This document shows, one piece after another, positions 1-64,000 of a DNA stretch of 64,000 nt. This DNA is from an uncultured Spirochaetota bacterium (GTDB lineage: Bacteria > Spirochaetota > Spirochaetia > SZUA-6 > Fen-1364). How positions within the stretch are numbered: the stretch's first letter is position 1; each line of letters opens with the position of its first letter. Location: positions 896,001 to 960,000 of the forward strand of contig CAWGAA010000003.1 in NCBI GenBank assembly GCA_963820525.1. Reading direction: 5' to 3'. A program made the translations under genes and the position numbers. The notes beneath the pieces were generated by a model, which was not told the origin of the DNA, did no database searches, and was given only the letters and a program-made list of their open reading frames with translations.

Positions 1-1380
1 TCTGCCAGTGCCAAGCGCCAACCCGCTCTGATTCCCAGGTCTATGCGCCCGACCATCTCCATCGCGGAGGACCACAGGCTGGTCCAAATGACCGACACCC
101 TGGACTGGACAGAAATGGAGGAGCAAGCCCAGCAGATACGATCCGCCAAGCTCAAGAACGCCGCTGGGCGGCCGCCGCACCTGCGCGCCTTGCTGGGAGC
201 TATGCTGCTGATGGCCACCCGAAAGCTGACATACCGGGAGGCCGAGGACTTGATCTGCTACTACGCCCCAGCGCGCTACTTGTGCGGGCTGACCGAAACG
301 GAGTGGACCCCGGACTTCACCACCATCCAGGACTTCACCGAACTGATGGGCGAGCAGGGGATCAAGCTCATCAATCAATGCGTGGTGCAAATGGCGGTGA
401 AACAAAAGTTGGCAGATCCCAAGACACTGGTGGCCGACACCACAGCGCAGGAAGCGGCGATCCCCTATCCCAACGAGATGGGGCTCATGGCCGGCTTTCT
501 GACCTCGGTGGCTGCCGCAACCCGAAAAGTTGGCCGAGCGCTGAAGGGATTCGTGCAGGAGACGGTGAGTCAATTCGAGGCGGCCAAGAAGAAGGGGCGA
601 GAGTACCGCCTGTTCGCCAAGACCAAGGAGAGCAAGGATCGGGTGATGGGGCAGATGATCGCCATCGTCAAGAAGCTCAACGAGCATCTGAGCAAGGCGC
701 TGGGCGCCCCTGCCGCACAGTGGGAAAAGCTACGCAAGCATGCAATTGTGGCCAAAAGCAAGCTGGTTCAGTTGCAGGAAACGATGAGCAAACTGATCCC
801 GCAGATCCGCTACTGGATTCGCACGGGCTGCGTGGCCAGCGGCAAGATCATCAGCCTGCATATCCCGCAGCTCTACAGCATCGTACGCGGCAAAGTGGGC
901 AAATCGGTGGAGTTTGGGCTGAGCTGGGGCATCAGGCGACTGGCGGGGGGGTACCTGCTGGCCACGCTGGCCCCGAATCGCCGCGAGTTACAGGACACGA
1001 AGTTCGCGGTGCGAGCGGTCAAAGACCACATCGCGCTCTTTGGCAAGGCGCCGCTGGCTTATGCCTACGACCGTGGTGGATACAGCGCGGAGAATGTCTC
1101 CACCTTGAAGAAGTTGGGGGTCAAGGATGTGGGACTGGCCCCCCGTGGACGTACGCAGTGGTCGGTAAGCGGGCCGGTGCGCGACCGGCTGGTCAGAGAG
1201 AGGGCAATGGTGGAGGCGGGAATCGGCACCATCAAGAGCCCGAGATACGGGTTCAATCGTCCAGCTGCTCGTTCGGAGGCCATGATGGGAGCGTGTGGGC
1301 AGCGCGCTGTGTTGGGATTCAACACCAACAAGCTGATCCGCGAACTTGCCGGGCGAAAGGGGATGACGCTGAACGGCTAA
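1..1380 (+). CDS. IS5/IS1182-like DDE transposase, probably 5'-truncated by the window edge
   Basis: Frame is open from base 1. N-terminal GRPP/PDFTTI segments resemble DUF772; DDE-like segments ADTT, YDRGGY and ERAMVEAGIG..K are present. Confidence 0.85.
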   Translation, partial: SASAKRQPALIPRSMRPTISIAEDHRLVQMTDTLDWTEMEEQAQQIRSAKLKNAAGRPPHLRALLGAMLLMATRKLTYREAEDLICYYAPARYLCGLTETEWTPDFTTIQDFTELMGEQGIKLINQCVVQMAVKQKLADPKTLVADTTAQEAAIPYPNEMGLMAGFLTSVAAATRKVGRALKGFVQETVSQFEAAKKKGREYRLFAKTKESKDRVMGQMIAIVKKLNEHLSKALGAPAAQWEKLRKHAIVAKSKLVQLQETMSKLIPQIRYWIRTGCVASGKIISLHIPQLYSIVRGKVGKSVEFGLSWGIRRLAGGYLLATLAPNRRELQDTKFAVRAVKDHIALFGKAPLAYAYDRGGYSAENVSTLKKLGVKDVGLAPRGRTQWSVSGPVRDRLVRERAMVEAGIGTIKSPRYGFNRPAARSEAMMGACGQRAVLGFNTNKLIRELAGRKGMTLNG

Positions 1381-1524
1381 CGGAATACGGGACGCCTGGT
1401 CACGAGACTGACAGTGCACCAGCGGGGTACGCACACAAGACACACAGCGCACCGGAAGGCGCGACATAGGTCCGCGGCCCGTCGAACACCGAGCCAACGG
1501 GCGCCTGAATTACCCGACAAACTG
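1..1524 (+). mobile_element. Right-hand part of an insertion sequence; putative right end near 1524
   Basis: Transposase is followed by about 140 bp of non-coding DNA ending in TTACCCGACAAACTG|TAG, which resembles IS5/IS1182 termini. The left end is outside the window, so the inverted repeat cannot be confirmed. Confidence 0.5.
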
Positions 1525-1603
1525 TAGCTAATATAACTATGAGAGAGAGTAGCAGGAGCACAGGTCAACGTTACTCTTCTCTGAGCAGACACCCCGCTGC
1601 CTA

Positions 1604-2386
1604 TCAGTACTGCTTGGGTGTCTGCGACAACAGCACTTTGTTCAACAGCCAATACGGGGCTATTCTTACGAAATTCGTCATGCACTTCATGGCTGGCGGA
1701 AAAAGATTCTCCCGCATTCCCTTTTTTATGCCCGCGAGCACGTACTCAGCGGCTTTTTCCTCGCTGATCTGACTCGGCGTGGGAATGCCGTCGCCCCGGC
1801 TGGCTTCGGTATCGACGAACCCGGGATGTATGGTCTGTATCAGAATATGACGGTAGCCGAAATGCCTCAATTCCATCCGTGCGGTTTCAAGAAAGATGCG
1901 AGCCGCGCTCTTGGCCGCGGTATAATCTCCCTGCATGGGAACCCCGAAATAGCTCGCTTGGGAATTCACATGGGCGATCATGCACCGGGTTTTCTGTGAC
2001 TTCATCTGCTTCATGAGGGGGCAGAAAAAATTGATCATGGTATCGTAGTTCGCGCGCATGCACTTCAGGATTGTTTCCCTCGAAGCGGTGAGGGTGTTCG
2101 AAGGAGGGCCATACCCGATGACCAGAATGGCGATATCGATCCCTCCGTATTTTTTCACCGTATCGGAAACGACCTCATACGCGTGATCCGGATCGAGGGC
2201 ATCCCCCGCGTAGAGCGTGCACTCGCTGCCGTTCCCGCGGATCTCTTCCGCAGCCGACTCCAGAAGCTCCTTGCGCCGCGCGGTGATCACGATTTTATTC
2301 TTGAAGCGGCTCAGGGCTATCGCGGTTGCCCGGCCTATGCCCGATGAAGCCCCCGTGATGAGAATTACCTTCTTCGAATAATCCAT
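1604..2386 (-). CDS. Short-chain dehydrogenase/reductase (SDR)
   Basis: TGASSGIG Rossmann motif, YTAAK catalytic motif and PGFVDT. Confidence 0.9.
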   Translation of the reverse strand: MDYSKKVILITGASSGIGRATAIALSRFKNKIVITARRKELLESAAEEIRGNGSECTLYAGDALDPDHAYEVVSDTVKKYGGIDIAILVIGYGPPSNTLTASRETILKCMRANYDTMINFFCPLMKQMKSQKTRCMIAHVNSQASYFGVPMQGDYTAAKSAARIFLETARMELRHFGYRHILIQTIHPGFVDTEASRGDGIPTPSQISEEKAAEYVLAGIKKGMRENLFPPAMKCMTNFVRIAPYWLLNKVLLSQTPKQY

Positions 2387-2408
2387 GTGCCCCCCATTCC
2401 GTTGATAT

Positions 2409-3056
2409 TCAATGGCGAGTGACCTTCAGGTCTCGCCGTGAACGCTTCGGACGCAGATCGGCGCAGGCGATTCGCGTGAGCAGGAAGATCACCATCGCCC
2501 TCCTGTTCAACTCTTTCATGATAAGGTGGGGGATCTGGTTCTCCAATAGCAGGCACGCGAATCCATGGACGACGCTCCATACTCCGATAGCCGTCTTTTC
2601 AGCCGGCCCGGTTTCAAGGATCTTTGCGGTCTGACAGGCCTTTGTCATCCCAATGAGAAGCCTGAAGGTCGCGTGAGAGATCTCCACCAAGTCTGGATAA
2701 TCCTTTTCTTTTTCAATCACGCCGGAAAAGGTGATTTTGAAGCGATCCGGATCCTTGACCGCGAAATCGATGTACGCGCATCCGATCTCCACCAATTGCC
2801 GCGCCGGCTCGCCGGCGTTTTTCTCCATGACTGCCTTCATCTTTTGGTACAAGCGACGATAGCCCTCGGTGGATATGGCGGCGATCAATGCCTGCTTGTC
2901 CGCGAAGTGCGCATAGGGCGCGGTCCGGCTTACCCCCGCCCTGCCGGCCACCTTCCGCAGGGAAAGCCCGCCCACCCCTTCCTTGGCCAGGATTTCCGCT
3001 CCCGCCTCGACGAGGGCGTTCTTCAAATCCCCGTGGTGATAGGATCGCTTGACCAT
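2409..3056 (-). CDS. TetR/AcrR family regulator with WHG-type C-terminal domain
   Basis: Start trimmed to MVKRSYHHGDLK. HTH LSLRKVAGRAGVSRTAPYAHF; WSVVHG motif. Confidence 0.9.
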   Translation of the reverse strand: MVKRSYHHGDLKNALVEAGAEILAKEGVGGLSLRKVAGRAGVSRTAPYAHFADKQALIAAISTEGYRRLYQKMKAVMEKNAGEPARQLVEIGCAYIDFAVKDPDRFKITFSGVIEKEKDYPDLVEISHATFRLLIGMTKACQTAKILETGPAEKTAIGVWSVVHGFACLLLENQIPHLIMKELNRRAMVIFLLTRIACADLRPKRSRRDLKVTRH

Positions 3057-3072
3057 GGGACAATGAAATACC

Positions 3073-3107
3073 CCAATCTTGACAATGTCAAGATTGGATG
3101 GTAAACT
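3073..3107 (+). promoter_or_regulatory. Perfect palindromic operator overlapping a sigma70 promoter
   Basis: CCAATCTTGACA-A-TGTCAAGATTGG at 3073-3097. TTGACA (3079-3084), 17 bp spacer, TAAACT (3102-3107). Lies between the divergent tetR and aldolase genes. Confidence 0.8.
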
Positions 3108-3133
3108 TTCCTCCGCGCGTAAAGGAGCACGAT

Positions 3134-3820
3134 ATGGGGGAATTTGACCATGCCAAACGCCGGATCGTGGAAACCGCCCAGGAGTTGACCCGCAAAGGCT
3201 ACCTGATGGCGACGGGGGGGAATCTCTCCATGCGCATCCCCGACCGGGATGCGTTCGCCGTGACACCTTCGGACTTCGATTATATGAGCATGACGCCGGA
3301 CGACGTCTGCGTGTTGGACTTCGATCTGAAGACATTGGAAGGGAAGCGAAAACCTTCGGTGGAGAGCGCCATGCACGCCGGAGTCTACCTGACCCGGAGG
3401 GATGTGAACGCAGTCGTCCACACCCATCAGGTCTACGCCAGCGCCCTGGCCTTGATGAAGTCGCCAATCCCCGCCTTGTTCGACGAACAGGTCCGCTTCC
3501 TCGGACGCTCGGTGGAGCTTATCGCCTACGCTCCCTCCGGGACCGGGATGCTGAAGAACGCGATCGTCAAGCATATCAGAAACCACCACAACGCCTACCT
3601 CATGCAGAACCATGGCGCCCTGTGCTTCGGCCACGATTTGGAGCGTGCCGTCCACAATGTCGAGATATTGGAAAAGTGCGCCCTGGCCTATCTTCTGACC
3701 ATGATGGCGGGGAAAAAGGCCGATCATATCCCGCTTCCAATACGCGAGGTCGCGTTCGCCAAGCTTCGCAAGGACCAGAAGAAAGCGGAGGCGGAAGTGA
3801 TGGAAGGCCGAACCATATGA
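3134..3820 (+). CDS. Class II aldolase/adducin family protein (FucA-like)
   Basis: GGNLS, TPS, KPSVESAMH, VHTH and NHG metal-binding motifs; AAGGAG RBS upstream. Confidence 0.9.
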   Translation: MGEFDHAKRRIVETAQELTRKGYLMATGGNLSMRIPDRDAFAVTPSDFDYMSMTPDDVCVLDFDLKTLEGKRKPSVESAMHAGVYLTRRDVNAVVHTHQVYASALALMKSPIPALFDEQVRFLGRSVELIAYAPSGTGMLKNAIVKHIRNHHNAYLMQNHGALCFGHDLERAVHNVEILEKCALAYLLTMMAGKKADHIPLPIREVAFAKLRKDQKKAEAEVMEGRTI

Positions 3821-5271
3821 GCGGCAATCAAGCCTACGCGATCTCCACGTACCCGGACACCGATGATGTCTATCGGCGCCTTGACGCGCTCGTTCGCCAG
3901 CCCATGCGCCCGGTGAAAAGGGAAAAGATGCGGGAGTACCTGGAGTATTTCTCCGCGAAGTGCGTTCGTTCCAAGGAACTGACCGACGAGGCGAAGAAGT
4001 ACATCCCCGGCGGGGTCCAGCACAACCTGGCGTTCAACTACCCCTTCCCTATCGCCATCGAAAAAGCCGAAGGCGCATTCCTGTGGGACGTCGACGGCAA
4101 CCGCTACATCGATTTTCTGCAGGCCGGCGGTCCCACGGTACTGGGCAGCAACTACGCTCCGGTTCGGGAAAAGATATTCGAGCTTCTGAAAACCTGCAGC
4201 CCGGTGATCGGCTTGTTCCACGAGTACGAGCTTAAATTGGCGAAGCTCATCCAACGCTTGATGCCTTCCGTAGAGATGTTCCGCATGCTCGGCTCGGGTA
4301 CCGAGGGCGTGATGGCCGCGATGCGCGCGGCGCGGGCGTTCACCAAGAAGAGATACGTCATCAAGGCAGGCGGCGCCTACCATGGCTGGTCGGATCAGAT
4401 GGTGTTCGGGATGCACGTTCCCGGAACCGGGCGCCGGGAGGCGACGGGCATCCCGAGCGGATCGAGCGAATCGACCCTCGAGTTTTTCCCCACCAGCCTC
4501 GGCGCCCTGCGCCGTCGTTTGATTCTCAACCGGCTGCGCGGCGGGACCGCGGCGGTGATCCTCGAGCCGATCGGTCCGGAGAGCGGAACCCGGCCTGTTC
4601 CGAAAGATTTTTGCCGCAAGGTCCGCGAGCTCTGCGACGAGTTCGGCTGTCTTCTCATCTTCGACGAGGTGGTGACGGGCTTCCGCCTGGGCCTGGGAGG
4701 CGCCCAAGGGTACTTCGGCGTGCGGCCGGACCTGACCGTGTTCGGCAAGTGCATCACCGGCGGCTACCCCATGGCGGGCGGCGTGGGCGGGCGGGCGGAA
4801 GTCATCAATCGCTTCGCTCCAGGAATCGGCGGGTCAGGCGAGCGGGCATACATCGGCGGGACGCTTTCCGCCAATCCGCTCTCCTGCGCGGCCGGCTACT
4901 TTGCCCTGCTGGAAATGGAGCGGACCAATGCCCCGGTCCTGGCCGGGCTGGCCGGGGATCGGCTCACCAAAGGCCTCCAGGCCATTATTGCGAAGCATAA
5001 CCTGCCGTTCGTCGCCTATAACCAGGGCTCCATCGTCCATCTTGAGACGTCCGCGGTGATGCTTCTGGACTTCCGAAACCCCCTGCGGCTTGCCAAGGAA
5101 TTAAAGCCGCGCACGCACATGATCGAGGAGATGGGCGCGGCCTATATGGCCAATGGCGTGATCACCCTTGCCGGCTCGCGAATGTACACTTCCATGGCGG
5201 ATACCGATGCGGTCATCGACGAGGCGCTCCAGAGGTTTGAAAACGTTCTTTCCAACGTCGAAGGTTTATAA
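3817..5271 (+). CDS. Class III PLP aminotransferase (GSA-aminomutase-like)
   Basis: DVDGNRYID, SGTE, YHG, LIFDEVVTGFR and FGK (PLP Lys); ATGA overlap with the aldolase gene. Confidence 0.9.
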   Translation: MSGNQAYAISTYPDTDDVYRRLDALVRQPMRPVKREKMREYLEYFSAKCVRSKELTDEAKKYIPGGVQHNLAFNYPFPIAIEKAEGAFLWDVDGNRYIDFLQAGGPTVLGSNYAPVREKIFELLKTCSPVIGLFHEYELKLAKLIQRLMPSVEMFRMLGSGTEGVMAAMRAARAFTKKRYVIKAGGAYHGWSDQMVFGMHVPGTGRREATGIPSGSSESTLEFFPTSLGALRRRLILNRLRGGTAAVILEPIGPESGTRPVPKDFCRKVRELCDEFGCLLIFDEVVTGFRLGLGGAQGYFGVRPDLTVFGKCITGGYPMAGGVGGRAEVINRFAPGIGGSGERAYIGGTLSANPLSCAAGYFALLEMERTNAPVLAGLAGDRLTKGLQAIIAKHNLPFVAYNQGSIVHLETSAVMLLDFRNPLRLAKELKPRTHMIEEMGAAYMANGVITLAGSRMYTSMADTDAVIDEALQRFENVLSNVEGL

Positions 5272-5281
5272 GGGAGGAACG

Positions 5282-6856
5282 ATGGGCGCGGAAAACGTTC
5301 TCCTCGCGGTGGACCTTGGCACCTCCGGGATGAAGGTGGCGCTTGTCACCATTCACGGACGGGTGCTGGGCTTCGAGTTCGAGCCGATCGCTCTGATCGT
5401 CACCCCCGATGGAGGCGCCGAGCAGTCGCCGGAGGAATGGTGGACGGCCTTCAGGACCGCGGCCAAACGCCTGCTCGGTCGCGGTCTTGCCCCAAGCCAG
5501 GCCGTGCGGGCGGTGTGCTGTTCCACTCAAGGCGAGGGCACGGTGCCGGTCGACCGCGAAGGTCGAGCACTGATGAATTGCATCTTGTGGATGGATATGC
5601 GGGGCGCATCGTGCCTTCAAAAACAATTCCGCGGGATACTCAATGTCAACGGAGCCGGAATCGGGAACATCCTGCGCTGGGTGCGGCTCACGGGGGGAAT
5701 GCCCTCCATGACCGGCAAGGATCCGGCCGGGCATATGCTTCTGGTGCGGGATCGCTTCCCCGAGGTCTACGAACGCACGTATAAGTTCCTGAACGTGCTC
5801 GATTACATGAATTTTCGCCTGACCGGCCGCTTCGCAGCCACTTTCGATTCGATCCTCACCTCCTGGGTGACGGACAACCGGGCCCCGAACGCGATCCGCT
5901 ACCACCCGAGCCTGCGTAAAAGATGCGGGGTGGACGCGGAAAAGCTCCCCGAGATAGTGTCCTGTACATCGGTGCTCGGAACGCTTCAAGCCGATGTCGC
6001 CCGAGAGCTAGGGCTCGGAGGCGGCGTCCGGGTAGTGGCGGGTGCGATCGACACCACCGCGGCCGCGATCGGCGCCGGGACGGTGGAGGATTTTGCCACG
6101 CACCTCTACATCGGCACCTCCTCCTGGATGGCGGCTCACGTGCCGTTCAAGAAAACCGACGTCGGCTCTTCGCTGGCATCGGTCCCGTGCGCCGTTCCCG
6201 GCCGCTACCTGCTCACGGCTTTGCAGGCGACCGCGGGCGGCAACCTCACCTTCCTGCGCGACAATGTCCTCTATCACAAGGACGAGCTTCTCCAAGAGGC
6301 CGAGGTCCCGGATATCTTCAAGGTGCTGGATCTGATCGCCGCGCGCGTTCCTGCCGGATCGAACGGCGTGCTGTACACGCCCTGGATCTGGGGCGAGCGG
6401 GCGCCGGTGGAGGACCGCACCCTGCGTGCGGGGCTCTACAACCTATCCCTGCACAACACGCGGGAGGATATCATCCGAGCTTTCCTGGAAGGCGTGGCCT
6501 TGAACACACGCTGGCTGATGCGGCCTTTCGAGAAGTTCATCGGGCGCGGGCTTCAGTCCATCACCCTTGTGGGTGGCGGAGCCCAGTCCGAAGTTTGGTG
6601 CCGGATCTTCGCCGACGTATTGGGCACGGAGATCAGACAGGTGTCAGACCCGATCACCACAAATGTCCGAGGCGCCGCGTGGATCGCGGCGGTGGGATTG
6701 GGGGAGATCGCGTTCAGCGAGCTATCGAGCCTCGTTCTTCTTAAGCGGGTATACGAGCCAAACCCGAACAACCGGCCGATCTACGACGAGCGTTTCGAGG
6801 TGTTCCAGAGCGTATATCGCCAGATGCGGCCGATCTATCGGAGGATGAACCGGTAG
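5282..6856 (+). CDS. FGGY-family carbohydrate kinase (xylulokinase-like)
   Basis: DLGTSGMK, ILWMDMR, GTS, GERAP, EGVA and GGGAQS motifs. Confidence 0.9.
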   Translation: MGAENVLLAVDLGTSGMKVALVTIHGRVLGFEFEPIALIVTPDGGAEQSPEEWWTAFRTAAKRLLGRGLAPSQAVRAVCCSTQGEGTVPVDREGRALMNCILWMDMRGASCLQKQFRGILNVNGAGIGNILRWVRLTGGMPSMTGKDPAGHMLLVRDRFPEVYERTYKFLNVLDYMNFRLTGRFAATFDSILTSWVTDNRAPNAIRYHPSLRKRCGVDAEKLPEIVSCTSVLGTLQADVARELGLGGGVRVVAGAIDTTAAAIGAGTVEDFATHLYIGTSSWMAAHVPFKKTDVGSSLASVPCAVPGRYLLTALQATAGGNLTFLRDNVLYHKDELLQEAEVPDIFKVLDLIAARVPAGSNGVLYTPWIWGERAPVEDRTLRAGLYNLSLHNTREDIIRAFLEGVALNTRWLMRPFEKFIGRGLQSITLVGGGAQSEVWCRIFADVLGTEIRQVSDPITTNVRGAAWIAAVGLGEIAFSELSSLVLLKRVYEPNPNNRPIYDERFEVFQSVYRQMRPIYRRMNR

Positions 6857-6892
6857 GCAAGGCGAGGACATTGGTCCGCAGGAGTAAAAGTG

Positions 6893-7459
6893 ATGGATTT
6901 ATTACCCACATTACATGTAGGCATATTGAATGGATGGATACCGCTAATCATCTATTTCATAGGGCTTCTTATCTCTGTATCTCTGTACTCAAAGGAGCCA
7001 AGGGTCTGGCTTTTCAATAATCCGAAAGATAGGAATAAAGGCGTATTCATGTTCATTCGTCTGTTCGGTCAACTTGCGATGATTGCCTACATTGTGATAA
7101 TGATTTTTACTCCAATGAAGATCAGTAATCCAGTATTTCTTATCGGTGCCGCAGTCTATTTGATTGGCTTCGTGTTTGAAATGACCGCCCTCTATTATTT
7201 CAGAAAAACACCTGTCGGCAAACCAGTCGTGAAAGGGCCTTATCGTGTTTCACGTAACCCTCAATGGTTGGGATTGTTTTTTGCGCTTTTAGGTTCGGCA
7301 ATCGCTGCTGGGATATGGCTTTATATTGCGTTTGTAGTTCTGGTGGGTATCATTTACCACAAACAGATTCTTGATGAAGAAAAAGCCTGTATAAAGAAAT
7401 ATGGAGAAGGCTATCGCGAGTATATGGAGCGCATATCAAGATACTTCCTTCTTCTGTAA
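6893..7459 (+). CDS. Membrane methyltransferase family protein (ICMT/PEMT-like)
   Basis: Multiple TM segments with GPYRVSRNPQ and EE....YGEGYREY motifs. Confidence 0.8.
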   Translation: MDLLPTLHVGILNGWIPLIIYFIGLLISVSLYSKEPRVWLFNNPKDRNKGVFMFIRLFGQLAMIAYIVIMIFTPMKISNPVFLIGAAVYLIGFVFEMTALYYFRKTPVGKPVVKGPYRVSRNPQWLGLFFALLGSAIAAGIWLYIAFVVLVGIIYHKQILDEEKACIKKYGEGYREYMERISRYFLLL

Positions 7460-7486
7460 AGCACGCAAAGAGAAAGAGGTAAAACT

Positions 7487-8487
7487 ATGAAATTTCAAGA
7501 GTACCGAATGTATCTACAAGGATTGCACATTCCTGGTGATTCCATCGAGCAACAAATGATCGTCGTTGAAGATTTTACCAAGTTCTTCACGGACCTCGAT
7601 ATGAAAGAAACGACACATACCGCCAGGAAAGAGGAAGTTGCGCAATTTGCGCGGAAGCTCATTGCCGAAGGACGTAATACATCGGAGAATTTTTCAAGCC
7701 TGTGTAAGTATACTGACTGGCTTGGTCATCGCCAGTTGTATGTGGCATTGATTGAAGCAATGGATTGTCATAACGCGATGGAGGTGCTGGCTGATAAAAT
7801 AGAACAGAAGCATGGTCGTAAGATTCGTGGACAAATATTCCTTGAACCCTTACCTCCCCTAGGAGCTGATGAAAAAGAGCGAAGCGCCCATACTCGAACT
7901 ATTACGGAGAGAATGGCTCAACAGCTCACTCCCGAAGAGATGCGTACGGCATGGTTTCAGGTCCAGCACGGGATTCCTGCCGATGTTTGGCGCAACAGTG
8001 ATATGGCGGACAGGGAAAAGTATCGTCAATGCGCGAACGTTGATGAATTTCTGAGCCTCAAACGGCGGGAAAGGGATGCATTGCTCACCCGGCTGCGAGA
8101 TGAGGATAAACTCTGGTATACAGTTGAAATTAATGATGAGGTACTTGATTTCATTAAAAGTGATCCCGAGATGGAGGGAGGAAAACGAAAGGGGGACAAG
8201 ATCTATATTACCAAAGTTCCTTACAATGCCGTGCGCTATCTTCACGAAACCGATCCTAAAATGAAACGCTATTATGCCTGTCATTGTCCCTGGTGAGGGA
8301 AGCGATCCTTCAAGATCGGCCAATCTCTGCGGATGTCTGCGAATGTAGTCTGGGCCATGCCAGCCACTATTTAGCGGGACTGGCCTTGGAACTCAAAGGA
8401 GAGGTTGTCGAAAGTGCTCTCAAGGGAGACACGCGATGTCGCTTTGTTTTTTATCTGCCGGATACGCATGGCAATACAGGAGAGTAG
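7487..8487 (+). pseudogene. Cys-rich hypothetical protein, frameshifted near 8290 (possibly an assembly error)
   Basis: ORF ends YYACHCPW* at TGTCCCTGGTGAGG. Adding one base continues it as VREAILQDRPISADVCECSLGH...CRFVFYLP (ORF 8284-8487). Confidence 0.7.
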
Positions 8488-8612
8488 CGGCTCTTCGGCC
8501 ATATTTTTGCTTCGCAAAAATGTCATTTGTGCGCGGTCCTCCGTGCTCTTAGGATATTGACACGTACTATATAATTTTCGTAGACACAAAAAACAGCAGG
8601 TGGAGTCAAACA

Positions 8613-9155
8613 ATGGGAAAAGCGATAGAAGACTTACAAAATGAACACCAAGCAATTCTCTCTAGTTTGCAGATTCTTGACACTCTTCGGGGACGTCTGG
8701 AGAGAGGATTGGACGTAGAGAGAAGGGATATCCATGACTTCGCAGCCTTCTTGAAGGAATTCGCCGATAAATGCCACCACGGGAAGGAAGAGGGCATTCT
8801 TTTTCCTGCTCTGGTGAAAGCTGGCATCACAGAGAAGGGCGGTCCAATAGGGGTCATGTTGTCCGAGCATGCAAAAGGACGCGAATTAATAAAGGAAATG
8901 GAATCGGCAGTCTCGGGCAAAGAAGATCGCGAAAGGTTTATGCGGGCGGCAAAGGAGTATTCAAGTTTGCTCCACGCTCATATCGAAAAGGAGAACAGCG
9001 TTCTTTTCCCCTCGGCAGAAAGGGTTCTTGCTGCTCCTCAATTGGATCAAATATATGAAGCATTCGAACAGCACGAACAGAAAGTGATCGGCGCGGGCAG
9101 GCATGAAGAACTTCATAGCATGCTAAAGAGATTGAAACAGAAATATCTTGCATGA
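8613..9155 (+). CDS. Hemerythrin HHE cation-binding domain protein
   Basis: EH, HHGKEE, EH and HIEKEN motifs. Confidence 0.9.
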   Translation: MGKAIEDLQNEHQAILSSLQILDTLRGRLERGLDVERRDIHDFAAFLKEFADKCHHGKEEGILFPALVKAGITEKGGPIGVMLSEHAKGRELIKEMESAVSGKEDRERFMRAAKEYSSLLHAHIEKENSVLFPSAERVLAAPQLDQIYEAFEQHEQKVIGAGRHEELHSMLKRLKQKYLA

Positions 9156-9208
9156 CAGAGAAGTCGCAGGGACTTGCGTGCCGGCGTTCGAATGCATACG
9201 CTTGAGCC

Positions 9209-10165
9209 GTGGGTCATCTGCTTGTCGTCTACTTTTTCCTCTGCCTTGCCTCCGGATTGACGGCTCTGGGACTCATCTTCACGAGGCGGCGAAAAACCCA
9301 GGAGCAGTTTCCCAGGTACATGTTCCTGTTCTTTCTCTCCTTCACCCTGCTCGTCCTGTATGCTCTCATCTACGCATATATCCGTGGAAACCTTCCTCTG
9401 CCGCCCGCTCCGCTCGTGGCCGGACTGGCGTATGGAAGCCATGCGGTGACTGGCTTTTTCCTCTGTTTCCTGCTTCTTTTCACCAATCTTCTCAAGTTGA
9501 GGAAAAACGGCGGAAAGGAATGGTCGATCGCCATCACGGCTTCCCTCCTGTATGGCTTCTTCGCCCTGCTCGCCGCAGTCCCCGACCGGACATCCGCCGT
9601 CCTGTACCGTATCCGTCAGCCCTGGTACGCGGCCGCGATTGTCACGTTTGCGCTCAGTGTCGCGTTGACTTTCCTGCCGTTGAAGCCCACCATCACGGCA
9701 GATCCGCGCACTCGCGGCGCTGCTCGGCGAATCACAATCGTCAGCGTGATTTTTCTCCCCTTCATCATGGCCGATATCTTCTTGAATACCATTCTCCCGA
9801 TCCGTTTTTTTCCGCTTCTGTATTGCGCGTACGCCGCCCTGATAATCCGGGATCGGCTCCGTGAGATTGCCGAGGCCGGCGGCTCGCGGAGCGGGACCGC
9901 GGCGACCAGCCCCATTGTCGTTCCCGGCGATTGGTTCTTCACGAAATATCGAATATCTCCGAGGGAACGGGAGATCATGGAACTGGTGCTCCAGGGAATG
10001 AATAATCCCGCAATCGCGAAAAAGCTTTTTATTTCCGTCCCCACGGTCAAAACACACGTGCAGAGGATTTTTCAGAAGGCGGGGGTCGGGAACCGATTTG
10101 AGCTGATGCGGTTCATATCGGCTCAGGCGCCGGAACCCGATTCCCCGAATGCATCACCCCGCTGA
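9209..10165 (+). CDS. Membrane-anchored LuxR-family transcriptional regulator
   Basis: About 7 hydrophobic segments, then the LuxR HTH ISPREREIMELVLQG..IAKKLFISVPTVKTH. Confidence 0.85.
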   Translation: MGHLLVVYFFLCLASGLTALGLIFTRRRKTQEQFPRYMFLFFLSFTLLVLYALIYAYIRGNLPLPPAPLVAGLAYGSHAVTGFFLCFLLLFTNLLKLRKNGGKEWSIAITASLLYGFFALLAAVPDRTSAVLYRIRQPWYAAAIVTFALSVALTFLPLKPTITADPRTRGAARRITIVSVIFLPFIMADIFLNTILPIRFFPLLYCAYAALIIRDRLREIAEAGGSRSGTAATSPIVVPGDWFFTKYRISPREREIMELVLQGMNNPAIAKKLFISVPTVKTHVQRIFQKAGVGNRFELMRFISAQAPEPDSPNASPR

Positions 10166-10193
10166 TTTCGCGCGCATGAAGGAACGGGATCGG

Positions 10194-11465
10194 CTACTCC
10201 ACCGTATTGCGGCTTTTCAGGTCCAGCTCCTTCCACTCCTCGGGAACCCGCGCAAGGATCGGCGCGGGACGTAATTTGAGGTAGCGGTCGAAGAACGCCA
10301 GCGTGTACGCCTTGATCATGGTTCCCGCCCGTGTCCCGTCGATAGGCCCGATGAGCCCCATCATCTTGAGAAACGGAATATAGGTCAGATCGCTGAAGTT
10401 GTAATGCCCGGCGCCTTTGATGGTGAGCTCATAGACGGGAGCCGAAGCGGAATCGAACCACGCTCCATTGATGCCCTCCATATTGATATCCTTTCTGCCG
10501 ACACGCGCATTCGTGCTTGACATGAAGAAAACCGGTGTCCGTAGCGTGATGTCCTTGTTCCGATCCCAGATGAACTGCGGAGCGTCATAGTTGAGCGCGG
10601 CCGCGATCCTTTCAGGCTCACAGGATGCGGTCTCCACCGCAGTCGCCCCTCCGAGCGAATGCCCGAAAATTCCCACCCGGCCCGTGTCTATGCAGCCCTT
10701 GAAAAGCTCCGTCCTGTTCAGCGTGGAAAGACGATCCAGGATCAGATGGATATCGCCGATCCGGGTTTCGACCTCGTCTCGATAGTCCGCATAGTGCTCG
10801 ATGTTGGAGAGCTCGAACAGAAGTTGTTTCTTCTCTTCCGGCGTCCGTGCCTGGCGGATCTTTTGCGCAATCGAATCGAACTTCCTTGCCAAGGTCTTGG
10901 CGTTCCTTTTCTGGGAATCGACGCTCGAAAGATATTGGGCTTCGTCCACCTCGACCACCGTTCCGTCCGGGAATTCGGACACCAGCGATTCGAAGGGGTG
11001 ATTGACGGCCATGACGATGTATCCGTGGCTGGCCAGATCCTGCATGAGATAGAAACTCTGGTTCTCGTATGAATATCCGCCATGGGTGAATATCAGGACA
11101 GGCCATACGGAACCCTCTTTGATCGGCGCGCCTTCGAATGAAAGTGTTGGCGTCTTGTCTTCCATCATCGCCCGCGGGAAGCCCATGTGTGTCTTCAGTG
11201 CCTGTGCCTGTCGCGGCGTCATGGCCAATACAGGATGAGTGTTCGCCGTTTCCGACGCCGGATACCAGACCCTTACCAGGATCCGCCTTTTGGAGTCCGG
11301 CGCGCCGAATCTCGGATCCACGCGGGTGTCGTCCCGCAACTCCAACAGTACGGTTCCGACTTTCTCAGGGCCGGTAGGATCCGGCATCGTGATCGCCGCA
11401 CATGAGGAGAGAAATGTAGCAGCCGCGGCCATGAGGGAAAGGATCGAAAGCTTCATATGTTTCAT
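10194..11465 (-). CDS. Alpha/beta hydrolase lipoprotein (PAF-acetylhydrolase-like)
   Basis: Lipobox-like FLSSC; WYPA, LASHGY, GHSLGG nucleophile elbow and HYNFSD. Confidence 0.85.
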   Translation of the reverse strand: MKHMKLSILSLMAAAATFLSSCAAITMPDPTGPEKVGTVLLELRDDTRVDPRFGAPDSKRRILVRVWYPASETANTHPVLAMTPRQAQALKTHMGFPRAMMEDKTPTLSFEGAPIKEGSVWPVLIFTHGGYSYENQSFYLMQDLASHGYIVMAVNHPFESLVSEFPDGTVVEVDEAQYLSSVDSQKRNAKTLARKFDSIAQKIRQARTPEEKKQLLFELSNIEHYADYRDEVETRIGDIHLILDRLSTLNRTELFKGCIDTGRVGIFGHSLGGATAVETASCEPERIAAALNYDAPQFIWDRNKDITLRTPVFFMSSTNARVGRKDINMEGINGAWFDSASAPVYELTIKGAGHYNFSDLTYIPFLKMMGLIGPIDGTRAGTMIKAYTLAFFDRYLKLRPAPILARVPEEWKELDLKSRNTVE

Positions 11466-11660
11466 TGCCTCCTATTCTTGAGAACTTTCCGGTTTCGACA
11501 AGAAGTAACCACGGCGCCGTACGGAGTGCCCATCATCCGACGGTATGATTTTGCCGATTCGCTGTCGTTCGAGGGTATGATATGGCGCTCGCCGGGCGGC
11601 GACAGCACTATTGACACTTTTTGGAGCCCGAATATAAACAACACTAAAGCGAAAACGCAA

Positions 11661-12085
11661 ATGAAAAAGACAGCTTTCCTTCTTGTCTTGTTACAATACC
11701 CGTTTGCCAACAGCGCGTGTTTTCGCAATCCCCTGACGCCTCTCCATGGGAAATCAATGCGGTATCGGTCGGAACCGCACTGGTTCCGTTTCTCAGCGCC
11801 ACCCTCATGCAGGGGCTCCTTTTAGATCCTGTGAATCCAAATCCCACGATCGCCATTGGTGCTGATTCGTTGTACCTCATGCGCCTCGCCCCCCTCTTCT
11901 TCCAGGACGCGAACCGGGGCTGGTGGCCGTATTCGGTGACCATGCACGCAATGACCGATTTCCTCTCCAACCTGTTCCTGTGGGCTTTCAAGGCGGGAGT
12001 GCCGCGATCCGAGGTCGGGTCGAGGGCGCCATTCACCCTGCCGGCTTTCCCGTTCTCACAGGGAATGCGCCTGGGACCGTTATGA
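11661..12085 (+). pseudogene. Secreted protein remnant, frameshifted in its signal peptide
   Basis: MKKTAFLLVL joins VTIPVCQQRVFSQSPDAS (frame of ORF 11717-12085) with one added base near 11688. TTGACA-16-TATAAA lies upstream at 11611-11638. Confidence 0.35.
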
Positions 12086-12128
12086 TTTGAGGACCAAAAG
12101 CAAAGCAAATTGAATGGAGGAATAAGCA

Positions 12129-12794
12129 ATGGAAAGAAGCACGGAAGAGATTACCAACAAGGCAACAAGAAGAATAACATCAGTACTGGGAATTATTTTG
12201 GCAATTGCCGGATTCCATCATGGTATCTTCGAAGTATTGCAGGGCAACAAGCCTACAAATGGTCTCATCATCCAATCGATTGGTATAGAATTTCAGCGAT
12301 GGGCTAATGGAGAAGAAGCATTTACTATAATTCCTAACTTTTTAGCAACTGGTTTCTTGGCTATATGCGTTAGTTCATTCATAATAATTTGGGCAATTCT
12401 CTTTGTACAGAAGAAATATGGCCGAATTGTTTTTCTTCTATTCTTTATTCTTCTCACTTTGGTTGGCGGTGGCATAGCACATATCGTTTTCTTTTTGCCG
12501 ACCTGGGCATACGCAACTCGAATGAACAAATCATTATATTGGTGGAAAAGAATATTATCTCAAGGAATTCGAAAAGTATTATCAAAGATATGGTTGGCTT
12601 CCCTGATCGCTACGGTGGCGCTATTTATCATTGCTCTTGAAATCTCGGTTTTTGGAATTCCCGGTACGACAAACTATGATACCATCCTGATAACATGCTG
12701 GTCTCTTCTGCTTGCGTCCCTTGTTTCATTGAATCTCACTTTTGTTTCCGGATTCGCCTATGATGTTGAGAATAGACATAGTGAAGCCGATTAG
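12129..12794 (+). CDS. Hypothetical membrane protein (low GC)
   Basis: GGAGG RBS and about 6 hydrophobic segments. Confidence 0.75.
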   Translation: MERSTEEITNKATRRITSVLGIILAIAGFHHGIFEVLQGNKPTNGLIIQSIGIEFQRWANGEEAFTIIPNFLATGFLAICVSSFIIIWAILFVQKKYGRIVFLLFFILLTLVGGGIAHIVFFLPTWAYATRMNKSLYWWKRILSQGIRKVLSKIWLASLIATVALFIIALEISVFGIPGTTNYDTILITCWSLLLASLVSLNLTFVSGFAYDVENRHSEAD

Positions 12795-12839
12795 CAATGT
12801 TGGTTCGTGTGCTTCAGTGCCTTAGGGGCGGCCTCTGGC

Positions 12840-13615
12840 CTACACGAATCCCAGCGCCTCCCTGATGCTCATTTTTCTCACCATGCCCATGGGATACAGC
12901 GCCGCAAGAACGGGTATCAGGGTGCCGGCTGCGAAGCTTATAAGGAGCTGCCGGGGATCCGTGAGCGTATTGAGCTCCGCCGGAAAAGAGCTCCATACGC
13001 CTTTCATAATCTGGCCTATTGGGATGCCGTGGCGCTCGAAATAGGCGGAAGCTCCCCAGGCAACGAGCACGGCCAGGAGGCTCGCACACGCGCCCAAGAG
13101 CAGCGCCTCTATGGCGATGATCGTGGAAACGCCGCTGCCCGTGAAGGCGATGGCCCGCAGGGTGCCGAAATCCCGGATGCGGTCCTGGACGGAGAGAAGT
13201 ATGGAGTTCATAATGCCCACGACGGCAACGACGGCGAACAGAACATAGGAGATCACCATGAAGGCGTCCAGGAAGCCCATCATCGCGGATATGGTGCCCG
13301 ACGCGGCATCCCACCGCTCGGGAGAAAGCCCCAACCCGATTGCCTTGGCTTCCACCGCGCGCACCTGCCCCGCGGCCTTGCGCGGCTCGAGGGGTATACC
13401 ATCGCCTTCCACCGCGTAGGCCGCGATCTGGGCGGCCGCGTCCTCGGCTCCCGTCACGATCTGCATGCTTTCCAGATCGATGATGCAGGAGAACTCTTCC
13501 GAATATTCGTCCGCGGCGAAAACGCCTAGAAGCGGCAGCTCGATCATGTTGAAGCTCCCGAATGCGTCAGAGCAGAGGAAGATCACCGTGTTTCCCGGCA
13601 CCACAGCTATGGCCG
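12840..13615 (-). pseudogene. C-terminal fragment of an FtsX/MacB-type ABC permease
   Basis: IMNSILLSVQDRIRDFGTLRAI and LYP...IREAL motifs; N-terminal TM and periplasmic part are missing. Confidence 0.75.
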
Positions 13616-15020
13616 AGCCTGCTCACGATTTTTTCGCAAGAAAGATCCGACGACTCTATAGCGATCCCAACGAACTCGTCGCCGCCCATACGCGCAATAA
13701 CGTCAGAAGCGCGGAAGGAGAGCTTGAGGATTGTAGCCATATCCGTGATGGCCTGATCGCCCATTTCATGGCCCAGGTTGTCATTGATGGCTTTCATGTT
13801 GTCCATATCCATGTAGATCAGGATCAGTCGCTGTTTCAACCGGTCCGCGATCTTTACCTGTTGTGCGGCTAGGTTCAGGAAACCCCGGCGGTTGTTCAAC
13901 CCTGTCAGTTCATCGATCAACGAAAGCTCTCTGAGCTTGTCCTCGGCCAGCTTGCGCCTGGTGATGTCGCGGTCGATGCCGCGATATCCAATGAGCTCTC
14001 CGCGTGCGTCCCGGATGGGTTCACCCCGCGTTTCGAGCATTACCCGATGCCCGTCCTTTCGCAGGTTCACGTTTTCCAGGGACTGGATCGCCTCTTTTTT
14101 TGAGGACATGGCCGCGAACAATTCTCCGACGCGCTCGGCTTCATCGGTGGGCATGAACGAAAATGGAGTCCTGCCGATTACTTCCTCCACTGTATAGCCA
14201 AGAATGTCGAATACTCGGGGGCTTGCGTATGAATAGCGCCCCCGCGCGTCGGTTTCCCAAACCCAGTCATTGATATTCTCAACCAGATTCCGATACCTCT
14301 CCTCGCTTCCCCTGAGTCGTTGCCCCGATCTTCGAATCAGTGTTAACGCGCGTATCAAGACTACCGCCGCCAACGCCGACAGCGCCACGATTGCACCCCA
14401 GCCGTATTTCTCCACGGGTTCATAGGCAGAAAGACGTTCCTGTTTTTCAACGGTGTTGAAATTCTTTTCAACCCCGCCTTGCCCGGAGATGACCTTCACG
14501 ATGATGGGTAACACTGAAAAACAAACCAGAGAGGTTTTTGTATCGATCTTGGGGTGCAAGACAAGAGAGCCTCTCTGGTCCACGATGTAGATGAACGCAC
14601 CCTCTCCCAGATCGACATCCGCGAACCAGTCATGAAATCTATCGAGATCGAGCTGTATCTGCAGAATGCCGATCACCCGCGAAGATAGACCTCAGTCACG
14701 AAAGGTTCCCAGATGCTTTTCATAACCCAGTACCAGCGCATATCCGCCCGGCTTTTACCCACAGCGCCGGGGGAAACGGGAAGGTCCGCGCGGATGATCG
14801 CCTCACGGTCGAAAAGCACCATGCGGTCGATTATCGGAAACTCCATGGAAAAATTCTCGAGGTTGTCAATCGCGGCATTCCAATGGCCGGCCTGGATCTC
14901 TTCGATAAACCGCGGACGGGTGTCGAGTGAAATCCCTAGGCTGAGAAAACCGTCCAAACGCTCTTTGACAATATGGGAGGCGAGAACGGACAGAGACCGT
15001 TTCTGAGACAGAGCGGTTTC
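13567..15020 (-). pseudogene. Cache-PAS-GGDEF diguanylate cyclase, fragmented
   Basis: PAS (DWVWETD, GIDRDIT), DELTGLNNRR and RMGGDEF are present. The GGDEF C-terminal half is lost, there is a frame break near 14676, and no start codon or N-terminal TM is found. Confidence 0.75.
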
Positions 15021-15062
15021 CGGACCGCACGTGCGAACGCCGCGTGCTCCGCAGGCGTACGC

Positions 15063-15737
15063 TCATTGCAGGCTATTCCGCATCCCGTCCGAGTCGATGA
15101 GCGCGATCTCCCCCCGTCCGATCTCAATGAATCCACGCGCCTGCAGGTAGCCCAGGTGCTTGTTGACGGTCTCGCGGGTTACCCCTATCGCTTCGGCGAT
15201 CTCCTCCTGCGTGCGGCGCACCGTCGGCGGCGCCTGTGGGCTGTCGGGCGCCGCGCATTCAGACAGCAGATAGTGGACGAGGCGCGCAATCGGATGTGTG
15301 AGGCCGATCGCGCCGTGGAGTGTGTAGAGCCGGCGCGCGAGAGCGCGGAGGAAAAAGTCCTTCATGTCCGCGATGCGGAGAAGCCCACTGAACGCCGGCT
15401 GGGTGAAGGACAACAGGCAAATGGACTCCTCGGCAATCGCGTCGGTGAGGTAGGGGCTGTCCAGGAGGAGCTCCGCGACGCCCGCCCATTCTCCCCGGCC
15501 CAGCCTCCCGACGTCGATCGAGCTCTCGTCGGAACGGTACATGGTGGTCCGGATCGTCCCTGACAGAACGAGGAAGGCCACTTTCGCTCGGTCTCCCTGG
15601 TAGTACACCGCCTTCCCCCGCCGGAGGGTGAGGGGAACCCCCGATCTCACGATCGCGCGAAGGTCCCCTTCACCAAGCCGGCCGAACGGAGGGATATCCC
15701 GAAGACTTTTTCCGAGATCCGATACCATGCCTTCCAT
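15063..15737 (-). CDS. Crp/Fnr family transcriptional regulator
   Basis: cNMP-binding-like domain and HTH TQEEIAEAIGVTRETVNKHL. Confidence 0.9.
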   Translation of the reverse strand: MEGMVSDLGKSLRDIPPFGRLGEGDLRAIVRSGVPLTLRRGKAVYYQGDRAKVAFLVLSGTIRTTMYRSDESSIDVGRLGRGEWAGVAELLLDSPYLTDAIAEESICLLSFTQPAFSGLLRIADMKDFFLRALARRLYTLHGAIGLTHPIARLVHYLLSECAAPDSPQAPPTVRRTQEEIAEAIGVTRETVNKHLGYLQARGFIEIGRGEIALIDSDGMRNSLQ

Positions 15738-15741
15738 GGCA

Positions 15742-16947
15742 TCACCCCAGAACGCCCATGAACGGCTCAAGGGTGAGGTACGGATAGATGACGACAAGTG
15801 AGATCTTCCCTTCCGCCCGGTCCTTCACCCATACGATGGCGATCATCTCATCCTGGTGGAGAGACGGGAAATTCGGCTCGCCGCGCGCCGGCGTATATGG
15901 CTTGAGGTTCAGATCCACGACGTTCTTCCATCCACCCCGCAGGCAGGAAAGGATCGTATCACGCCCCGATTGCGCGTCGAATACCGCCCGGAGGGCGCTC
16001 GCCTTCCTATAGAACAGGAACACGGGACTCCGATTGAACATCCCCATGTTCTCGTTCCACCACTTCTCGATGGATTGGCTGGCTTCCTTCGGCACCGGAT
16101 GCGCCGTCCCCTCTTCCTCCACCAGCATCTTTCCCATCGGCTTCGAGTACACTCTGGAGATTCCGCCGCTTTCTACGGGCGCCGGCCGCCATGCCACGTT
16201 TTCTGCAGCGAAACAGGCGAACTCCGCCTCCGGAAGCTGCGCAAGAGCCTCCCCATACGTGCACTGATCCACGCTGTCGACGAAAAAAGAATCCGGAAGC
16301 CTCACTGCCAGATTTCTCATGAAAGAGCCATGGATCTCCGCGATTTTCATGATGCAGTAAATAGAGAATTTGTCCGGCCTAAGGAAATCGTAGTCCTTGA
16401 CCTTGACTTCCGCAGCCCCCTTCTCCAAACGAAATCCGGACGCGCGCACATTCGACTCCCGGAACGCGGTCCCGTACGGTTCGGTGATCCGCATCCCCAT
16501 CTCCTCCCCCAGGCAGACCACCTTGCCGCGGGCCACTGGGATGCCCCCCACCAGGAGCTCCGCGTCCTCATCCGCGGAAAACAGCTTCCCGAGGCTGATA
16601 ATGCTCCTCGGCCCAACATCCTTGAGCTCGGCCGGGGACATCCGGATCGATCCCAGGCTAATGAGAGTCGGCAGAAGCTCGATCAGGTCGTCCTTGATTC
16701 CGGGCTCCTCGGGGGGCTGCTCGCGGTACGGCGCGGTTACGATCCTGGCGGCGAACACGCCCGCGATGTTCACGATGTCGCACCTGCCTATCCGCATGCC
16801 GTTGAAGAATAGCGTGGAAGGGTAGCCCGCCGTATGTGTGGTTCTCACCAAGTCACCCTTTCTTAGGGTGCTGGCCTCGAACGAGGAGATGTAGCCCTCG
16901 CCAATGCTCACGGTGAGCGTTCCCTTGGTTGTGAAAAAATCGTTCAT
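15742..16947 (-). CDS. FliM/FliN-family protein: two N-terminal SpoA domains plus a FliM-like middle domain
   Basis: SpoA-like GIPVARGKVV..GEEMGMRITE; FliM-like YDFLRPDKFS, VDSVDQCTY and PYLTLEP. Confidence 0.75.
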   Translation of the reverse strand: MNDFFTTKGTLTVSIGEGYISSFEASTLRKGDLVRTTHTAGYPSTLFFNGMRIGRCDIVNIAGVFAARIVTAPYREQPPEEPGIKDDLIELLPTLISLGSIRMSPAELKDVGPRSIISLGKLFSADEDAELLVGGIPVARGKVVCLGEEMGMRITEPYGTAFRESNVRASGFRLEKGAAEVKVKDYDFLRPDKFSIYCIMKIAEIHGSFMRNLAVRLPDSFFVDSVDQCTYGEALAQLPEAEFACFAAENVAWRPAPVESGGISRVYSKPMGKMLVEEEGTAHPVPKEASQSIEKWWNENMGMFNRSPVFLFYRKASALRAVFDAQSGRDTILSCLRGGWKNVVDLNLKPYTPARGEPNFPSLHQDEMIAIVWVKDRAEGKISLVVIYPYLTLEPFMGVLG

Positions 16948-17094
16948 ATTTCGCCTCCTGCATTCAGTCTGTCCGTACCGTACAGCAGGGACGATCCATC
17001 CTCTATAAAAGGGCCGTGTGAAGCGCGATCACAGAGCGGCCTCACTGTGCGCGTGCCAACCCAACTGATAGCAAGTGCTGGCTTGCGCGCATCT

Positions 17095-18519
17095 TTAGTC
17101 GTCGTGAGGCAGGGAGCCTCGCGCAGCGCGCAGGTACGCGAAGGGCGTTTGCGCCAGGAAGTTGGACACCCGCGAGGTGTAGATGTCGGCGTAGCGCTCC
17201 ACCTGGCGCGCGAAAAGGCTCTTGTCGTTGCCCGCCCGCATGAGCGGGCCCCAGGTGGGGTTGCCCAGCTCTCCCGATGCCTTGGCGAGCGGCGAGATTT
17301 TCGCGTCCAGATCCTGGCTTTCCTCGTTGGCGTTTCGGATGGCCTCCTCCAGCTCCTCGGGCTTCGCCCCGAGCTTGGGACCGTACCCGTGCTGCACGCG
17401 CTGGCGGGCCAGGCGAAGCTGCGCGATCTTTGTGTCCAGCTCGGTCTTTCGGCTCATCAGATCGCGAAGCCGGGCATCGTTCTCGCGCGCTTTTTCCATC
17501 GCCATGATCTCGGGCTCGAGCTCGCGCAGGATGAGCCCCGTGCGCCAGCGCAGCATCTCCTTGCTCACGTGGACATCGCCGAAGAGGTGATCTCCGAGGT
17601 AGAGGATCTCGGCGCCCGAAAGGCCGAGGCTCGACTCCACGAGCTGGGCATCCCCACCGACGGTGACGCCGCCGGGCTCCAGCGGGCCGCGGTGCGGACG
17701 CAGGAGGCCCTGTTCCTCGTCGGTCACGCGGTAGGAGGCCTGGCGACCGGAGAAGAATCCCGGCTTGCGCGCTTCCACGATGATAAAATCGAAAAGCGCG
17801 CGCCACTTCATGGGGCCCGGCAGATAGCGGTCGAACGCGTAGCTCATCATGGACCGCGTGTACGCCCAGTCGGAGTTGGTGATCAGGAGCAGGCGCTTGC
17901 CCGCCGTCTTCTGGTCCTGAAGGGTGAGCGGGAGATCGGGGTCGAGCTCCACGAATCGATCCGGGTCCGCCATGATGAGCGGCTTGAGCTCGCTCAGGTT
18001 GTGCGCCTCGTCCAGCGCCATGCGGAGGATACGGTGCAGGTCGCGGTAGCCCAGGGTCTCGGGCAGCCGATCGGCATCCAGCATGTCCACGAGCTGCGCA
18101 AAGAGGTTCGCCTCGGACAGGGAGAACAGGGTGTTCATGAACTCCCAGCGGGGATCGTGGAGATCGACGAATGTGCGGGAGTACGCGGAGCGCTGCTCCT
18201 CGAAGGACAGCGGGCGGGTCCCGTGGTGGGCGCGGATGACGTATCCGAATCGCGTTGCCTTGACCAGGTTGCCCAGCTCCAGGTCGAAGACGAGCCCCTG
18301 GATGACGCCGGCCGGGTCGAAGGTGAGGCCGCCCACCGGCCACCCCCGCCGCTCGAGCGGCACCAGTGCGCGCTCGAAGGCGGCCCGCTCCCACACCTCG
18401 GCGCGGTAGTGCACCAGCGTGTAGTCCATATCAAAGCCCACGGCGCGGATGGCCCGCAGGTTGAGGGTACGGTTGCACCATACGCGACGCTCGGGCGGAA
18501 TGACCGTGGGAGCAAACAT
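17095..18519 (-). CDS. HAD-IG family 5'-nucleotidase (cN-II-like)
   Basis: GFDMDYTL, LITNS, ARKPGFF, YLGDHLFGD and YADIYTS motifs. Confidence 0.92.
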   Translation of the reverse strand: MFAPTVIPPERRVWCNRTLNLRAIRAVGFDMDYTLVHYRAEVWERAAFERALVPLERRGWPVGGLTFDPAGVIQGLVFDLELGNLVKATRFGYVIRAHHGTRPLSFEEQRSAYSRTFVDLHDPRWEFMNTLFSLSEANLFAQLVDMLDADRLPETLGYRDLHRILRMALDEAHNLSELKPLIMADPDRFVELDPDLPLTLQDQKTAGKRLLLITNSDWAYTRSMMSYAFDRYLPGPMKWRALFDFIIVEARKPGFFSGRQASYRVTDEEQGLLRPHRGPLEPGGVTVGGDAQLVESSLGLSGAEILYLGDHLFGDVHVSKEMLRWRTGLILRELEPEIMAMEKARENDARLRDLMSRKTELDTKIAQLRLARQRVQHGYGPKLGAKPEELEEAIRNANEESQDLDAKISPLAKASGELGNPTWGPLMRAGNDKSLFARQVERYADIYTSRVSNFLAQTPFAYLRAARGSLPHDD

Positions 18520-18598
18520 GCCTTAGAGTAGCATAATGGGGTGCGACGAGGCCACGGCGCGCCGTGGCCTCGTAACGCCGCCCGTGCGTACAATTGGC

Positions 18599-18628
18599 TT
18601 GTCAACCGGCCGGTGCCTCCTATATAAT
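18599..18628 (+). promoter_or_regulatory. Putative sigma70 promoter of the permease
   Basis: TTGTCA, 18 bp spacer, TATAAT. Confidence 0.5.
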
Positions 18629-18680
18629 GACCCTTCCATATCGTTCGTGTCGCGCAAACGCCAGGCAAAAAGGAGTGCAC

Positions 18681-20057
18681 ATGGCAGATAAAACTAACAA
18701 AGTTCTGGGGTATTTGCCGAGCGATGTGCCGCCCATCGGTTCAATGCTGAGCCTCGGCTTTCAACAGGTTCTTACCATGTTCCCGGCTACCGTAGTGGTT
18801 GCCATCCTTACAAAGTTCGACGTGGGTGTAACGCTGCTCACATCCGGGCTGGGTACGATCCTGGCTCTCCTGGTCTCGGGGCGCAGGATACCGATGTACT
18901 ACGGCTCGAGCTTCAGCTACATCAGCGTGGTCATCACCGCCATGAACGTGTACGCGAAGGAAGCCTTCTCCAACCCCAACATTTTCTACGTTCCCGAAGG
19001 GGTGAGAATCATCCAGGTCGGTATCATCGGGACGGCAGTGGTGGAAATCCTCGTCGGCCTTCTCATTATGAGGGTGGGCAAGCAAGCCCTCGACAAGGTC
19101 CTGCCACCGGTCATCACGGGCAGCGTGGCGGTGGTCATCGGTGTGGCCCTCGCGGGATCGGCCCTCGGGATGGCCTCGAACAACTGGCTCGTGGCCTTCA
19201 TAACCCTTGTCGTCACCGTCGGCTTCTCCGTGTACCTCCAGGGAAAAGGCCTTCTCGGAATGCTTCCCATCCTGTTGGGAGCCATCACGGGGTACGTCAT
19301 CTCGTGGATCTTCGGTCTGGTGAACTTCCATATTATTGCGGAAGCCGCCTGGGTTCGAGTGCCGGCCATCACCTTCCCTGCCTTTGGGGATCCCCGAGCC
19401 TGGGGTTCCATCTTGAGCATCGCCCTGATCGCCATCGCCACCATTCCCGAGAGCACGGCGCACCTCTACCAGATGAGTCTCTACATCGACGCCCTTGCGA
19501 AGGAGCTGGGAAAACCGGTGATAGAGATCAAGAAGCTGATCGGCCTCAATCTGGTTGCCGACGGCTCCGATGATCTCGTGGTGGGACTCCTCGGCGGATG
19601 CGCCGGCACCAACTACGGCGAGAACAACAGCCTCATGGCCATCACGCGCAACTACTCGGTACCGGTGCTGTTCTGCGCGGGGATCATAGCGATCCTGCTC
19701 GGCTTCATCGGCAAGCTCGCCGCCGCGGTGAACACGATCCCCGTTGCGGTGACCGGCGGTCTTGCCGTCTACCTGTTCGGCGTCATCGGCATGCAGGGCG
19801 TCGCCCTCATTCAATCGGAACGGGTCAACCTCTTCGAGCCCCGGCACCTGGCGGTGGGGGCCACGATCCTGATTCTGGGGATCGGCGGAAACCTTGCCCT
19901 CAAGGACGGGCTCTTCCCCTTCCCGATTCCGGTGATCTTCCCGAACGGCATCCCCGCTATCGTATTTTCAGCGATCGTGGGTATTCTCTTGAATCTGCTG
20001 TTCCTCATCCTGCCCGCATCCCTTTTCGGAGTGAAGGAGCGGGAAAACCTCATGTAG
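18681..20057 (+). CDS. NCS2 nucleobase:cation symporter, UraA/PyrP-like
   Basis: GSSF, PPVITG, ESTAH and the signature TNYGENNSLMAITRNYS; AAGGAG RBS. Confidence 0.9.
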   Translation: MADKTNKVLGYLPSDVPPIGSMLSLGFQQVLTMFPATVVVAILTKFDVGVTLLTSGLGTILALLVSGRRIPMYYGSSFSYISVVITAMNVYAKEAFSNPNIFYVPEGVRIIQVGIIGTAVVEILVGLLIMRVGKQALDKVLPPVITGSVAVVIGVALAGSALGMASNNWLVAFITLVVTVGFSVYLQGKGLLGMLPILLGAITGYVISWIFGLVNFHIIAEAAWVRVPAITFPAFGDPRAWGSILSIALIAIATIPESTAHLYQMSLYIDALAKELGKPVIEIKKLIGLNLVADGSDDLVVGLLGGCAGTNYGENNSLMAITRNYSVPVLFCAGIIAILLGFIGKLAAAVNTIPVAVTGGLAVYLFGVIGMQGVALIQSERVNLFEPRHLAVGATILILGIGGNLALKDGLFPFPIPVIFPNGIPAIVFSAIVGILLNLLFLILPASLFGVKERENLM

Positions 20058-20078
20058 GCCGGGCGAAAAGCGCGCACG

Positions 20079-20110
20079 AAAAAGGCCGCCCCGCAAGGGC
20101 GGCCTTTTTT
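20079..20110. terminator. Bidirectional intrinsic terminator
   Basis: AAAAA-GGCCGCCC-CGCAA-GGGCGGCC-TTTTTT between convergent genes. Confidence 0.9.
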
Positions 20111-20699
20111 ATGTCGGCTGTTCTTTCAGGAGCGCCCGGGAGAGATCCGCGAGGGGATATATCTGCCCGCTTTCAGGGTCGAAAACGTTTCCATCGTTTC
20201 CACAATAGTAGAGCTTCATCCACTTCTCGACAGCTCCCCGGATCCGCTGCCCGGCCTTGGCCTCCTTCTCCCGCTCCTGGCGGTAGCGGCGAAGGATAAA
20301 GCGCCTCCCCACGAGGTATGCCGCGAGAGCGAGTGCGAGCACCCCCTCCGCGGGGACGAGACCCCACGGCTGGCTGCGGAGCATCTGGAAGAGCACGAGT
20401 CCCGAAATTGCGGCGAACCCAAGAACCACGGCATCGGGGTGAAGCAGTCGCGTGACCTTGCTTTCGCCCGAGGGAGGAGCGGCCATTCGCGCGATTTCGC
20501 GGTAGTAGCGGGAACGGCCGAAGAGGCGGGTTTTCTGCCCTTCGCCCCTCTGCAGAAAGGAAAGGGATTGAGGAATGGGCTGTTCGGGATGGGCGATTAT
20601 CGAGAGGGCATCGAAGTAGATTCTGCTGAGCTTCGCGACCCGATCCCGTCCGCCGCAGGAGGCGCAGGGAGGGATCTGCTCTTTCGCCTGATCGCTCAA
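20109..20699 (-). CDS. Hypothetical membrane protein with an N-terminal CxxC
   Basis: CASC, two TM segments and C-terminal YYCGND. Confidence 0.65.
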   Translation of the reverse strand: MSDQAKEQIPPCASCGGRDRVAKLSRIYFDALSIIAHPEQPIPQSLSFLQRGEGQKTRLFGRSRYYREIARMAAPPSGESKVTRLLHPDAVVLGFAAISGLVLFQMLRSQPWGLVPAEGVLALALAAYLVGRRFILRRYRQEREKEAKAGQRIRGAVEKWMKLYYCGNDGNVFDPESGQIYPLADLSRALLKEQPT

Positions 20700-20711
20700 T
20701 GCCGGACCCTG

Positions 20712-20969
20712 CTACACCGCGAAGCTCAGGACGACGAATCCCAGGGTGACCGGAATCCACCAGTAGGTCTTCAGCAAGGGGGATAGGTTCAGGGCTATAA
20801 AAAGGGCTCCCGCGCAGACTAAAACGATGCCGAGCGCGAGGAAAGTCCAGTTCTTGATCGGATTGGATTTCGTCTCGGAGCGTGCTATGCGGCGCTGCGC
20901 CAAGGTCAGGCGGGTGTAGAATATCAGGGCTCCGATAATGGCTGCCACGATTCCGATATCGAGCTTCAT
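20712..20969 (-). CDS. Small hypothetical membrane protein
   Basis: Three hydrophobic segments; GGGAG RBS. Confidence 0.6.
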   Translation of the reverse strand: MKLDIGIVAAIIGALIFYTRLTLAQRRIARSETKSNPIKNWTFLALGIVLVCAGALFIALNLSPLLKTYWWIPVTLGFVVLSFAV

Positions 20970-20999
20970 GCGGCTCCCTATGTACCACAAAAACACCCA

Positions 21000-21875
21000 T
21001 CACGCAACCGTAAAGCCCGGACGCTCCCTCATCATCCAACAGAAACCCGCGAGGGAGTCGGTGCCTGACGTCTCCCCATGGGAACAGGCGGAATCGACCG
21101 CTTCCGCTATTTCATTCTCCGCTGTCGCGCCTGCAAGCCGCTCGACGAACACGCACAGATAGGAAGGGAAGCTTCCCCTCAGGGCCAGCCAGAGCAGCGT
21201 CCGCCCCGCGGGAGTCGTCCCGGGCAGGGAAGCCTCGATTCTCGCAATATCGATGTCGGGCGCGACAGATCCGTGGGCAAGACCGGCGGACCCGGCAAGG
21301 AGAACGCCGGCCAGGAAATCGTCTCCCGCAGGGGTCATACCGGGTCCAAGACCGACGAGCGCCGCCGGCCCACCCATAGCCAGAGCGCGCATCGCCTGCT
21401 TCACATACGCGTTTTGAAAATGCCCCGTGGAGAGCACGCCGAGCAATCCGCCTGGCTTTCCCCCGCGGGAAAGGGTCTGCTCCACGAGGAGTGCCTTCTC
21501 TCCTGAGACAAGGCGCACCGATTCAGGTCTGACAGCGCCTGACCATACTTCACTCAAGGGGAGCGTGATGGGCGCGAGCTCCGATATGAGCAGGCTCGCG
21601 TGTCTGCATACCGCCGGGCGGCCCACAAGAGCCTGGAGGCTTTGCCCGGCGAGCTGCGTGTGCTCGAACACGGACGCGGCGAGGATGCTCATGGCCGTCA
21701 TCGAGCCTACCGCTGCGACCAGGGAAACGAGAAGGCCGTCTTCGCGGACGATATTGAGCGCGCCCGGATGTACGGAGACGACCTTGCCTGACCATGGTCC
21801 GATACCGAGAAAAGCCCCTCGGACAAGGGCTCGATACGTCCGCTGCGGGAGCGCGACTGTCCTCAAATCCGTCAT
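21000..21875 (-). CDS. DUF2877 protein (YlbF/YahE/AllH-like)
   Basis: GLGPGMTPAGDDFLAG and GETSGTD signature motifs. Confidence 0.85.
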   Translation of the reverse strand: MTDLRTVALPQRTYRALVRGAFLGIGPWSGKVVSVHPGALNIVREDGLLVSLVAAVGSMTAMSILAASVFEHTQLAGQSLQALVGRPAVCRHASLLISELAPITLPLSEVWSGAVRPESVRLVSGEKALLVEQTLSRGGKPGGLLGVLSTGHFQNAYVKQAMRALAMGGPAALVGLGPGMTPAGDDFLAGVLLAGSAGLAHGSVAPDIDIARIEASLPGTTPAGRTLLWLALRGSFPSYLCVFVERLAGATAENEIAEAVDSACSHGETSGTDSLAGFCWMMRERPGFTVA

Positions 21876-22054
21876 TCGAATCCCTCGCAATAATACTGGT
21901 TGAGAATGGAAGACCGCAACCCTCACTCCACACAAAAATCCTTGCGTGATTAGTGCTTTGCATATATAATCATTTTTCCTCGCATGGGTTGCAGAAAAAA
22001 GTCAATCGCACACTACAGGCGCTTCGGTCCGCTACACCGCAAAGGAGGAAGTGG

Positions 22055-22894
22055 ATGATTCGATCCTGTGCATATGTCAAACCGCGCGGGTTGGATGAGG
22101 CGTTCGCGGCCCAGCGGCAGGAAGGAGCGCGGCTTCTCGCCGGAGGGACCGATCTTCTGGTCGACATGCGCAAGGGGCTCGAATCCGCCGGACTCCTCGT
22201 GGACACGAAGGGTCTCGAAGAGCTGGACGTGCTCACAATCCATTCGGGGCGGGACGCGACAATCGGCGGAAGGATCACCTTGGATGCCCTTATCGAGGAC
22301 GCGCGGATCCGCGAGATCTTTCCCGTCATCACGGACGCGGCCCAGACCGTCGCTACCTATCAGCTTCGAAACCGCGCGACCCTCGTCGGCAATATCTGTA
22401 ACGCCTCTCCCGCCGCCGACATGGCGCCCCCCCTCTACGTGCTCGCCGCCGAGGTCCTGATCGCCGGGCCCGGGGGCCGGCGGACACTACCGATTCGGGA
22501 GTTCATCACCGGCGTGAAGAAAACCGCGCTCGAGAAAACGGAGCTCGTCATCGGGGTGAAAATTCCGAACCCGGGCTCTGCGCGGACGGCCTTCATGAAG
22601 AAGCAAAGAATCCGGGGGCATGACCTCGCCTCCGTCAACGTCGCGGGGCTTGCGGACAAGGCGGCCGGGATCTTGAGGATCTGCGTAGGAGCCTGCGCCC
22701 CCACCCCGGTTCTCCTGGAGGGAACCGACGAGCTGTACCGCAAGGCCGGGGGGGTCGAAGCGCTGGCGGATCAGGTGGCCGCCCTCGCTCTGAAATCCAT
22801 TGCGCCCATAGACGACGTTCGCTCCTCCGCCGAGTACAGGCGGGACATGGTCCAGGTCTTCGTGAAGCGAATCGTGCGGGCGATCTGTTCCTGA
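22055..22894 (+). CDS. Xanthine dehydrogenase family FAD-binding subunit
   Basis: AGGTDL, QLRNRATLVGN, SPAAD and PIDDVRSSAEYR motifs. Confidence 0.93.
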   Translation: MIRSCAYVKPRGLDEAFAAQRQEGARLLAGGTDLLVDMRKGLESAGLLVDTKGLEELDVLTIHSGRDATIGGRITLDALIEDARIREIFPVITDAAQTVATYQLRNRATLVGNICNASPAADMAPPLYVLAAEVLIAGPGGRRTLPIREFITGVKKTALEKTELVIGVKIPNPGSARTAFMKKQRIRGHDLASVNVAGLADKAAGILRICVGACAPTPVLLEGTDELYRKAGGVEALADQVAALALKSIAPIDDVRSSAEYRRDMVQVFVKRIVRAICS

Positions 22895-22907
22895 GGAGGC
22901 GGACGAA

Positions 22908-23390
22908 ATGGCGGAATATCCAACAGCAATGCAGATTTCACTGACGGTGAACGGAGCGCGCTACACCGAAACCGTTCCCGCCAACATGACGCTATTGCAG
23001 TTCCTCAAGGAGAAGCTCCAACTGTCGGGAACCAAGGAAGGGTGCGGGATCGGGGAGTGCGGGGCGTGCACCGTCATCATGGACGGCAAGCCCGTGGACT
23101 CCTGCCTCGTGCTCGCCGCGGAGGCGGACGGATCCGCCATCCGGACCATCGAGGGGGAAGCGAAGAACGGAGAGCTCTCCGAGCTTCAGAAGGCCTTCCT
23201 CGAGCACGGCGCCGTGCAGTGCGGTTTCTGCACGCCGGGCATGATCATGGCGGCCCAGAGCCTCCTCGAGCACAATCCGAATCCGTCGCGCGAACAGATC
23301 GTGGAATCGATCGCGGGCAACCTCTGCAGGTGCACCGGCTACGAGCCCGTCGTGCGGGCCATCGAAGCCGTGGCGAAGAAGCGGGGATGA
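22908..23390 (+). CDS. Xanthine dehydrogenase family 2Fe-2S subunit
   Basis: GCGIGECGAC, QCGFCTPG and NLCRCTGY motifs. Confidence 0.95.
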   Translation: MAEYPTAMQISLTVNGARYTETVPANMTLLQFLKEKLQLSGTKEGCGIGECGACTVIMDGKPVDSCLVLAAEADGSAIRTIEGEAKNGELSELQKAFLEHGAVQCGFCTPGMIMAAQSLLEHNPNPSREQIVESIAGNLCRCTGYEPVVRAIEAVAKKRG

Positions 23391-23401
23391 GGGAGGCGGG
23401 C

Positions 23402-25777
23402 ATGGGCAGCGAGGAAAAAGAATATACGTATATCGGGAAGGGAATCCCCCGCAAAGACGGCGTCGAGAAGGTGACGGGGAGCGCGCTCTTCACCCACGAC
23501 ATGGTTGTCCAGGGGATGCTCTACGCCAAGACCGTCGTCTCCCCGCACGCATCGGCGCGCATCACGCGCATCGACACGAGCGGTGCGGAAAACATTCCCG
23601 GCGTCCGCGCCGTCCTTACGGGAAAAGAGCTTGCGTACAAGGTCGGGCTCTACATGGTGGACAAGGACATCCTGGCAAAGGAGTTCGTCCGTTACCAGGG
23701 GGAGCCGGTGGCAGCGGTTGCGGCAGACTCCGAGCTCATCGCAGAGGAGGCATGCCGGAGGATCAGGATCGAATACAAGGTCATGAAAGCGGTGCTCGAC
23801 CCGAGGGAGGCCATGAAGCCAGGCGCGCCTCTGGTCCACCCCGATCTGGGCAGCTACGCCTGCATGAAGGGCGTCTTTTTCCCGCGCGCGGGAACGAACA
23901 TCCCGCACCTCCAGAAGATCAGGAAGGGAGACGTGGAGGAAGGCTTCAAGAAGGCGGATTCCGTTTTCGAAAACTCCTTCTACAACCCGCCGGTCCAGCA
24001 CGTTGCGCTGGAGACCCATGTCAGCATCGTGCAGGCCCTTCCGGGCGACAAAGTGATCGTTTGGAGCTCCGCGCAGTCCCCGTTCACGGTGAGAAGTCTC
24101 TTCTCCCTCTGCTTTGGAATACCCCTGGAGAACATCCGGGTCAAAGTCCCTTACGTCGGCGGCGGATTCGGCGGGAAAGCGGGGATCCACCTCGAGCCGC
24201 TCTGCTACGTGCTTTCCAAAAAGGCGGGGGGAAGACCGGTGAAGCTCACCATGACGCGGGAGGAGGAGTTCAACACCATGCCCTCGCGCCAGGGCCTGTT
24301 CTCACAGTTCAAGACGGGCGTGACAAAGGAGGGGAAGCTCACAGCGCTGGAGGTGACCTACTATTGGGACGCCGGAGCATACGCGGATTACGGGGTCAAT
24401 ATCGGGCGGGCCGGCGCATACGCGGGCGCCGGGCCGTACGAGCTTCCGGCCTGTAAAATAGACTCCTACATCGTGTACACGAACAAGGTGTTCGGCACCG
24501 CGTATCGCGGGTTCGGCCACCTCGAGGTTCTCTGGGGCATCGAGCGGAACATGGACATCATTGCGCGGCAGCTCAAGATGGATCCCGTGGAGTTCCGTCT
24601 GAAGAACGTCCTCAGGCCGGGGGCCACCACGATCACGGGAGAGAAGATCCGTGACTACTACGGGAAGGTGGACAAGTGCCTGGAGGCGGTGGCCCGGGAG
24701 ATCGGGTGGCACGGACCGAAGAGCGATGAGGAAAGGCGGCAGGGGAGGAAAAGCGGCAAGGCTCGCGGAATCGGCGTGGCCCTGCTCCACAAGGCCCCCG
24801 CCATGCCCACCTTCACCTCGTGCGCCGTGGTATTGAAGTTCAATGAGAACGGATCTGTGGACCTTCTCACCTCTCTGGTGGACTTCGGACAGGGCACCTA
24901 CACGGCGCTGGCCCAGATCGCGGCAGAAGAGCTCAAGATTCCCGTGGAGAAGGTCAACGTTCCATGGGATAGCGACACCTCCTTCACGCCGTACGACTGG
25001 CAAACCGTGGCGAGCAAGGGGTCCTTCATGGCGGGAAACGCGACCATTCTCGCCGCGGCCGATTGCATTACCCAGATCAAGCAGACCGCCGCGCAGGTGC
25101 TGCGCTGCACTCCGGAAGAGCTGGAATGCAAGGACGAGCGGGTGTTCCTCCGTCACAATCATGAGGCCTTCCTTTCGTACCGGCAGGTCATCACGGGGTA
25201 CACGTACCCTAATGGCAACTCCATCGGCGGACCCGTCATCGGCAGGGGAAACTACATCGCCCAGGGCCTCACGAACCTGGACCCGGAAACAGGCCAGGGG
25301 CTGCCCGCCCTTGACTGGACCTACGGGGCGCACGCGGTGGAGCTCGAGGTGGACACGGAAACCGGGGAGATCGAGCTTTTAAAAATATGCTCGGCGTTCG
25401 ACGCGGGCAAGGTCCTCAACAGCGACATCGTGAAGGGCCAGATCATCGGCGGGGTGGTCCAGGGCCTGGGAAGCGCGATGATCGAGGAGTTCCGCTTCGA
25501 CGGCGAAGGCCGCTTCCTGAATCCCACTTTTGTCGACTACAAGATTTTCACCTCCAAGGACATCCCCCGGGAGATGACCCAGACGATAATCGAGACGGCC
25601 CAGGTGGACGGACCCTATGGGGCGCGCGGAGTGGCGGAGCATCCTATGATCTCGGTCCCCTCGGCCGTGGGCAATGCCCTCTACGACGCGCTGGGCATCG
25701 ATTTCTTCCGCCTGCCCCTGAGCTCCGAGCGGGTCTATTTGGGGCTCAAGAGCGGGGAAAAGGAATTTCACGAGTAA
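23402..25777 (+). CDS. Xanthine dehydrogenase family molybdopterin-binding subunit
   Basis: GGGFGGK, AYRGFG, GQG, GQIIGG..QG and GVAE motifs; GGAGG RBS. Confidence 0.95.
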   Translation: MGSEEKEYTYIGKGIPRKDGVEKVTGSALFTHDMVVQGMLYAKTVVSPHASARITRIDTSGAENIPGVRAVLTGKELAYKVGLYMVDKDILAKEFVRYQGEPVAAVAADSELIAEEACRRIRIEYKVMKAVLDPREAMKPGAPLVHPDLGSYACMKGVFFPRAGTNIPHLQKIRKGDVEEGFKKADSVFENSFYNPPVQHVALETHVSIVQALPGDKVIVWSSAQSPFTVRSLFSLCFGIPLENIRVKVPYVGGGFGGKAGIHLEPLCYVLSKKAGGRPVKLTMTREEEFNTMPSRQGLFSQFKTGVTKEGKLTALEVTYYWDAGAYADYGVNIGRAGAYAGAGPYELPACKIDSYIVYTNKVFGTAYRGFGHLEVLWGIERNMDIIARQLKMDPVEFRLKNVLRPGATTITGEKIRDYYGKVDKCLEAVAREIGWHGPKSDEERRQGRKSGKARGIGVALLHKAPAMPTFTSCAVVLKFNENGSVDLLTSLVDFGQGTYTALAQIAAEELKIPVEKVNVPWDSDTSFTPYDWQTVASKGSFMAGNATILAAADCITQIKQTAAQVLRCTPEELECKDERVFLRHNHEAFLSYRQVITGYTYPNGNSIGGPVIGRGNYIAQGLTNLDPETGQGLPALDWTYGAHAVELEVDTETGEIELLKICSAFDAGKVLNSDIVKGQIIGGVVQGLGSAMIEEFRFDGEGRFLNPTFVDYKIFTSKDIPREMTQTIIETAQVDGPYGARGVAEHPMISVPSAVGNALYDALGIDFFRLPLSSERVYLGLKSGEKEFHE

Positions 25778-25783
25778 AGCCGG

Positions 25784-27349
25784 ATGGAGGACCAGGTGAA
25801 AAAGGTATTCGTGGAGAAGGACTCGTACCACGATTCGGTCTTCCTCATGCTGACAAGCAAAGAGGTCAAGGGTTTCCACGGGGTCAGCGAGGCGGTCGTC
25901 GTCATGGCCACCGAAATGAATCTCGATCTCCTGTCAAGGTTGGGATTCGCCGCCTCCGAAACCGAGGGCGCGACGCCGAACGACCTTGTCATCGGGGTGA
26001 TCGGGGATTCAGAGGAGACGGTGTCCGGTGCGATTCTTGCCGCCCGGCAACTGCTCGGTCGGAAAAGGAGCGAGACCGCTGGAAAGGGCGAGCGTCGTCC
26101 CGCGAGTCTCGATGCGGCGCTCCGCGAGGTACCGGAGGCGAACCTCGCCGTCATCTCGCTCCCCGGAGAGTATGCGGCCCGAGAAGCTTACAAGGCCCTT
26201 CGAAGGGGCCTTCACGTGATGCTCTTTTCTGACAATGTATCCATCGAGGATGAGATACGCCTGAAGAAGCTGGCTTGCGAAGAGGGCCTCCTGGTCATGG
26301 GGCCCGACTGTGGAACGGCGATACTCAACGGAAAACCGATCTGCTTCGCGAACGTGGTCCGGCGCGGAAACATCGGCGTCGTGGCTGCGGCGGGAACCGG
26401 CCTCCAGGAGATCACCTGCTGCATCGACAGGCTCGGGGGCGGGATCTCGCAGGCGATCGGAACGGGCGGCCGGGATTGCGCCGACGTCAGGGTGGGCGGC
26501 GCGACCATGCTGATGGGCATCGAGGCCCTGTCGAGAGATCCCGGCACCGCAGTGATCGCGGTCGTCTCCAAACCCCCGGCCGCGGAGGTCGCCGAGAGGG
26601 TCCTCGAAGCACTGGGCCGGTCGGGCAAACCGAGCGTGGTCGATTTCATCGGGATGAGAGGGCGCAAGGGAACCGAGACCCTCTCCTTTGCGGAAAGCCT
26701 GGAAGAGGCGGCGGGCATGGCCGTGGCATCCTCCTCGGGAAAAGCCTACACGCCTCACACATTCGATCTCTCCAAGACTGAGGTCGCGCGCCTGATCCGC
26801 AGGGAGACTTCATCGATGGCGAAGAGCCAGAGGTTCCTTCGAGGGTTGTTCACGGGAGGCACGCTGGCCGACGAGGCGCTGTACCTCCTCGATGAGGAGC
26901 TGGGCGGGATCCATTCCAACGTTCAGAAGAAGAAGGCCTTGATTCTGAAAGACCCCCGCTCCTCGCGGGGGCACACCATCGTGGACCTCGGCGACGACGC
27001 GTTCACCGTGGGCCGTCCCCACCCCATGATCGATCCATCGCTGCGCGAAGAACGCATCGCGAGGGAGGCCGAAGACCCCGAGGTTGCAGTCCTGCTGCTC
27101 GACGTCGTGCTCGGCTACGGTTCCCACCCGAATCCGGCAGGAGCCGTGATCGAGTGCGTGAAAAAGGCGAAGTCCGCGGCGGCATCTCGAGGCGGATACC
27201 TCGCCGTCATCGCATCGATCACCGGCACCGCGGGGGATTTCCAGGACATGGCCGCCCAAAGGCTGATTCTGGAACAAGCGGGATGCGTGGTCATGCCCTC
27301 GAACTGCCAGGCCGCGATGCTCAGCCTGAAGATCCTCACGGGAAGGTGA
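25784..27349 (+). CDS. fdrA: FdrA/YahF family CoA-ligase-fold protein (AllF-like)
   Basis: YHDSVFLM, FSDNV, MGPDCGT, GTGGRD, GGTL and GRPHPMIDP motifs. Confidence 0.9.
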   Translation: MEDQVKKVFVEKDSYHDSVFLMLTSKEVKGFHGVSEAVVVMATEMNLDLLSRLGFAASETEGATPNDLVIGVIGDSEETVSGAILAARQLLGRKRSETAGKGERRPASLDAALREVPEANLAVISLPGEYAAREAYKALRRGLHVMLFSDNVSIEDEIRLKKLACEEGLLVMGPDCGTAILNGKPICFANVVRRGNIGVVAAAGTGLQEITCCIDRLGGGISQAIGTGGRDCADVRVGGATMLMGIEALSRDPGTAVIAVVSKPPAAEVAERVLEALGRSGKPSVVDFIGMRGRKGTETLSFAESLEEAAGMAVASSSGKAYTPHTFDLSKTEVARLIRRETSSMAKSQRFLRGLFTGGTLADEALYLLDEELGGIHSNVQKKKALILKDPRSSRGHTIVDLGDDAFTVGRPHPMIDPSLREERIAREAEDPEVAVLLLDVVLGYGSHPNPAGAVIECVKKAKSAAASRGGYLAVIASITGTAGDFQDMAAQRLILEQAGCVVMPSNCQAAMLSLKILTGR

Positions 27350-27356
27350 TGCTGCT

Positions 27357-28784
27357 ATGAACGTCGGGAAGGTCAACGAGCTGTTCCGTAGCGGGCTGTC
27401 CGTGGTCAACATGGGACTGGACGGGTTCGCGGAGGATCTCGCGCGCCAGGGGGTTCGGGTGGTCAGGGTCGACTGGAAGCCGCCTGCGGGAGGGAACAGG
27501 CGCATCGCGGAGATTCTTTTGCGGCTCGATGCGGGCGCGAGCGCGGACATCCGTTCGGCGAACGAGGAGGCGGCGGGGCGCATCCTGAAAGGCAGGCCGA
27601 CGCTGATCGACATCGGCCGTGCCCTCGATGTCATCCCCGCAATGAGCAGGAAGACCGTTCTTCACGCGGGACCGCCGGTGAGCTGGCAGCGGATGTGCGG
27701 CCCCATGAAGGGAGCCGTCATCGGGGGGCTCCTCTACGAAGGGCTCGCGTCCACGCGGGAAGAGGCCGAGAGACTGGCCTCCTCCGGCGGGATCGAGCTC
27801 AGCCCGTGCCACCATCACTCCAGCGTCGGTCCCATGGCCGGGGTCGTGACGGCCGGCATGCCCGTGTGGGTGATGGAGAACAGGACCTACGGAAACCGGG
27901 CCTACTGTACGTTGAACGAGGGGTTGGGCAGGGCCCTCCGCTATGGGGCATTTTCCGAGGAGGTGATCGCGCGGTTGAAGTGGATGGAAACCGAGCTCGC
28001 CCCCATTCTCAAGAAGGCGCTGGCTCTCCACGGCGAGCTCGACATGAAGAACCTGATCGCGCAGGTGCTCCAGATGGGAGACGAAGGCCACAACAGAAAC
28101 CGGGCGGGCACGTCCCTGTTCATCCGCGAGATGGCCCCCCATCTGGCGATGCTGGGCGAGGATCCCGAGAAGATCGCACGGGTGTTCAGGTTCATGAACG
28201 GCAACGATCACTTCTTCCTCAACCTCTCGATGCCGTCCTGCAAGTGCACGGCGGACGCGGCGGCGAACATCCCCGGCAGCTCCGTGATCGTGACCATGGC
28301 GAGGAACGGCACCGACTTCGGAATCCGCGTATCCGGACTGGGAGATGAGTGGTTCACCGGCCCGGCCTCGATGGTGGACGGCCTCTACCTTCCCGGCTTC
28401 ACCGCCGCCGACGCGGCGCCCGACATTGGGGATTCCGTGATCACCGAGACCTGCGGGATCGGGGGTTTCGCCATGGCAGCGGCGCCCGCCATCGTCAAGT
28501 TCGTCGGGGGAAAACCCGAGGATGCCCTGAACATCACGCGCCGCATGTACGAGATCACCCTCACGGAGAACGACACCTATCGGATCCCCGCGCTGGATTT
28601 CCGCGGCACTCCCACGGCCATCGACCTGCTGAAGGTGGTGGAAACCGGCATCCTTCCCGCCATCAACACGGGGATCGCGCACAAGGAACCGGGGATCGGC
28701 ATGGTGGGCGCCGGGCTGGTGAAGCCCCCCGTGAAGTGTTTCCACGACGCCGTAGAGGCGTTTGCCCGGAGATACGCCCGATAG
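27357..28784 (+). CDS. DUF1116 protein (YlbE/YahG/AllG-like)
   Basis: LHAGPP, GPMAG, MGDEGHNRN, NDHFFLN, DIGDS and INTGIAH motifs. Confidence 0.9.
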   Translation: MNVGKVNELFRSGLSVVNMGLDGFAEDLARQGVRVVRVDWKPPAGGNRRIAEILLRLDAGASADIRSANEEAAGRILKGRPTLIDIGRALDVIPAMSRKTVLHAGPPVSWQRMCGPMKGAVIGGLLYEGLASTREEAERLASSGGIELSPCHHHSSVGPMAGVVTAGMPVWVMENRTYGNRAYCTLNEGLGRALRYGAFSEEVIARLKWMETELAPILKKALALHGELDMKNLIAQVLQMGDEGHNRNRAGTSLFIREMAPHLAMLGEDPEKIARVFRFMNGNDHFFLNLSMPSCKCTADAAANIPGSSVIVTMARNGTDFGIRVSGLGDEWFTGPASMVDGLYLPGFTAADAAPDIGDSVITETCGIGGFAMAAAPAIVKFVGGKPEDALNITRRMYEITLTENDTYRIPALDFRGTPTAIDLLKVVETGILPAINTGIAHKEPGIGMVGAGLVKPPVKCFHDAVEAFARRYAR

Positions 28785-28834
28785 GGGCGCCGGCGCCTCG
28801 CCCGGCGTCGGTCCCAAGAAAAGGAGGCAGCACA

Positions 28835-29717
28835 ATGAAGTTCGTCGATCTCACGATCCCCCTCGGCATCGGGACTCCCCCATGGCCCACGTATATCCCT
28901 CTCCAGGTGCAGTATTTCAAGCGGCAGGCGCCGAACGGCGCCAACGGGCAGGTGGTCACCCACTCCAACCACGTGGGGCACCCACCTCGACGGGGAGATC
29001 CACTTCTACACCCCGGGCAAGGACATCGCCAGCCTCTCCCTCGATTTCCTCGTCCACGAAGGCGCGGTGGTGGATCTCTCGGACTGCGCGGCGGACTACG
29101 ACGTGTACACCTCGCGTCAGGTCGAGGAGCGGGTCGAGGTGAGGGAGGGCGACATCCTCATCATCCACACCGGTTTCCATCACTACGGATGGGACCAGCC
29201 GACCGCGGACGAGGTCCGCTACATGGTGAAGCACCCGGGACCGGACCGCGAGTTCGCCGAGTGGGCGAAGCGGAAGAAGCTGCGGTGGATCGGGGTGGAC
29301 TGCGGGAGCGCGGACCATCCCATGAACACGAAGATCCGCGAGTGGATGCCCCGGGAGGCGGCGGAGTGCGACGCCCACTTCAAGAAGAGCTTCGGGAAGG
29401 GCTTGAAGGAGTTCTTCAGCGACGACAAGTACCAGCTCATGCACATCGAGATGTTCAACAAGGGCCTCATCCACGCGGAGTGCGTGGGAGGGGACATCGA
29501 TCTCCTCCTCAACACGCGTTGCACCGTGGGGTGCTTTCCCTGGCGCTTCGTGGACGGCGAGTCGTGCATTTCCCGGATCGTAGCCATGGTGGAGGATAGC
29601 CGCTACGAGGAGCTGATGAAGAAAAAGGCGAAGGCAAAGCTCACGAAGTTCGGGGACGTCGCCGGCGCCGAGAATCCCTGGCTTCACGACGAGGCGAAAA
29701 AACGCGGGAGAACCTAG
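28835..29717 (+). CDS. Cyclase family metal amidohydrolase (kynurenine formamidase-like) with an apparent +1 frameshift near 28977
   Basis: MKFVDLTIP...HSNHVG joins THLDGEIHF after removing one G from GTGGGGCACC, which restores the HxGTHxD motif. HTG and GVDCGSADHP follow. Confidence 0.85.
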
Positions 29718-29747
29718 CCTCGCGACATCAAAGGCACGGAGGGAATC

Positions 29748-30443
29748 ATGGCAATCGACGAGATGGAAAAAAAACTGCGGCCGCCCGAGCTCGAGATGAA
29801 GGGCTATCCGCCCAAGGTGATCACCCTGGCGAGCGGGCAGAAGATGGTGGTGCGCGAGGCCAAGAGAAGCGAGATCGGCGTTCTCCTGGGCTCGATCTAT
29901 CCCCTCCTGGGCGCGCCCAAGGATTTCTACGATCTGGTCGCCGCGCGGATCTATGGAGAGCTCCTCTCATGGTACCGTTACCGCGTGGTGAACGAGTTCG
30001 TTCTGGTGGGCGCCATTGACGGGGTCGTGGCCGGGATGGTAAACAGCAGGATGGTCGACGCGCGGATCGGCATGAGCTACCACACCATCGCGATCGAGCG
30101 GGGCCTGCGGGTCGGGGCGCAACTGTTCGCCGCGAAGATGGAGCACCACCTGGAGATACTGCAGCAGGAAGAGGTGTGGATCGTGGCGGAAAGCCCGATC
30201 GGGTTCAAGAGGTGGATGATCGAGTACGAGCTTGAAAACCGCGAAAGCCAATTTCCCGCGGTCCGCCACGAGCTGGGCGGAGTCCCCACCTACGTGTTGA
30301 CCCGCACGCTCTACGACGCGGTGAGGAGCCAGAAAGTGACCGGCACCCGCCCCGTGGATCCGGCCGTGCTCGCCACCGCCGACAAGCTGAAGCTGCCCGA
30401 GGAGTACCCGCAGCTTCCCGGCTACAAGAGGGAGAAATCATGA
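29748..30443 (+). CDS. GNAT-fold protein with malonyl-CoA-decarboxylase-like motifs
   Basis: RGLRVG CoA-binding-like loop and ESPIGFKRW; sits in the operon with ATGA coupling to the thiolase. Confidence 0.6.
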   Translation: MAIDEMEKKLRPPELEMKGYPPKVITLASGQKMVVREAKRSEIGVLLGSIYPLLGAPKDFYDLVAARIYGELLSWYRYRVVNEFVLVGAIDGVVAGMVNSRMVDARIGMSYHTIAIERGLRVGAQLFAAKMEHHLEILQQEEVWIVAESPIGFKRWMIEYELENRESQFPAVRHELGGVPTYVLTRTLYDAVRSQKVTGTRPVDPAVLATADKLKLPEEYPQLPGYKREKS

Positions 30444-31651
30444 GACGGGTGGCGATCGTCGGAATCGGCCACACCGTGTTCGGCAACTTGAGCGATTTCG
30501 ATCTCGTCGACGTGTTGAGCTTCGCCTCCGCCAACGCCCTGGAGGACGCAGGGATCCTCGAGGAGCGCGGGATCGTGGATCAGGTGATCGTGGCGAACAT
30601 GGGGGCGGGGATCCTCAACCACCAGACCGGGATCGCATCGTCCCTGGTGAGCAGGATGGGCATGGAGCCTGCCATGGCGGAGCTGGTGGAGAACGGCCCT
30701 GCCAGCGGCGCGAGCGCCGTGAAGATGGGATTCATGGCCGTGGCGAGCGGGATGGCAGATCTCGTCATGGTCACCGGCGGCGAGCTCATGCGGACGGTGA
30801 CGGGCTGGGAGGCCACGGACTTCGTCTCCACGCTCCTCCATCCCGAAGCCGAGTATCACCTCGGCCTCACGCTTCCGGCGTTCGGCGGTATGTTCACGCG
30901 CATGTACATGGAGCGCTACGGCGTCACCGAGCGGGAGCTGGCGATGATAGCCGTGAAGGACCACGACAACGGGGCGAAAAACCCCTTCGCGCACGTGAGG
31001 ATACCCGTGACCCTCGACGCGATCCACGACAACGAGAACGCGAACGTCGTGAACAACCCGGTGGCAGAGCCCCTCCGTCTCTACGGCATGTGTCCCGTGT
31101 CGGACGGGGCCGCCACGGTGATCCTCTGCGCCGTCGATTCTCCCAAGATGAAGCGCTTCACGAAAAAGCCGCCGATCTACGTCACGGGAATCGGATCCGC
31201 TACCGACACGCACTGCGTCCACAACCGAAAGGACCCGCTGACGCTCGACGCGGTGCGCCTTGCGGCCGAGCGCGCGTACACGATGGCACGGATTGGACCG
31301 AAGGACATCTCCTTCGCCGAGCTCCACGACGCATTCGTGATTCTCGAGCTTGCCATCGGCGAAGAGGTGGGCCTCTTCGAACGCGGGAAGGCCCGCGCGG
31401 CCCTCGTGGCCGGAGAGACGAGGCTCGAGGGAAGGATCCCCATCAACACATCCGGCGGCTTGAAGGCCAAGGGCCACCCCGTGGGCGCCACGGGCGTGTC
31501 CCAAGTCTTCGAACTCGCGAAGCAGCTCCGAGGCGACGCGAAGAAGGAAGAGAGGCAGGTGAAGGACCCACGGCACGGGCTCGCCGTCAATTTCGGCGGA
31601 TTCGGCAACAACGTGGTCGCGATCATCTGCTCGAAGGAGCCGACATGGTAG
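30440..31651 (+). CDS. SCP-x/archaeal-type thiolase-fold protein lacking the nucleophilic Cys
   Basis: VENGPASG (Cys site is Pro), PVSDGAA, ELHDAF, INTSGG and GHPVGATG motifs. Confidence 0.88.
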   Translation: MRRVAIVGIGHTVFGNLSDFDLVDVLSFASANALEDAGILEERGIVDQVIVANMGAGILNHQTGIASSLVSRMGMEPAMAELVENGPASGASAVKMGFMAVASGMADLVMVTGGELMRTVTGWEATDFVSTLLHPEAEYHLGLTLPAFGGMFTRMYMERYGVTERELAMIAVKDHDNGAKNPFAHVRIPVTLDAIHDNENANVVNNPVAEPLRLYGMCPVSDGAATVILCAVDSPKMKRFTKKPPIYVTGIGSATDTHCVHNRKDPLTLDAVRLAAERAYTMARIGPKDISFAELHDAFVILELAIGEEVGLFERGKARAALVAGETRLEGRIPINTSGGLKAKGHPVGATGVSQVFELAKQLRGDAKKEERQVKDPRHGLAVNFGGFGNNVVAIICSKEPTW

Positions 31652-32037
31652 ACTTCAGCATGTACGATCAGCCCGAGCCCGAGGTGCTCGCGAGCAAGTG
31701 CCCTTCGTGCGGAACCCTCTACTACCCGGCGCCGATGGTGTGCGGGAAGTGCAGCACGAGAAGGGATCCCTCGGGCGTGATCTTCTCCACGTGGGACACG
31801 GTGGGGATGGAAGGGAAGTGCAGGCTCCTCGCGTGGACGAGGGTGTATGCCCTCCCCGAGGGCTACGATGTGAAGTACCTCCTCTTCGGCATCGTGGAGC
31901 TCGAGAACGGCCTCCGCGCCAGCGGAAGGCTCCTGGTGGACGCGCCCGTCACAGGCATGGAGCTCGTCGCGAAACCGGGGTTGGTGAAAAAGAAGGGCGA
32001 GAAGGAGTATTACGGCCTCTTTTTCGATAAGCCCTGA
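31645..32037 (+). CDS. DUF35 Zn-ribbon/OB-fold protein
   Basis: CPSC and CGKC zinc ribbon, GIVELENG OB-fold; overlaps the thiolase stop codon. Confidence 0.88.
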   Translation: MVDFSMYDQPEPEVLASKCPSCGTLYYPAPMVCGKCSTRRDPSGVIFSTWDTVGMEGKCRLLAWTRVYALPEGYDVKYLLFGIVELENGLRASGRLLVDAPVTGMELVAKPGLVKKKGEKEYYGLFFDKP

Positions 32038-32209
32038 TAGCCTGCCCCTGCGCCGCCTGCTCATGTATACGTTTTGAATTTCGCCGATTCTCATACCGTG
32101 CGCCATGCCGAGAGCGTATCCTGCACGTGGGTTTATGCTGGCGTACCGGCTACTTGCGCCGACCCGGCACGCAGGTATACGCTCCCTATCGGGGACGGGA
32201 GCGATCAAA

Positions 32210-33364
32210 ATGATTCTCAAAAACGGGACTCCGGAAGAAGTCGGCATGTCAACGGCGGGAGTAAGGCGGGCTGAGGCCGCCGCCGAAAGACTCGTGGCGA
32301 TTGGAAACACGCCGTCGGTCGTTACCCTGATTGCACGTAAAGGCGTGATCGTGTCTCATAAAGCCTTTGGGACAGACGGCTCAGAACCCGGTTCACCACC
32401 GCTGAAAGTCGATGCGTTGTTCCCGGTTTGCTCCATTACCAAGGTTGCTACGGCCACGTGCATCATGATGCTTGTGGAAGAAGGTCGCGTCGGTCTGAAC
32501 CGGCGAATTACCGATTATTTGCCCGAGTTCAAAGGCGACGGCCGGGACTGCATATGCGTTCACCACCTGCTCACCCATACATCGGGGCTTACGGATGAGG
32601 ATGTAGAAACTCATATTCATAAAAAGGAAGGGTTGGAGGTGCCGCCCTGTGACGGCAGCCAGGAGCCGTATTTCCACAAAAAGATATTCCTGGGCTGCGA
32701 TACGCCGCCGCGAAACAAGCCCGGCAAAGTCATGTCCTATTTCAGTTTTGGCTACGAGATGCTCGGAGAAATAGTGAGAAGAGTAAGTGGAAAACCCTAT
32801 CACGTATTTGTGAGGGAACGGATATTCGAACCGCTCGGGATGAAGGATTCATACCTCTGCGTTCCCGACTCCTTGAAGGAGCGTGTTGTCAAACGAAGCG
32901 CGCCGGCAATTTTCCATGAATGGCTGACCAGTGATGACTGCCTACGTTCTACATCGGCTGCAGGGGGAATGTTCACTACCGCTTTGGACCTGGCCAAATT
33001 GGGTTGCATGTTCCTCAACAGAGGTTCATACAATGGGAGAAACATGTTGAGCCCGGTGTCTGTCGCCGAAATGACCAAAAACCAGGTACCCGGCGTGTCC
33101 TCGGAATACAGGGGAGAGATCTTTCCGGAAGCATACTGGGGCTATGGCTGGGGGATAAACGGCACCAAGAAAGACGGTGGAGACTTGTTCTCTCCTTATG
33201 CTTACTCGCACTGGGGCGCTGCCGGACCTTTTCTCTGCGTAGATCCTGTCTATGAGACCATACTGGTATTCCTGTGCGTCGAGGTTGATCATCACAACCC
33301 CTTTAAAGATATCTATGCGGATGCGTTCAATAACGCAGCTCTGTCTGCTATCGAAGTATTGTGA
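32210..33364 (+). CDS. Serine hydrolase, beta-lactamase class C family
   Basis: SITK, LLTHTSG, YFS, PLGM and HWG motifs. Confidence 0.9.
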   Translation: MILKNGTPEEVGMSTAGVRRAEAAAERLVAIGNTPSVVTLIARKGVIVSHKAFGTDGSEPGSPPLKVDALFPVCSITKVATATCIMMLVEEGRVGLNRRITDYLPEFKGDGRDCICVHHLLTHTSGLTDEDVETHIHKKEGLEVPPCDGSQEPYFHKKIFLGCDTPPRNKPGKVMSYFSFGYEMLGEIVRRVSGKPYHVFVRERIFEPLGMKDSYLCVPDSLKERVVKRSAPAIFHEWLTSDDCLRSTSAAGGMFTTALDLAKLGCMFLNRGSYNGRNMLSPVSVAEMTKNQVPGVSSEYRGEIFPEAYWGYGWGINGTKKDGGDLFSPYAYSHWGAAGPFLCVDPVYETILVFLCVEVDHHNPFKDIYADAFNNAALSAIEVL

Positions 33365-33384
33365 AAGCGGTAATGGCAGGCAAA

Positions 33385-34292
33385 CTATGATTTGGATATG
33401 CCAGTTGCGGAAGAGAGCGTTTCTTTGACGATTTTCATGAATGCTTCTAAGATGGGAGGATGCCATTTATTCTTCAAATGGATCATTATCATATTCGCGC
33501 TCAAAGGCCCTTTTTCAAAAGGAAGCTCCACGAGCAACCCATTCGCTATTTCCTCGCGCACGGCAATCTTTGGAAGAAGGGCTGCCCCGTTGCCCGCAGA
33601 AACGTTTTGCTTTATTGCTTCAATGCTATTGATATGGTAGAGAGTCGAAAATTTGATCTTTTCGTCTATAAAAAGACCTTCCAGAATATTGAAATAGCTG
33701 CAATCACTAGAAGTCACAAAGATGGGCTCTTTTCTTAATTCCATAACCTGTACGCAGGATTTTGCTGCAATTGGATTATCCGGGTAGGTAGTCATCACTA
33801 AGGGAATCTCCATTAAAACATGCGTCTCCAAATCAACATTCCTGAAATCCTTGGCTATCAAAAATGCGAGATTTATTATTCCGGAACGCAGTTCCTCGGG
33901 CAACCCATAATAAGAACAGGAATTAAAATGGAAATCAACGTGAGGGAAGCGACCCTGAAATATCTTAAGAATGGAGGCAAATAGTACGTGATGATGGTTT
34001 CAGGAATTCTGATCGATAGCGACCCATGAATTTCTTCGCTTCCTTGTATTTCAGTCCGTACCTCTTCTTCAAGATTTATCATTTTTTGTGCGTATTGCAA
34101 AAAAAGCTCACCGGCAGGCGTGAGAGTAATATGCTTTCCATCTCTATTGAATAGTTTCACATTCAAATCTGCTTCAAGTGCCTTGATCTGCTCGGATACA
34201 GTTGATTGGGCGTAATCAAGCAAGTCCGCGGCTTGATTGAAGCTTCCAAGCGTTGCTATCGCTCTAAAGGTATATAGTTGCCTTAAGTCCAT
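33385..34292 (-). pseudogene. LysR family regulator, frameshifted near 33954
   Basis: HTH SFNQAA..YAQSTVSEQIKALE. One missing G in AGGGT joins it to RFPHVDF...LPEELRSG (ORF 33385-33903). Confidence 0.85.
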
Positions 34293-34434
34293 AGTGATAG
34301 CTCACCATCCGGGCATGGGCACCATCTATATTATATCGGAAATTCCGATAAAAGCTATCGTATTCAGCTTATTGACGCGGTTTTTCCGAATGGGTTAAGG
34401 TGGGCATGGCATCAACAATTCAAGGAGATGGAAC

Positions 34435-34886
34435 ATGAAAAGAAAAGACATTGAACAAAAGGCCTTTCAGAATTTTAGCTCGGGATTTCATTGTGCTGAG
34501 GCAATTTTAAAAACGTTTGTGGAATTGTTCAGTAAAGAACCGGATCCAAGTATTACAAGATTTGCCTCCGGCTTTGGCGGAGGAATTGGCGCATCCTGCT
34601 GTGAAACATGTGGCGCTTTGACCGGCGGCATTATTGCCATAGGCTGTCTATTTGGATGAAAGGATCCCTCTGATGACAAGCAGAAAGTAGTCTCTTTGTC
34701 AGCTGAGCTCAGGACCAATTTCTGAAGAAATTTGGCGGCCCAAATTGCAGAATGATTCTGGATCTATTGGGAGACCAGGAAAACAGTCTGAAGTGCAAGA
34801 AACTGACCGCCGAAGCCGCTGGCATACTCTATGAGATTCTTCAGAAAGAAAAAGCACTTTGGCTCGTTGATACGCTGCGCGATTGA
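34435..34886 (+). pseudogene. C-GCAxxG-C-C family redox protein pseudogene
   Basis: SGFHCAE, GFGGG and CGALTG motifs. In-frame TGA at 34657 plus a frameshift near 34713, before FLKKFGGPNC...KCKKLT. Confidence 0.8.
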
Positions 34887-34924
34887 ACTGTGCATCGGTC
34901 GACTTCATGGCAGCCTGTACCGCG

Positions 34925-35371
34925 TTACCGGCCAGGCGAATCCAGTCGAAATCGCAAACGAAGCACCCTGTCTTTCCAATCGCGACCGATGATCCTAAAA
35001 CCCCCAATCGACTTGGTGCTGGGCACGTGAGTGCCGATGCACGGACACGCATCGTAGTCGCCCATGGATATTACGCGCACCTGTCCGTCCACGGATTCGG
35101 GAAGTCTGGATAGATCGAATAGTACGGCAGCCTCCTCGCGGGCCAAATAGGACTCACGCACGGGATAGTCCGCGGCGATGGCAGTGTTGACGGCCTGCTC
35201 AACATCGCGGACTTCCTGGTCAGTAAGGTCACGAGGGAATCGGTAGTCGCATTTACCCTTGGGGCCATCCAGATGCGCGGAGAATGCGCGGGAGCTGCTA
35301 AAGAGACGAACCATAGTTCCGTTCAAGAGATGCTCGGCCGAATGCATGCGCGGATCCGAATCAGTACCCAT
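34925..35371 (-). CDS. Free-standing AlaX-like tRNA editing domain
   Basis: HSAEH (HxxxH) and CIGTH (CxxxH) zinc motifs. Confidence 0.85.
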   Translation of the reverse strand: MGTDSDPRMHSAEHLLNGTMVRLFSSSRAFSAHLDGPKGKCDYRFPRDLTDQEVRDVEQAVNTAIAADYPVRESYLAREEAAVLFDLSRLPESVDGQVRVISMGDYDACPCIGTHVPSTKSIGGFRIIGRDWKDRVLRLRFRLDSPGR

Positions 35372-35552
35372 GGCGGGATGCTCCCACGCATCCCACACTC
35401 GGGTCAAGCTCGGGAGGTGGCCCCCACCGGTACGCTGTAGCGCGCTGCGCCGCTCCACGTGAGAGCGGCGAAAAAAGAGATGGAATGGCGCTGACTGCCC
35501 CCGATGATACTGACATACTCAAGAGTTTTTTCCAAACATGATTTATGCAAAT

Positions 35553-35598
35553 AGGTTGACCAGACAACTAATTGTCTTTATAGTTGCCACGTCAACTA
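35553..35598 (+). promoter_or_regulatory. sigma70 promoter with two GTTG-N6-CAAC operators
   Basis: TTGACC (35556), 17 bp spacer, TATAGT (35579). Boxes AGGTTG-ACCAGA-CAACTA and TAGTTG-CCACGT-CAACTA. Confidence 0.7.
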
Positions 35599-35615
35599 AT
35601 AACTCAGGAGGCGTA

Positions 35616-36056
35616 ATGGACACGATCGCCAGGTTCATTTGGCAGATAAATAAAAATAATCAAATTTACATGGCGGCGAGGCTGGAAAAATACAACATTG
35701 GCAGCGGGCAATACCCCCTCTTGATGCTGTTGTTTTCCAAAGAAAGCCTCTGCCAGGAGGAGCTTTCGCGGTTTCTCAACATTGATAAAGGCGCCACGGC
35801 AAAAACAGTCGCGCGGTTGATGGAAGGCGGCTACATCACGCGCCGGACGGATCCCAAGGATAAGCGTCGCTATCAGATCTGTCTCACCCCAAAAGCCAAT
35901 CGCATCAGAGGCGATCTGGAAAGCGCTATCGAGCATTGGCACCAGATGCTCCTTCAGGGATTGCGCAGAGGGGAGATCATACTCGTGCGCCGCCTGCTGG
36001 AAATAATGAAAGAAAATTCGAAACACGCTCATCGGAAAAAGCAGGAATCCAAATGA
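35616..36056 (+). CDS. MarR family regulator
   Basis: IDKGATAKTVARL and DPKDKRR..LTPK motifs. Confidence 0.9.
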   Translation: MDTIARFIWQINKNNQIYMAARLEKYNIGSGQYPLLMLLFSKESLCQEELSRFLNIDKGATAKTVARLMEGGYITRRTDPKDKRRYQICLTPKANRIRGDLESAIEHWHQMLLQGLRRGEIILVRRLLEIMKENSKHAHRKKQESK

Positions 36057-37264
36057 CGAAAATTCTCTATACCAATGGGAATGGTGCAGATAAGGGTGCG
36101 CTGGGACCGCTGGTACGCATGATTGCGGTGGGCGAAGAGGTCCAATCCATCGATCCTTCGGCCCAGGTGGCGTTCCGTGCTTCCACGGCGGAAAAACCAT
36201 ATCTGGAAAAAAGTGGATTCACCGTCTTCGACGGCTACAAACCGTACCTTTTCGGCCTTCCCGCGTTGATCGGAATGTGGATCACCATTTCCCTGGAGCG
36301 CAACCCTGGACGCCCCATTCCAGAAGTCCCCAACATGGAATTCGTGCTCCGACTCAAAGGCATGCTGAACCGGAAATACGTAGAAGCCACATTCCGCGAA
36401 GAAACCGCTCTGTTGGAGAAATTCCGACCGGACGTCATCTTCGGCAGTATGGACCTCATCATGCCCATTGTCGCTAAGCTTGCCGGTATTCCCTATGTGG
36501 TGCTGGGCACCGCCGTGATGCTGCCCGGATACAAATCGCCCTTGTTCCCTTCGAAAGAAGCGCAGGATTACACTGGCCTGATAAACCCTTTGCTCCGGCG
36601 GCAGGGGCTGCCACTGGTGCGTGATATCAAAGAGCTGTTGTGCTCGTATTTCCCCGCGCAGGTGGTCATCCCAAGCATTCCGGAGCTTGAGGATATGCCG
36701 CCGGATGGGAAGAATCTATTCATCGGTTCACTGCTGCCAAACCGTATTTTGAATCAACCCTTTGCGTGGGAAAAGAAACGTCCCCTTGTGTTTGTCTATC
36801 TCAGTATCGGGCAATTGACCCCTCAGAAGTATATGAAAGTGCTCGTGGAATCATTTGCCCGGTCCGAGTTCGATGTCGTGGTGGCGGCGGGAGACCATCC
36901 TGCCTTCCAGGGAAAAAAAGTCATCACCGAAGGGAATGTCCATTTCTACCGAGTCATTCCTTCGGAAGAAATACTCCCCCTGTGCGATTTGGCGATCCAC
37001 CATGGGGGTCAAAACACGACCGTGCAATGCATCCAGCATGGCGTGCCGGCGCTAATCTTCCCCGGAATGCATTTTGAGCGCCACTATAATGCAACCAAAG
37101 CGGCTGAGGCCGGCTGCGCGCGCTGTCTGCCGAATGCGGATTTCCGCGTGGAGGTTCTCCTGCGCCTGGCGCGGGAGGCGAGCTGCGATCCCACCATGCG
37201 CGCACGGCTTCAGCTTGCAACTATGGGAGACGATGGTTGTTCGAAGTTATCTTGCAGAGTATAA
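36053..37264 (+). CDS. GT1/MGT-like glycosyltransferase
   Basis: FRPDVI, VYLSIG and HHGGQNT..GVP motifs; the C-terminus may be altered. Confidence 0.8.
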   Translation: MTKILYTNGNGADKGALGPLVRMIAVGEEVQSIDPSAQVAFRASTAEKPYLEKSGFTVFDGYKPYLFGLPALIGMWITISLERNPGRPIPEVPNMEFVLRLKGMLNRKYVEATFREETALLEKFRPDVIFGSMDLIMPIVAKLAGIPYVVLGTAVMLPGYKSPLFPSKEAQDYTGLINPLLRRQGLPLVRDIKELLCSYFPAQVVIPSIPELEDMPPDGKNLFIGSLLPNRILNQPFAWEKKRPLVFVYLSIGQLTPQKYMKVLVESFARSEFDVVVAAGDHPAFQGKKVITEGNVHFYRVIPSEEILPLCDLAIHHGGQNTTVQCIQHGVPALIFPGMHFERHYNATKAAEAGCARCLPNADFRVEVLLRLAREASCDPTMRARLQLATMGDDGCSKLSCRV

Positions 37265-37286
37265 TCGTGATGGCGCCGTCATTGAT

Positions 37287-38633
37287 ATGAACACGAAACG
37301 CTGGTTTTCACCTCGTGCCATAGGAATAGCGGTCTTATTCTCCCTGCTTCTTAGCCTAGCCGTTTGTGGGCACGAAAAAGCGCCTGAACCTACCCGAACA
37401 CCAGTTCCGCCAATGACTGCGCCGACGCGGTTGCCTGCACTCTCTTTTTATGAAACATCCGCAAGAGAATTCGCGGTCACGGATTTCAGCGCGGTGCATT
37501 CTCCGGTCGACGGCGATGCCAATAGGTATTTGATCCTTGGCAATTTGCCGGTTTCCAAGCCCGCCACGGATCTTCCCGCTGAGCTGGCAGTCTTCCTGGG
37601 AAGGTGGGAAGGGTACAGTTATAACCCTCCGGTCAAAAAGGATCGAAAAGTCGTGCTTGTCATTCAGGAGATTACAACGCAAGGGGGGAAGGCTGTCGGC
37701 TGGTCAGGCACAAATCTCCAATATCCCGACGTGGTCGGTGAGCTCCACTTCTGGGTTGTCCCCGGTGATGCTCCTTCCATTCAGTGGAAAGTTGTTTGGC
37801 CCGATGGCAGCAAACAAATCGACACGTTTACGTATGATCGCGACAAAGGCCGTATCCGGGGTTGGTCGAAAAACCCATCGGACAATTCTACCTATGGCCC
37901 TTGGGAGCTGAGCCGGGATCGATCTTTCATTGTCTACAGGGATTATGCCCAATATCTGGCTGGCAAGCGTATATACTCCAAGGAATACCGGCACGGCGAA
38001 TTGCAGCACTACGGCAAGGGGTATCTGCTCTACCTCCCCGAAGGCTATGAAGATCATCCGGAAAAAAAATGGCCGCTTGTCATCTTCCTGCACGGCTACG
38101 GCGATCGGGGAGGCAATGTATTCCTGCTGGCAAAAGCCAGTCCCTTCATGTTTATCCGCGAGAAAGGGCCCCTGCCCTTCATAATCGCCGCCCCCTTGCT
38201 GAGCTCCTTCGAAGGTTATTCGTCATTTCCAGACGCTTACATGGCTGGCGTTCTGGCAGAAATTCAGGCGTATTACCGCGTGGATTCGAAGCGGATGTAC
38301 GTGACCGGGCTGAGCATGGGCGGGGAAGCGACCTATCGCTTTGCCGTGTACCATCCCACACTATTCGCCGCCATTGCGCCCCTGTCCGCATACGTCGATT
38401 CAAAAACGTATTCCATGATCGGGCGCATCAAAGATCTACCGGTATGGGCGGTCCATGGCGCCGACGATACAGTCATACCCTTATCTAAAGCCCAACAACC
38501 TGTGGATGCCCTGAGAGAGGCAGGATCCAAGATAAAATTTACTGTTCTTTCTGGTCACGATCACGATACCTGGACGGATACGTACTCGGACCCGGCGTTC
38601 TATGACTGGTTCTTGCACTACCAAAGACCATAG
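37287..38633 (+). CDS. Secreted/lipoprotein esterase-peptidase (alpha/beta hydrolase)
   Basis: Signal peptide with LAVC; YLLYLP, FLHG, GLSMGG, HGADD and HDTW motifs. Confidence 0.85.
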   Translation: MNTKRWFSPRAIGIAVLFSLLLSLAVCGHEKAPEPTRTPVPPMTAPTRLPALSFYETSAREFAVTDFSAVHSPVDGDANRYLILGNLPVSKPATDLPAELAVFLGRWEGYSYNPPVKKDRKVVLVIQEITTQGGKAVGWSGTNLQYPDVVGELHFWVVPGDAPSIQWKVVWPDGSKQIDTFTYDRDKGRIRGWSKNPSDNSTYGPWELSRDRSFIVYRDYAQYLAGKRIYSKEYRHGELQHYGKGYLLYLPEGYEDHPEKKWPLVIFLHGYGDRGGNVFLLAKASPFMFIREKGPLPFIIAAPLLSSFEGYSSFPDAYMAGVLAEIQAYYRVDSKRMYVTGLSMGGEATYRFAVYHPTLFAAIAPLSAYVDSKTYSMIGRIKDLPVWAVHGADDTVIPLSKAQQPVDALREAGSKIKFTVLSGHDHDTWTDTYSDPAFYDWFLHYQRP

Positions 38634-38744
38634 AGAAAAATCACGTCGTTTCTCTGTTGGCTGGGTTCCCATGTACAAGATATCCCGGTCTTCGGACGCG
38701 CAGGATCTCAACGAGGACGCCGGCGACCGCGTGAGGCACAGAAA

Positions 38745-39968
38745 TCACGGAGTGATCTCCCGGCCCACGAGCTGTTCCACCTGCTGCAGGAAGGCGTTGA
38801 CGATCGCATCCCTGCCCGGCAGCGTCATCTCAACACCCCCCGTGAGCTGCACAGGCTCGTACTCCTGCCATGCCTCCCGCAGGGGGTAAAAGCCCACCTG
38901 GTTTCTCGCCGCGTTTTCCCGCCATTCCTTCGCTCCGAGTTCCCAGGCCTTGAGGAATCCGCCGCTGATTTGAGTCACCTCCACGGGAACCCAGCTCTTG
39001 TCGCCTCGGAAAATCAAGTTGTCCACATGGGTGAAAAGCCCGCGAGCCTCATCCGGCTTCAAGCCAAGGGAAAAGGCCATAGAGATGTGCCCAGGGACCG
39101 TGATGAAGGCGGTCTCCACCCCAACGGATTCCAGGAGCGCGGAATAGAGAATGGATAAATCGGCGTAGTCCCCTGCCTTGTACTCGAGGGTTTGGCGAGG
39201 AAATTGGAGGAAAACAACCGCGTCCGTGTTGCTTGTGCGCTCCGCGAATGTGGGCTTGGGGGCGGATACATAGGCAACACCGAAGAGGTCCAGCGCAGAG
39301 AACACTCCCATCGCCGTAAGGAACTTCGCATTTATCGCTTCGGGACTCTTATCACGGATATCGCCCATCACGTTCCTGGAGAAGCTCATTATTGCGGGGT
39401 CTTTGGCTGTTACAAAAACAGCCAGCCGACGGTTGTCTGCCAACGTCATGGAATTGCGGTTCAGGAGACGCAGGGTCACTGCCGTCACGTAACTGTAGTT
39501 CTGGCCATTCATCCTGTACCCGAGCACGATATCCGCTGCAACGTTCGTGGCTTCCGTCACCCCCAGCACTCGATCGGTAAACAGCGCAAAGATATCCACG
39601 TTCTTGCGCTCTCCCGGCCCCGGTTCCGCGAGAGCCGTGCACTGCTTGGGACTGTCCATGTAGTGCTTCACAAAGAAGCTCAGTCTGATGTTCTTGATTG
39701 TAGTCTTTTCTTTGCTGATGAGCGTCACCATGCCCAAAGGGTGATTGTCATAGTATTTGTAAAAGACAGGGAAGATCTCGTAGAGAACGACGCTGGCAAT
39801 CTCAATCCCCGGTCCTTTCTCCACGGTCGACTGTTGCGCCGAAATCGGCGCCTGGGCGAGGCCCAAGCAGGAAAGCAGCAGAAGAAGAACAATGGGAACA
39901 ACGACCAGGAATGAAAGACGTGAGACATACTTTAACCGTAAGTGAGCCACACATCCCTCCGGATACAC
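38745..39968 (-). CDS. Secreted transglutaminase-like hypothetical protein, probably inactive
   Basis: QFPRQTL..KAGDYADLSIL..LLESVG..PGH..VEVT; start codon uncertain. Confidence 0.6.
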   Translation of the reverse strand: MYPEGCVAHLRLKYVSRLSFLVVVPIVLLLLLSCLGLAQAPISAQQSTVEKGPGIEIASVVLYEIFPVFYKYYDNHPLGMVTLISKEKTTIKNIRLSFFVKHYMDSPKQCTALAEPGPGERKNVDIFALFTDRVLGVTEATNVAADIVLGYRMNGQNYSYVTAVTLRLLNRNSMTLADNRRLAVFVTAKDPAIMSFSRNVMGDIRDKSPEAINAKFLTAMGVFSALDLFGVAYVSAPKPTFAERTSNTDAVVFLQFPRQTLEYKAGDYADLSILYSALLESVGVETAFITVPGHISMAFSLGLKPDEARGLFTHVDNLIFRGDKSWVPVEVTQISGGFLKAWELGAKEWRENAARNQVGFYPLREAWQEYEPVQLTGGVEMTLPGRDAIVNAFLQQVEQLVGREITP

Positions 39969-40167
39969 TATTTCAAGCGCACCTATGAATGTCGATTCGA
40001 TAACTCTACATCATGAAGGGCAGAAGTCAAGGGTGTGAAACCACGCGCTTCGCCAGATGCCTCGCTTTTCTCACCACATCGTATGCTTGCGAGACATTGT
40101 ACGACACAGGCCCTGTATAGTATAGTCTATCGTGATTCCGAATGAAGGACTCGGGCAAAGGACAAAA

Positions 40168-40608
40168 ATGAAACAGAGAATCTCTTTTGAGAAAATCTGG
40201 TTTGATGACGATATTGTCGAATTGAAAATCAAAGCTGATAATGGCAATTCGAGTTTCTCAAACACGGTATATGTTGGACATCAGCAATTAATCGATCTCG
40301 TCAAGAGTCTGTCCAATTTTAAGGACCATGTGTACGGCGGTCTTTTTGATATTGAGCTTGGCGAGTTCGGACCCGAATATGGAAATGGGGCATTCAGCGC
40401 GCGCTTGCATTTTCAGGAAAAAGGAAAGCTCTATCTAAGCATTAGAATGCAGTCGGACTTCTTCAATTTTGGCAAAAAGAATGTTGCCAGTGAAGCGTAT
40501 TTGTATTTGATTTCGGAACCCGCACTACTTGATAAATTTATCATTGAATTACAATCACTGGATGGAGAGATCGGCAGTACTGCACGATTGGAATGCATAG
40601 GTGATTAA
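40168..40608 (+). CDS. Hypothetical protein (low GC)
   Basis: 146-codon ORF in an AT-rich islet; no motif recognised. Confidence 0.65.
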   Translation: MKQRISFEKIWFDDDIVELKIKADNGNSSFSNTVYVGHQQLIDLVKSLSNFKDHVYGGLFDIELGEFGPEYGNGAFSARLHFQEKGKLYLSIRMQSDFFNFGKKNVASEAYLYLISEPALLDKFIIELQSLDGEIGSTARLECIGD

Positions 40609-40835
40609 GATGCATGTCGCTTCCGCGGCGCTGTCGCGCCCTTCAAACACTCGGCCTTCGTTGCCTCGTGCCACGTCATGTACGCTGACCAGTACGCGCC
40701 AGCTGAGTGAGACCCAGGCGTGCGCAGAACGTTAGCCGCTAAAGATTATCCCAATCAACCACCCATTCAGGAGCTTGCGCAAATAAGGCTTCCCGGCGTA
40801 TCCTGAAGATCACACCTCCCCCGCAAGGAGAAAGT

Positions 40836-42551
40836 ATGAACCGGAGCATGGGCGCGGATGTCCTCGTCAAATGCCTTCTCCAAGAAAAGGTCTCCTTCAT
40901 TTTCGGCATCCCCGGCGGCCAGCTCTGCCCCATCCTTGATGGAGTTCACCGCCTTGGCGCGGATGCGGGCCTGAGGTTTGTCATGACCCGCCACGAGCAG
41001 GCGGCCGCCCACATGGCCGACGCATACGCGCGGGTCACGGGCAGGCCGGGTGTGTGCATGGGAACGGTCGGGCCGGGAGCGGCGGACCTCGTGCCCGGGG
41101 TCTACGCGGCCTGGGCGGACTCGATCCCTATGGTCGTGCTCACCGCCCAGAACCAGACCTGGAAGAGCTATCCCGAGCGCGGCTCGATGCAATCGCTGAA
41201 TCAGATCGACCTCATGGCACCGATCACCAAGTGGGGCGCACGGGTGACGCACTGGAAGCGCATCCCGGAGCTGGTGAACCGGGCATTTCGCACGGCCACC
41301 TCGGGGCGCCCCCGGCCCGTTCATCTCGACCTCCATGTGGACGTCCTCGTGGATACGGGCGATGAGGCGGAGCTGGAATGGGGGGCGCCGCTGCCTGAGT
41401 CGCGGCCTGTCGCCGATGCCGAGCTCATTAACAAGGCCGCAAAGATGCTGATCGAGGCGGAGCGCCCGCTGATCCATCCCGGCGGCGGGGCGGTGCGCTC
41501 CGGGGCGTGGGACGAGATTCGCGAGCTGGCCGAATACCTGGCTGCGCCGGTGACGACCAGCCAGGCGGCGCGGGGCATCATCCCCGAAGACCATCCCCTC
41601 TGCCTTATCGCCGGCGGATACGGCGCCCTGGGCGCCCAGGCCGCGGCCGACGTCGTCCTCCTTGTCGGAGGACGCCTCGGTGACGTGGACTTCTGGGGGC
41701 GGCCGCCCTACTGGGGTGAAGCCGCAGTGCAGAAGCTGATCCAGATCGATATCGAGGCGGAAAACATCGGGTTGAATCGCCCGGTGGATGTCGCGCTGCT
41801 TGGGGACGCGCGCTCGACGCTGAGGGCGTTGGCCGCCGAGGTGCGGCGCCTGGCCAAGCCCGCGCGCGAGCGTCCCTGCCTCTCGGAATACCGCGCCACG
41901 CAGGAAGCCTGGCTGGCCCAGTTCGAGGAGGGCGCCGGCTCGGATCGGCGGCCGATTCACCCCCTGCGCCTGGTGCGGGAGGTGCGCGCGGCGTTCCCCC
42001 GGGATGCAATCTGCGCCGTGGACGGCGGCAACATCAACCTCTGGGCGCACTACCTGAACCGTTCCTACACGCCGCGCGCGTTCCTCTGGGCCGCGGACTC
42101 CGGCCACCTCGGCACCGGGCTTCCCTACGCCATCGGCGCGAAGCTTGCCGCGCCCGGCCGCTCGGTCTACGCGATCTGCGGCGACGGCGCCTTCGGCCTG
42201 AACATCCAGGAATTGGAGACGGCCGCCCGCCTGGCAACTCCGCTCGTCGTCATCGTGGCCGACGACGGCCAGTGGGGAATGATCAAGGGGGCCCAGCGCT
42301 CCGGCTACGGTGCGCGCTACGTGGGCACAGACTTCTGTGACGTGCGCTACGATCAGGTCGCCCGCGCCATGGGGTGTTTCGGTGAGCGCGTCGAGGACCC
42401 GGGCGAGCTCGCCCCGGCACTGGAGCGCGCGGCCGCCTCGGGCAAGGCGGCGGTCCTCGACGTGATGATCGACCCGACCGTCAACCTCGCCCCGCCGGAC
42501 CTCGAGAACCTGGACGCCGTGTGGATGGAAGGCTGCGAGCTGCCATGGTGA
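40836..42551 (+). CDS. Thiamine-diphosphate-dependent enzyme (ALS/HACL-like)
   Basis: FGIPGG, RHEQAA, GPG and GDGAFG motifs. Confidence 0.92.
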   Translation: MNRSMGADVLVKCLLQEKVSFIFGIPGGQLCPILDGVHRLGADAGLRFVMTRHEQAAAHMADAYARVTGRPGVCMGTVGPGAADLVPGVYAAWADSIPMVVLTAQNQTWKSYPERGSMQSLNQIDLMAPITKWGARVTHWKRIPELVNRAFRTATSGRPRPVHLDLHVDVLVDTGDEAELEWGAPLPESRPVADAELINKAAKMLIEAERPLIHPGGGAVRSGAWDEIRELAEYLAAPVTTSQAARGIIPEDHPLCLIAGGYGALGAQAAADVVLLVGGRLGDVDFWGRPPYWGEAAVQKLIQIDIEAENIGLNRPVDVALLGDARSTLRALAAEVRRLAKPARERPCLSEYRATQEAWLAQFEEGAGSDRRPIHPLRLVREVRAAFPRDAICAVDGGNINLWAHYLNRSYTPRAFLWAADSGHLGTGLPYAIGAKLAAPGRSVYAICGDGAFGLNIQELETAARLATPLVVIVADDGQWGMIKGAQRSGYGARYVGTDFCDVRYDQVARAMGCFGERVEDPGELAPALERAAASGKAAVLDVMIDPTVNLAPPDLENLDAVWMEGCELPW

Positions 42552-43579
42552 CAATGCAGGCCGCGGTGTTTCGCGCCGCAGGACAGATCGAGATCGGAGA
42601 GGTTCCCCGGCCCCAGCCCGGCTCGGATGAGGCGTTGATCCGCGTCGCGTACTGCGGGATCTGCGGGTCGGACCTGGAGGCATATCAGACCGGGATGTAC
42701 GAGCCGGGGATCATCATCGGCCATGAGCTTTCAGGGACCATCGAGGCGGTGGGAACGGCGGTGACGGGCTGGAGCGGGGGCGACCGCGTGGTGGTGAACG
42801 ACGCGATTCCCTGCGGCGAGTGCGCGCCCTGCCGCGAGGGACGGCTCGACGCCTGCGAGAGCCTGACCCTGATCGGAATCACGCACAACGGGGGCTTTGC
42901 CGAATATACCACGATCAGCGCGCGGGGCCTCCACCGCGTTCCCGACGCCGTGAGCCTCCGCCAGGCGGCGCTGGTGGAGCCTCTCGCGGTGGCTCTCCAC
43001 GGCTTGACGAAGTCGCGCCTAAAGCCCGGCGATCACGCCCTCGTCATGGGCGCGGGCCCGATCGGGCTCATGGTGCTCCAGTGCGCGCGGCTTGCCGGGG
43101 CCCGCACGGTCGCCGTCACGGAGATCGATCCCGCCCGCGCAGCCTGCGCCGCGCTTCTCGGGGCGGCGCGCGTGCTCGATCCCCGCCGCGAAAACGTCGG
43201 GCTCGCCCTCGCCGACCTGACGGACCACCGCGGCCCCGACGTGATCTACGTGTGCACGGGGGCGCCGGAGGCGCTCGAAGCGGCCGTTTCCCTCGCGCGC
43301 AAGGGAGGCCAGATTTTCATTCTGGGGGTGTGCGTCCAGCCCGTGCCCGCAGATTTCATGAGCGTCGCGATGAGCGAGTTGTGCATCGAAGGCAGCTTCG
43401 CGGGACGAAGCGGCTTCCCCGCCTCCATCGATTTCATCGCGCAAGGGCGCGTGAAGGTCGACCCGCTCATATCGGAGGAGATTGCGCTGGACCAGCTGCT
43501 CACCCGGGGATTCGACAGGCTGACCACGGAGGGCTCCGGCGCGATCAAGATTCTGGTCCGCATAGGAGGAAGTGCATGA
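42545..43579 (+). CDS. Zinc-dependent alcohol dehydrogenase (MDR family)
   Basis: GICGSD, GHE, CxxCxxC...C and GAGPIG motifs. Confidence 0.92.
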   Translation: MVTMQAAVFRAAGQIEIGEVPRPQPGSDEALIRVAYCGICGSDLEAYQTGMYEPGIIIGHELSGTIEAVGTAVTGWSGGDRVVVNDAIPCGECAPCREGRLDACESLTLIGITHNGGFAEYTTISARGLHRVPDAVSLRQAALVEPLAVALHGLTKSRLKPGDHALVMGAGPIGLMVLQCARLAGARTVAVTEIDPARAACAALLGAARVLDPRRENVGLALADLTDHRGPDVIYVCTGAPEALEAAVSLARKGGQIFILGVCVQPVPADFMSVAMSELCIEGSFAGRSGFPASIDFIAQGRVKVDPLISEEIALDQLLTRGFDRLTTEGSGAIKILVRIGGSA

Positions 43580-44037
43580 AAATGGCGACCCTCGAGTATC
43601 TGCAGGAAGTCAAGAAGCGGAGCAACTCCGATCCGCGGTACCTGGAATTGGCCAAGGGCAACAATGAGTCGTACACCCTGGTGCTCGAGGCGGAGCCTGC
43701 CCAGGGCGTGACGGAGACCACCGTCCTCGGCTTCGACAATGTGAAGGGCAAGATGAACGAAGTCTGGATCGGCCAGCGGCCTACCCTCTTCACCCTCTCC
43801 GGCTCGTATGGCGTGTGGGTGGACATCCTTCGCGGCAAGATGGGCGCGACCAAGGCTATCACCATGCGCAGGCTCAAGACCCAGGGCCCCTTCCTCCAGC
43901 TCCTCCAGGGCGGTCCGCGCATCATCCACTGGGTCGAGATACTGCGGACCATCCCCACCGAGTTCGAGGGATCGTACTCCCGGTACAACCTCTCCGCAGC
44001 GCCCCCAAGCGCCGCGGACGGCGGCCATGATTCTTGA
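43576..44037 (+). CDS. SCP2 sterol/lipid-binding domain protein
   Basis: F.LSGSYGVWVDILRGK....KAI..RLKTQG pattern; AGGAGG RBS and ATGA coupling. Confidence 0.7.
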   Translation: MKMATLEYLQEVKKRSNSDPRYLELAKGNNESYTLVLEAEPAQGVTETTVLGFDNVKGKMNEVWIGQRPTLFTLSGSYGVWVDILRGKMGATKAITMRRLKTQGPFLQLLQGGPRIIHWVEILRTIPTEFEGSYSRYNLSAAPPSAADGGHDS

Positions 44038-44186
44038 CCGGGCCACCGACACTGCCCGGCTTGAACCAGCACGCTCAATTGAACTTCACATTGGAAAATG
44101 GTATCCTTGTGACGCCTGACGCTGTACTGGTGTTTCAATGTACGGGCAAGGGAGAGCTCGCGCCGTATCAATGGCCAAAGGATAAA

Positions 44187-45122
44187 ATGCAATACGTTTT
44201 CATCTTCCTGCTCATTTCATCCCTTTCCGTCGGCATCGTCACCAACGTACTCGCCTTCGCCGTTTTTTTTCGGAATAAAACCGCTCTGGAAAAACTGTTT
44301 CTCGCGTTCCTTACCTGCTTCACCCTGCGCATGCTGGCGGATACGGTCATGTTTTACGTCCTCCCGCTTCTCCCCTCATCGGGCACCCCGCTCTATATTT
44401 CGCTCTTAGCTGGTCGGATTACGATGGTGGGGACGATCGTCTTTATCACTCTTTTCATGCACAAATTGACGGATATCTTTCAGTCGAACAAAAGCCGCCG
44501 CGTCATATATCCGCTCTTCGGAGGTCTTTTTCTTTTCTTTGTAATCCACTTCATACTCAGCCGCGCGTATCAGCCGCCGACATTGAAGGATCTTGACGCG
44601 TTTTCTCCGGTGGATTTTTTATTTTTTATTTTGCCCTTGTATCCCATCGCGATTTTCTTCCTATTCTCAAGGAGAATCAAAAACGTCACTCTTCATAAAA
44701 TGATCCGCAGTTTCATTATCATGATTCTTCTCACCTTCCCCATACTGATATTGGAAGACGTATTTGGAAGCTTCTCGATCATTTTCGATTTCGCCCGTGA
44801 TAACCCGGTGGATATGCGGCTGTTTCCCGTTATCTACCTCATGATCTATCTTTTTCTCCTGTATGAGGGATTCAAAAACGTCATTCTTGAAAAAAGACTT
44901 TCTCATACGCCGCACCGGATCAGCGTTGCCTTCATTACTCATTTCGGCATCACGGAGCGGGAACAGGAAATCATCGCCATCATGATAGAAGGCGCCAGCA
45001 ACAAGGAAATCGGCAAAAAACTCTTTATTTCCGCGGCCACGGTCAGGAACCATATCCATAATGTTTTTGAAAAAACTCACGCGACCAACCGCGTGGAGCT
45101 GATCCGTATCGCGACCTCATAG
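44187..45122 (+). CDS. Membrane-anchored LuxR-family transcriptional regulator
   Basis: About 7 TM segments, then ITEREQEII..GASNKEIGKKLFISAATVRNH. Confidence 0.85.
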   Translation: MQYVFIFLLISSLSVGIVTNVLAFAVFFRNKTALEKLFLAFLTCFTLRMLADTVMFYVLPLLPSSGTPLYISLLAGRITMVGTIVFITLFMHKLTDIFQSNKSRRVIYPLFGGLFLFFVIHFILSRAYQPPTLKDLDAFSPVDFLFFILPLYPIAIFFLFSRRIKNVTLHKMIRSFIIMILLTFPILILEDVFGSFSIIFDFARDNPVDMRLFPVIYLMIYLFLLYEGFKNVILEKRLSHTPHRISVAFITHFGITEREQEIIAIMIEGASNKEIGKKLFISAATVRNHIHNVFEKTHATNRVELIRIATS

Positions 45123-45204
45123 AACAAACGTTCCATTCCTTCCTTTTTTACGAAATGAAACATTGATACCATGTTCTTGAACCTTCTTCCGGGGTTATTT
45201 GTTC

Positions 45205-46332
45205 ATGATGCGGAAATGCAGGACTACTCTCATCATTGTCTTTTTCATCCATACCCTCGCCCCGTTCGCCTTCGCAGGTGAGTCTTCCGAGGTGAACCCT
45301 TTCCTTTTCGACGCTGAATTCGATTGGATCGGTCTGGGAGCCAAGGTAGGGTACACGGGATTGAGCCTTTCCCCGTTCACGGACACGATTCTTTCTCTCT
45401 CGCTCCTCGGCGTCTATGATACCTATGGATATTTCAGGACACCCCTTGACCTGCCGTATGACGGCGCACTGCCTGGCTATGACAGCGCGAAAGCCCCCTT
45501 TGTTTCCCGGTTGACGGTCCGGTCTGGGCTCGAGCTCGCCCAGGGGCTTCTCTGGAACGAACGGGACCAAAACAACAAGCTGGAGTTTTTCCTGGCCTGC
45601 AAATTGCGCTATGAAAAGAATATGGAAGACGTTGGCACAAACCAGCTTCTCTTTGATTCAAACCTCCCCGACCGCGATCGGATTCTGCAAAACTCGGTAT
45701 TCATCGGGCTGGAATGGAAGGATATCGACCGTAGAAATCCGCACCGCCTGTTGTTCGGGGTTGGTGCGGAAACGTCCATGGAATGGGGGCCGGAAGGATT
45801 CCTCAACGATTATATCGGGAAAGCCGACTTTACGCGTTTCAATCTTTCAACACGAGCCTTTTTGCCTCTCTTTGACATCGACCCGGGATCGACCCTGAAT
45901 ACGCTTTCCGCCTACATGGGTTTTTTCCTTGCCCTTGATTACGCGACGGGAAACAGCATACCGCTCAACGTTCGCGAGACCTTCGGCGGGAGGTCTCCCC
46001 GCAAGGGACTGGGCTACGCCGTGCGCGGCCTGGAGGACTGCCGGTTCGACACCCCCTTCAAGGCCGCTGCCAATTGGGAGGTGCGGCTTAATCTGCCCGC
46101 AATCGCGGATCCGGGGCTCATTCCTGGCCTGCTCTATTTCATCGACGGCGGGTACTACAATTTCATCAGTTTTCCCGATTCGGGATTCATTTTTTCAACA
46201 GGCGGGGGAATCTTTCTGTCCCTCTTCGACGTTTTCAATCTTACGCTCACCACGCAATTTCTTTTGAACAAAACAAGGGTGACGGGAGAGTATTGGGCTC
46301 CTCTCTTTTTTACCTTTATTTTTCATTTTTAA
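45205..46332 (+). CDS. Outer-membrane beta-barrel, Omp85/BamA-like without POTRA domains
   Basis: Signal peptide, GG....GYAVRGL loop motif, E.R and F.D.G strands, C-terminal Phe. Confidence 0.6.
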   Translation: MMRKCRTTLIIVFFIHTLAPFAFAGESSEVNPFLFDAEFDWIGLGAKVGYTGLSLSPFTDTILSLSLLGVYDTYGYFRTPLDLPYDGALPGYDSAKAPFVSRLTVRSGLELAQGLLWNERDQNNKLEFFLACKLRYEKNMEDVGTNQLLFDSNLPDRDRILQNSVFIGLEWKDIDRRNPHRLLFGVGAETSMEWGPEGFLNDYIGKADFTRFNLSTRAFLPLFDIDPGSTLNTLSAYMGFFLALDYATGNSIPLNVRETFGGRSPRKGLGYAVRGLEDCRFDTPFKAAANWEVRLNLPAIADPGLIPGLLYFIDGGYYNFISFPDSGFIFSTGGGIFLSLFDVFNLTLTTQFLLNKTRVTGEYWAPLFFTFIFHF

Positions 46333-46349
46333 TTTTACGGAGGCATTTG

Positions 46350-47015
46350 ATGAAAAGGCTTTTTGCGCTGGCAATCCTTTCTGTCTTGTGCGCCTGTCTC
46401 TGGGGGGATGAGATTTTCACCTACCGGATGCAAAAGGAAAATGAGGTCGATACGTTCACGATGACCGTGACAGATACCGGCGATGGCTACATCGTCAGGG
46501 AATCCCAGAATCAAGAAAAAGAGGAACGGATTGTGACAGCCAATCCATCCTATTCGACTCAGACGTTTCGTTTCCGCAACGCTTCAACCTGCACGGATTA
46601 TATAGCCGAGCGCACGGGCAACAAAATCTCGGTTACAGGCATGCTCAATAACCGGACGCTCAAACGCGAGTTTTCTATAAATGAAAATCCCTGGTATCAA
46701 TCCATGGAACAGGCTCTCGGTTATTTCTCAGGCCTCGCTCGGGACAACGTCAAATTCTGGCTCATCAATGCGGACGAGTGCGAAATCCATGAAATGGAAG
46801 CCGCCAAAATAGGCGCGGAAAACATCTCGATTATGGGCGCGTCGGTTCAGGCACAGAAAATAAGAGTCACCCTGACAGGATTTGCCTCGCTTTTCTGGAG
46901 CGCGGCCTATTGGTTTGGATCGGTGGATTGCGTGTATCTACGCTATGAGACGACCGAAGGCCCGGGCGGTCCGAAACTTGTCATCGAGCTCCTAAAAATT
47001 GGCGGGAAAACATGA
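46350..47015 (+). CDS. Secreted hypothetical protein
   Basis: MKRLFALAILS signal peptide; beta-rich sequence. Confidence 0.7.
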   Translation: MKRLFALAILSVLCACLWGDEIFTYRMQKENEVDTFTMTVTDTGDGYIVRESQNQEKEERIVTANPSYSTQTFRFRNASTCTDYIAERTGNKISVTGMLNNRTLKREFSINENPWYQSMEQALGYFSGLARDNVKFWLINADECEIHEMEAAKIGAENISIMGASVQAQKIRVTLTGFASLFWSAAYWFGSVDCVYLRYETTEGPGGPKLVIELLKIGGKT

Positions 47016-47059
47016 ATTCTCGCGTCTAAAAAAGAGCGAAATACCGTGGAGGTAATATC

Positions 47060-47812
47060 ATGAGCTATATTCAGATATTGTCTTTACTCCTGATCCTGCC
47101 GGCACTGGCGGCCTTTGGCATGACGCCGGAAGATGTGCACGCTCTGGTGGAACGGGTGGATAACAATTCCTCACCTATTCAATATGAGTCCGACCTGGCC
47201 ATAAAGAATTACGGGCCCGGCGGCAGTTTGACGGAACAGCAGGCCCATGTCTTCAGAAAAGGCGATAAAGTCCTTATCGCCATTACCGCCCCCGCGATTC
47301 AGAGGGGACAGGCCGTCATCAGAAACACGGATGATATGTGGATGTACCTGCCCAATTCGGGCAGGGTTCTTCGCATCGGGGCCAAGGAACAGTCCATGGG
47401 AGGCGAGGCATCCAATACAGATCTGCTGCGCGTCGATCTGGCAAAAGACTATAACGGCGCGTATGGGGGAGAAGAAAGCATCGACGGCGTTCCCTGCTAC
47501 AAGCTGGAATTGCTGGCGAAAGACCGCACCATCGCCTATGACAGGGTGGTCTACTGGGTCAGCAAAGACAGGGAGCTCCCCGTGAAGAGGGAATTCTATT
47601 CCCTTTCCGGGAAACTCCTGAAAACCATGTATTTCAAGGATGTAAAAAGCTACCAGGGGCGAATGCGGCCTTCTTTCATGCTGATCCAGAACGAGAAGAA
47701 TCAGCAATACAAGACCGAAATCATCCTCATGGACATGATCGAGGTCAATAATCTCCAGGATTTCATGTTCACGCCCTCATACGCTCAAAGGGGAATCTTT
47801 GGGAACCGTTAA
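47060..47812 (+). CDS. Outer membrane lipoprotein-sorting (LolA-like) protein
   Basis: MWMYLP..RVLRI, MGG..S..DL, CYKLEL and FYSLSGKLLKT motifs. Confidence 0.85.
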   Translation: MSYIQILSLLLILPALAAFGMTPEDVHALVERVDNNSSPIQYESDLAIKNYGPGGSLTEQQAHVFRKGDKVLIAITAPAIQRGQAVIRNTDDMWMYLPNSGRVLRIGAKEQSMGGEASNTDLLRVDLAKDYNGAYGGEESIDGVPCYKLELLAKDRTIAYDRVVYWVSKDRELPVKREFYSLSGKLLKTMYFKDVKSYQGRMRPSFMLIQNEKNQQYKTEIILMDMIEVNNLQDFMFTPSYAQRGIFGNR

Positions 47813-47826
47813 GAAGGAGAAATCAT

Positions 47827-48513
47827 ATGGCATCCATACGGCTGATAGATTTGAAAAAAGATTACGATCTTGGCAAAACCAAGGTCCGAGCACTGCAAGG
47901 CGTCAGCATTTCAATCGGCAAGGGGGAGTTCGTCACCATTGCCGGACCTTCGGGAAGCGGTAAATCCACGCTCCTCAATCTCATCGGCTGCCTGGATTTT
48001 CCCACATCCGGCGAAGTCTGGATTGGCGACATGCCGGTAAGCTCTCTCAACGAGAGGCGGCTCAATAGAATACGTCTTCGCACCATCGGTTTCATTTTCC
48101 AGTCTTTCAACCTTATTCCGGTGCTGAACGTTTACGAAAACATCGAGCTGCCGCTGCTGATCCATCCCGACGTGTCCGCTTTTGAACGGAAAAAAAGAGT
48201 CGAAGCCTTGATCGATGCCGTTGGCCTGTCTCTGCAGAAAAAGCAAAAACCGGCCGAGCTTTCCGGGGGGCAGAGACAACGCGTTGCCGTCGCCCGCGCC
48301 CTTGTTACCAAACCGGCCATCGTGCTTGCGGATGAGCCCACGGCGAATCTGGACTCCAAAACCGGAATTGAAATCATCGATCTCATGCACAATATCAACA
48401 AGAGCGACTCCACCTCTTTTATCTTTTCCACCCATGACCCGAAAATCATCCAGCGGGCGGATAGAGTGTACTACCTCCAGGACGGCTGCCTGATAAAGGA
48501 GCAACGGTCATGA
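47827..48513 (+). CDS. ABC transporter ATP-binding protein (LolD/MacB-like)
   Basis: GPSGSGKS, LSGGQRQR, ADEPTANLD and THD motifs. Confidence 0.95.
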   Translation: MASIRLIDLKKDYDLGKTKVRALQGVSISIGKGEFVTIAGPSGSGKSTLLNLIGCLDFPTSGEVWIGDMPVSSLNERRLNRIRLRTIGFIFQSFNLIPVLNVYENIELPLLIHPDVSAFERKKRVEALIDAVGLSLQKKQKPAELSGGQRQRVAVARALVTKPAIVLADEPTANLDSKTGIEIIDLMHNINKSDSTSFIFSTHDPKIIQRADRVYYLQDGCLIKEQRS

Positions 48514-49802
48514 AGCTGCTGATGTTTGCCCTGAAGAACGCGCTCCGAAGCTGGTGGCGCACGATCATTTTTGGAATATTCATTTTCCTGATCAGCTTTA
48601 TCGCGATATTCGTGGGCTCGTTCAGTTCTACGATCCGCAATCAAATGGAAGATGCCATCATAAATGGGCTGAGCGGTCACCTTCAGATACGCGCGGGGAA
48701 TTCGGAGAACGATGATTTTGCCCAGCAGTTGAAAAGCCGCTGGAAGGGCGCGGCATATCTGGACGCCGAACAACAGAAGAGGGTCGAAAATGTCCTGCAG
48801 TCGCGCCTTGATTCCGTGGTTGTCACTCCACGCGTGCGGCACGGGGGCCTTTTCATATCCGACAAGGACAAGGCTTCTTCCCTTATCATCGGGATCGATC
48901 CGGTCAATAGGAATTATCAGGATGCCCTGATCCTCGTTCAAGGGAAAATGCTCGACCCGGACGCCAGCCATGAAATCGTGATTACGGAATCCCTGGCAAA
49001 GAAATTGAAGGTGCAAGCCGGAGCTGAAATCGGTGTCCTGAGCCGAACCAAAGACGGGTATACAATCGATGCGGCGGTGACGGTGGCGGGGATCGTTCAA
49101 TACCGCATGCTCTCCCTGTTTTCCTTTTCCGCCGTGTACACCGACATCGCTACGGCGCGTGAGCTGATCGGCTACTCACATAATGAAGCGTCGGACATCA
49201 TTCTCTATCTGAAAGACAAGGACAAGACTCCAAAATTGTATAACGAGCTTTTGGCGGCGTTCCGGCAAGATGGCATGACGGTCGTGAGCGAGAAAACAAA
49301 GCCGATTGCGGGCGAGGGAGTAAGGCTTTCAACATACAAAAGCATGGGGGGATTTTACATGGGAATCGTGTCCGGATTCATTCTTGTTTTTTACGTGCTG
49401 ATCGTTCTCATGCTCCTTATCGTGAGCATCCTTATCAGCAACCTTGTTTTCATGATGGGCATCGAACGCTACAAGGAAATCGGAACGTTACGCGCCATCG
49501 GTTTTTCCAAATTTAAAACAATCCGCATCTTTATGATGGAAATATTCTGCGTGACGGGCTTTTTCGGCCTGTTGGGCATTCTTTCAGGCACGGCGCTCAA
49601 TATCTATTTCAGCATTGCCGGCATGCCCTCCCCCTCCCCGGCCACGGATTTCATCATGGGCAAAAGGCTGTTCTTCCGCATCGATTACCCGCAAATCCTC
49701 GCTACGCTCGGGCTCCTCTTCGGGTTCACCTTTCTGGCCTCCTTTTTCCCAGCGTATAAAGCCTGCTCTCTACGGCCGGTTGAAATACTCAAAGACGCAT
49801 GA
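48510..49802 (+). CDS. ABC permease (LolC/E, FtsX-like)
   Basis: ALKNALR, ERYKEIGTLRAIG and FPA..A motifs. Confidence 0.9.
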   Translation: MKLLMFALKNALRSWWRTIIFGIFIFLISFIAIFVGSFSSTIRNQMEDAIINGLSGHLQIRAGNSENDDFAQQLKSRWKGAAYLDAEQQKRVENVLQSRLDSVVVTPRVRHGGLFISDKDKASSLIIGIDPVNRNYQDALILVQGKMLDPDASHEIVITESLAKKLKVQAGAEIGVLSRTKDGYTIDAAVTVAGIVQYRMLSLFSFSAVYTDIATARELIGYSHNEASDIILYLKDKDKTPKLYNELLAAFRQDGMTVVSEKTKPIAGEGVRLSTYKSMGGFYMGIVSGFILVFYVLIVLMLLIVSILISNLVFMMGIERYKEIGTLRAIGFSKFKTIRIFMMEIFCVTGFFGLLGILSGTALNIYFSIAGMPSPSPATDFIMGKRLFFRIDYPQILATLGLLFGFTFLASFFPAYKACSLRPVEILKDA

Positions 49803-49824
49803 ATCGAGATCAAGGAGGACCCGG

Positions 49825-51170
49825 ATGAAGAAGCTCGCCAAAATCGCTTTCCGCAACATCATCAAGAATAGGAAGAGATCCCTGTTTATCGGGCTGGCGA
49901 TATTCATTTCCTGTCTCATTCTCCTTCTCAGCGACGCTTTCGGCAACGGCACGGCGGCCGCCATCATAAACGAATACTATTACCAGCAGGCCGGAGACGT
50001 GGTATTGCTCTGGGAAAAGGCGTTGGAAATCGAAAAAGACAGCCCTTCCCGGATCTATCTTTCACAATTCGAATCTGAAAAGGTCAAGGAGAACAAGAAG
50101 GCGCTTGCCGGCTTAAGCGCGTTTCTGCGGCAGCATGGATCTGAAATCGAGAACAGTTTCCAGGTTGTCAGGCGCGCCGCGGTGGTGGTAACGGCGGAAG
50201 ACATGATCGATGTCAATGTCTATGGATTAAGCCGGGACGAATGGCTTTTTTTAGGGCCGAAAAAGACCGTCAATCTTGAAGAAGGCGCTTTTGAAGCCGA
50301 ACCGGATTCATCGGTTATCGTCAGCCGGCTCATTGCAGACGCCGATAATCTCAAAGTCGGAGATTGGATAACCCTCGAGGTGACAACGGCGTACGGGTCA
50401 AAAACTCGCTGGATTACAGGATATCAGGAATCTACAAGAACGGGGTTCCCTGGAACAATGACTACGTTTACATGTCGGCCCCGGACGCACGGGTGCTCTA
50501 TGATTTCGACCCTGAAGATTTCGATTCAATGCGGATCTATTTGAAGGATCCGGACATAAAAGGGCCTTTCACCCGCGAGCTCAACGCGGCTCTCGGCCTC
50601 GAAAGCAAGGTTCTGCAGGCGCTTGAAGGCCCGGAAGCGAGCTCGTTTTTTACCCGGCAGGCTGAATTCTTCAAAAACATATTCACTTTTTTCGTCGTAT
50701 TCCTGATTACGATCATAGGATTCGGAATTCGCGCAACCGTCAGAATGAATCTGTTCGAACGAATGAGCGAGTTCGGCACTCTTCGCGCCATAGGCTACAA
50801 CAGAATGCAGATTTTTTTCATCATTTTTTGCGAGATCTTCCTGCTGGCGCTTTTCGCTCTGGCGTGCGCGCTTGCCAGCTCAACCGTTATTGTGCTCATA
50901 GCAAGCCGGACAGGCATCCACGTTGGATCCGAGGCGGCAAGCTATCTGTTCGGAGGCGATTACCTCTACCCCATATTCAAGCTCAAAGACGTGCTCTTTG
51001 CCTTCGCCATCATTCTTGTTTTGTCCCTCATGGCGCCGTTCAAGCCGGCGATGAAACTCTCCTGGCAGAAAATAAGCGATATCCTCCAGAAGCGGCAGGA
51101 CCGAAGCCCGCTCACGATCATGATGATAAAAGTTTTTATTTCACGCAGGAAGCGGGCAGCGACGTCATGA
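49825..51170 (+). CDS. Second ABC permease (LolC/E-like) with an apparent frameshift near 50402
   Basis: IAFRNIIKNRKRS N-terminus. One extra A in TCAAAAAC gives YGSKNSLDY and continues to ERMSEFGTLRAIG. Confidence 0.85.
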
Positions 51171-52378
51171 GAAGACTATTCGTGATCTTTTTGTGGACTT
51201 CGATTCTGGCCCAGGCGTTTGCTGAGAATATTTCAGCATACGGTACCGCTCAAGGCAATTTCACGGTGAATTCTTTTCAAAAAGACTCCCCATTGTACGC
51301 AAGCACAATGGGGGACTACAGCCTCGACAATTATATTTTGTTCAATGCCAATGCAAAGCTGTCCGCGGGCGCGGGGGCCTTTGTGGCGATCAATGCCGAC
51401 GTTCTCTTTCAAGAGCTGTTGGCAAGTGAAAACAACCAGGAATTGCAGACAATCGCTCCAACTCTCAACGAAGCTTACCTCAGTGTGCCTATTGCCGATT
51501 TTCTCTTTTTTACCCTGGGCAAAAAGCGCATCGTCTGGGGCACCGGCTTATCCTATAATCCAAGCGATTTCATCAATCCGCCCAAGGATCCGCTCAATCC
51601 GCGGCTGGAAAAGCGCGGCGTCTATTGCGCCATGCTCGAGCTTTTCACGGAAGCCTTGAGCGTTACCCAGGCAGTGGTGCTCTACGATCAGCTTGATCAT
51701 TTCGGTTACGGGACGAAACTCTCCACCTCCAGGCTCATTCCCTCCACGGACGTCTCACTCATCTTCTATTATTCAGATCACGCAAGATTCAATCTCGGAG
51801 CCGCATTCGACTCCACACCCTTCGGGCAGGTTCCGGTATTGGAAAACCTCGCCCTCCATGCCGAGGTGGGCTTCTCTCAAGTCTCGGAACGCCTGGTCTC
51901 CAATAACGATGTGCCTTTTCTCACCGTGCGCGAGTCACGTACTGATTTCTATAAGAACTTTTTGACCGGGCTGCGCTATACCATACCGGGCTGGGAAACG
52001 CTCATCGCGGTCGAATATTTCCATATCGACGACGGATACAGCCCTGCCGAGCTCGACTCGATCCTGAACCATGGATTCATCGCCCAAATCAACTATGAAC
52101 CGGGGCTCATGTGCCGCAATAATCTGATGATTTCGATCATGCAGCAGCAGCTTACCCGGCGTTCCAACGCCTTTACAGACGCTCTCGCTTTTTCCGCCAC
52201 GATGCTTCTCAACCTCGAGGACTCGAGCTTCATCATAACGGCGAAGATTGAAAGCTCCATAATTACAAACTGCCTGTTCGCCCTGGAAGCCGGATACTTC
52301 GCCGGCGGAAACGCGACTGAATACCGCATCTCCCCTAGGGAATTTTACGTCGGATTTTCAACAACTGTCGGGTTTTAG
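51167..52378 (+). CDS. Predicted outer-membrane beta-barrel protein
   Basis: Signal peptide, EAY, LGKKRIVWGTG..NPSD and C-terminal Phe. Confidence 0.7.
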   Translation: MRRLFVIFLWTSILAQAFAENISAYGTAQGNFTVNSFQKDSPLYASTMGDYSLDNYILFNANAKLSAGAGAFVAINADVLFQELLASENNQELQTIAPTLNEAYLSVPIADFLFFTLGKKRIVWGTGLSYNPSDFINPPKDPLNPRLEKRGVYCAMLELFTEALSVTQAVVLYDQLDHFGYGTKLSTSRLIPSTDVSLIFYYSDHARFNLGAAFDSTPFGQVPVLENLALHAEVGFSQVSERLVSNNDVPFLTVRESRTDFYKNFLTGLRYTIPGWETLIAVEYFHIDDGYSPAELDSILNHGFIAQINYEPGLMCRNNLMISIMQQQLTRRSNAFTDALAFSATMLLNLEDSSFIITAKIESSIITNCLFALEAGYFAGGNATEYRISPREFYVGFSTTVGF

Positions 52379-53262
52379 GGGGTCGCGGTTTCCAAGAACT
52401 CCATTATTCTCTTATCCACAAGTTCAGGACGATCCATGGTGAGCGCATGCCCGGCGTCCGGAATGATTTCAGCGGTAATATCAGGAATCAACCGCCTGGC
52501 TCTTTCAATGCTTTTGCCGTCGTTAATGACATCATGATCCCCGATCAGCAATAATACCGGCAAATCCAGCGATTTCAGCTCGTCATCGGTGAACAGAGCC
52601 GGGGTGACGCCGATACCGGCCTTCAGATTGAAATATTTCACGGCTTTGAGATGCTGGTCGGTGAACGTCTTATCGTTTTTTTGCAGATTGACGGAAACGC
52701 TGTTTAGTATCCTATCAATAATTCTTTTTGTCGGGAACACCATGAGACGAAGGACATCCTTGATGAAGCCTGAGCTGGGAAAGGTGAATGTTACCGCCGG
52801 GCTCAGCAGCGCAATTCTGCTGACCCTGTTTCTGGAAAAAAGCGCCAGGTTGATTGCAAGCCATCCTCCGCGTGACAAACCGACGACTGCGGTTTTCTCA
52901 ATATGAAAATGGTCGAATATCCCGGTCAGCCAATCGGCCAGTTCCTTTCTGCTCTTGATTTGCCTGTCCGGAACGCTCTTCCCCGGCTCAATGATGGAAT
53001 CGATTGCGTAGACACGGTATTTGCAGGCCAAGTCCTTGATATTCGGATACCACATGGTCGAGCTGGCGTCCAGGCCATGCAGCAGGATCAGTGGTTCCGA
53101 ATTTTCCGGCCCGCTGATGATGATATGTGTTGTACCAAAGCTGGTTTTGACATCCGCTTCCATATAGGGAACAGGCCATAGCGCAAGCGTCTTCTCATAC
53201 GCTTCCAGGTATTCTCGTTCACCTTTCTCTGATTTGAATAGCGAGTAAGGTTTTTTGCTCAT
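52375..53262 (-). CDS. Alpha/beta hydrolase (carboxylesterase-like)
   Basis: LLHG, GLSRGG, GDHD and AGH motifs. Confidence 0.9.
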   Translation of the reverse strand: MSKKPYSLFKSEKGEREYLEAYEKTLALWPVPYMEADVKTSFGTTHIIISGPENSEPLILLHGLDASSTMWYPNIKDLACKYRVYAIDSIIEPGKSVPDRQIKSRKELADWLTGIFDHFHIEKTAVVGLSRGGWLAINLALFSRNRVSRIALLSPAVTFTFPSSGFIKDVLRLMVFPTKRIIDRILNSVSVNLQKNDKTFTDQHLKAVKYFNLKAGIGVTPALFTDDELKSLDLPVLLLIGDHDVINDGKSIERARRLIPDITAEIIPDAGHALTMDRPELVDKRIMEFLETATP

Positions 53263-53353
53263 GACTTCGCGGCCCCCCTACTATAGCCTCGCTTGGCCCG
53301 GGATGACAACGGCGGCCCTTGCCTCGATTCGCCTTCGGCACTATGGTGCAGCC

Positions 53354-54652
53354 ATGATCCGCCCGACCCCCTCGAAGCTGCGTTCGGCCTCGATCTACCA
53401 GATTTTCACCAGGAATTTCAGCAAGGAAGGCACTCTCCAGGCCGCCGCCTCCCGCCTTGCTGATGTGAAGCAGCTCGGCTTCGACTATGTATACCTCACA
53501 CCGGTCCACCCCATCGGCAGGCAACGGCGCAAGGGGAGCCTGGGCAGTCCCTACGCGATAGCGGATTACCGCTCAGTGGATCCCCTCCTCGGCGGTGAGG
53601 AGGGCTTGCGGCTCTTCATCGATCGAGCGCACGAGCTCGATCTCGGGGTAGTCATGGACGTGGTCTACAACCATACCTCGCCGGATTCGCTCCTCATGAA
53701 GAAGCACCCTTCCTGGTTCTGGAAAGGCCCGGACGGCACGCCGGGGCCGCGCATCGCGGACTGGTCTGACGTCGCAGACCTCGACTACTCGAACCGCGCG
53801 CTTTGGGACTACCAGATCGAGAGCCTCGAGGCCTGGGCGCGGTTCGGCGCCGACGGCTTCCGCTGCGATGTCGCGAGCCTGGTCCCCGTCGAGTTTTGGA
53901 TCGAGGCGAGGCGCCGGCTGTCCGGCGTGAAAGAGCTCCTCTGGCTCGCCGAGAGCGTTCACAAGGAGTTCGTCATCGAGCTCCGACGCCGCGGTCTCTA
54001 CGCCGCCTCAGACCCGGAGCTCCACGCGGCCTTCGACCTGACCTACGACTACGACGGCCGCGAGGAGCTGGAGGCGGCCTGGAAGGGCGAGAGCTCGCTC
54101 TCGTCCTACTTGAAGCACCTTCAGACACAGGAGGCCCTCTATCCCGAGCGCGCGGTCAAGCTTCGCTTCCTCGAGAACCACGACCAGGCGAGAGCTGCCT
54201 CGCGCTTCGGGACGGGAGCGCGCCTCCGCAATTGGACTCTGTTCACGATGCTCCTTCCCGGGACCTTCATGGCCTACATGGGCCAGGAGCTCGCGATGGA
54301 CAGGAGAATCGATCTCTTCGACGCTAAACCCATCCTCCCCGGCGAAGGGGACGGCTCCTTCAAGCCCTTCTTCGCGAAGGCCCTTTCAGTCACGCGGGAA
54401 ATCAAGGAATCCGCGCCACTTTTCGACGCCCGCCTCCTTGCCGAAGGCCTCGTCCTTATCCAGAGGCGCTCACGCAGCCAGGCCGGCGGAGGCTATGCCG
54501 TCCTCCTCAACCTCGACGGCCGCTCGGGCAGACTCAACCTTCCCGAGCTCGCCGCGATGCGCGGCGAAGACCTGATCTCCGGCTTGCCGGCCGAAATGGG
54601 ACCTTCCCTGGAGATAGGCCCCGAGCCGCTTGTTATCAGGGTGGCTTCCTGA
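53354..54652 (+). CDS. GH13 alpha-amylase family glycoside hydrolase
   Basis: DVVYNH, GFRCDVA, LAE and FLENHD conserved regions. Confidence 0.93.
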   Translation: MIRPTPSKLRSASIYQIFTRNFSKEGTLQAAASRLADVKQLGFDYVYLTPVHPIGRQRRKGSLGSPYAIADYRSVDPLLGGEEGLRLFIDRAHELDLGVVMDVVYNHTSPDSLLMKKHPSWFWKGPDGTPGPRIADWSDVADLDYSNRALWDYQIESLEAWARFGADGFRCDVASLVPVEFWIEARRRLSGVKELLWLAESVHKEFVIELRRRGLYAASDPELHAAFDLTYDYDGREELEAAWKGESSLSSYLKHLQTQEALYPERAVKLRFLENHDQARAASRFGTGARLRNWTLFTMLLPGTFMAYMGQELAMDRRIDLFDAKPILPGEGDGSFKPFFAKALSVTREIKESAPLFDARLLAEGLVLIQRRSRSQAGGGYAVLLNLDGRSGRLNLPELAAMRGEDLISGLPAEMGPSLEIGPEPLVIRVAS

Positions 54653-55484
54653 ACCTCTCCGCGGCGCGAAGCACGGAGAGCGCATCGACGGTAACGAAGG
54701 GATTGGACACTCTCCTGCCGATCGGACCCCACTCTGCGAAACTCCCCCTGGTTACAAAGGTGTTGGATGTCCTACAGTTCCCCGTTTCCACGGGGAATCC
54801 GCCGTCGGGAAGTTGTTTCGAGGCAAGCAGGTCGAGTGCGTCCGCGCATCGGTCATCAGTCACCAGCCCGATCTCGGTCATGACCATAAGGGCGAAGAGA
54901 ACGTCATAGAAACGGATGGGATAGTGGATCCTGGTTATATCGCCACCCCATGCCGGCCGTATGAGAGCACCGTCACGCATCCGATAGAGCAGCTTACGCT
55001 TGAGGAGAAAACTCACAGTCTTCCGTGCGCAATCTATGGCAGCACCGTAGTCAAATGTGCGGCCGTACAGCATCAACGCTCGAAGAGGGATCAGGGTCTC
55101 AATGACCGATGAGCTTCGGGCATCCGGCCGTTTGTCACAGTTCCACCCCCCGTCGGGCCACTGCAGATCTATGAGCCGGTCCACAAAGAGCCTTGTGCGG
55201 TCATCGACAAGCCCCAGGACCATCGAGTACCAGATGGCGTTGCCTTCCTGGGAGGCGCAGCGCCGCACCCGGTCCTCCTGGCCGGGTATCCTCAGGCTCC
55301 GCGGGAATTGCATGTGCTCCGGAGCAAGCAGCCATTCATACACCTGATCGCGCAGCGGCCGGAGCGTTTCGTCCCCCGGCGGATAGTCGATCAGGGCGAG
55401 GCTGTAGAGTATCCAGTGAGGCCCTTGCCACTTCTTGTAGGGGTTTGCGGGAATCGTGCCGTCCGGGCCGCGGTGACTCGACAA
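54636..55484 (-). pseudogene. Prenyltransferase/squalene-cyclase-repeat-like protein, probably N-terminally truncated
   Basis: QWPDGGW and QLPDGGF repeats; in-frame stops lie just upstream and there is no clear RBS. Confidence 0.55.
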
Positions 55485-55691
55485 GTCTTTCGGCGATCAC
55501 CCGTATTTACCCTACTGATTGCCCTGATGGTAACGTTCCAATGTTGCCATTGTCAACAAAAAGCGTGCAGAGAGAGCTCGGAACAGCCTCAAGCTTTTCG
55601 CTTCACTCCGGATTGGAGTCTTGAGTACCTTATTCAAGTTATCACCATCGCCGATCTTCGGCGTTACAAGGATTTGAAGGAGACTTCACGA

Positions 55692-57107
55692 ATGAGTGAA
55701 GGCGCAAGTATTTTCATGGAGCCGCACATTGATAATAAGCGGTGGTGGGCGCTCATTGGCGCATCTCTTGCCGTATTCATGGCCGCGCTCGACGGCAATG
55801 TCGTCAATGTCGCGCTTCCGATCATGGCGCAGATGTTTCACGTCACCAGGGACATCCGGTGGGTTTCCCTGAGCTATTTTCTTCCAACGACTGCTTTCTT
55901 GGGGATATTCGGCGCCCTCTCGGACCTCGTAGGTCGGAAGCGGGTGATCCTTGCGGGGGTCCTGCTTTTCATTGCCGGAAGCGTTCTCTGCGGGACCGCG
56001 GGATCACTCGGGCAGATGATACTGTACAGGGTGATCCAGGGGATCGGTGGATCGTGCATCGGCTCCGCGATAATAGCAATCGCGACGGTCAATTTTGCGC
56101 CCAAGGAGAGGGGAAGGTCGATGGCCGTGATAGGCCTGATCGCACCCCTGGGCGCCGTCGTGGGACCGGGCGTTGGAGGATTGCTCATCGGCGCCCTTGG
56201 CTGGCCCGCGATTTTTTTCATCAACGTGCCTTTTGGCATTATTTCTTTCCTCCTGATCGCGCGGCTGCTCCCGAAAGACCAGCCCGGGCAGGGGCACGGT
56301 TTCGACGTGCCCGGAGCCGTTCTCTTCTCCGCGGCGCTTTTCTTGCTTCTTTTGGGGCTTGCCCCCGGAGCCAATGGGTTGAGCATGCTCGACTATGTTC
56401 TCCTGGCGGGCTCGGCGGCGGCCGTGCTCGGCTTCCTGGCCGTGGAACGCAAAGCGCGTTTTCCCCTCGTGCCGCTGTCGCTTCTGCGCCGGAGCCGGTT
56501 CTCGATCCCCCTTGCCGGGATCTTGACCTCTTCTATCGTGGGAATCGGCCTCGGATTCATCATGCCCTTTTTTCTGGAAGAGACTCTCCGTTTCGATCCG
56601 GAGCACGCGGGGCTCACGCTGCTGTTCTTTCCGCTCGCGATGGCGCTGGCCTCCCAGGCGGCCGGGCGGCTCACGGACCGCTTCAATCCCATCCTGCCAG
56701 CATCCATCGGGGCGGCGACCTGCCTTTTCGGGCTCTTGATGCTCTTGCCCCTGGACAGCCACTGGCGGATGGCTGACGTGGCGCTGCGGTTTGCCATTGG
56801 AGGTTTCGGCACGGGGCTTTTTCTTTCTCCAAGCAGCGTCGCGGTCATGGCTGCCGCTCCTCCTGAGCACATCGGAGTCGGAGGGGCTCTCACGAATACC
56901 GCGCGCTACCTCGGCTTTGCCCTCGGGCCCACGTTGGCAACGATATTCTGGAACCCCGGCCTTCACGGCGCCGCGAGCGTCTCCGCCATGCGCGTTGTGT
57001 TGTTCATCCTGGCCGCCATCCAGGCCGCGACGCTCGCCACGGTGCTGAGCTACAGGGTGGAGAGGAAGGACGTTTCGACCCGGCCGCGCATTGAATCGGC
57101 CCTTTGA
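55692..57107 (+). CDS. MFS transporter (DHA2-like)
   Basis: LDGNVVNVALP, GALSDLVGRK and WPAIFFINVP motifs. Confidence 0.9.
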   Translation: MSEGASIFMEPHIDNKRWWALIGASLAVFMAALDGNVVNVALPIMAQMFHVTRDIRWVSLSYFLPTTAFLGIFGALSDLVGRKRVILAGVLLFIAGSVLCGTAGSLGQMILYRVIQGIGGSCIGSAIIAIATVNFAPKERGRSMAVIGLIAPLGAVVGPGVGGLLIGALGWPAIFFINVPFGIISFLLIARLLPKDQPGQGHGFDVPGAVLFSAALFLLLLGLAPGANGLSMLDYVLLAGSAAAVLGFLAVERKARFPLVPLSLLRRSRFSIPLAGILTSSIVGIGLGFIMPFFLEETLRFDPEHAGLTLLFFPLAMALASQAAGRLTDRFNPILPASIGAATCLFGLLMLLPLDSHWRMADVALRFAIGGFGTGLFLSPSSVAVMAAAPPEHIGVGGALTNTARYLGFALGPTLATIFWNPGLHGAASVSAMRVVLFILAAIQAATLATVLSYRVERKDVSTRPRIESAL

Positions 57108-57281
57108 TCGCTACGCGATCCCTGCCAAAAACTCCTTCGCCTTCTCCTCACTGTCGCACACCTTGAGGTCAATTATCGGTGCGCTTTCTGCCAGGGACGG
57201 GCGAGCCTGGCTGTGCCGCTAAACCCTCCGCCGGCGGGGGAGGCCCACACGCCTCTGTCGCCAAGTCCCCGACGCGATGTT

Positions 57282-58698
57282 TCACGTCCGCCCCAAGCGG
57301 CCGCGTAGGCCGCGGCTGAGAATCGCCACCCCTTCTTCGATCTGTCCGGCGCTCAGCATCCCATAGCCGAAAATGAGGGTGTCCTCGAAGCGCCCTTTTC
57401 GGATTGCGTGGTCTTCCACCGGATAGAGCCCGACGCCGCCCGCCTCGATCCTGCTTATGAGCTCGGGGGTGAAGCAAACGCCGTGAAACCTGGCGCAGAG
57501 ATGCAGCCCAGCGGGGCTTCCCAGCACCTCCACCGCATCTCCAAGATGACGGACAAGGGATTCGACCAGGGTCTTGCGCCGCGCCTGATAGATCTTCTTC
57601 ATGACATGCACGTACCTGGCGAAATGACCGTCTGCAATGAAGCGGGCAAGCACGAGCTGCTCAACCGAAGAGTTGTGCAGGTCTGTGAACCATTTGACCT
57701 CCCTCCCCCGGTTGACCAGCTCCGGGGGAAGCACGATGTATCCGATCCTGATTGACGGGCAGAGGGTCTTGCTGAAGGTGCCGATGTATACCACCCGGCT
57801 CGGATCCAAGCCCTGGATAGAGCCGATGGGCGGGGAGTCGTACCTGAACTCGCTGTCGTAGTCGTCCTCCACGACGAACGCACCGAGCGCGCTCGCGCGT
57901 TCCAAAAGTCGAACCCGCCTTTGGATGGGCATCGTGGCGCCCAGGGGAAACTGATGGGAAGGAGTCACGTAGATGAATGCGTGACGCGCATTCCTGGGCA
58001 GCGCATCGATCTCCATGCCATGAGCGTCCACGGGCGCGGCCGCGATCCTTGCGCCGTTTGCGGCCACGATGCGCTGGATGTCCGAGGTGATCGGATCTTC
58101 AAGCACGCAGCTGCCGCGGCCGCCCAAAAGCAGGAGCCTGCTCACGATCCCCACCGCCTGCGTCGTTCCCGCGGTCACGATGATCTGCTCCGGGTGGCAG
58201 CGGACCCCGCGCTGGGCCGCGATGGAACGGGAGATCTCGGCTCGAAGCTCCGGGCGGCCCTCGGGCTGGCCGTAGGAGAGGTCAAGCGGTGTGAGCTTCT
58301 CCCACACCTCCCGGCTCAACCGCTGCCAGGTTCCTCACGGGGAAGCGGCTCAGCTCAGGCAGGCCGGAGCGAAAATCAATGCGGTCGGTGCGCAGCGGCC
58401 GAAAACCCCTTTGCCGTATGCTTGAAATGTCCGGCATCGGGGTGGGTGAAAATGACGCGCCCGCCGCCACAAAGCTTCCCGAGCCTGCCCGGCTCTCGAG
58501 GTACCCCTCGGCCAGGAGCTGGTCGTAGGCGTTCATGACGATATTGCGGGAGACCTTGAGCTCGCGCGCCGTCTCCCTGGTGGAAGCGAGGCGCTCCCCT
58601 GGAGGGAGCGCTCCAGAGAGGATCAGGTCCCGCAGACGCGTGTAGATCTGGCGGGTGAGCGGCTCCCGGGCGTTCCTGTCCACTGCAAGGAACGACAT
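57282..58698 (-). CDS. MocR/GabR PLP-dependent GntR regulator with an apparent frameshift near 58331
   Basis: GntR HTH STRETARELKVSRN; TPSHQFP, EDDYD and TFSK motifs. Removing one A from AGGAACC joins the two ORFs. Confidence 0.88.
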
Positions 58699-58711
58699 TT
58701 TCTGCCCCTCC

Positions 58712-58759
58712 AAGTGGCTCCATCGATTATTCATATAAGTGGCGCTACTGTAAACCAGT
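58712..58759. promoter_or_regulatory. Putative MocR binding boxes
   Basis: AAGTGGC direct repeats at 58712 and 58737 plus an inverted CCAGT at 58755, between the divergent mocR and eamA genes. Confidence 0.5.
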
Positions 58760-58784
58760 CTTTTCCTCCAATATTTCAAGCGCC

Positions 58785-59753
58785 ATGAGTGAGATGCCAA
58801 TGAGGGAGGAGGCGCGGGGTCCTCACCGGAGGGGCAGCGAGAGGACATTCGAGGAGGAGGCGCTCGCCCTTCACCGCAGCAGGAGCGAGCTGTGGGGACT
58901 GCTGGAGATCACGCTCGCCATGACGCTGGCCGGAAGCACCGTCGTTGTCGGCAAGATCCTGTCCGTGCGCGTTCCCGTGTTCCTCTCCGCGGAGCTTTCC
59001 CTCTGCGCCGCCTTCCTCGCGGTGCTTCCCGCGCAAGTGGCTCACTGGCGGGAGCTCCGCCTTTTGGGCGCGCGAGAGCTCGGCTACATGCTCCTCCAGG
59101 CCCTCTTCGGCATCGTGCTCTTCCGAGCGCTCACGCTCTATGGCCTGCGCTTCACGTCCGCGGTCCACGCGGGGCTTGTCACGAGCGCAGCCCCGGCGCT
59201 GATGGCCGTTTTCGCGGGCGTGTTTCTCAAGGAGCGAATCGGCGGCCGCGGTCTTGTCGGGATAGGTTTCACAATGGCCGGCCTTCTCGCCATCAACCTC
59301 CCCGGGCTCCTCGGAACACCGCAGCCGGGCTTCCTGATGGGAGATCTTTTGGTCCTCGGCGCGACTGCGTGCGAGGCGTTTCTGACGATCTTCAGAAAAT
59401 CCTCGGGAGGGCGAATCGGCTCCGTCACCAATACGACGGTCCTGGTTGCGATGAGCGCCGTGATCCTCCTTCCTTTCGCCATCTTGGACCTCCGAGCCTT
59501 CCGCCTTCAGGCGATCGACCTTGCGGGATGGATTTCAGTTCTCTATTATGGAGCGGTTGCCACGGTCATTGCATATATTCTCTGGGGCGACGGAGCGCTT
59601 CGGATTCCGGCCAGCAGGACGGGGATTGCCTCGGCTGCCTTGTCGGTGAGCGCTCTTGTTCTGTCCGCGCTCATCCTGGGAGAAAGGCTTGACGCCGTGC
59701 TCGTGACAGGATGCTCCTTGGTCGTAGCGGGCATCGTGATAGCGAGGAAATAA
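58785..59753 (+). CDS. DMT/EamA family transporter
   Basis: About 10 TM segments; FLKERI and LGERL repeat ends. Confidence 0.9.
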   Translation: MSEMPMREEARGPHRRGSERTFEEEALALHRSRSELWGLLEITLAMTLAGSTVVVGKILSVRVPVFLSAELSLCAAFLAVLPAQVAHWRELRLLGARELGYMLLQALFGIVLFRALTLYGLRFTSAVHAGLVTSAAPALMAVFAGVFLKERIGGRGLVGIGFTMAGLLAINLPGLLGTPQPGFLMGDLLVLGATACEAFLTIFRKSSGGRIGSVTNTTVLVAMSAVILLPFAILDLRAFRLQAIDLAGWISVLYYGAVATVIAYILWGDGALRIPASRTGIASAALSVSALVLSALILGERLDAVLVTGCSLVVAGIVIARK

Positions 59754-59770
59754 GAAGGAGGATGCAGGAG

Positions 59771-60442
59771 ATGATGAACGTCTCACAGAGCTGGAAGGAC
59801 GCCTACCCCGGAGCGGTCATTGGATTGCTCGTCATGCACGGCGCCAGGAATCCCACCGGCCATGCCGGGCTTGAAGATCTCAAGACGAAGCTGGAAGGCG
59901 AGCTGCGCGAGCGTTTCATGGCCGGCAGCAAGGAGGCGCTGAAAGCCGAGCCGGCCATGGCTGCATACATTGGCTATTATAGAAAATTCAAAAAAAGCTA
60001 CCACGTCGCCCTGCAGCTCGAATCCATCATCTGGAAAGGGCGCTCGATCCCATCCGTGAGCTCCCTGGTGGAAGCGATGTTCATGGCCGAGCTGAAGAAC
60101 ATGCTCCTCACCGCGGGTCACGATCTGGGTGCGCTTTCCCTCCCCCTAACGATAGACGTTGCTGCGGGAACCGAGCGCTACACGACGATGCGGGGAGAGG
60201 AGCAGGTCCTCAAGGCGGGTGACATGCGGATCAGTGACTCAGGGGGAATAATCTCCTGTATCCTCTACGGTCCGGATCAGCGCACGAGGATTTCAGAGCG
60301 GACGAGGGACGTTGTATTCACGGTCTACGCGCCGGCAGGCGTTGGAGATCAGAGGGTCCGCGCGCATCTCGAGGACATCCAGGGCTTCGTCAGGGTTGTC
60401 TCCCCGGATGCCGCAACGGAGCGCCTGGAGATTTTTTCGTGA
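59771..60442 (+). CDS. Stand-alone B3/4 (PheRS beta editing-like) domain protein
   Basis: IPSVSSLVE, GHDL, D.GG and RTRIS.RT patterns. Confidence 0.8.
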   Translation: MMNVSQSWKDAYPGAVIGLLVMHGARNPTGHAGLEDLKTKLEGELRERFMAGSKEALKAEPAMAAYIGYYRKFKKSYHVALQLESIIWKGRSIPSVSSLVEAMFMAELKNMLLTAGHDLGALSLPLTIDVAAGTERYTTMRGEEQVLKAGDMRISDSGGIISCILYGPDQRTRISERTRDVVFTVYAPAGVGDQRVRAHLEDIQGFVRVVSPDAATERLEIFS

Positions 60443-60528
60443 AATGAGCCGCTGGCGGCGGCCCATCTCAGCAGGCTGAGCGTCAGATGGTTGACGGATG
60501 CCGCGGCGGATCGTAGGATGGTTCCCCT

Positions 60529-61281
60529 ATGGAAGAACGGGGCATTCTGGAAGGAAGGATCGCATTCGTCACCGGCGCGGATAGGGGGTTGGGCGCCTCG
60601 CTCGCAGCCGCTCTCCTGGCGCGGGGATGCCGTGTTTTTGCTGGAAGATTATCTTCCAACTCCGGTGCGCTTGAAGCCCTGGCCGGCCGCTTTGCCGACA
60701 AGCTTCTTATCGTCCCCCTGGACATTGCGAGCGATGAAAGCGTGGCTCGCGCGGCCCGGCGCGCCGGGGAAGCGGCAGACAGGATCGACATCCTGATCAA
60801 CAACGCCGCCATCCTGGGTGACATCGAATCCAGGCTTGGCGGCTCGATAGACTTCCCGGACATCCTCCGCGTCTTTGATGTAAACGCCGTTGGGCCCTTG
60901 AGGGTCACCAACGCGCTGGCCGGGCTCCTCCTTGCGGGGGACTCCAGGCTGGTCGTCAACATTTCATCAGAGTCGGGCAGCATCGGCTTGTGCAGCCGGG
61001 ACGGCTGGTTCGCCTACTACATGTCGAAGTCTGCGCTGAACATGCAGTCAGCCCTGGTTCACAATGACCTGCGCCCGCGCGGCGGGAAGGTCGTCGTGAT
61101 CCACCCGGGCTGGATGAGGCCCTGGATGCGCGGCGCGCTGGACAGCGCAGCGCCCAACTCTCCCGACCAGTCAGCCGAAGGGATCATCGCGATCATCGAG
61201 CGCGCCATGAGCGGAGACCCAGCCTTCAGCGCGGATCGCCCCGCCTATCTCGACTTCCAGGGCAAACCCCTTCCGTGGTGA
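60529..61281 (+). CDS. SDR oxidoreductase (CsgA-like)
   Basis: TGADRGLG, NNAA, YYMSK and HPGW motifs. Confidence 0.9.
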   Translation: MEERGILEGRIAFVTGADRGLGASLAAALLARGCRVFAGRLSSNSGALEALAGRFADKLLIVPLDIASDESVARAARRAGEAADRIDILINNAAILGDIESRLGGSIDFPDILRVFDVNAVGPLRVTNALAGLLLAGDSRLVVNISSESGSIGLCSRDGWFAYYMSKSALNMQSALVHNDLRPRGGKVVVIHPGWMRPWMRGALDSAAPNSPDQSAEGIIAIIERAMSGDPAFSADRPAYLDFQGKPLPW

Positions 61282-61294
61282 GAAGGGCCGCGGT

Positions 61295-61390
61295 GTCGGC
61301 GGCCGGCTGAAGCTCGTTCACGGCATCCGGCCGTTGTCGTCGGCGGCCGGCTGAAGCTCGTTCACCGGCCGATGACGCCGGCGGCCGGCC
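61295..61390. repeat. Two exact 27-bp direct repeats plus a partial third copy
   Basis: GTCGGCGGCCGGCTGAAGCTCGTTCAC at 61295-61321 and 61339-61365. Confidence 0.85.
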
Positions 61391-61491
61391 TCTTGGTTCC
61401 GCGATCGACGGCCGCGTACCGCGGGCGCCGGGTGTTCACGAGAAGCAGCCTGCTCCTTGAACCGGCACAGGGGGGAAAGTACACTTTGCGC

Positions 61492-64000
61492 GTGGACCTT
61501 TCGGGCTCCGGCCTTCCCCTGGTTCCATACCTTCCCCGGATCAGCTCGACTCTCGAGCGAAGCCGCTGCCTTGTGCTAACGGCCGAGCCCGGCGCGGGAA
61601 AGTCGACCCTCGTCCCTCCGTATCTCATGGAAACCTCCTGGCTGAGTGGCGCAAAGATCGTGATGCTGGAGCCGCGACGGCTTGCCGCGGCCGCGGTTGC
61701 CTCCCGCATTTCCGAGCTGCTGGGCGAGCCGTTGGGACGGCGGGCGGGCTACAGGGTGCGCTCGGCCGCGCACGTGAGCAGCGAGACCCGCATCGAGGTT
61801 GTGACCGAGGCCCTCCTGACGCGGAAGATCCAGGAAGATCCGCTCCTGGAGGGCATCGGCCTCGTCATCTTCGACGAGTTTCACGAGCGCTCAATCCACG
61901 CCGATCTTGCCCTTGCCCTGGCCATCGAGGTGAAGCGGGCGCGGCCGGATCTCGCCCTCCTGGTGATGTCCGCCACCCTCGACCCGGGCCCCGTAGCGTC
62001 TCTTCTCGGCGGCGCTCCCGTGCTCTCCTGTCCGGGGAAGAGCTTTCCCGTGGAGACCCGCTACCGGCCTCCCCGAGGGCGCACGCGATGGGAGGAGGAT
62101 CTGGCGGATGACGTCGCTCTCCTGTTCGACGACACGCAAGGCGATACCCTCGTTTTTCTTCCTGGCGTCGGGGAAATCAACCGGGTGCGCTCGCGCCTGG
62201 AGGAATCCCTCGGCGCCCGCGCCGAGGTGCTCGCACTGCACGGCACACTCTCCCTGGAGGAGCAGCGCAGCGTCATAAAAGGCGAATCGGAGGAGCCGGG
62301 GCACGGCGCGCGACCGGCCGATTCAGACGGAAGCCGCGGCACGAAAGGCGCGCGGGGCGCCGGCGCAACGTTCGACGCACCTGACGCTCAACCACGCAGG
62401 ATCGTGCTTTCCACCTCCATTGCCGAGACGAGCCTGACCGTTCCCGGCGTGCGCGTCGTAGTCGACTCGGGATGGGCCCGGGTTTCGCGTTTCCACCCCG
62501 CGACTGGCCTCGATCGCCTGTTTACAGAAAGGGTGAGCATATCCTCCGCCGACCAGCGCCGAGGGCGGGCGGGCCGCCTCGGTCCGGGGCTGTGCGTGCG
62601 TTTCTGGAGGGAAACAGAGCCCCTGCAGCCCCACGTGCAGCCGGAGATCCTCCGCTCGGATTTGGCGGGCCTGGTGCTGGAGTGCTCGCTGTGGGGCGCG
62701 GCGGAGCCGGACGCCCTGCACTGGCTGGATCCCCCGCCGTCGGCAACATGGCGGCAGGCCTCGGATGTTCTCGGCATGCTCGGCCTGGCGGAAAGAGGCA
62801 GAGTGACGGAGCGGGGCCGTGCTGTGGCGGCCTTGGGCCTTCATCCCCGGCTGGGAATCCTGGCCCTGGAGGGAGCGAAGAGCGGCGCCGCCGGACTGAC
62901 CGCGGCATGCGCCGCAATCCTCTCGGAACGCGACGGCTCCGAGATCGGCAAAGACCCCGATCTTCGCCTCCGCCTGGAGCTGATCCGGCACGGAAGCGGC
63001 GGCCGCCTTTCCTGGCGGAGGCTGATTGAAAAGGAAATGAGGCGCATCCTGTCCAGGATGGCGGGCGCGGGAAAGAATCCGAATCGGGCGGAAAATCGAC
63101 CCCGCGGAACCGCGCAGAATGCCGAACCCGACATTGGCCCTCCATGGCGCTGGACCGAGGACCAGGAGCTGCGAGCGGGAGATCTTCTTGGCGCCGCGTT
63201 TCCCGACAGGATCGCCAGGCGCGAGCCTGACGAAACGTACCGCTTCGTCACGGGTCGCTCGGCCCGTCTTGCTCCGACGTCTTCGCTCGGGGATTGGATC
63301 GTCGCCCCCGAGACCGACGCCGGGGTAAGCCTGGCCACGATAAGGCTGTGCGCGCCGATGGATCGTGCTGCGGCCGAGCGTGCTCTCCAGGGCGTCACGC
63401 GCGAGATCCATGAGATCCGCTGGAGCGGGCTCACGCCGAAGGGATGGAAGGTCCGCCTGGCAGGCCGCCTTGTCCTGGCCGAGACTCGGATAAAGCCCGC
63501 GGCCGAAGAGGTGGCCGCTTCTTTTGGCGAACGCCTGCGGGGCTCGGGAATCGACACCCTTCCCTGGGACGAGAGATCCCGATCTCTGCTGGCCCGAATG
63601 AGATTCTTCGCCCGGCACATTGCCGGATCGGATGATGATCTTATCAGCAGGCTGTCAGTCGAAGGGTTGGCCGGCGGAGACACCCGGTGGCTACTCCCAT
63701 ACGTCGAGCTCTCCGGCGGCCCCGTCCTGACGCCTGACCGTCTTTTGCGAGCTCTGCGCGGGCTCTTGGGCAGGCGGCTCGGCGATCTGGAGAAGAGCGC
63801 TCCTGAAGCGATTGTGCTTCCAACGGGAGGCAGGCGGAAAATCGACTACTCCTCGGACGCCCCGGTGGTAGAAGCGCGGATCCAGGAGGTCTTCGGGCTT
63901 GCCGAAAGCCCCCGCCTCTTGTCGATCCCGATTGCATTCAAGCTCCTCTCCCCCGCCCATCGCCCCCTGCAAATAACGAGCGATCTTGCAAGCTTCTGGA
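61492..64000 (+). CDS. hrpB: ATP-dependent RNA helicase HrpB, 3'-truncated by the window edge and absent from the ORF track
   Basis: Read manually: AEPGAGKST, LEPRRLAA, DEFHERS, MSAT, FLPG, TSIAETSLT, QRRGRAGR, HPRL, AFPDRIA and LLSPAHRPLQIT.DL..FW. Confidence 0.93.
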   Translation, partial: MDLSGSGLPLVPYLPRISSTLERSRCLVLTAEPGAGKSTLVPPYLMETSWLSGAKIVMLEPRRLAAAAVASRISELLGEPLGRRAGYRVRSAAHVSSETRIEVVTEALLTRKIQEDPLLEGIGLVIFDEFHERSIHADLALALAIEVKRARPDLALLVMSATLDPGPVASLLGGAPVLSCPGKSFPVETRYRPPRGRTRWEEDLADDVALLFDDTQGDTLVFLPGVGEINRVRSRLEESLGARAEVLALHGTLSLEEQRSVIKGESEEPGHGARPADSDGSRGTKGARGAGATFDAPDAQPRRIVLSTSIAETSLTVPGVRVVVDSGWARVSRFHPATGLDRLFTERVSISSADQRRGRAGRLGPGLCVRFWRETEPLQPHVQPEILRSDLAGLVLECSLWGAAEPDALHWLDPPPSATWRQASDVLGMLGLAERGRVTERGRAVAALGLHPRLGILALEGAKSGAAGLTAACAAILSERDGSEIGKDPDLRLRLELIRHGSGGRLSWRRLIEKEMRRILSRMAGAGKNPNRAENRPRGTAQNAEPDIGPPWRWTEDQELRAGDLLGAAFPDRIARREPDETYRFVTGRSARLAPTSSLGDWIVAPETDAGVSLATIRLCAPMDRAAAERALQGVTREIHEIRWSGLTPKGWKVRLAGRLVLAETRIKPAAEEVAASFGERLRGSGIDTLPWDERSRSLLARMRFFARHIAGSDDDLISRLSVEGLAGGDTRWLLPYVELSGGPVLTPDRLLRALRGLLGRRLGDLEKSAPEAIVLPTGGRRKIDYSSDAPVVEARIQEVFGLAESPRLLSIPIAFKLLSPAHRPLQITSDLASFW

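Follow-up and report, generated by a model that had tools for sequence, protein, structure and literature searches.

Gene content of the locus

What does a gene run that joins a molybdenum (Mo) hydroxylase to an FdrA-type complex and to a thiolase without its catalytic cysteine degrade, and by which chemistry? The question is raised by a 64,000-nt stretch of DNA (the window) from an uncultured Spirochaetota bacterium, in which a system for the oxidative breakdown of N-heterocycles, possibly pyrimidines, had been suspected. Pfam and NCBIfam profile searches found all the components listed in the original prediction where it had placed them. The features are as follows.

17095..18519, minus strand: HAD-IG 5'-nucleotidase, adjoining the permease (PF05761, 447.6 bits; TIGR02244 above cut-off)
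18594..20057, plus strand: NCS2 nucleobase:cation symporter, UraA-like (probable ATG at 18678; PF00860, 194.5 bits)
21000..21935, minus strand: AllH/DUF2877-like subunit, divergent from the main run (PF11392 AllH, 66.8 bits)
21953..22894, plus strand: Mo-hydroxylase FAD-binding subunit (PF00941 and PF03450)
22908..23390, plus strand: Mo-hydroxylase [2Fe-2S] subunit (PF01799 and PF00111)
23387..25777, plus strand: Mo-hydroxylase molybdopterin subunit, 796 aa (PF01315, PF02738, PF20256)
25784..27349, plus strand: FdrA/AllF-like subunit, succinyl-CoA-synthetase-alpha-like (NF004760 FdrA, 512.5 bits, cut-off 433)
27357..28784, plus strand: AllG/DUF1116-like subunit (PF06545, 337 bits)
28835..29717, plus strand: PF04199 'cyclase', a metal-dependent hydrolase whose gene carries a +1 frameshift
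29748..30443, plus strand: 231-aa GNAT-fold protein (p231), matching no Pfam or NCBIfam family
30440..31651, plus strand: thiolase-fold protein (archaeal/SCP-x type) whose nucleophilic Cys is replaced by Pro87 (PF22691 and PF00108)
31648..32037, plus strand: DUF35/zf-ChsH2 OB-fold protein with a four-Cys zinc ribbon (PF12172)

By their coordinates, neighbouring genes of the run either overlap by 4 nt or lie 6-50 nt apart, and the ATG of the molybdopterin subunit overlaps the stop codon of the FeS subunit; the run is as tightly coupled as had been claimed. The 5'-nucleotidase is a possible feeder and has no homologue in any of the 80 related loci, anchored on p231, that form our conservation set. 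An ORF between the permease and AllH (20173-21039, minus strand) looks spurious: it is of low complexity, belongs to no family and lacks homologues in the 80 loci. Our literature search found no paper on the cluster.

A feature that the original prediction had overlooked is a +1 frameshift in the cyclase gene; it falls on a run of four G (28972-28975) within the sequence for the HxGTHxD metal motif. The N-terminal part of the cyclase lies in frame 2 and the C-terminal part in frame 0; PF04199 matches the C-terminal part, and the intact homologue in Sphaerochaeta sp. PS scores 107 bits. The break in a metal-binding motif could mean that the operon is decaying into pseudogenes in the source genome, where, in addition, the GntR regulator known from other loci is not found at the cluster and carbamate kinase is absent from it. 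However, all five contigs that cover the site, from three other public runs, carry one base fewer, so the break probably stems from an error in the assembly or is peculiar to this strain. The break also falls in a homopolymer, a nearby LysR gene is likewise split into two ORFs, which suggests assembly indels, and the remaining genes of the cluster are all intact and highly conserved. Decay is thus highly improbable.

Conservation of the gene order

Across the 80 loci, p231 and the thiolase are always present and DUF35 is found in 76, and the genes are adjacent in every case. The order is fixed: FdrA (45/80), AllG (46/80) and the cyclase (50/80) lie upstream of this trio, and the gene cluster also includes the Mo subunit in 38 loci and an AllH-family gene in 39. 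The contig titles name Spirochaetota, Verrucomicrobiota, Kiritimatiellia, Caldisericota, Desulfovibrionaceae, Terriglobia, Lentisphaerae and Anaeromyxobacter. Because dozens of loci whose labels name several different phyla share this order, the arrangement is not due to chance, and the gene set is conserved together, as the original prediction had asked to be checked. Full operons are seen in Sphaerochaeta sp. PS and in a Gracilinema caldarium MAG (loci L080 and L060), in the order FdrA-AllG fusion (one ORF in both), cyclase, p231, thiolase, DUF35 and GntR, followed by AllH, (carbamate kinase), FAD, FeS and Mo subunits and the NCS2 permease.

The cyclase homologues in related loci share 76-91% identity, and a second type shares 49-51%. 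Among 301 genomes of the phylum, 19 carry the cyclase, 18 carry p231 and 17 carry both. The idea that the trio is a fixed part of the cyclase block needs loosening: when metagenome loci are anchored on the cyclase, the trio lies downstream in only 14 of the 53 that could be judged, while the operon ends after AllH in 9 and is followed by nothing recognisable in 12. Conversely, in 18 of the 29 loci lacking the FdrA/cyclase block, the trio stands beside nitrilase-superfamily hydrolases without the Mo enzyme, a pairing that a pyrimidine scheme explains only with an extra assumption.

The p231/thiolase/DUF35 trio

The AF2 model of p231 has a mean pLDDT of 92.5. Its top Foldseek matches are all GNATs (E 1e-6), and VIA-align gives Z scores of up to 13.6, with Z>=8 for 201 chains, which confirms the predicted GNAT fold. 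Homologues number 2662 at E<=1e-3, or 160 representatives after clustering at 50%.

The best PDB matches of the thiolase are the archaeal thiolases 7YVY and 6ESQ (6ESQ, E 8e-70), and the alignment places a proline at the nucleophilic cysteine: the site reads VENGPASG here and IEAACASG in a solved archaeal thiolase. P87 is invariant across 24 aligned sequences, and [VI]ENGPASG is present in 71 of 72 full-length homologues; the thiolase is Cys-less, as had been proposed. In DUF35, C18, C21, C32 and C35 are invariant. The pairing of an archaeal-type thiolase with a DUF35 zinc-ribbon protein resembles the archaeal acetoacetyl-CoA thiolase/HMG-CoA synthase/DUF35 complex (PDB 6ESQ and 6ET9). In contrast to that complex, the trio carries the invariant proline, has a GNAT-fold protein instead of HMG-CoA synthase as the third partner and occurs in a catabolic context. 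The trio is probably a three-protein enzyme, as yet unstudied, that is built around a thiolase without a catalytic cysteine.

The FdrA/AllG/AllH complex

All three subunits pass their cut-offs, FdrA in NCBIfam and AllG and AllH in Pfam. FdrA matches E. coli FdrA (PDB 3DMY, E 9e-89), and a scan of it for an H[AS]G motif of the phosphohistidine type was negative; AllG matches the uncharacterised protein 3CLQ (E 9e-135). The purified E. coli complex AllFGH interconverts oxalurate plus Pi and oxamate plus carbamoyl phosphate (Kim and Kim, 2024; PMC11326118). A carbamate kinase, the counterpart of E. coli AllK, is encoded no more than 6 kb away in 10 of the 80 loci, and the source genome encodes one above cut-off, ~820 kb from the cluster. 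This linkage fits the AllFGH-like chemistry that the two systems presumably share, in which an N-acyl-urea is phosphorolysed to give carbamoyl phosphate.

The two systems differ in several respects. Here the complex is encoded together with the trio, a Mo-hydroxylase and a hydrolase of the cyclase family; some carriers have FdrA and AllG as a fusion; and the presumed substrate, ureidomalonate, is one CH2 longer. The amide product, a dead end in E. coli according to PMC11326118, is apparently processed further. The models for allantoinase and AllD reach no cut-off in the source genome and the AtzD/barbiturase family has no match there, in line with the lack of allantoin genes and barbiturase noted in the original prediction.

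Replacement of the trio

In two genomes, G110 and G288, the same operon lacks p231, and where the trio would stand there are instead an amidase-signature enzyme and a CoA-transferase of family III; the same replacement occurs in ~5 metagenome loci. For the amidase, the top eight distinct PDB sequences are malonamidase E2 without exception (E 7e-52), and the CoA-transferase is closest in the PDB to YfdE, formyl-CoA transferase and succinate-hydroxymethylglutarate CoA-transferase, which act on dicarboxylates. Both enzymes are unrelated to the trio in sequence and fold and have no homologue in the cluster of the window; a tblastn search of the source genome with the G288 proteins found no CoA-transferase and, elsewhere in the genome, partial amidase matches only. 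Since the two families occupy the position of the trio, they probably do an equivalent job. The replacement by a malonamidase-E2-like amidase and a dicarboxylate-type CoA-transferase points to malonamate as the intermediate and fits a malonyl (C3) unit that ends as a CoA ester.

The entry substrate

The permease scores best with the NCBIfam uracil permease model NF007995 (213 bits, below the cut-off of 477), compared with 131.7 for the xanthine model pbuX, and it matches UraA in the PDB with E 1e-43 versus 3e-12 for UapA, in keeping with its description as UraA-type. Among 26 linked permeases, the uracil model outscores the xanthine model in 22, and three exceed the uracil-permease equivalog cut-off. 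Six metagenome loci also carry, downstream of the cyclase, a cytosine-deaminase-like Amidohydro_3 gene and a Bmp/PnrA-type ABC transporter. The uracil-type permeases, the cytosine-deaminase-like gene and the linked carbamate kinase together support a pyrimidine substrate.

These data bear on the alternative that a purine-derived or other ureide is degraded via oxalurate, with FdrA/AllG/AllH as a true oxamate carbamoyltransferase and oxamate converted downstream to oxalate and oxalyl-CoA. The only characterised FdrA/AllG/AllH enzyme acts on oxalurate (PMC11326118). The best model for the replacing CoA-transferase is CoA:oxalate CoA-transferase (388 bits, below the cut-off of 522), so that its best named relative, like the match to YfdE, speaks for oxalate rather than malonate, and four of the 26 permeases score better with the xanthine model. 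However, the other 22 are of the uracil type, allantoinase and AllD fall below cut-off, the replacing amidase is nearest to malonamidase E2 and not to oxamate amidase, and the cluster lacks an enzyme set leading from purines to oxalurate. We regard the oxalurate route as improbable.

The Mo-hydroxylase leaves more latitude. The FAD subunit stays below the cut-off of every NCBIfam equivalog, and so does the Mo subunit, whose best model is XdhA (512 bits, cut-off 780). The Mo subunit carries the motifs GGGFGGKA, YRGFG and AEHP, and its best PDB match is 4-hydroxybenzoyl-CoA reductase alpha (E 1e-103), followed by CoxL-like enzymes; given these neighbours and the cut-offs, any substrate assigned to it is putative. 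The cluster might thus act on another acyl-urea or amide N-heterocycle, such as a substituted pyrimidine, a hydantoin derivative or a pyridine, with the uracil-type permease reflecting only a related substrate. 6-Hydroxypseudooxynicotine dehydrogenase and quinoline oxidoreductase are also among the nearest relatives, and the Mo subunits of related loci fall into groups at ~75%, 54% and 42% identity, compared with 70-90% for the cyclase and p231, a difference that suggests several entry substrates. Yet the three linked permeases above the uracil cut-off, the cytosine-deaminase-like gene and the ureido group that the linkage to carbamate kinase requires argue against this alternative, to which we give a small but appreciable chance. 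In the source genome, a dihydropyrimidinase equivalog adjoins another Mo-hydroxylase set, and the organism may have another route for such rings through these enzymes.

A proposed pathway

The analysis shows which genes are present, in what order and how well conserved, that p231 has a GNAT fold, that the thiolase has lost its nucleophile and that one module can take the place of another; the substrates and reactions we infer from these findings. In the favoured reading, uracil and perhaps thymine would be imported by the UraA-like permease, and uracil would be converted to barbiturate by the three-subunit Mo-hydroxylase with water as the oxygen donor. The PF04199 metal hydrolase would open the ring to ureidomalonate, and the FdrA/AllG/AllH complex, a putative paralogue of E. 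coli oxamate carbamoyltransferase, would cleave the acyl-urea by phosphorolysis to carbamoyl phosphate and malonamate. Carbamate kinase would convert carbamoyl phosphate to ATP, CO2 and NH3, while the trio, or in some other lineages the malonamidase-like amidase and CoA-transferase, would make a CoA thioester from malonamate: malonyl-CoA or, if decarboxylation takes place, acetyl-CoA. We put the probability of this sequence of steps at about 0.55 and, with the same confidence, suggest that the cluster encodes a version of the oxidative pyrimidine pathway that needs no oxygen and conserves energy. The scheme originally predicted agrees with the comparative evidence from the permeases, the carbamate kinase and the replacement of the trio; its weaker parts are the substrate of the Mo enzyme, the assignment of the ring-opening enzyme, the chemistry of the trio and the obligatory role of the trio.

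The oxidative pathway of Rhodococcus and related bacteria employs uracil/thymine dehydrogenase, barbiturase and ureidomalonase (Soong et al., as cited in PMC3758960). It shares with the proposed pathway the intermediates barbiturate and ureidomalonate and the malonyl end product. In contrast, no match to the AtzD/barbiturase family was found in the source genome, the cluster contains no ureidomalonase-type amidase, and the carriers appear from their taxon labels to be anaerobes. The ureido group, released as urea in Rhodococcus, would here yield carbamoyl phosphate and hence ATP.

The proposed pathway would use enzymes not known to have been tied to the breakdown of uracil via barbiturate. As read from its genes, the cluster probably lets anaerobic bacteria degrade uracil by this route and recover energy from the ring.

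Gene content and layout of the cluster

The ORF listing and family scans bear out the earlier inventory of cluster genes, the cyclase included, although that inventory overlooked a frameshift within the cyclase. The features are listed by window coordinates, strand and identity.

18594/18678-20057, +, UraA-like NCS2 permease
21000-21935, -, AllH/DUF2877, divergent from the main series (AllH, 66.8 bits)
21953-22894, +, FAD subunit of a xanthine-dehydrogenase-family hydroxylase
22908-23390, +, 2Fe-2S subunit of the hydroxylase
23387-25777, +, Mo subunit of the hydroxylase
25784-27349, +, FdrA (NF004760, 512.5 bits against a cut-off of 433)
27357-28784, +, AllG/DUF1116 (PF06545, 337 bits)
28835-29717, +, PF04199 'cyclase', frameshifted (PF04199, 50.4 bits on the C part)
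29748-30443, +, p231, a 231-aa protein of no family
30440-31651, +, thiolase (PF00108 and PF22691)
31648-32037, +, DUF35 protein, adjoining the thiolase

The plus-strand series from the FAD subunit to DUF35 is unbroken, adjacent genes either overlapping by 4 nt or standing 6-50 nt apart, and its end is marked by a drop in GC from ~0.64 to ~0.50 immediately past DUF35. The cluster is present as a single copy in the 5.05-Mb, four-contig, 96.7%-complete genome. Among 20 public runs that contain the stretch, none was listed as RNA. The composition of the window is mosaic, its GC falling in blocks from ~0.62-0.65 to ~0.50 (32001-38000, 6001-14000 and 44001-52000), and a beta-lactamase/PBP-family gene (32105-33364) sits where the first of these blocks begins, right after DUF35. 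On the minus strand at 15742-16947, a 401-aa ORF with FliN C-terminal and weak FliM matches adjoins a Crp-family regulator and a Cache-PAS-GGDEF protein.

The 943-bp gap between the permease and AllH (20058-21000) shows no similarity to the ORFs of 80 related loci by blastx, and the ORF at 20173-21039 was rejected as spurious. An Rfam gathering scan of the window from 14 to 36 kb gave no match. A GntR regulator accompanies the cluster in other carriers; none lies in this ~0.9-kb gap, and a tblastn search of the window's genome for a GntR/FCD regulator found none near the cluster.

The first 46 codons of the cyclase gene are in a different frame from the remainder. The frame changes at a GGGG run (28972-28975) and thereby splits the His-rich metal motif midway; both halves of the motif (HSNHVG/THLDGEIH) are present. 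An intact homologue scores 107 bits with PF04199, and kynurenine formamidase is a weak match in the PDB (E 2e-8). When the site was compared with contigs of four public metagenome runs, one base was absent in all five covering contigs (one from run X1, one from X2 and three from X3). A LysR-family regulator at 33385-34292 on the minus strand is also split into two overlapping ORFs (HTH, 33876-34292; substrate domain, 33385-33903), an apparent second frameshift that is in keeping with indel errors of the assembly. Because the five contigs lack the base and the LysR gene is split as well, we read the cyclase break as a probable assembly indel or strain-specific lesion and not as evidence of a dead pathway.

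Conservation of the trio and its upstream block

A scan of species-representative genomes with p231 gave 317 loci, and 80 of them were retained; their contig titles include Spirochaetota, Verrucomicrobiota, Kiritimatiellia, Caldisericota, Desulfovibrionaceae, Terriglobia, Lentisphaerae and Anaeromyxobacter. Presence was counted by tblastn with the window's proteins. p231 (80/80), the thiolase (80/80) and DUF35 (76/80) are always neighbours, and we refer to them as the trio. The FdrA-AllG-cyclase block lies directly upstream of the trio in fixed order (cyclase 50/80, AllG 46/80, FdrA 45/80). The Mo, FAD and FeS subunits are found in 38, 37 and 36 of the 80 loci, the permease in 29 and AllH in 27, with a cluster of AllH-family ORFs covering 39 loci. 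Neither the 5'-nucleotidase nor the beta-lactamase-family neighbour was detected in any of the 80. The cyclase, GNAT, thiolase, DUF35 and fdrA genes, which had been singled out for a neighbourhood search, recur together in many of the p231 loci.

In Sphaerochaeta sp. PS and a Gracilinema caldarium MAG, a single operon carries an FdrA-AllG fusion, cyclase, p231, thiolase, DUF35, GntR/FCD, AllH, (carbamate kinase), FAD, FeS, Mo and an NCS2 permease. The fusion is one ORF of 1023-1044 aa (L080:6012-9083 in Sphaerochaeta and L060:5926-9060 in Gracilinema), which supports FdrA and AllG acting as one enzyme. Of the 51 loci that have the block, 29 carry a GntR gene behind DUF35.

Properties of the trio proteins

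At thresholds of E<=0.01 (Pfam) and E<=0.001 (NCBIfam), p231 has no family match. Its homologues number 2662 at E<=1e-3, the best 120 of the 2662 share 72-92% identity, and clustering at 50% leaves 160 representatives, which indicates a narrow and very strongly conserved family. The AF2 model, built from 33 sequences, has a mean pLDDT of 92.5 and matches many GNATs in Foldseek with a probability of 1.00. An exhaustive VIA-align search gave the best Z of 13.6 for PA3270 with CoA (1YRE; rmsd 3.1 over 162 residues) and 201 chains with Z>=8, at a sequence identity of 6-16% to the structural matches. An atlas look-up returned a GNAT label too. The GNAT fold originally called for this protein is thus upheld by the model and by both structural searches.

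The thiolase is closest in the PDB to the archaeal proteins 7YVY (E 1e-73) and 6ESQ (E 8e-70). The earlier description of it as Cys-less is correct: Pro87 aligns with the nucleophilic Cys of 7YVY, is invariant in a 24-sequence alignment, and lies in the motif [VI]ENGPASG in 71 of 72 full-length homologues. Since the nucleophile is replaced by an invariant proline, the thiolase-fold protein, as judged by alignment, cannot act as a thiolase, and NCBIfam files it as an acetyl-CoA acetyltransferase type despite the missing catalytic cysteine. DUF35 keeps its four zinc-ribbon cysteines. Adjoining thiolase and DUF35 are shared with the archaeal thiolase/HMGCS/DUF35 complex; however, the third partner there is HMG-CoA synthase, and here it is the GNAT-fold protein. 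The trio is probably an uncharacterised three-protein enzyme and would be the most interesting part of the cluster.

The trio is one of several endings of the cyclase block

Among 301 genomes sampled from the phylum, 19 contain the cyclase, 18 contain p231 and 17 contain both. The two cyclase-only genomes (G110 and G288, each 99% complete) keep the FAD-FeS-Mo-permease-AllH-FdrA-AllG-cyclase operon, with a family III CoA-transferase and an amidase-signature enzyme straight after the cyclase, in the place of the trio. A cyclase-anchored metagenome scan found 569 relatives, of which 80 were kept; FdrA/AllG lies just upstream in 65 of these, and 53 of the 65 can be judged downstream. What follows the cyclase in these 53 loci is the trio (14), AllH and then the operon end (9), a cytosine-deaminase-like Amidohydro_3 with a Bmp/PnrA-type ABC transporter (6), a CoA-transferase, an amidase-signature enzyme or both (5; 2 further loci have an amidase-like gene that is more distant), GntR-AllH-Mo and similar genes with no trio in reach (4), or a CN_hydrolase (1); in 12, no recognisable gene was detected downstream. 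Given these varied downstream genes, the core is FdrA-AllG-cyclase with AllH and the Mo enzyme, and the trio is one ending among several.

Cyclase homologues also occur without FdrA/AllG. In five metagenome loci (L149, L152, L154, L159 and L160), a ~75%-identical subfamily is followed by a 127-aa unknown and a proline-dehydrogenase-family gene, and at L150:4267-7820 a homologue lies upstream of dihydroorotase and a fused pyrF-pyrE of pyrimidine biosynthesis.

The proteins that replace the trio point to its role. In the PDB, each of the amidase's eight best distinct sequence matches is malonamidase E2 (E 7e-52), which hydrolyses malonamate to malonate; a 'probable amidase' (8e-44) and GatA (1e-32) come next. 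In NCBIfam the amidase matches generic amidase models only, below cut-off. The CoA-transferase is nearest in the PDB to the dicarboxylate enzymes YfdE, formyl-CoA transferase and succinate-hydroxymethylglutarate CoA-transferase, and in NCBIfam to CoA:oxalate, succinyl-CoA:mesaconate and succinate-glutarate CoA-transferases, all below cut-off. Its best-named relative acts on oxalate, which counts against a malonyl reading. The simplest reading is that the step past the cyclase block would start at malonamate and end as a CoA ester, and that the trio would do the same job. A tblastn search of the window's genome with the G288 proteins detected no CoA-transferase of this kind, and its amidase hits were all partial and lay on other contigs, which leaves the trio as the sole candidate there for this step.

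The trio in other company

A nitrilase-superfamily hydrolase lies <=1.4 kb from p231 in 18 of the 29 loci without the FdrA/cyclase block and in 0 of the 51 block-bearing loci. True nitrilases are the nearest relatives of one hydrolase type; the other falls nearest a generic branch containing N-carbamoyl amidohydrolases, formamidase and Nit2. Fourteen of the 18 are of the amidase-like type and divergently transcribed; the other four are true-nitrilase-like and lie behind a DUF485/ActP-MctC-type monocarboxylate symporter and a GntR regulator. These four loci, from a delta-proteobacterial MAG (L027), two Terriglobia MAGs (L046 and L071) and a Desulfovibrionaceae MAG (L019), carry a divergent GntR, DUF485, an ActP/MctC-like symporter, the true-nitrilase-like enzyme and the trio, except that the divergent GntR was not detected in L019. 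The symporter-nitrilase-trio unit suggests uptake of a cyano- or amido-monocarboxylate.

Six of the remaining 11 block-less loci end <600 nt upstream of p231 and hence cannot be judged. In three (L051, L006 and L047) the trio stands among unrelated neighbours, and in two (L014 and L020) the 1.9-3.3 kb available upstream contain nothing related. No CN_hydrolase of the trio-linked types was found near the cluster by tblastn of the window's genome. The trio, found beside nitrilase-type hydrolases or the block alike, is thus a module in its own right, continuing from a step that handles an amide or a nitrile. The nitrilase context would fit the malonamate scheme only if those hydrolases also supply malonamate or a similar amide.

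Ring substrate

The window permease is far closer to UraA (1e-43) than to the xanthine/urate carrier UapA (3e-12), with 213 bits on the uracil-permease equivalog, which does not reach the cut-off of 477. Among 26 cluster-linked permeases in other loci, 22 score higher with the uracil model than with the xanthine model and four lean to xanthine; three pass the uracil equivalog cut-off (548-588 bits). For the Amidohydro_3 gene of the six metagenome loci, the highest-scoring models are those of cytosine-deaminase subfamilies (260-265 bits against a cut-off of 438).

The Mo hydroxylase is of little help with the ring substrate. It falls below all the XdhABC/PucCDE equivalog cut-offs (XdhA 512/780, XdhB 168.6/310 and XdhC 197.4/217 bits/cut-off), and its Mo subunit is nearest to 4-hydroxybenzoyl-CoA reductase, followed by CoxL-like enzymes, 6-hydroxypseudooxynicotine dehydrogenase and quinoline oxidoreductase. 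The sequences GGGFGGKA, YRGFG and AEHP were located by motif. Compared with xanthine oxidase, the subunit presumably has Ala at the position of the purine-binding Glu (bovine Glu802) and keeps Arg880 and the catalytic Glu1261.

Allantoinase (274.9 bits against 357.85) and AllD (338.5 against 496.2) models stay below cut-off in the genome, and no PF01425 ureidomalonase-type amidase is present among the window ORFs scanned (13.5-37.3 kb), in agreement with the absence of allantoin genes, and of ureidomalonase from the cluster, in the original prediction. The AtzD/Bar-family barbiturase model (PF09663) has no match in the 96.7%-complete genome but, being also silent in all 14 control genomes, is of uncertain sensitivity. 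A genome search with the uridine phosphorylase model (TIGR01718) found nothing. The anaerobic reductive uric-acid pathway (PMC12507026) was considered as an explanation and rejected; that paper names no FdrA, cyclase, thiolase or oxamate.

Two more Mo-hydroxylase sets lie on contig C1 of the genome (1221261-1227796 and 2252593-2272137). The second adjoins a dihydropyrimidinase/D-hydantoinase equivalog (556.7 bits against 393.25), so the organism may own a second route or another N-heterocycle pathway.

FdrA, AllG and AllH

All three subunit families of AllFGH oxamate carbamoyltransferase (EC 2.1.3.5) are represented: FdrA by NF004760 above cut-off, AllG by PF06545 and AllH by PF11392. As described in the account of the purified enzyme, AllFGH interconverts oxalurate plus Pi and oxamate plus carbamoyl phosphate, and its genes are co-transcribed with that of the catabolic carbamate kinase AllK (PMC11326118). 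In the E. coli-type operon, carbamate kinase is part of the operon, beside allECD, whereas neither is in the cluster here; the carbamate kinase of the window's genome lies ~820 kb away, and one is linked within 6 kb in 10 of the 80 loci. FdrA contains no succinyl-CoA-synthetase-type H[AS]G phosphohistidine motif. A phosphohistidine mechanism is therefore not supported by its sequence, and the chemistry need not follow that of succinyl-CoA synthetase.

Proposed pathway and its significance

We conclude that the cluster is a real, widespread, undescribed catabolic system, most likely for uracil or thymine (probability about 0.55). The observation behind the original prediction of a CoA-linked oxidative N-heterocycle pathway stands, and its interpretation is supported in part.

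We infer every step of the pathway. The permease would bring uracil in, barbiturate would form by hydroxylation at the Mo enzyme, and its ring would be opened to ureidomalonate by the cyclase-family metal hydrolase. By analogy with AllFGH, FdrA/AllG/AllH would phosphorolyse ureidomalonate to carbamoyl phosphate and malonamate. Carbamate kinase would then form ATP, and the trio would convert malonamate to malonyl-CoA or acetyl-CoA. In contrast, the classical oxidative pyrimidine pathway, as outlined in PMC3758960, proceeds through barbiturase and ureidomalonase to urea and malonate.

A bolder proposal, which we consider rather improbable, is that the trio is a new enzyme complex converting the unactivated amide malonamate directly to acetyl-CoA, CO2 and NH3 without ATP. 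Speculatively, the GNAT subunit would run in the reverse N-acyltransferase direction (amide + CoA to acyl-CoA + NH3), the Pro-bearing thiolase-fold subunit would decarboxylate malonyl-CoA and so draw the unfavourable first step forward, and DUF35 would be scaffold and channel. Cys-substituted ketosynthases decarboxylate in polyketide loading, and DUF35 scaffolds and channels in the archaeal thiolase/HMGCS complex. If this reading is true, the trio and carbamate kinase together would make uracil fermentable, with up to two ATP by substrate-level phosphorylation.

To our knowledge, no gene has been assigned to the first step of the oxidative pyrimidine pathway. Full-text searches of literature open without subscription returned no paper describing the gene set. 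The pathway has been known biochemically since the 1950s and is held, in the account of PMC3758960, to be rare. The cluster would give candidate genes for a widespread, oxygen-free, ATP-yielding version of it in Spirochaetota, Verrucomicrobiota, Caldisericota and other groups, as indicated by the 317 p231 loci in species-representative genomes. If the scheme is true, the newly discovered AllFGH transcarbamylase class would gain a second substrate and the strongly conserved trio would be assigned a function, for which the natural swap of the trio for an amidase and a CoA-transferase provides a concrete, testable hypothesis.
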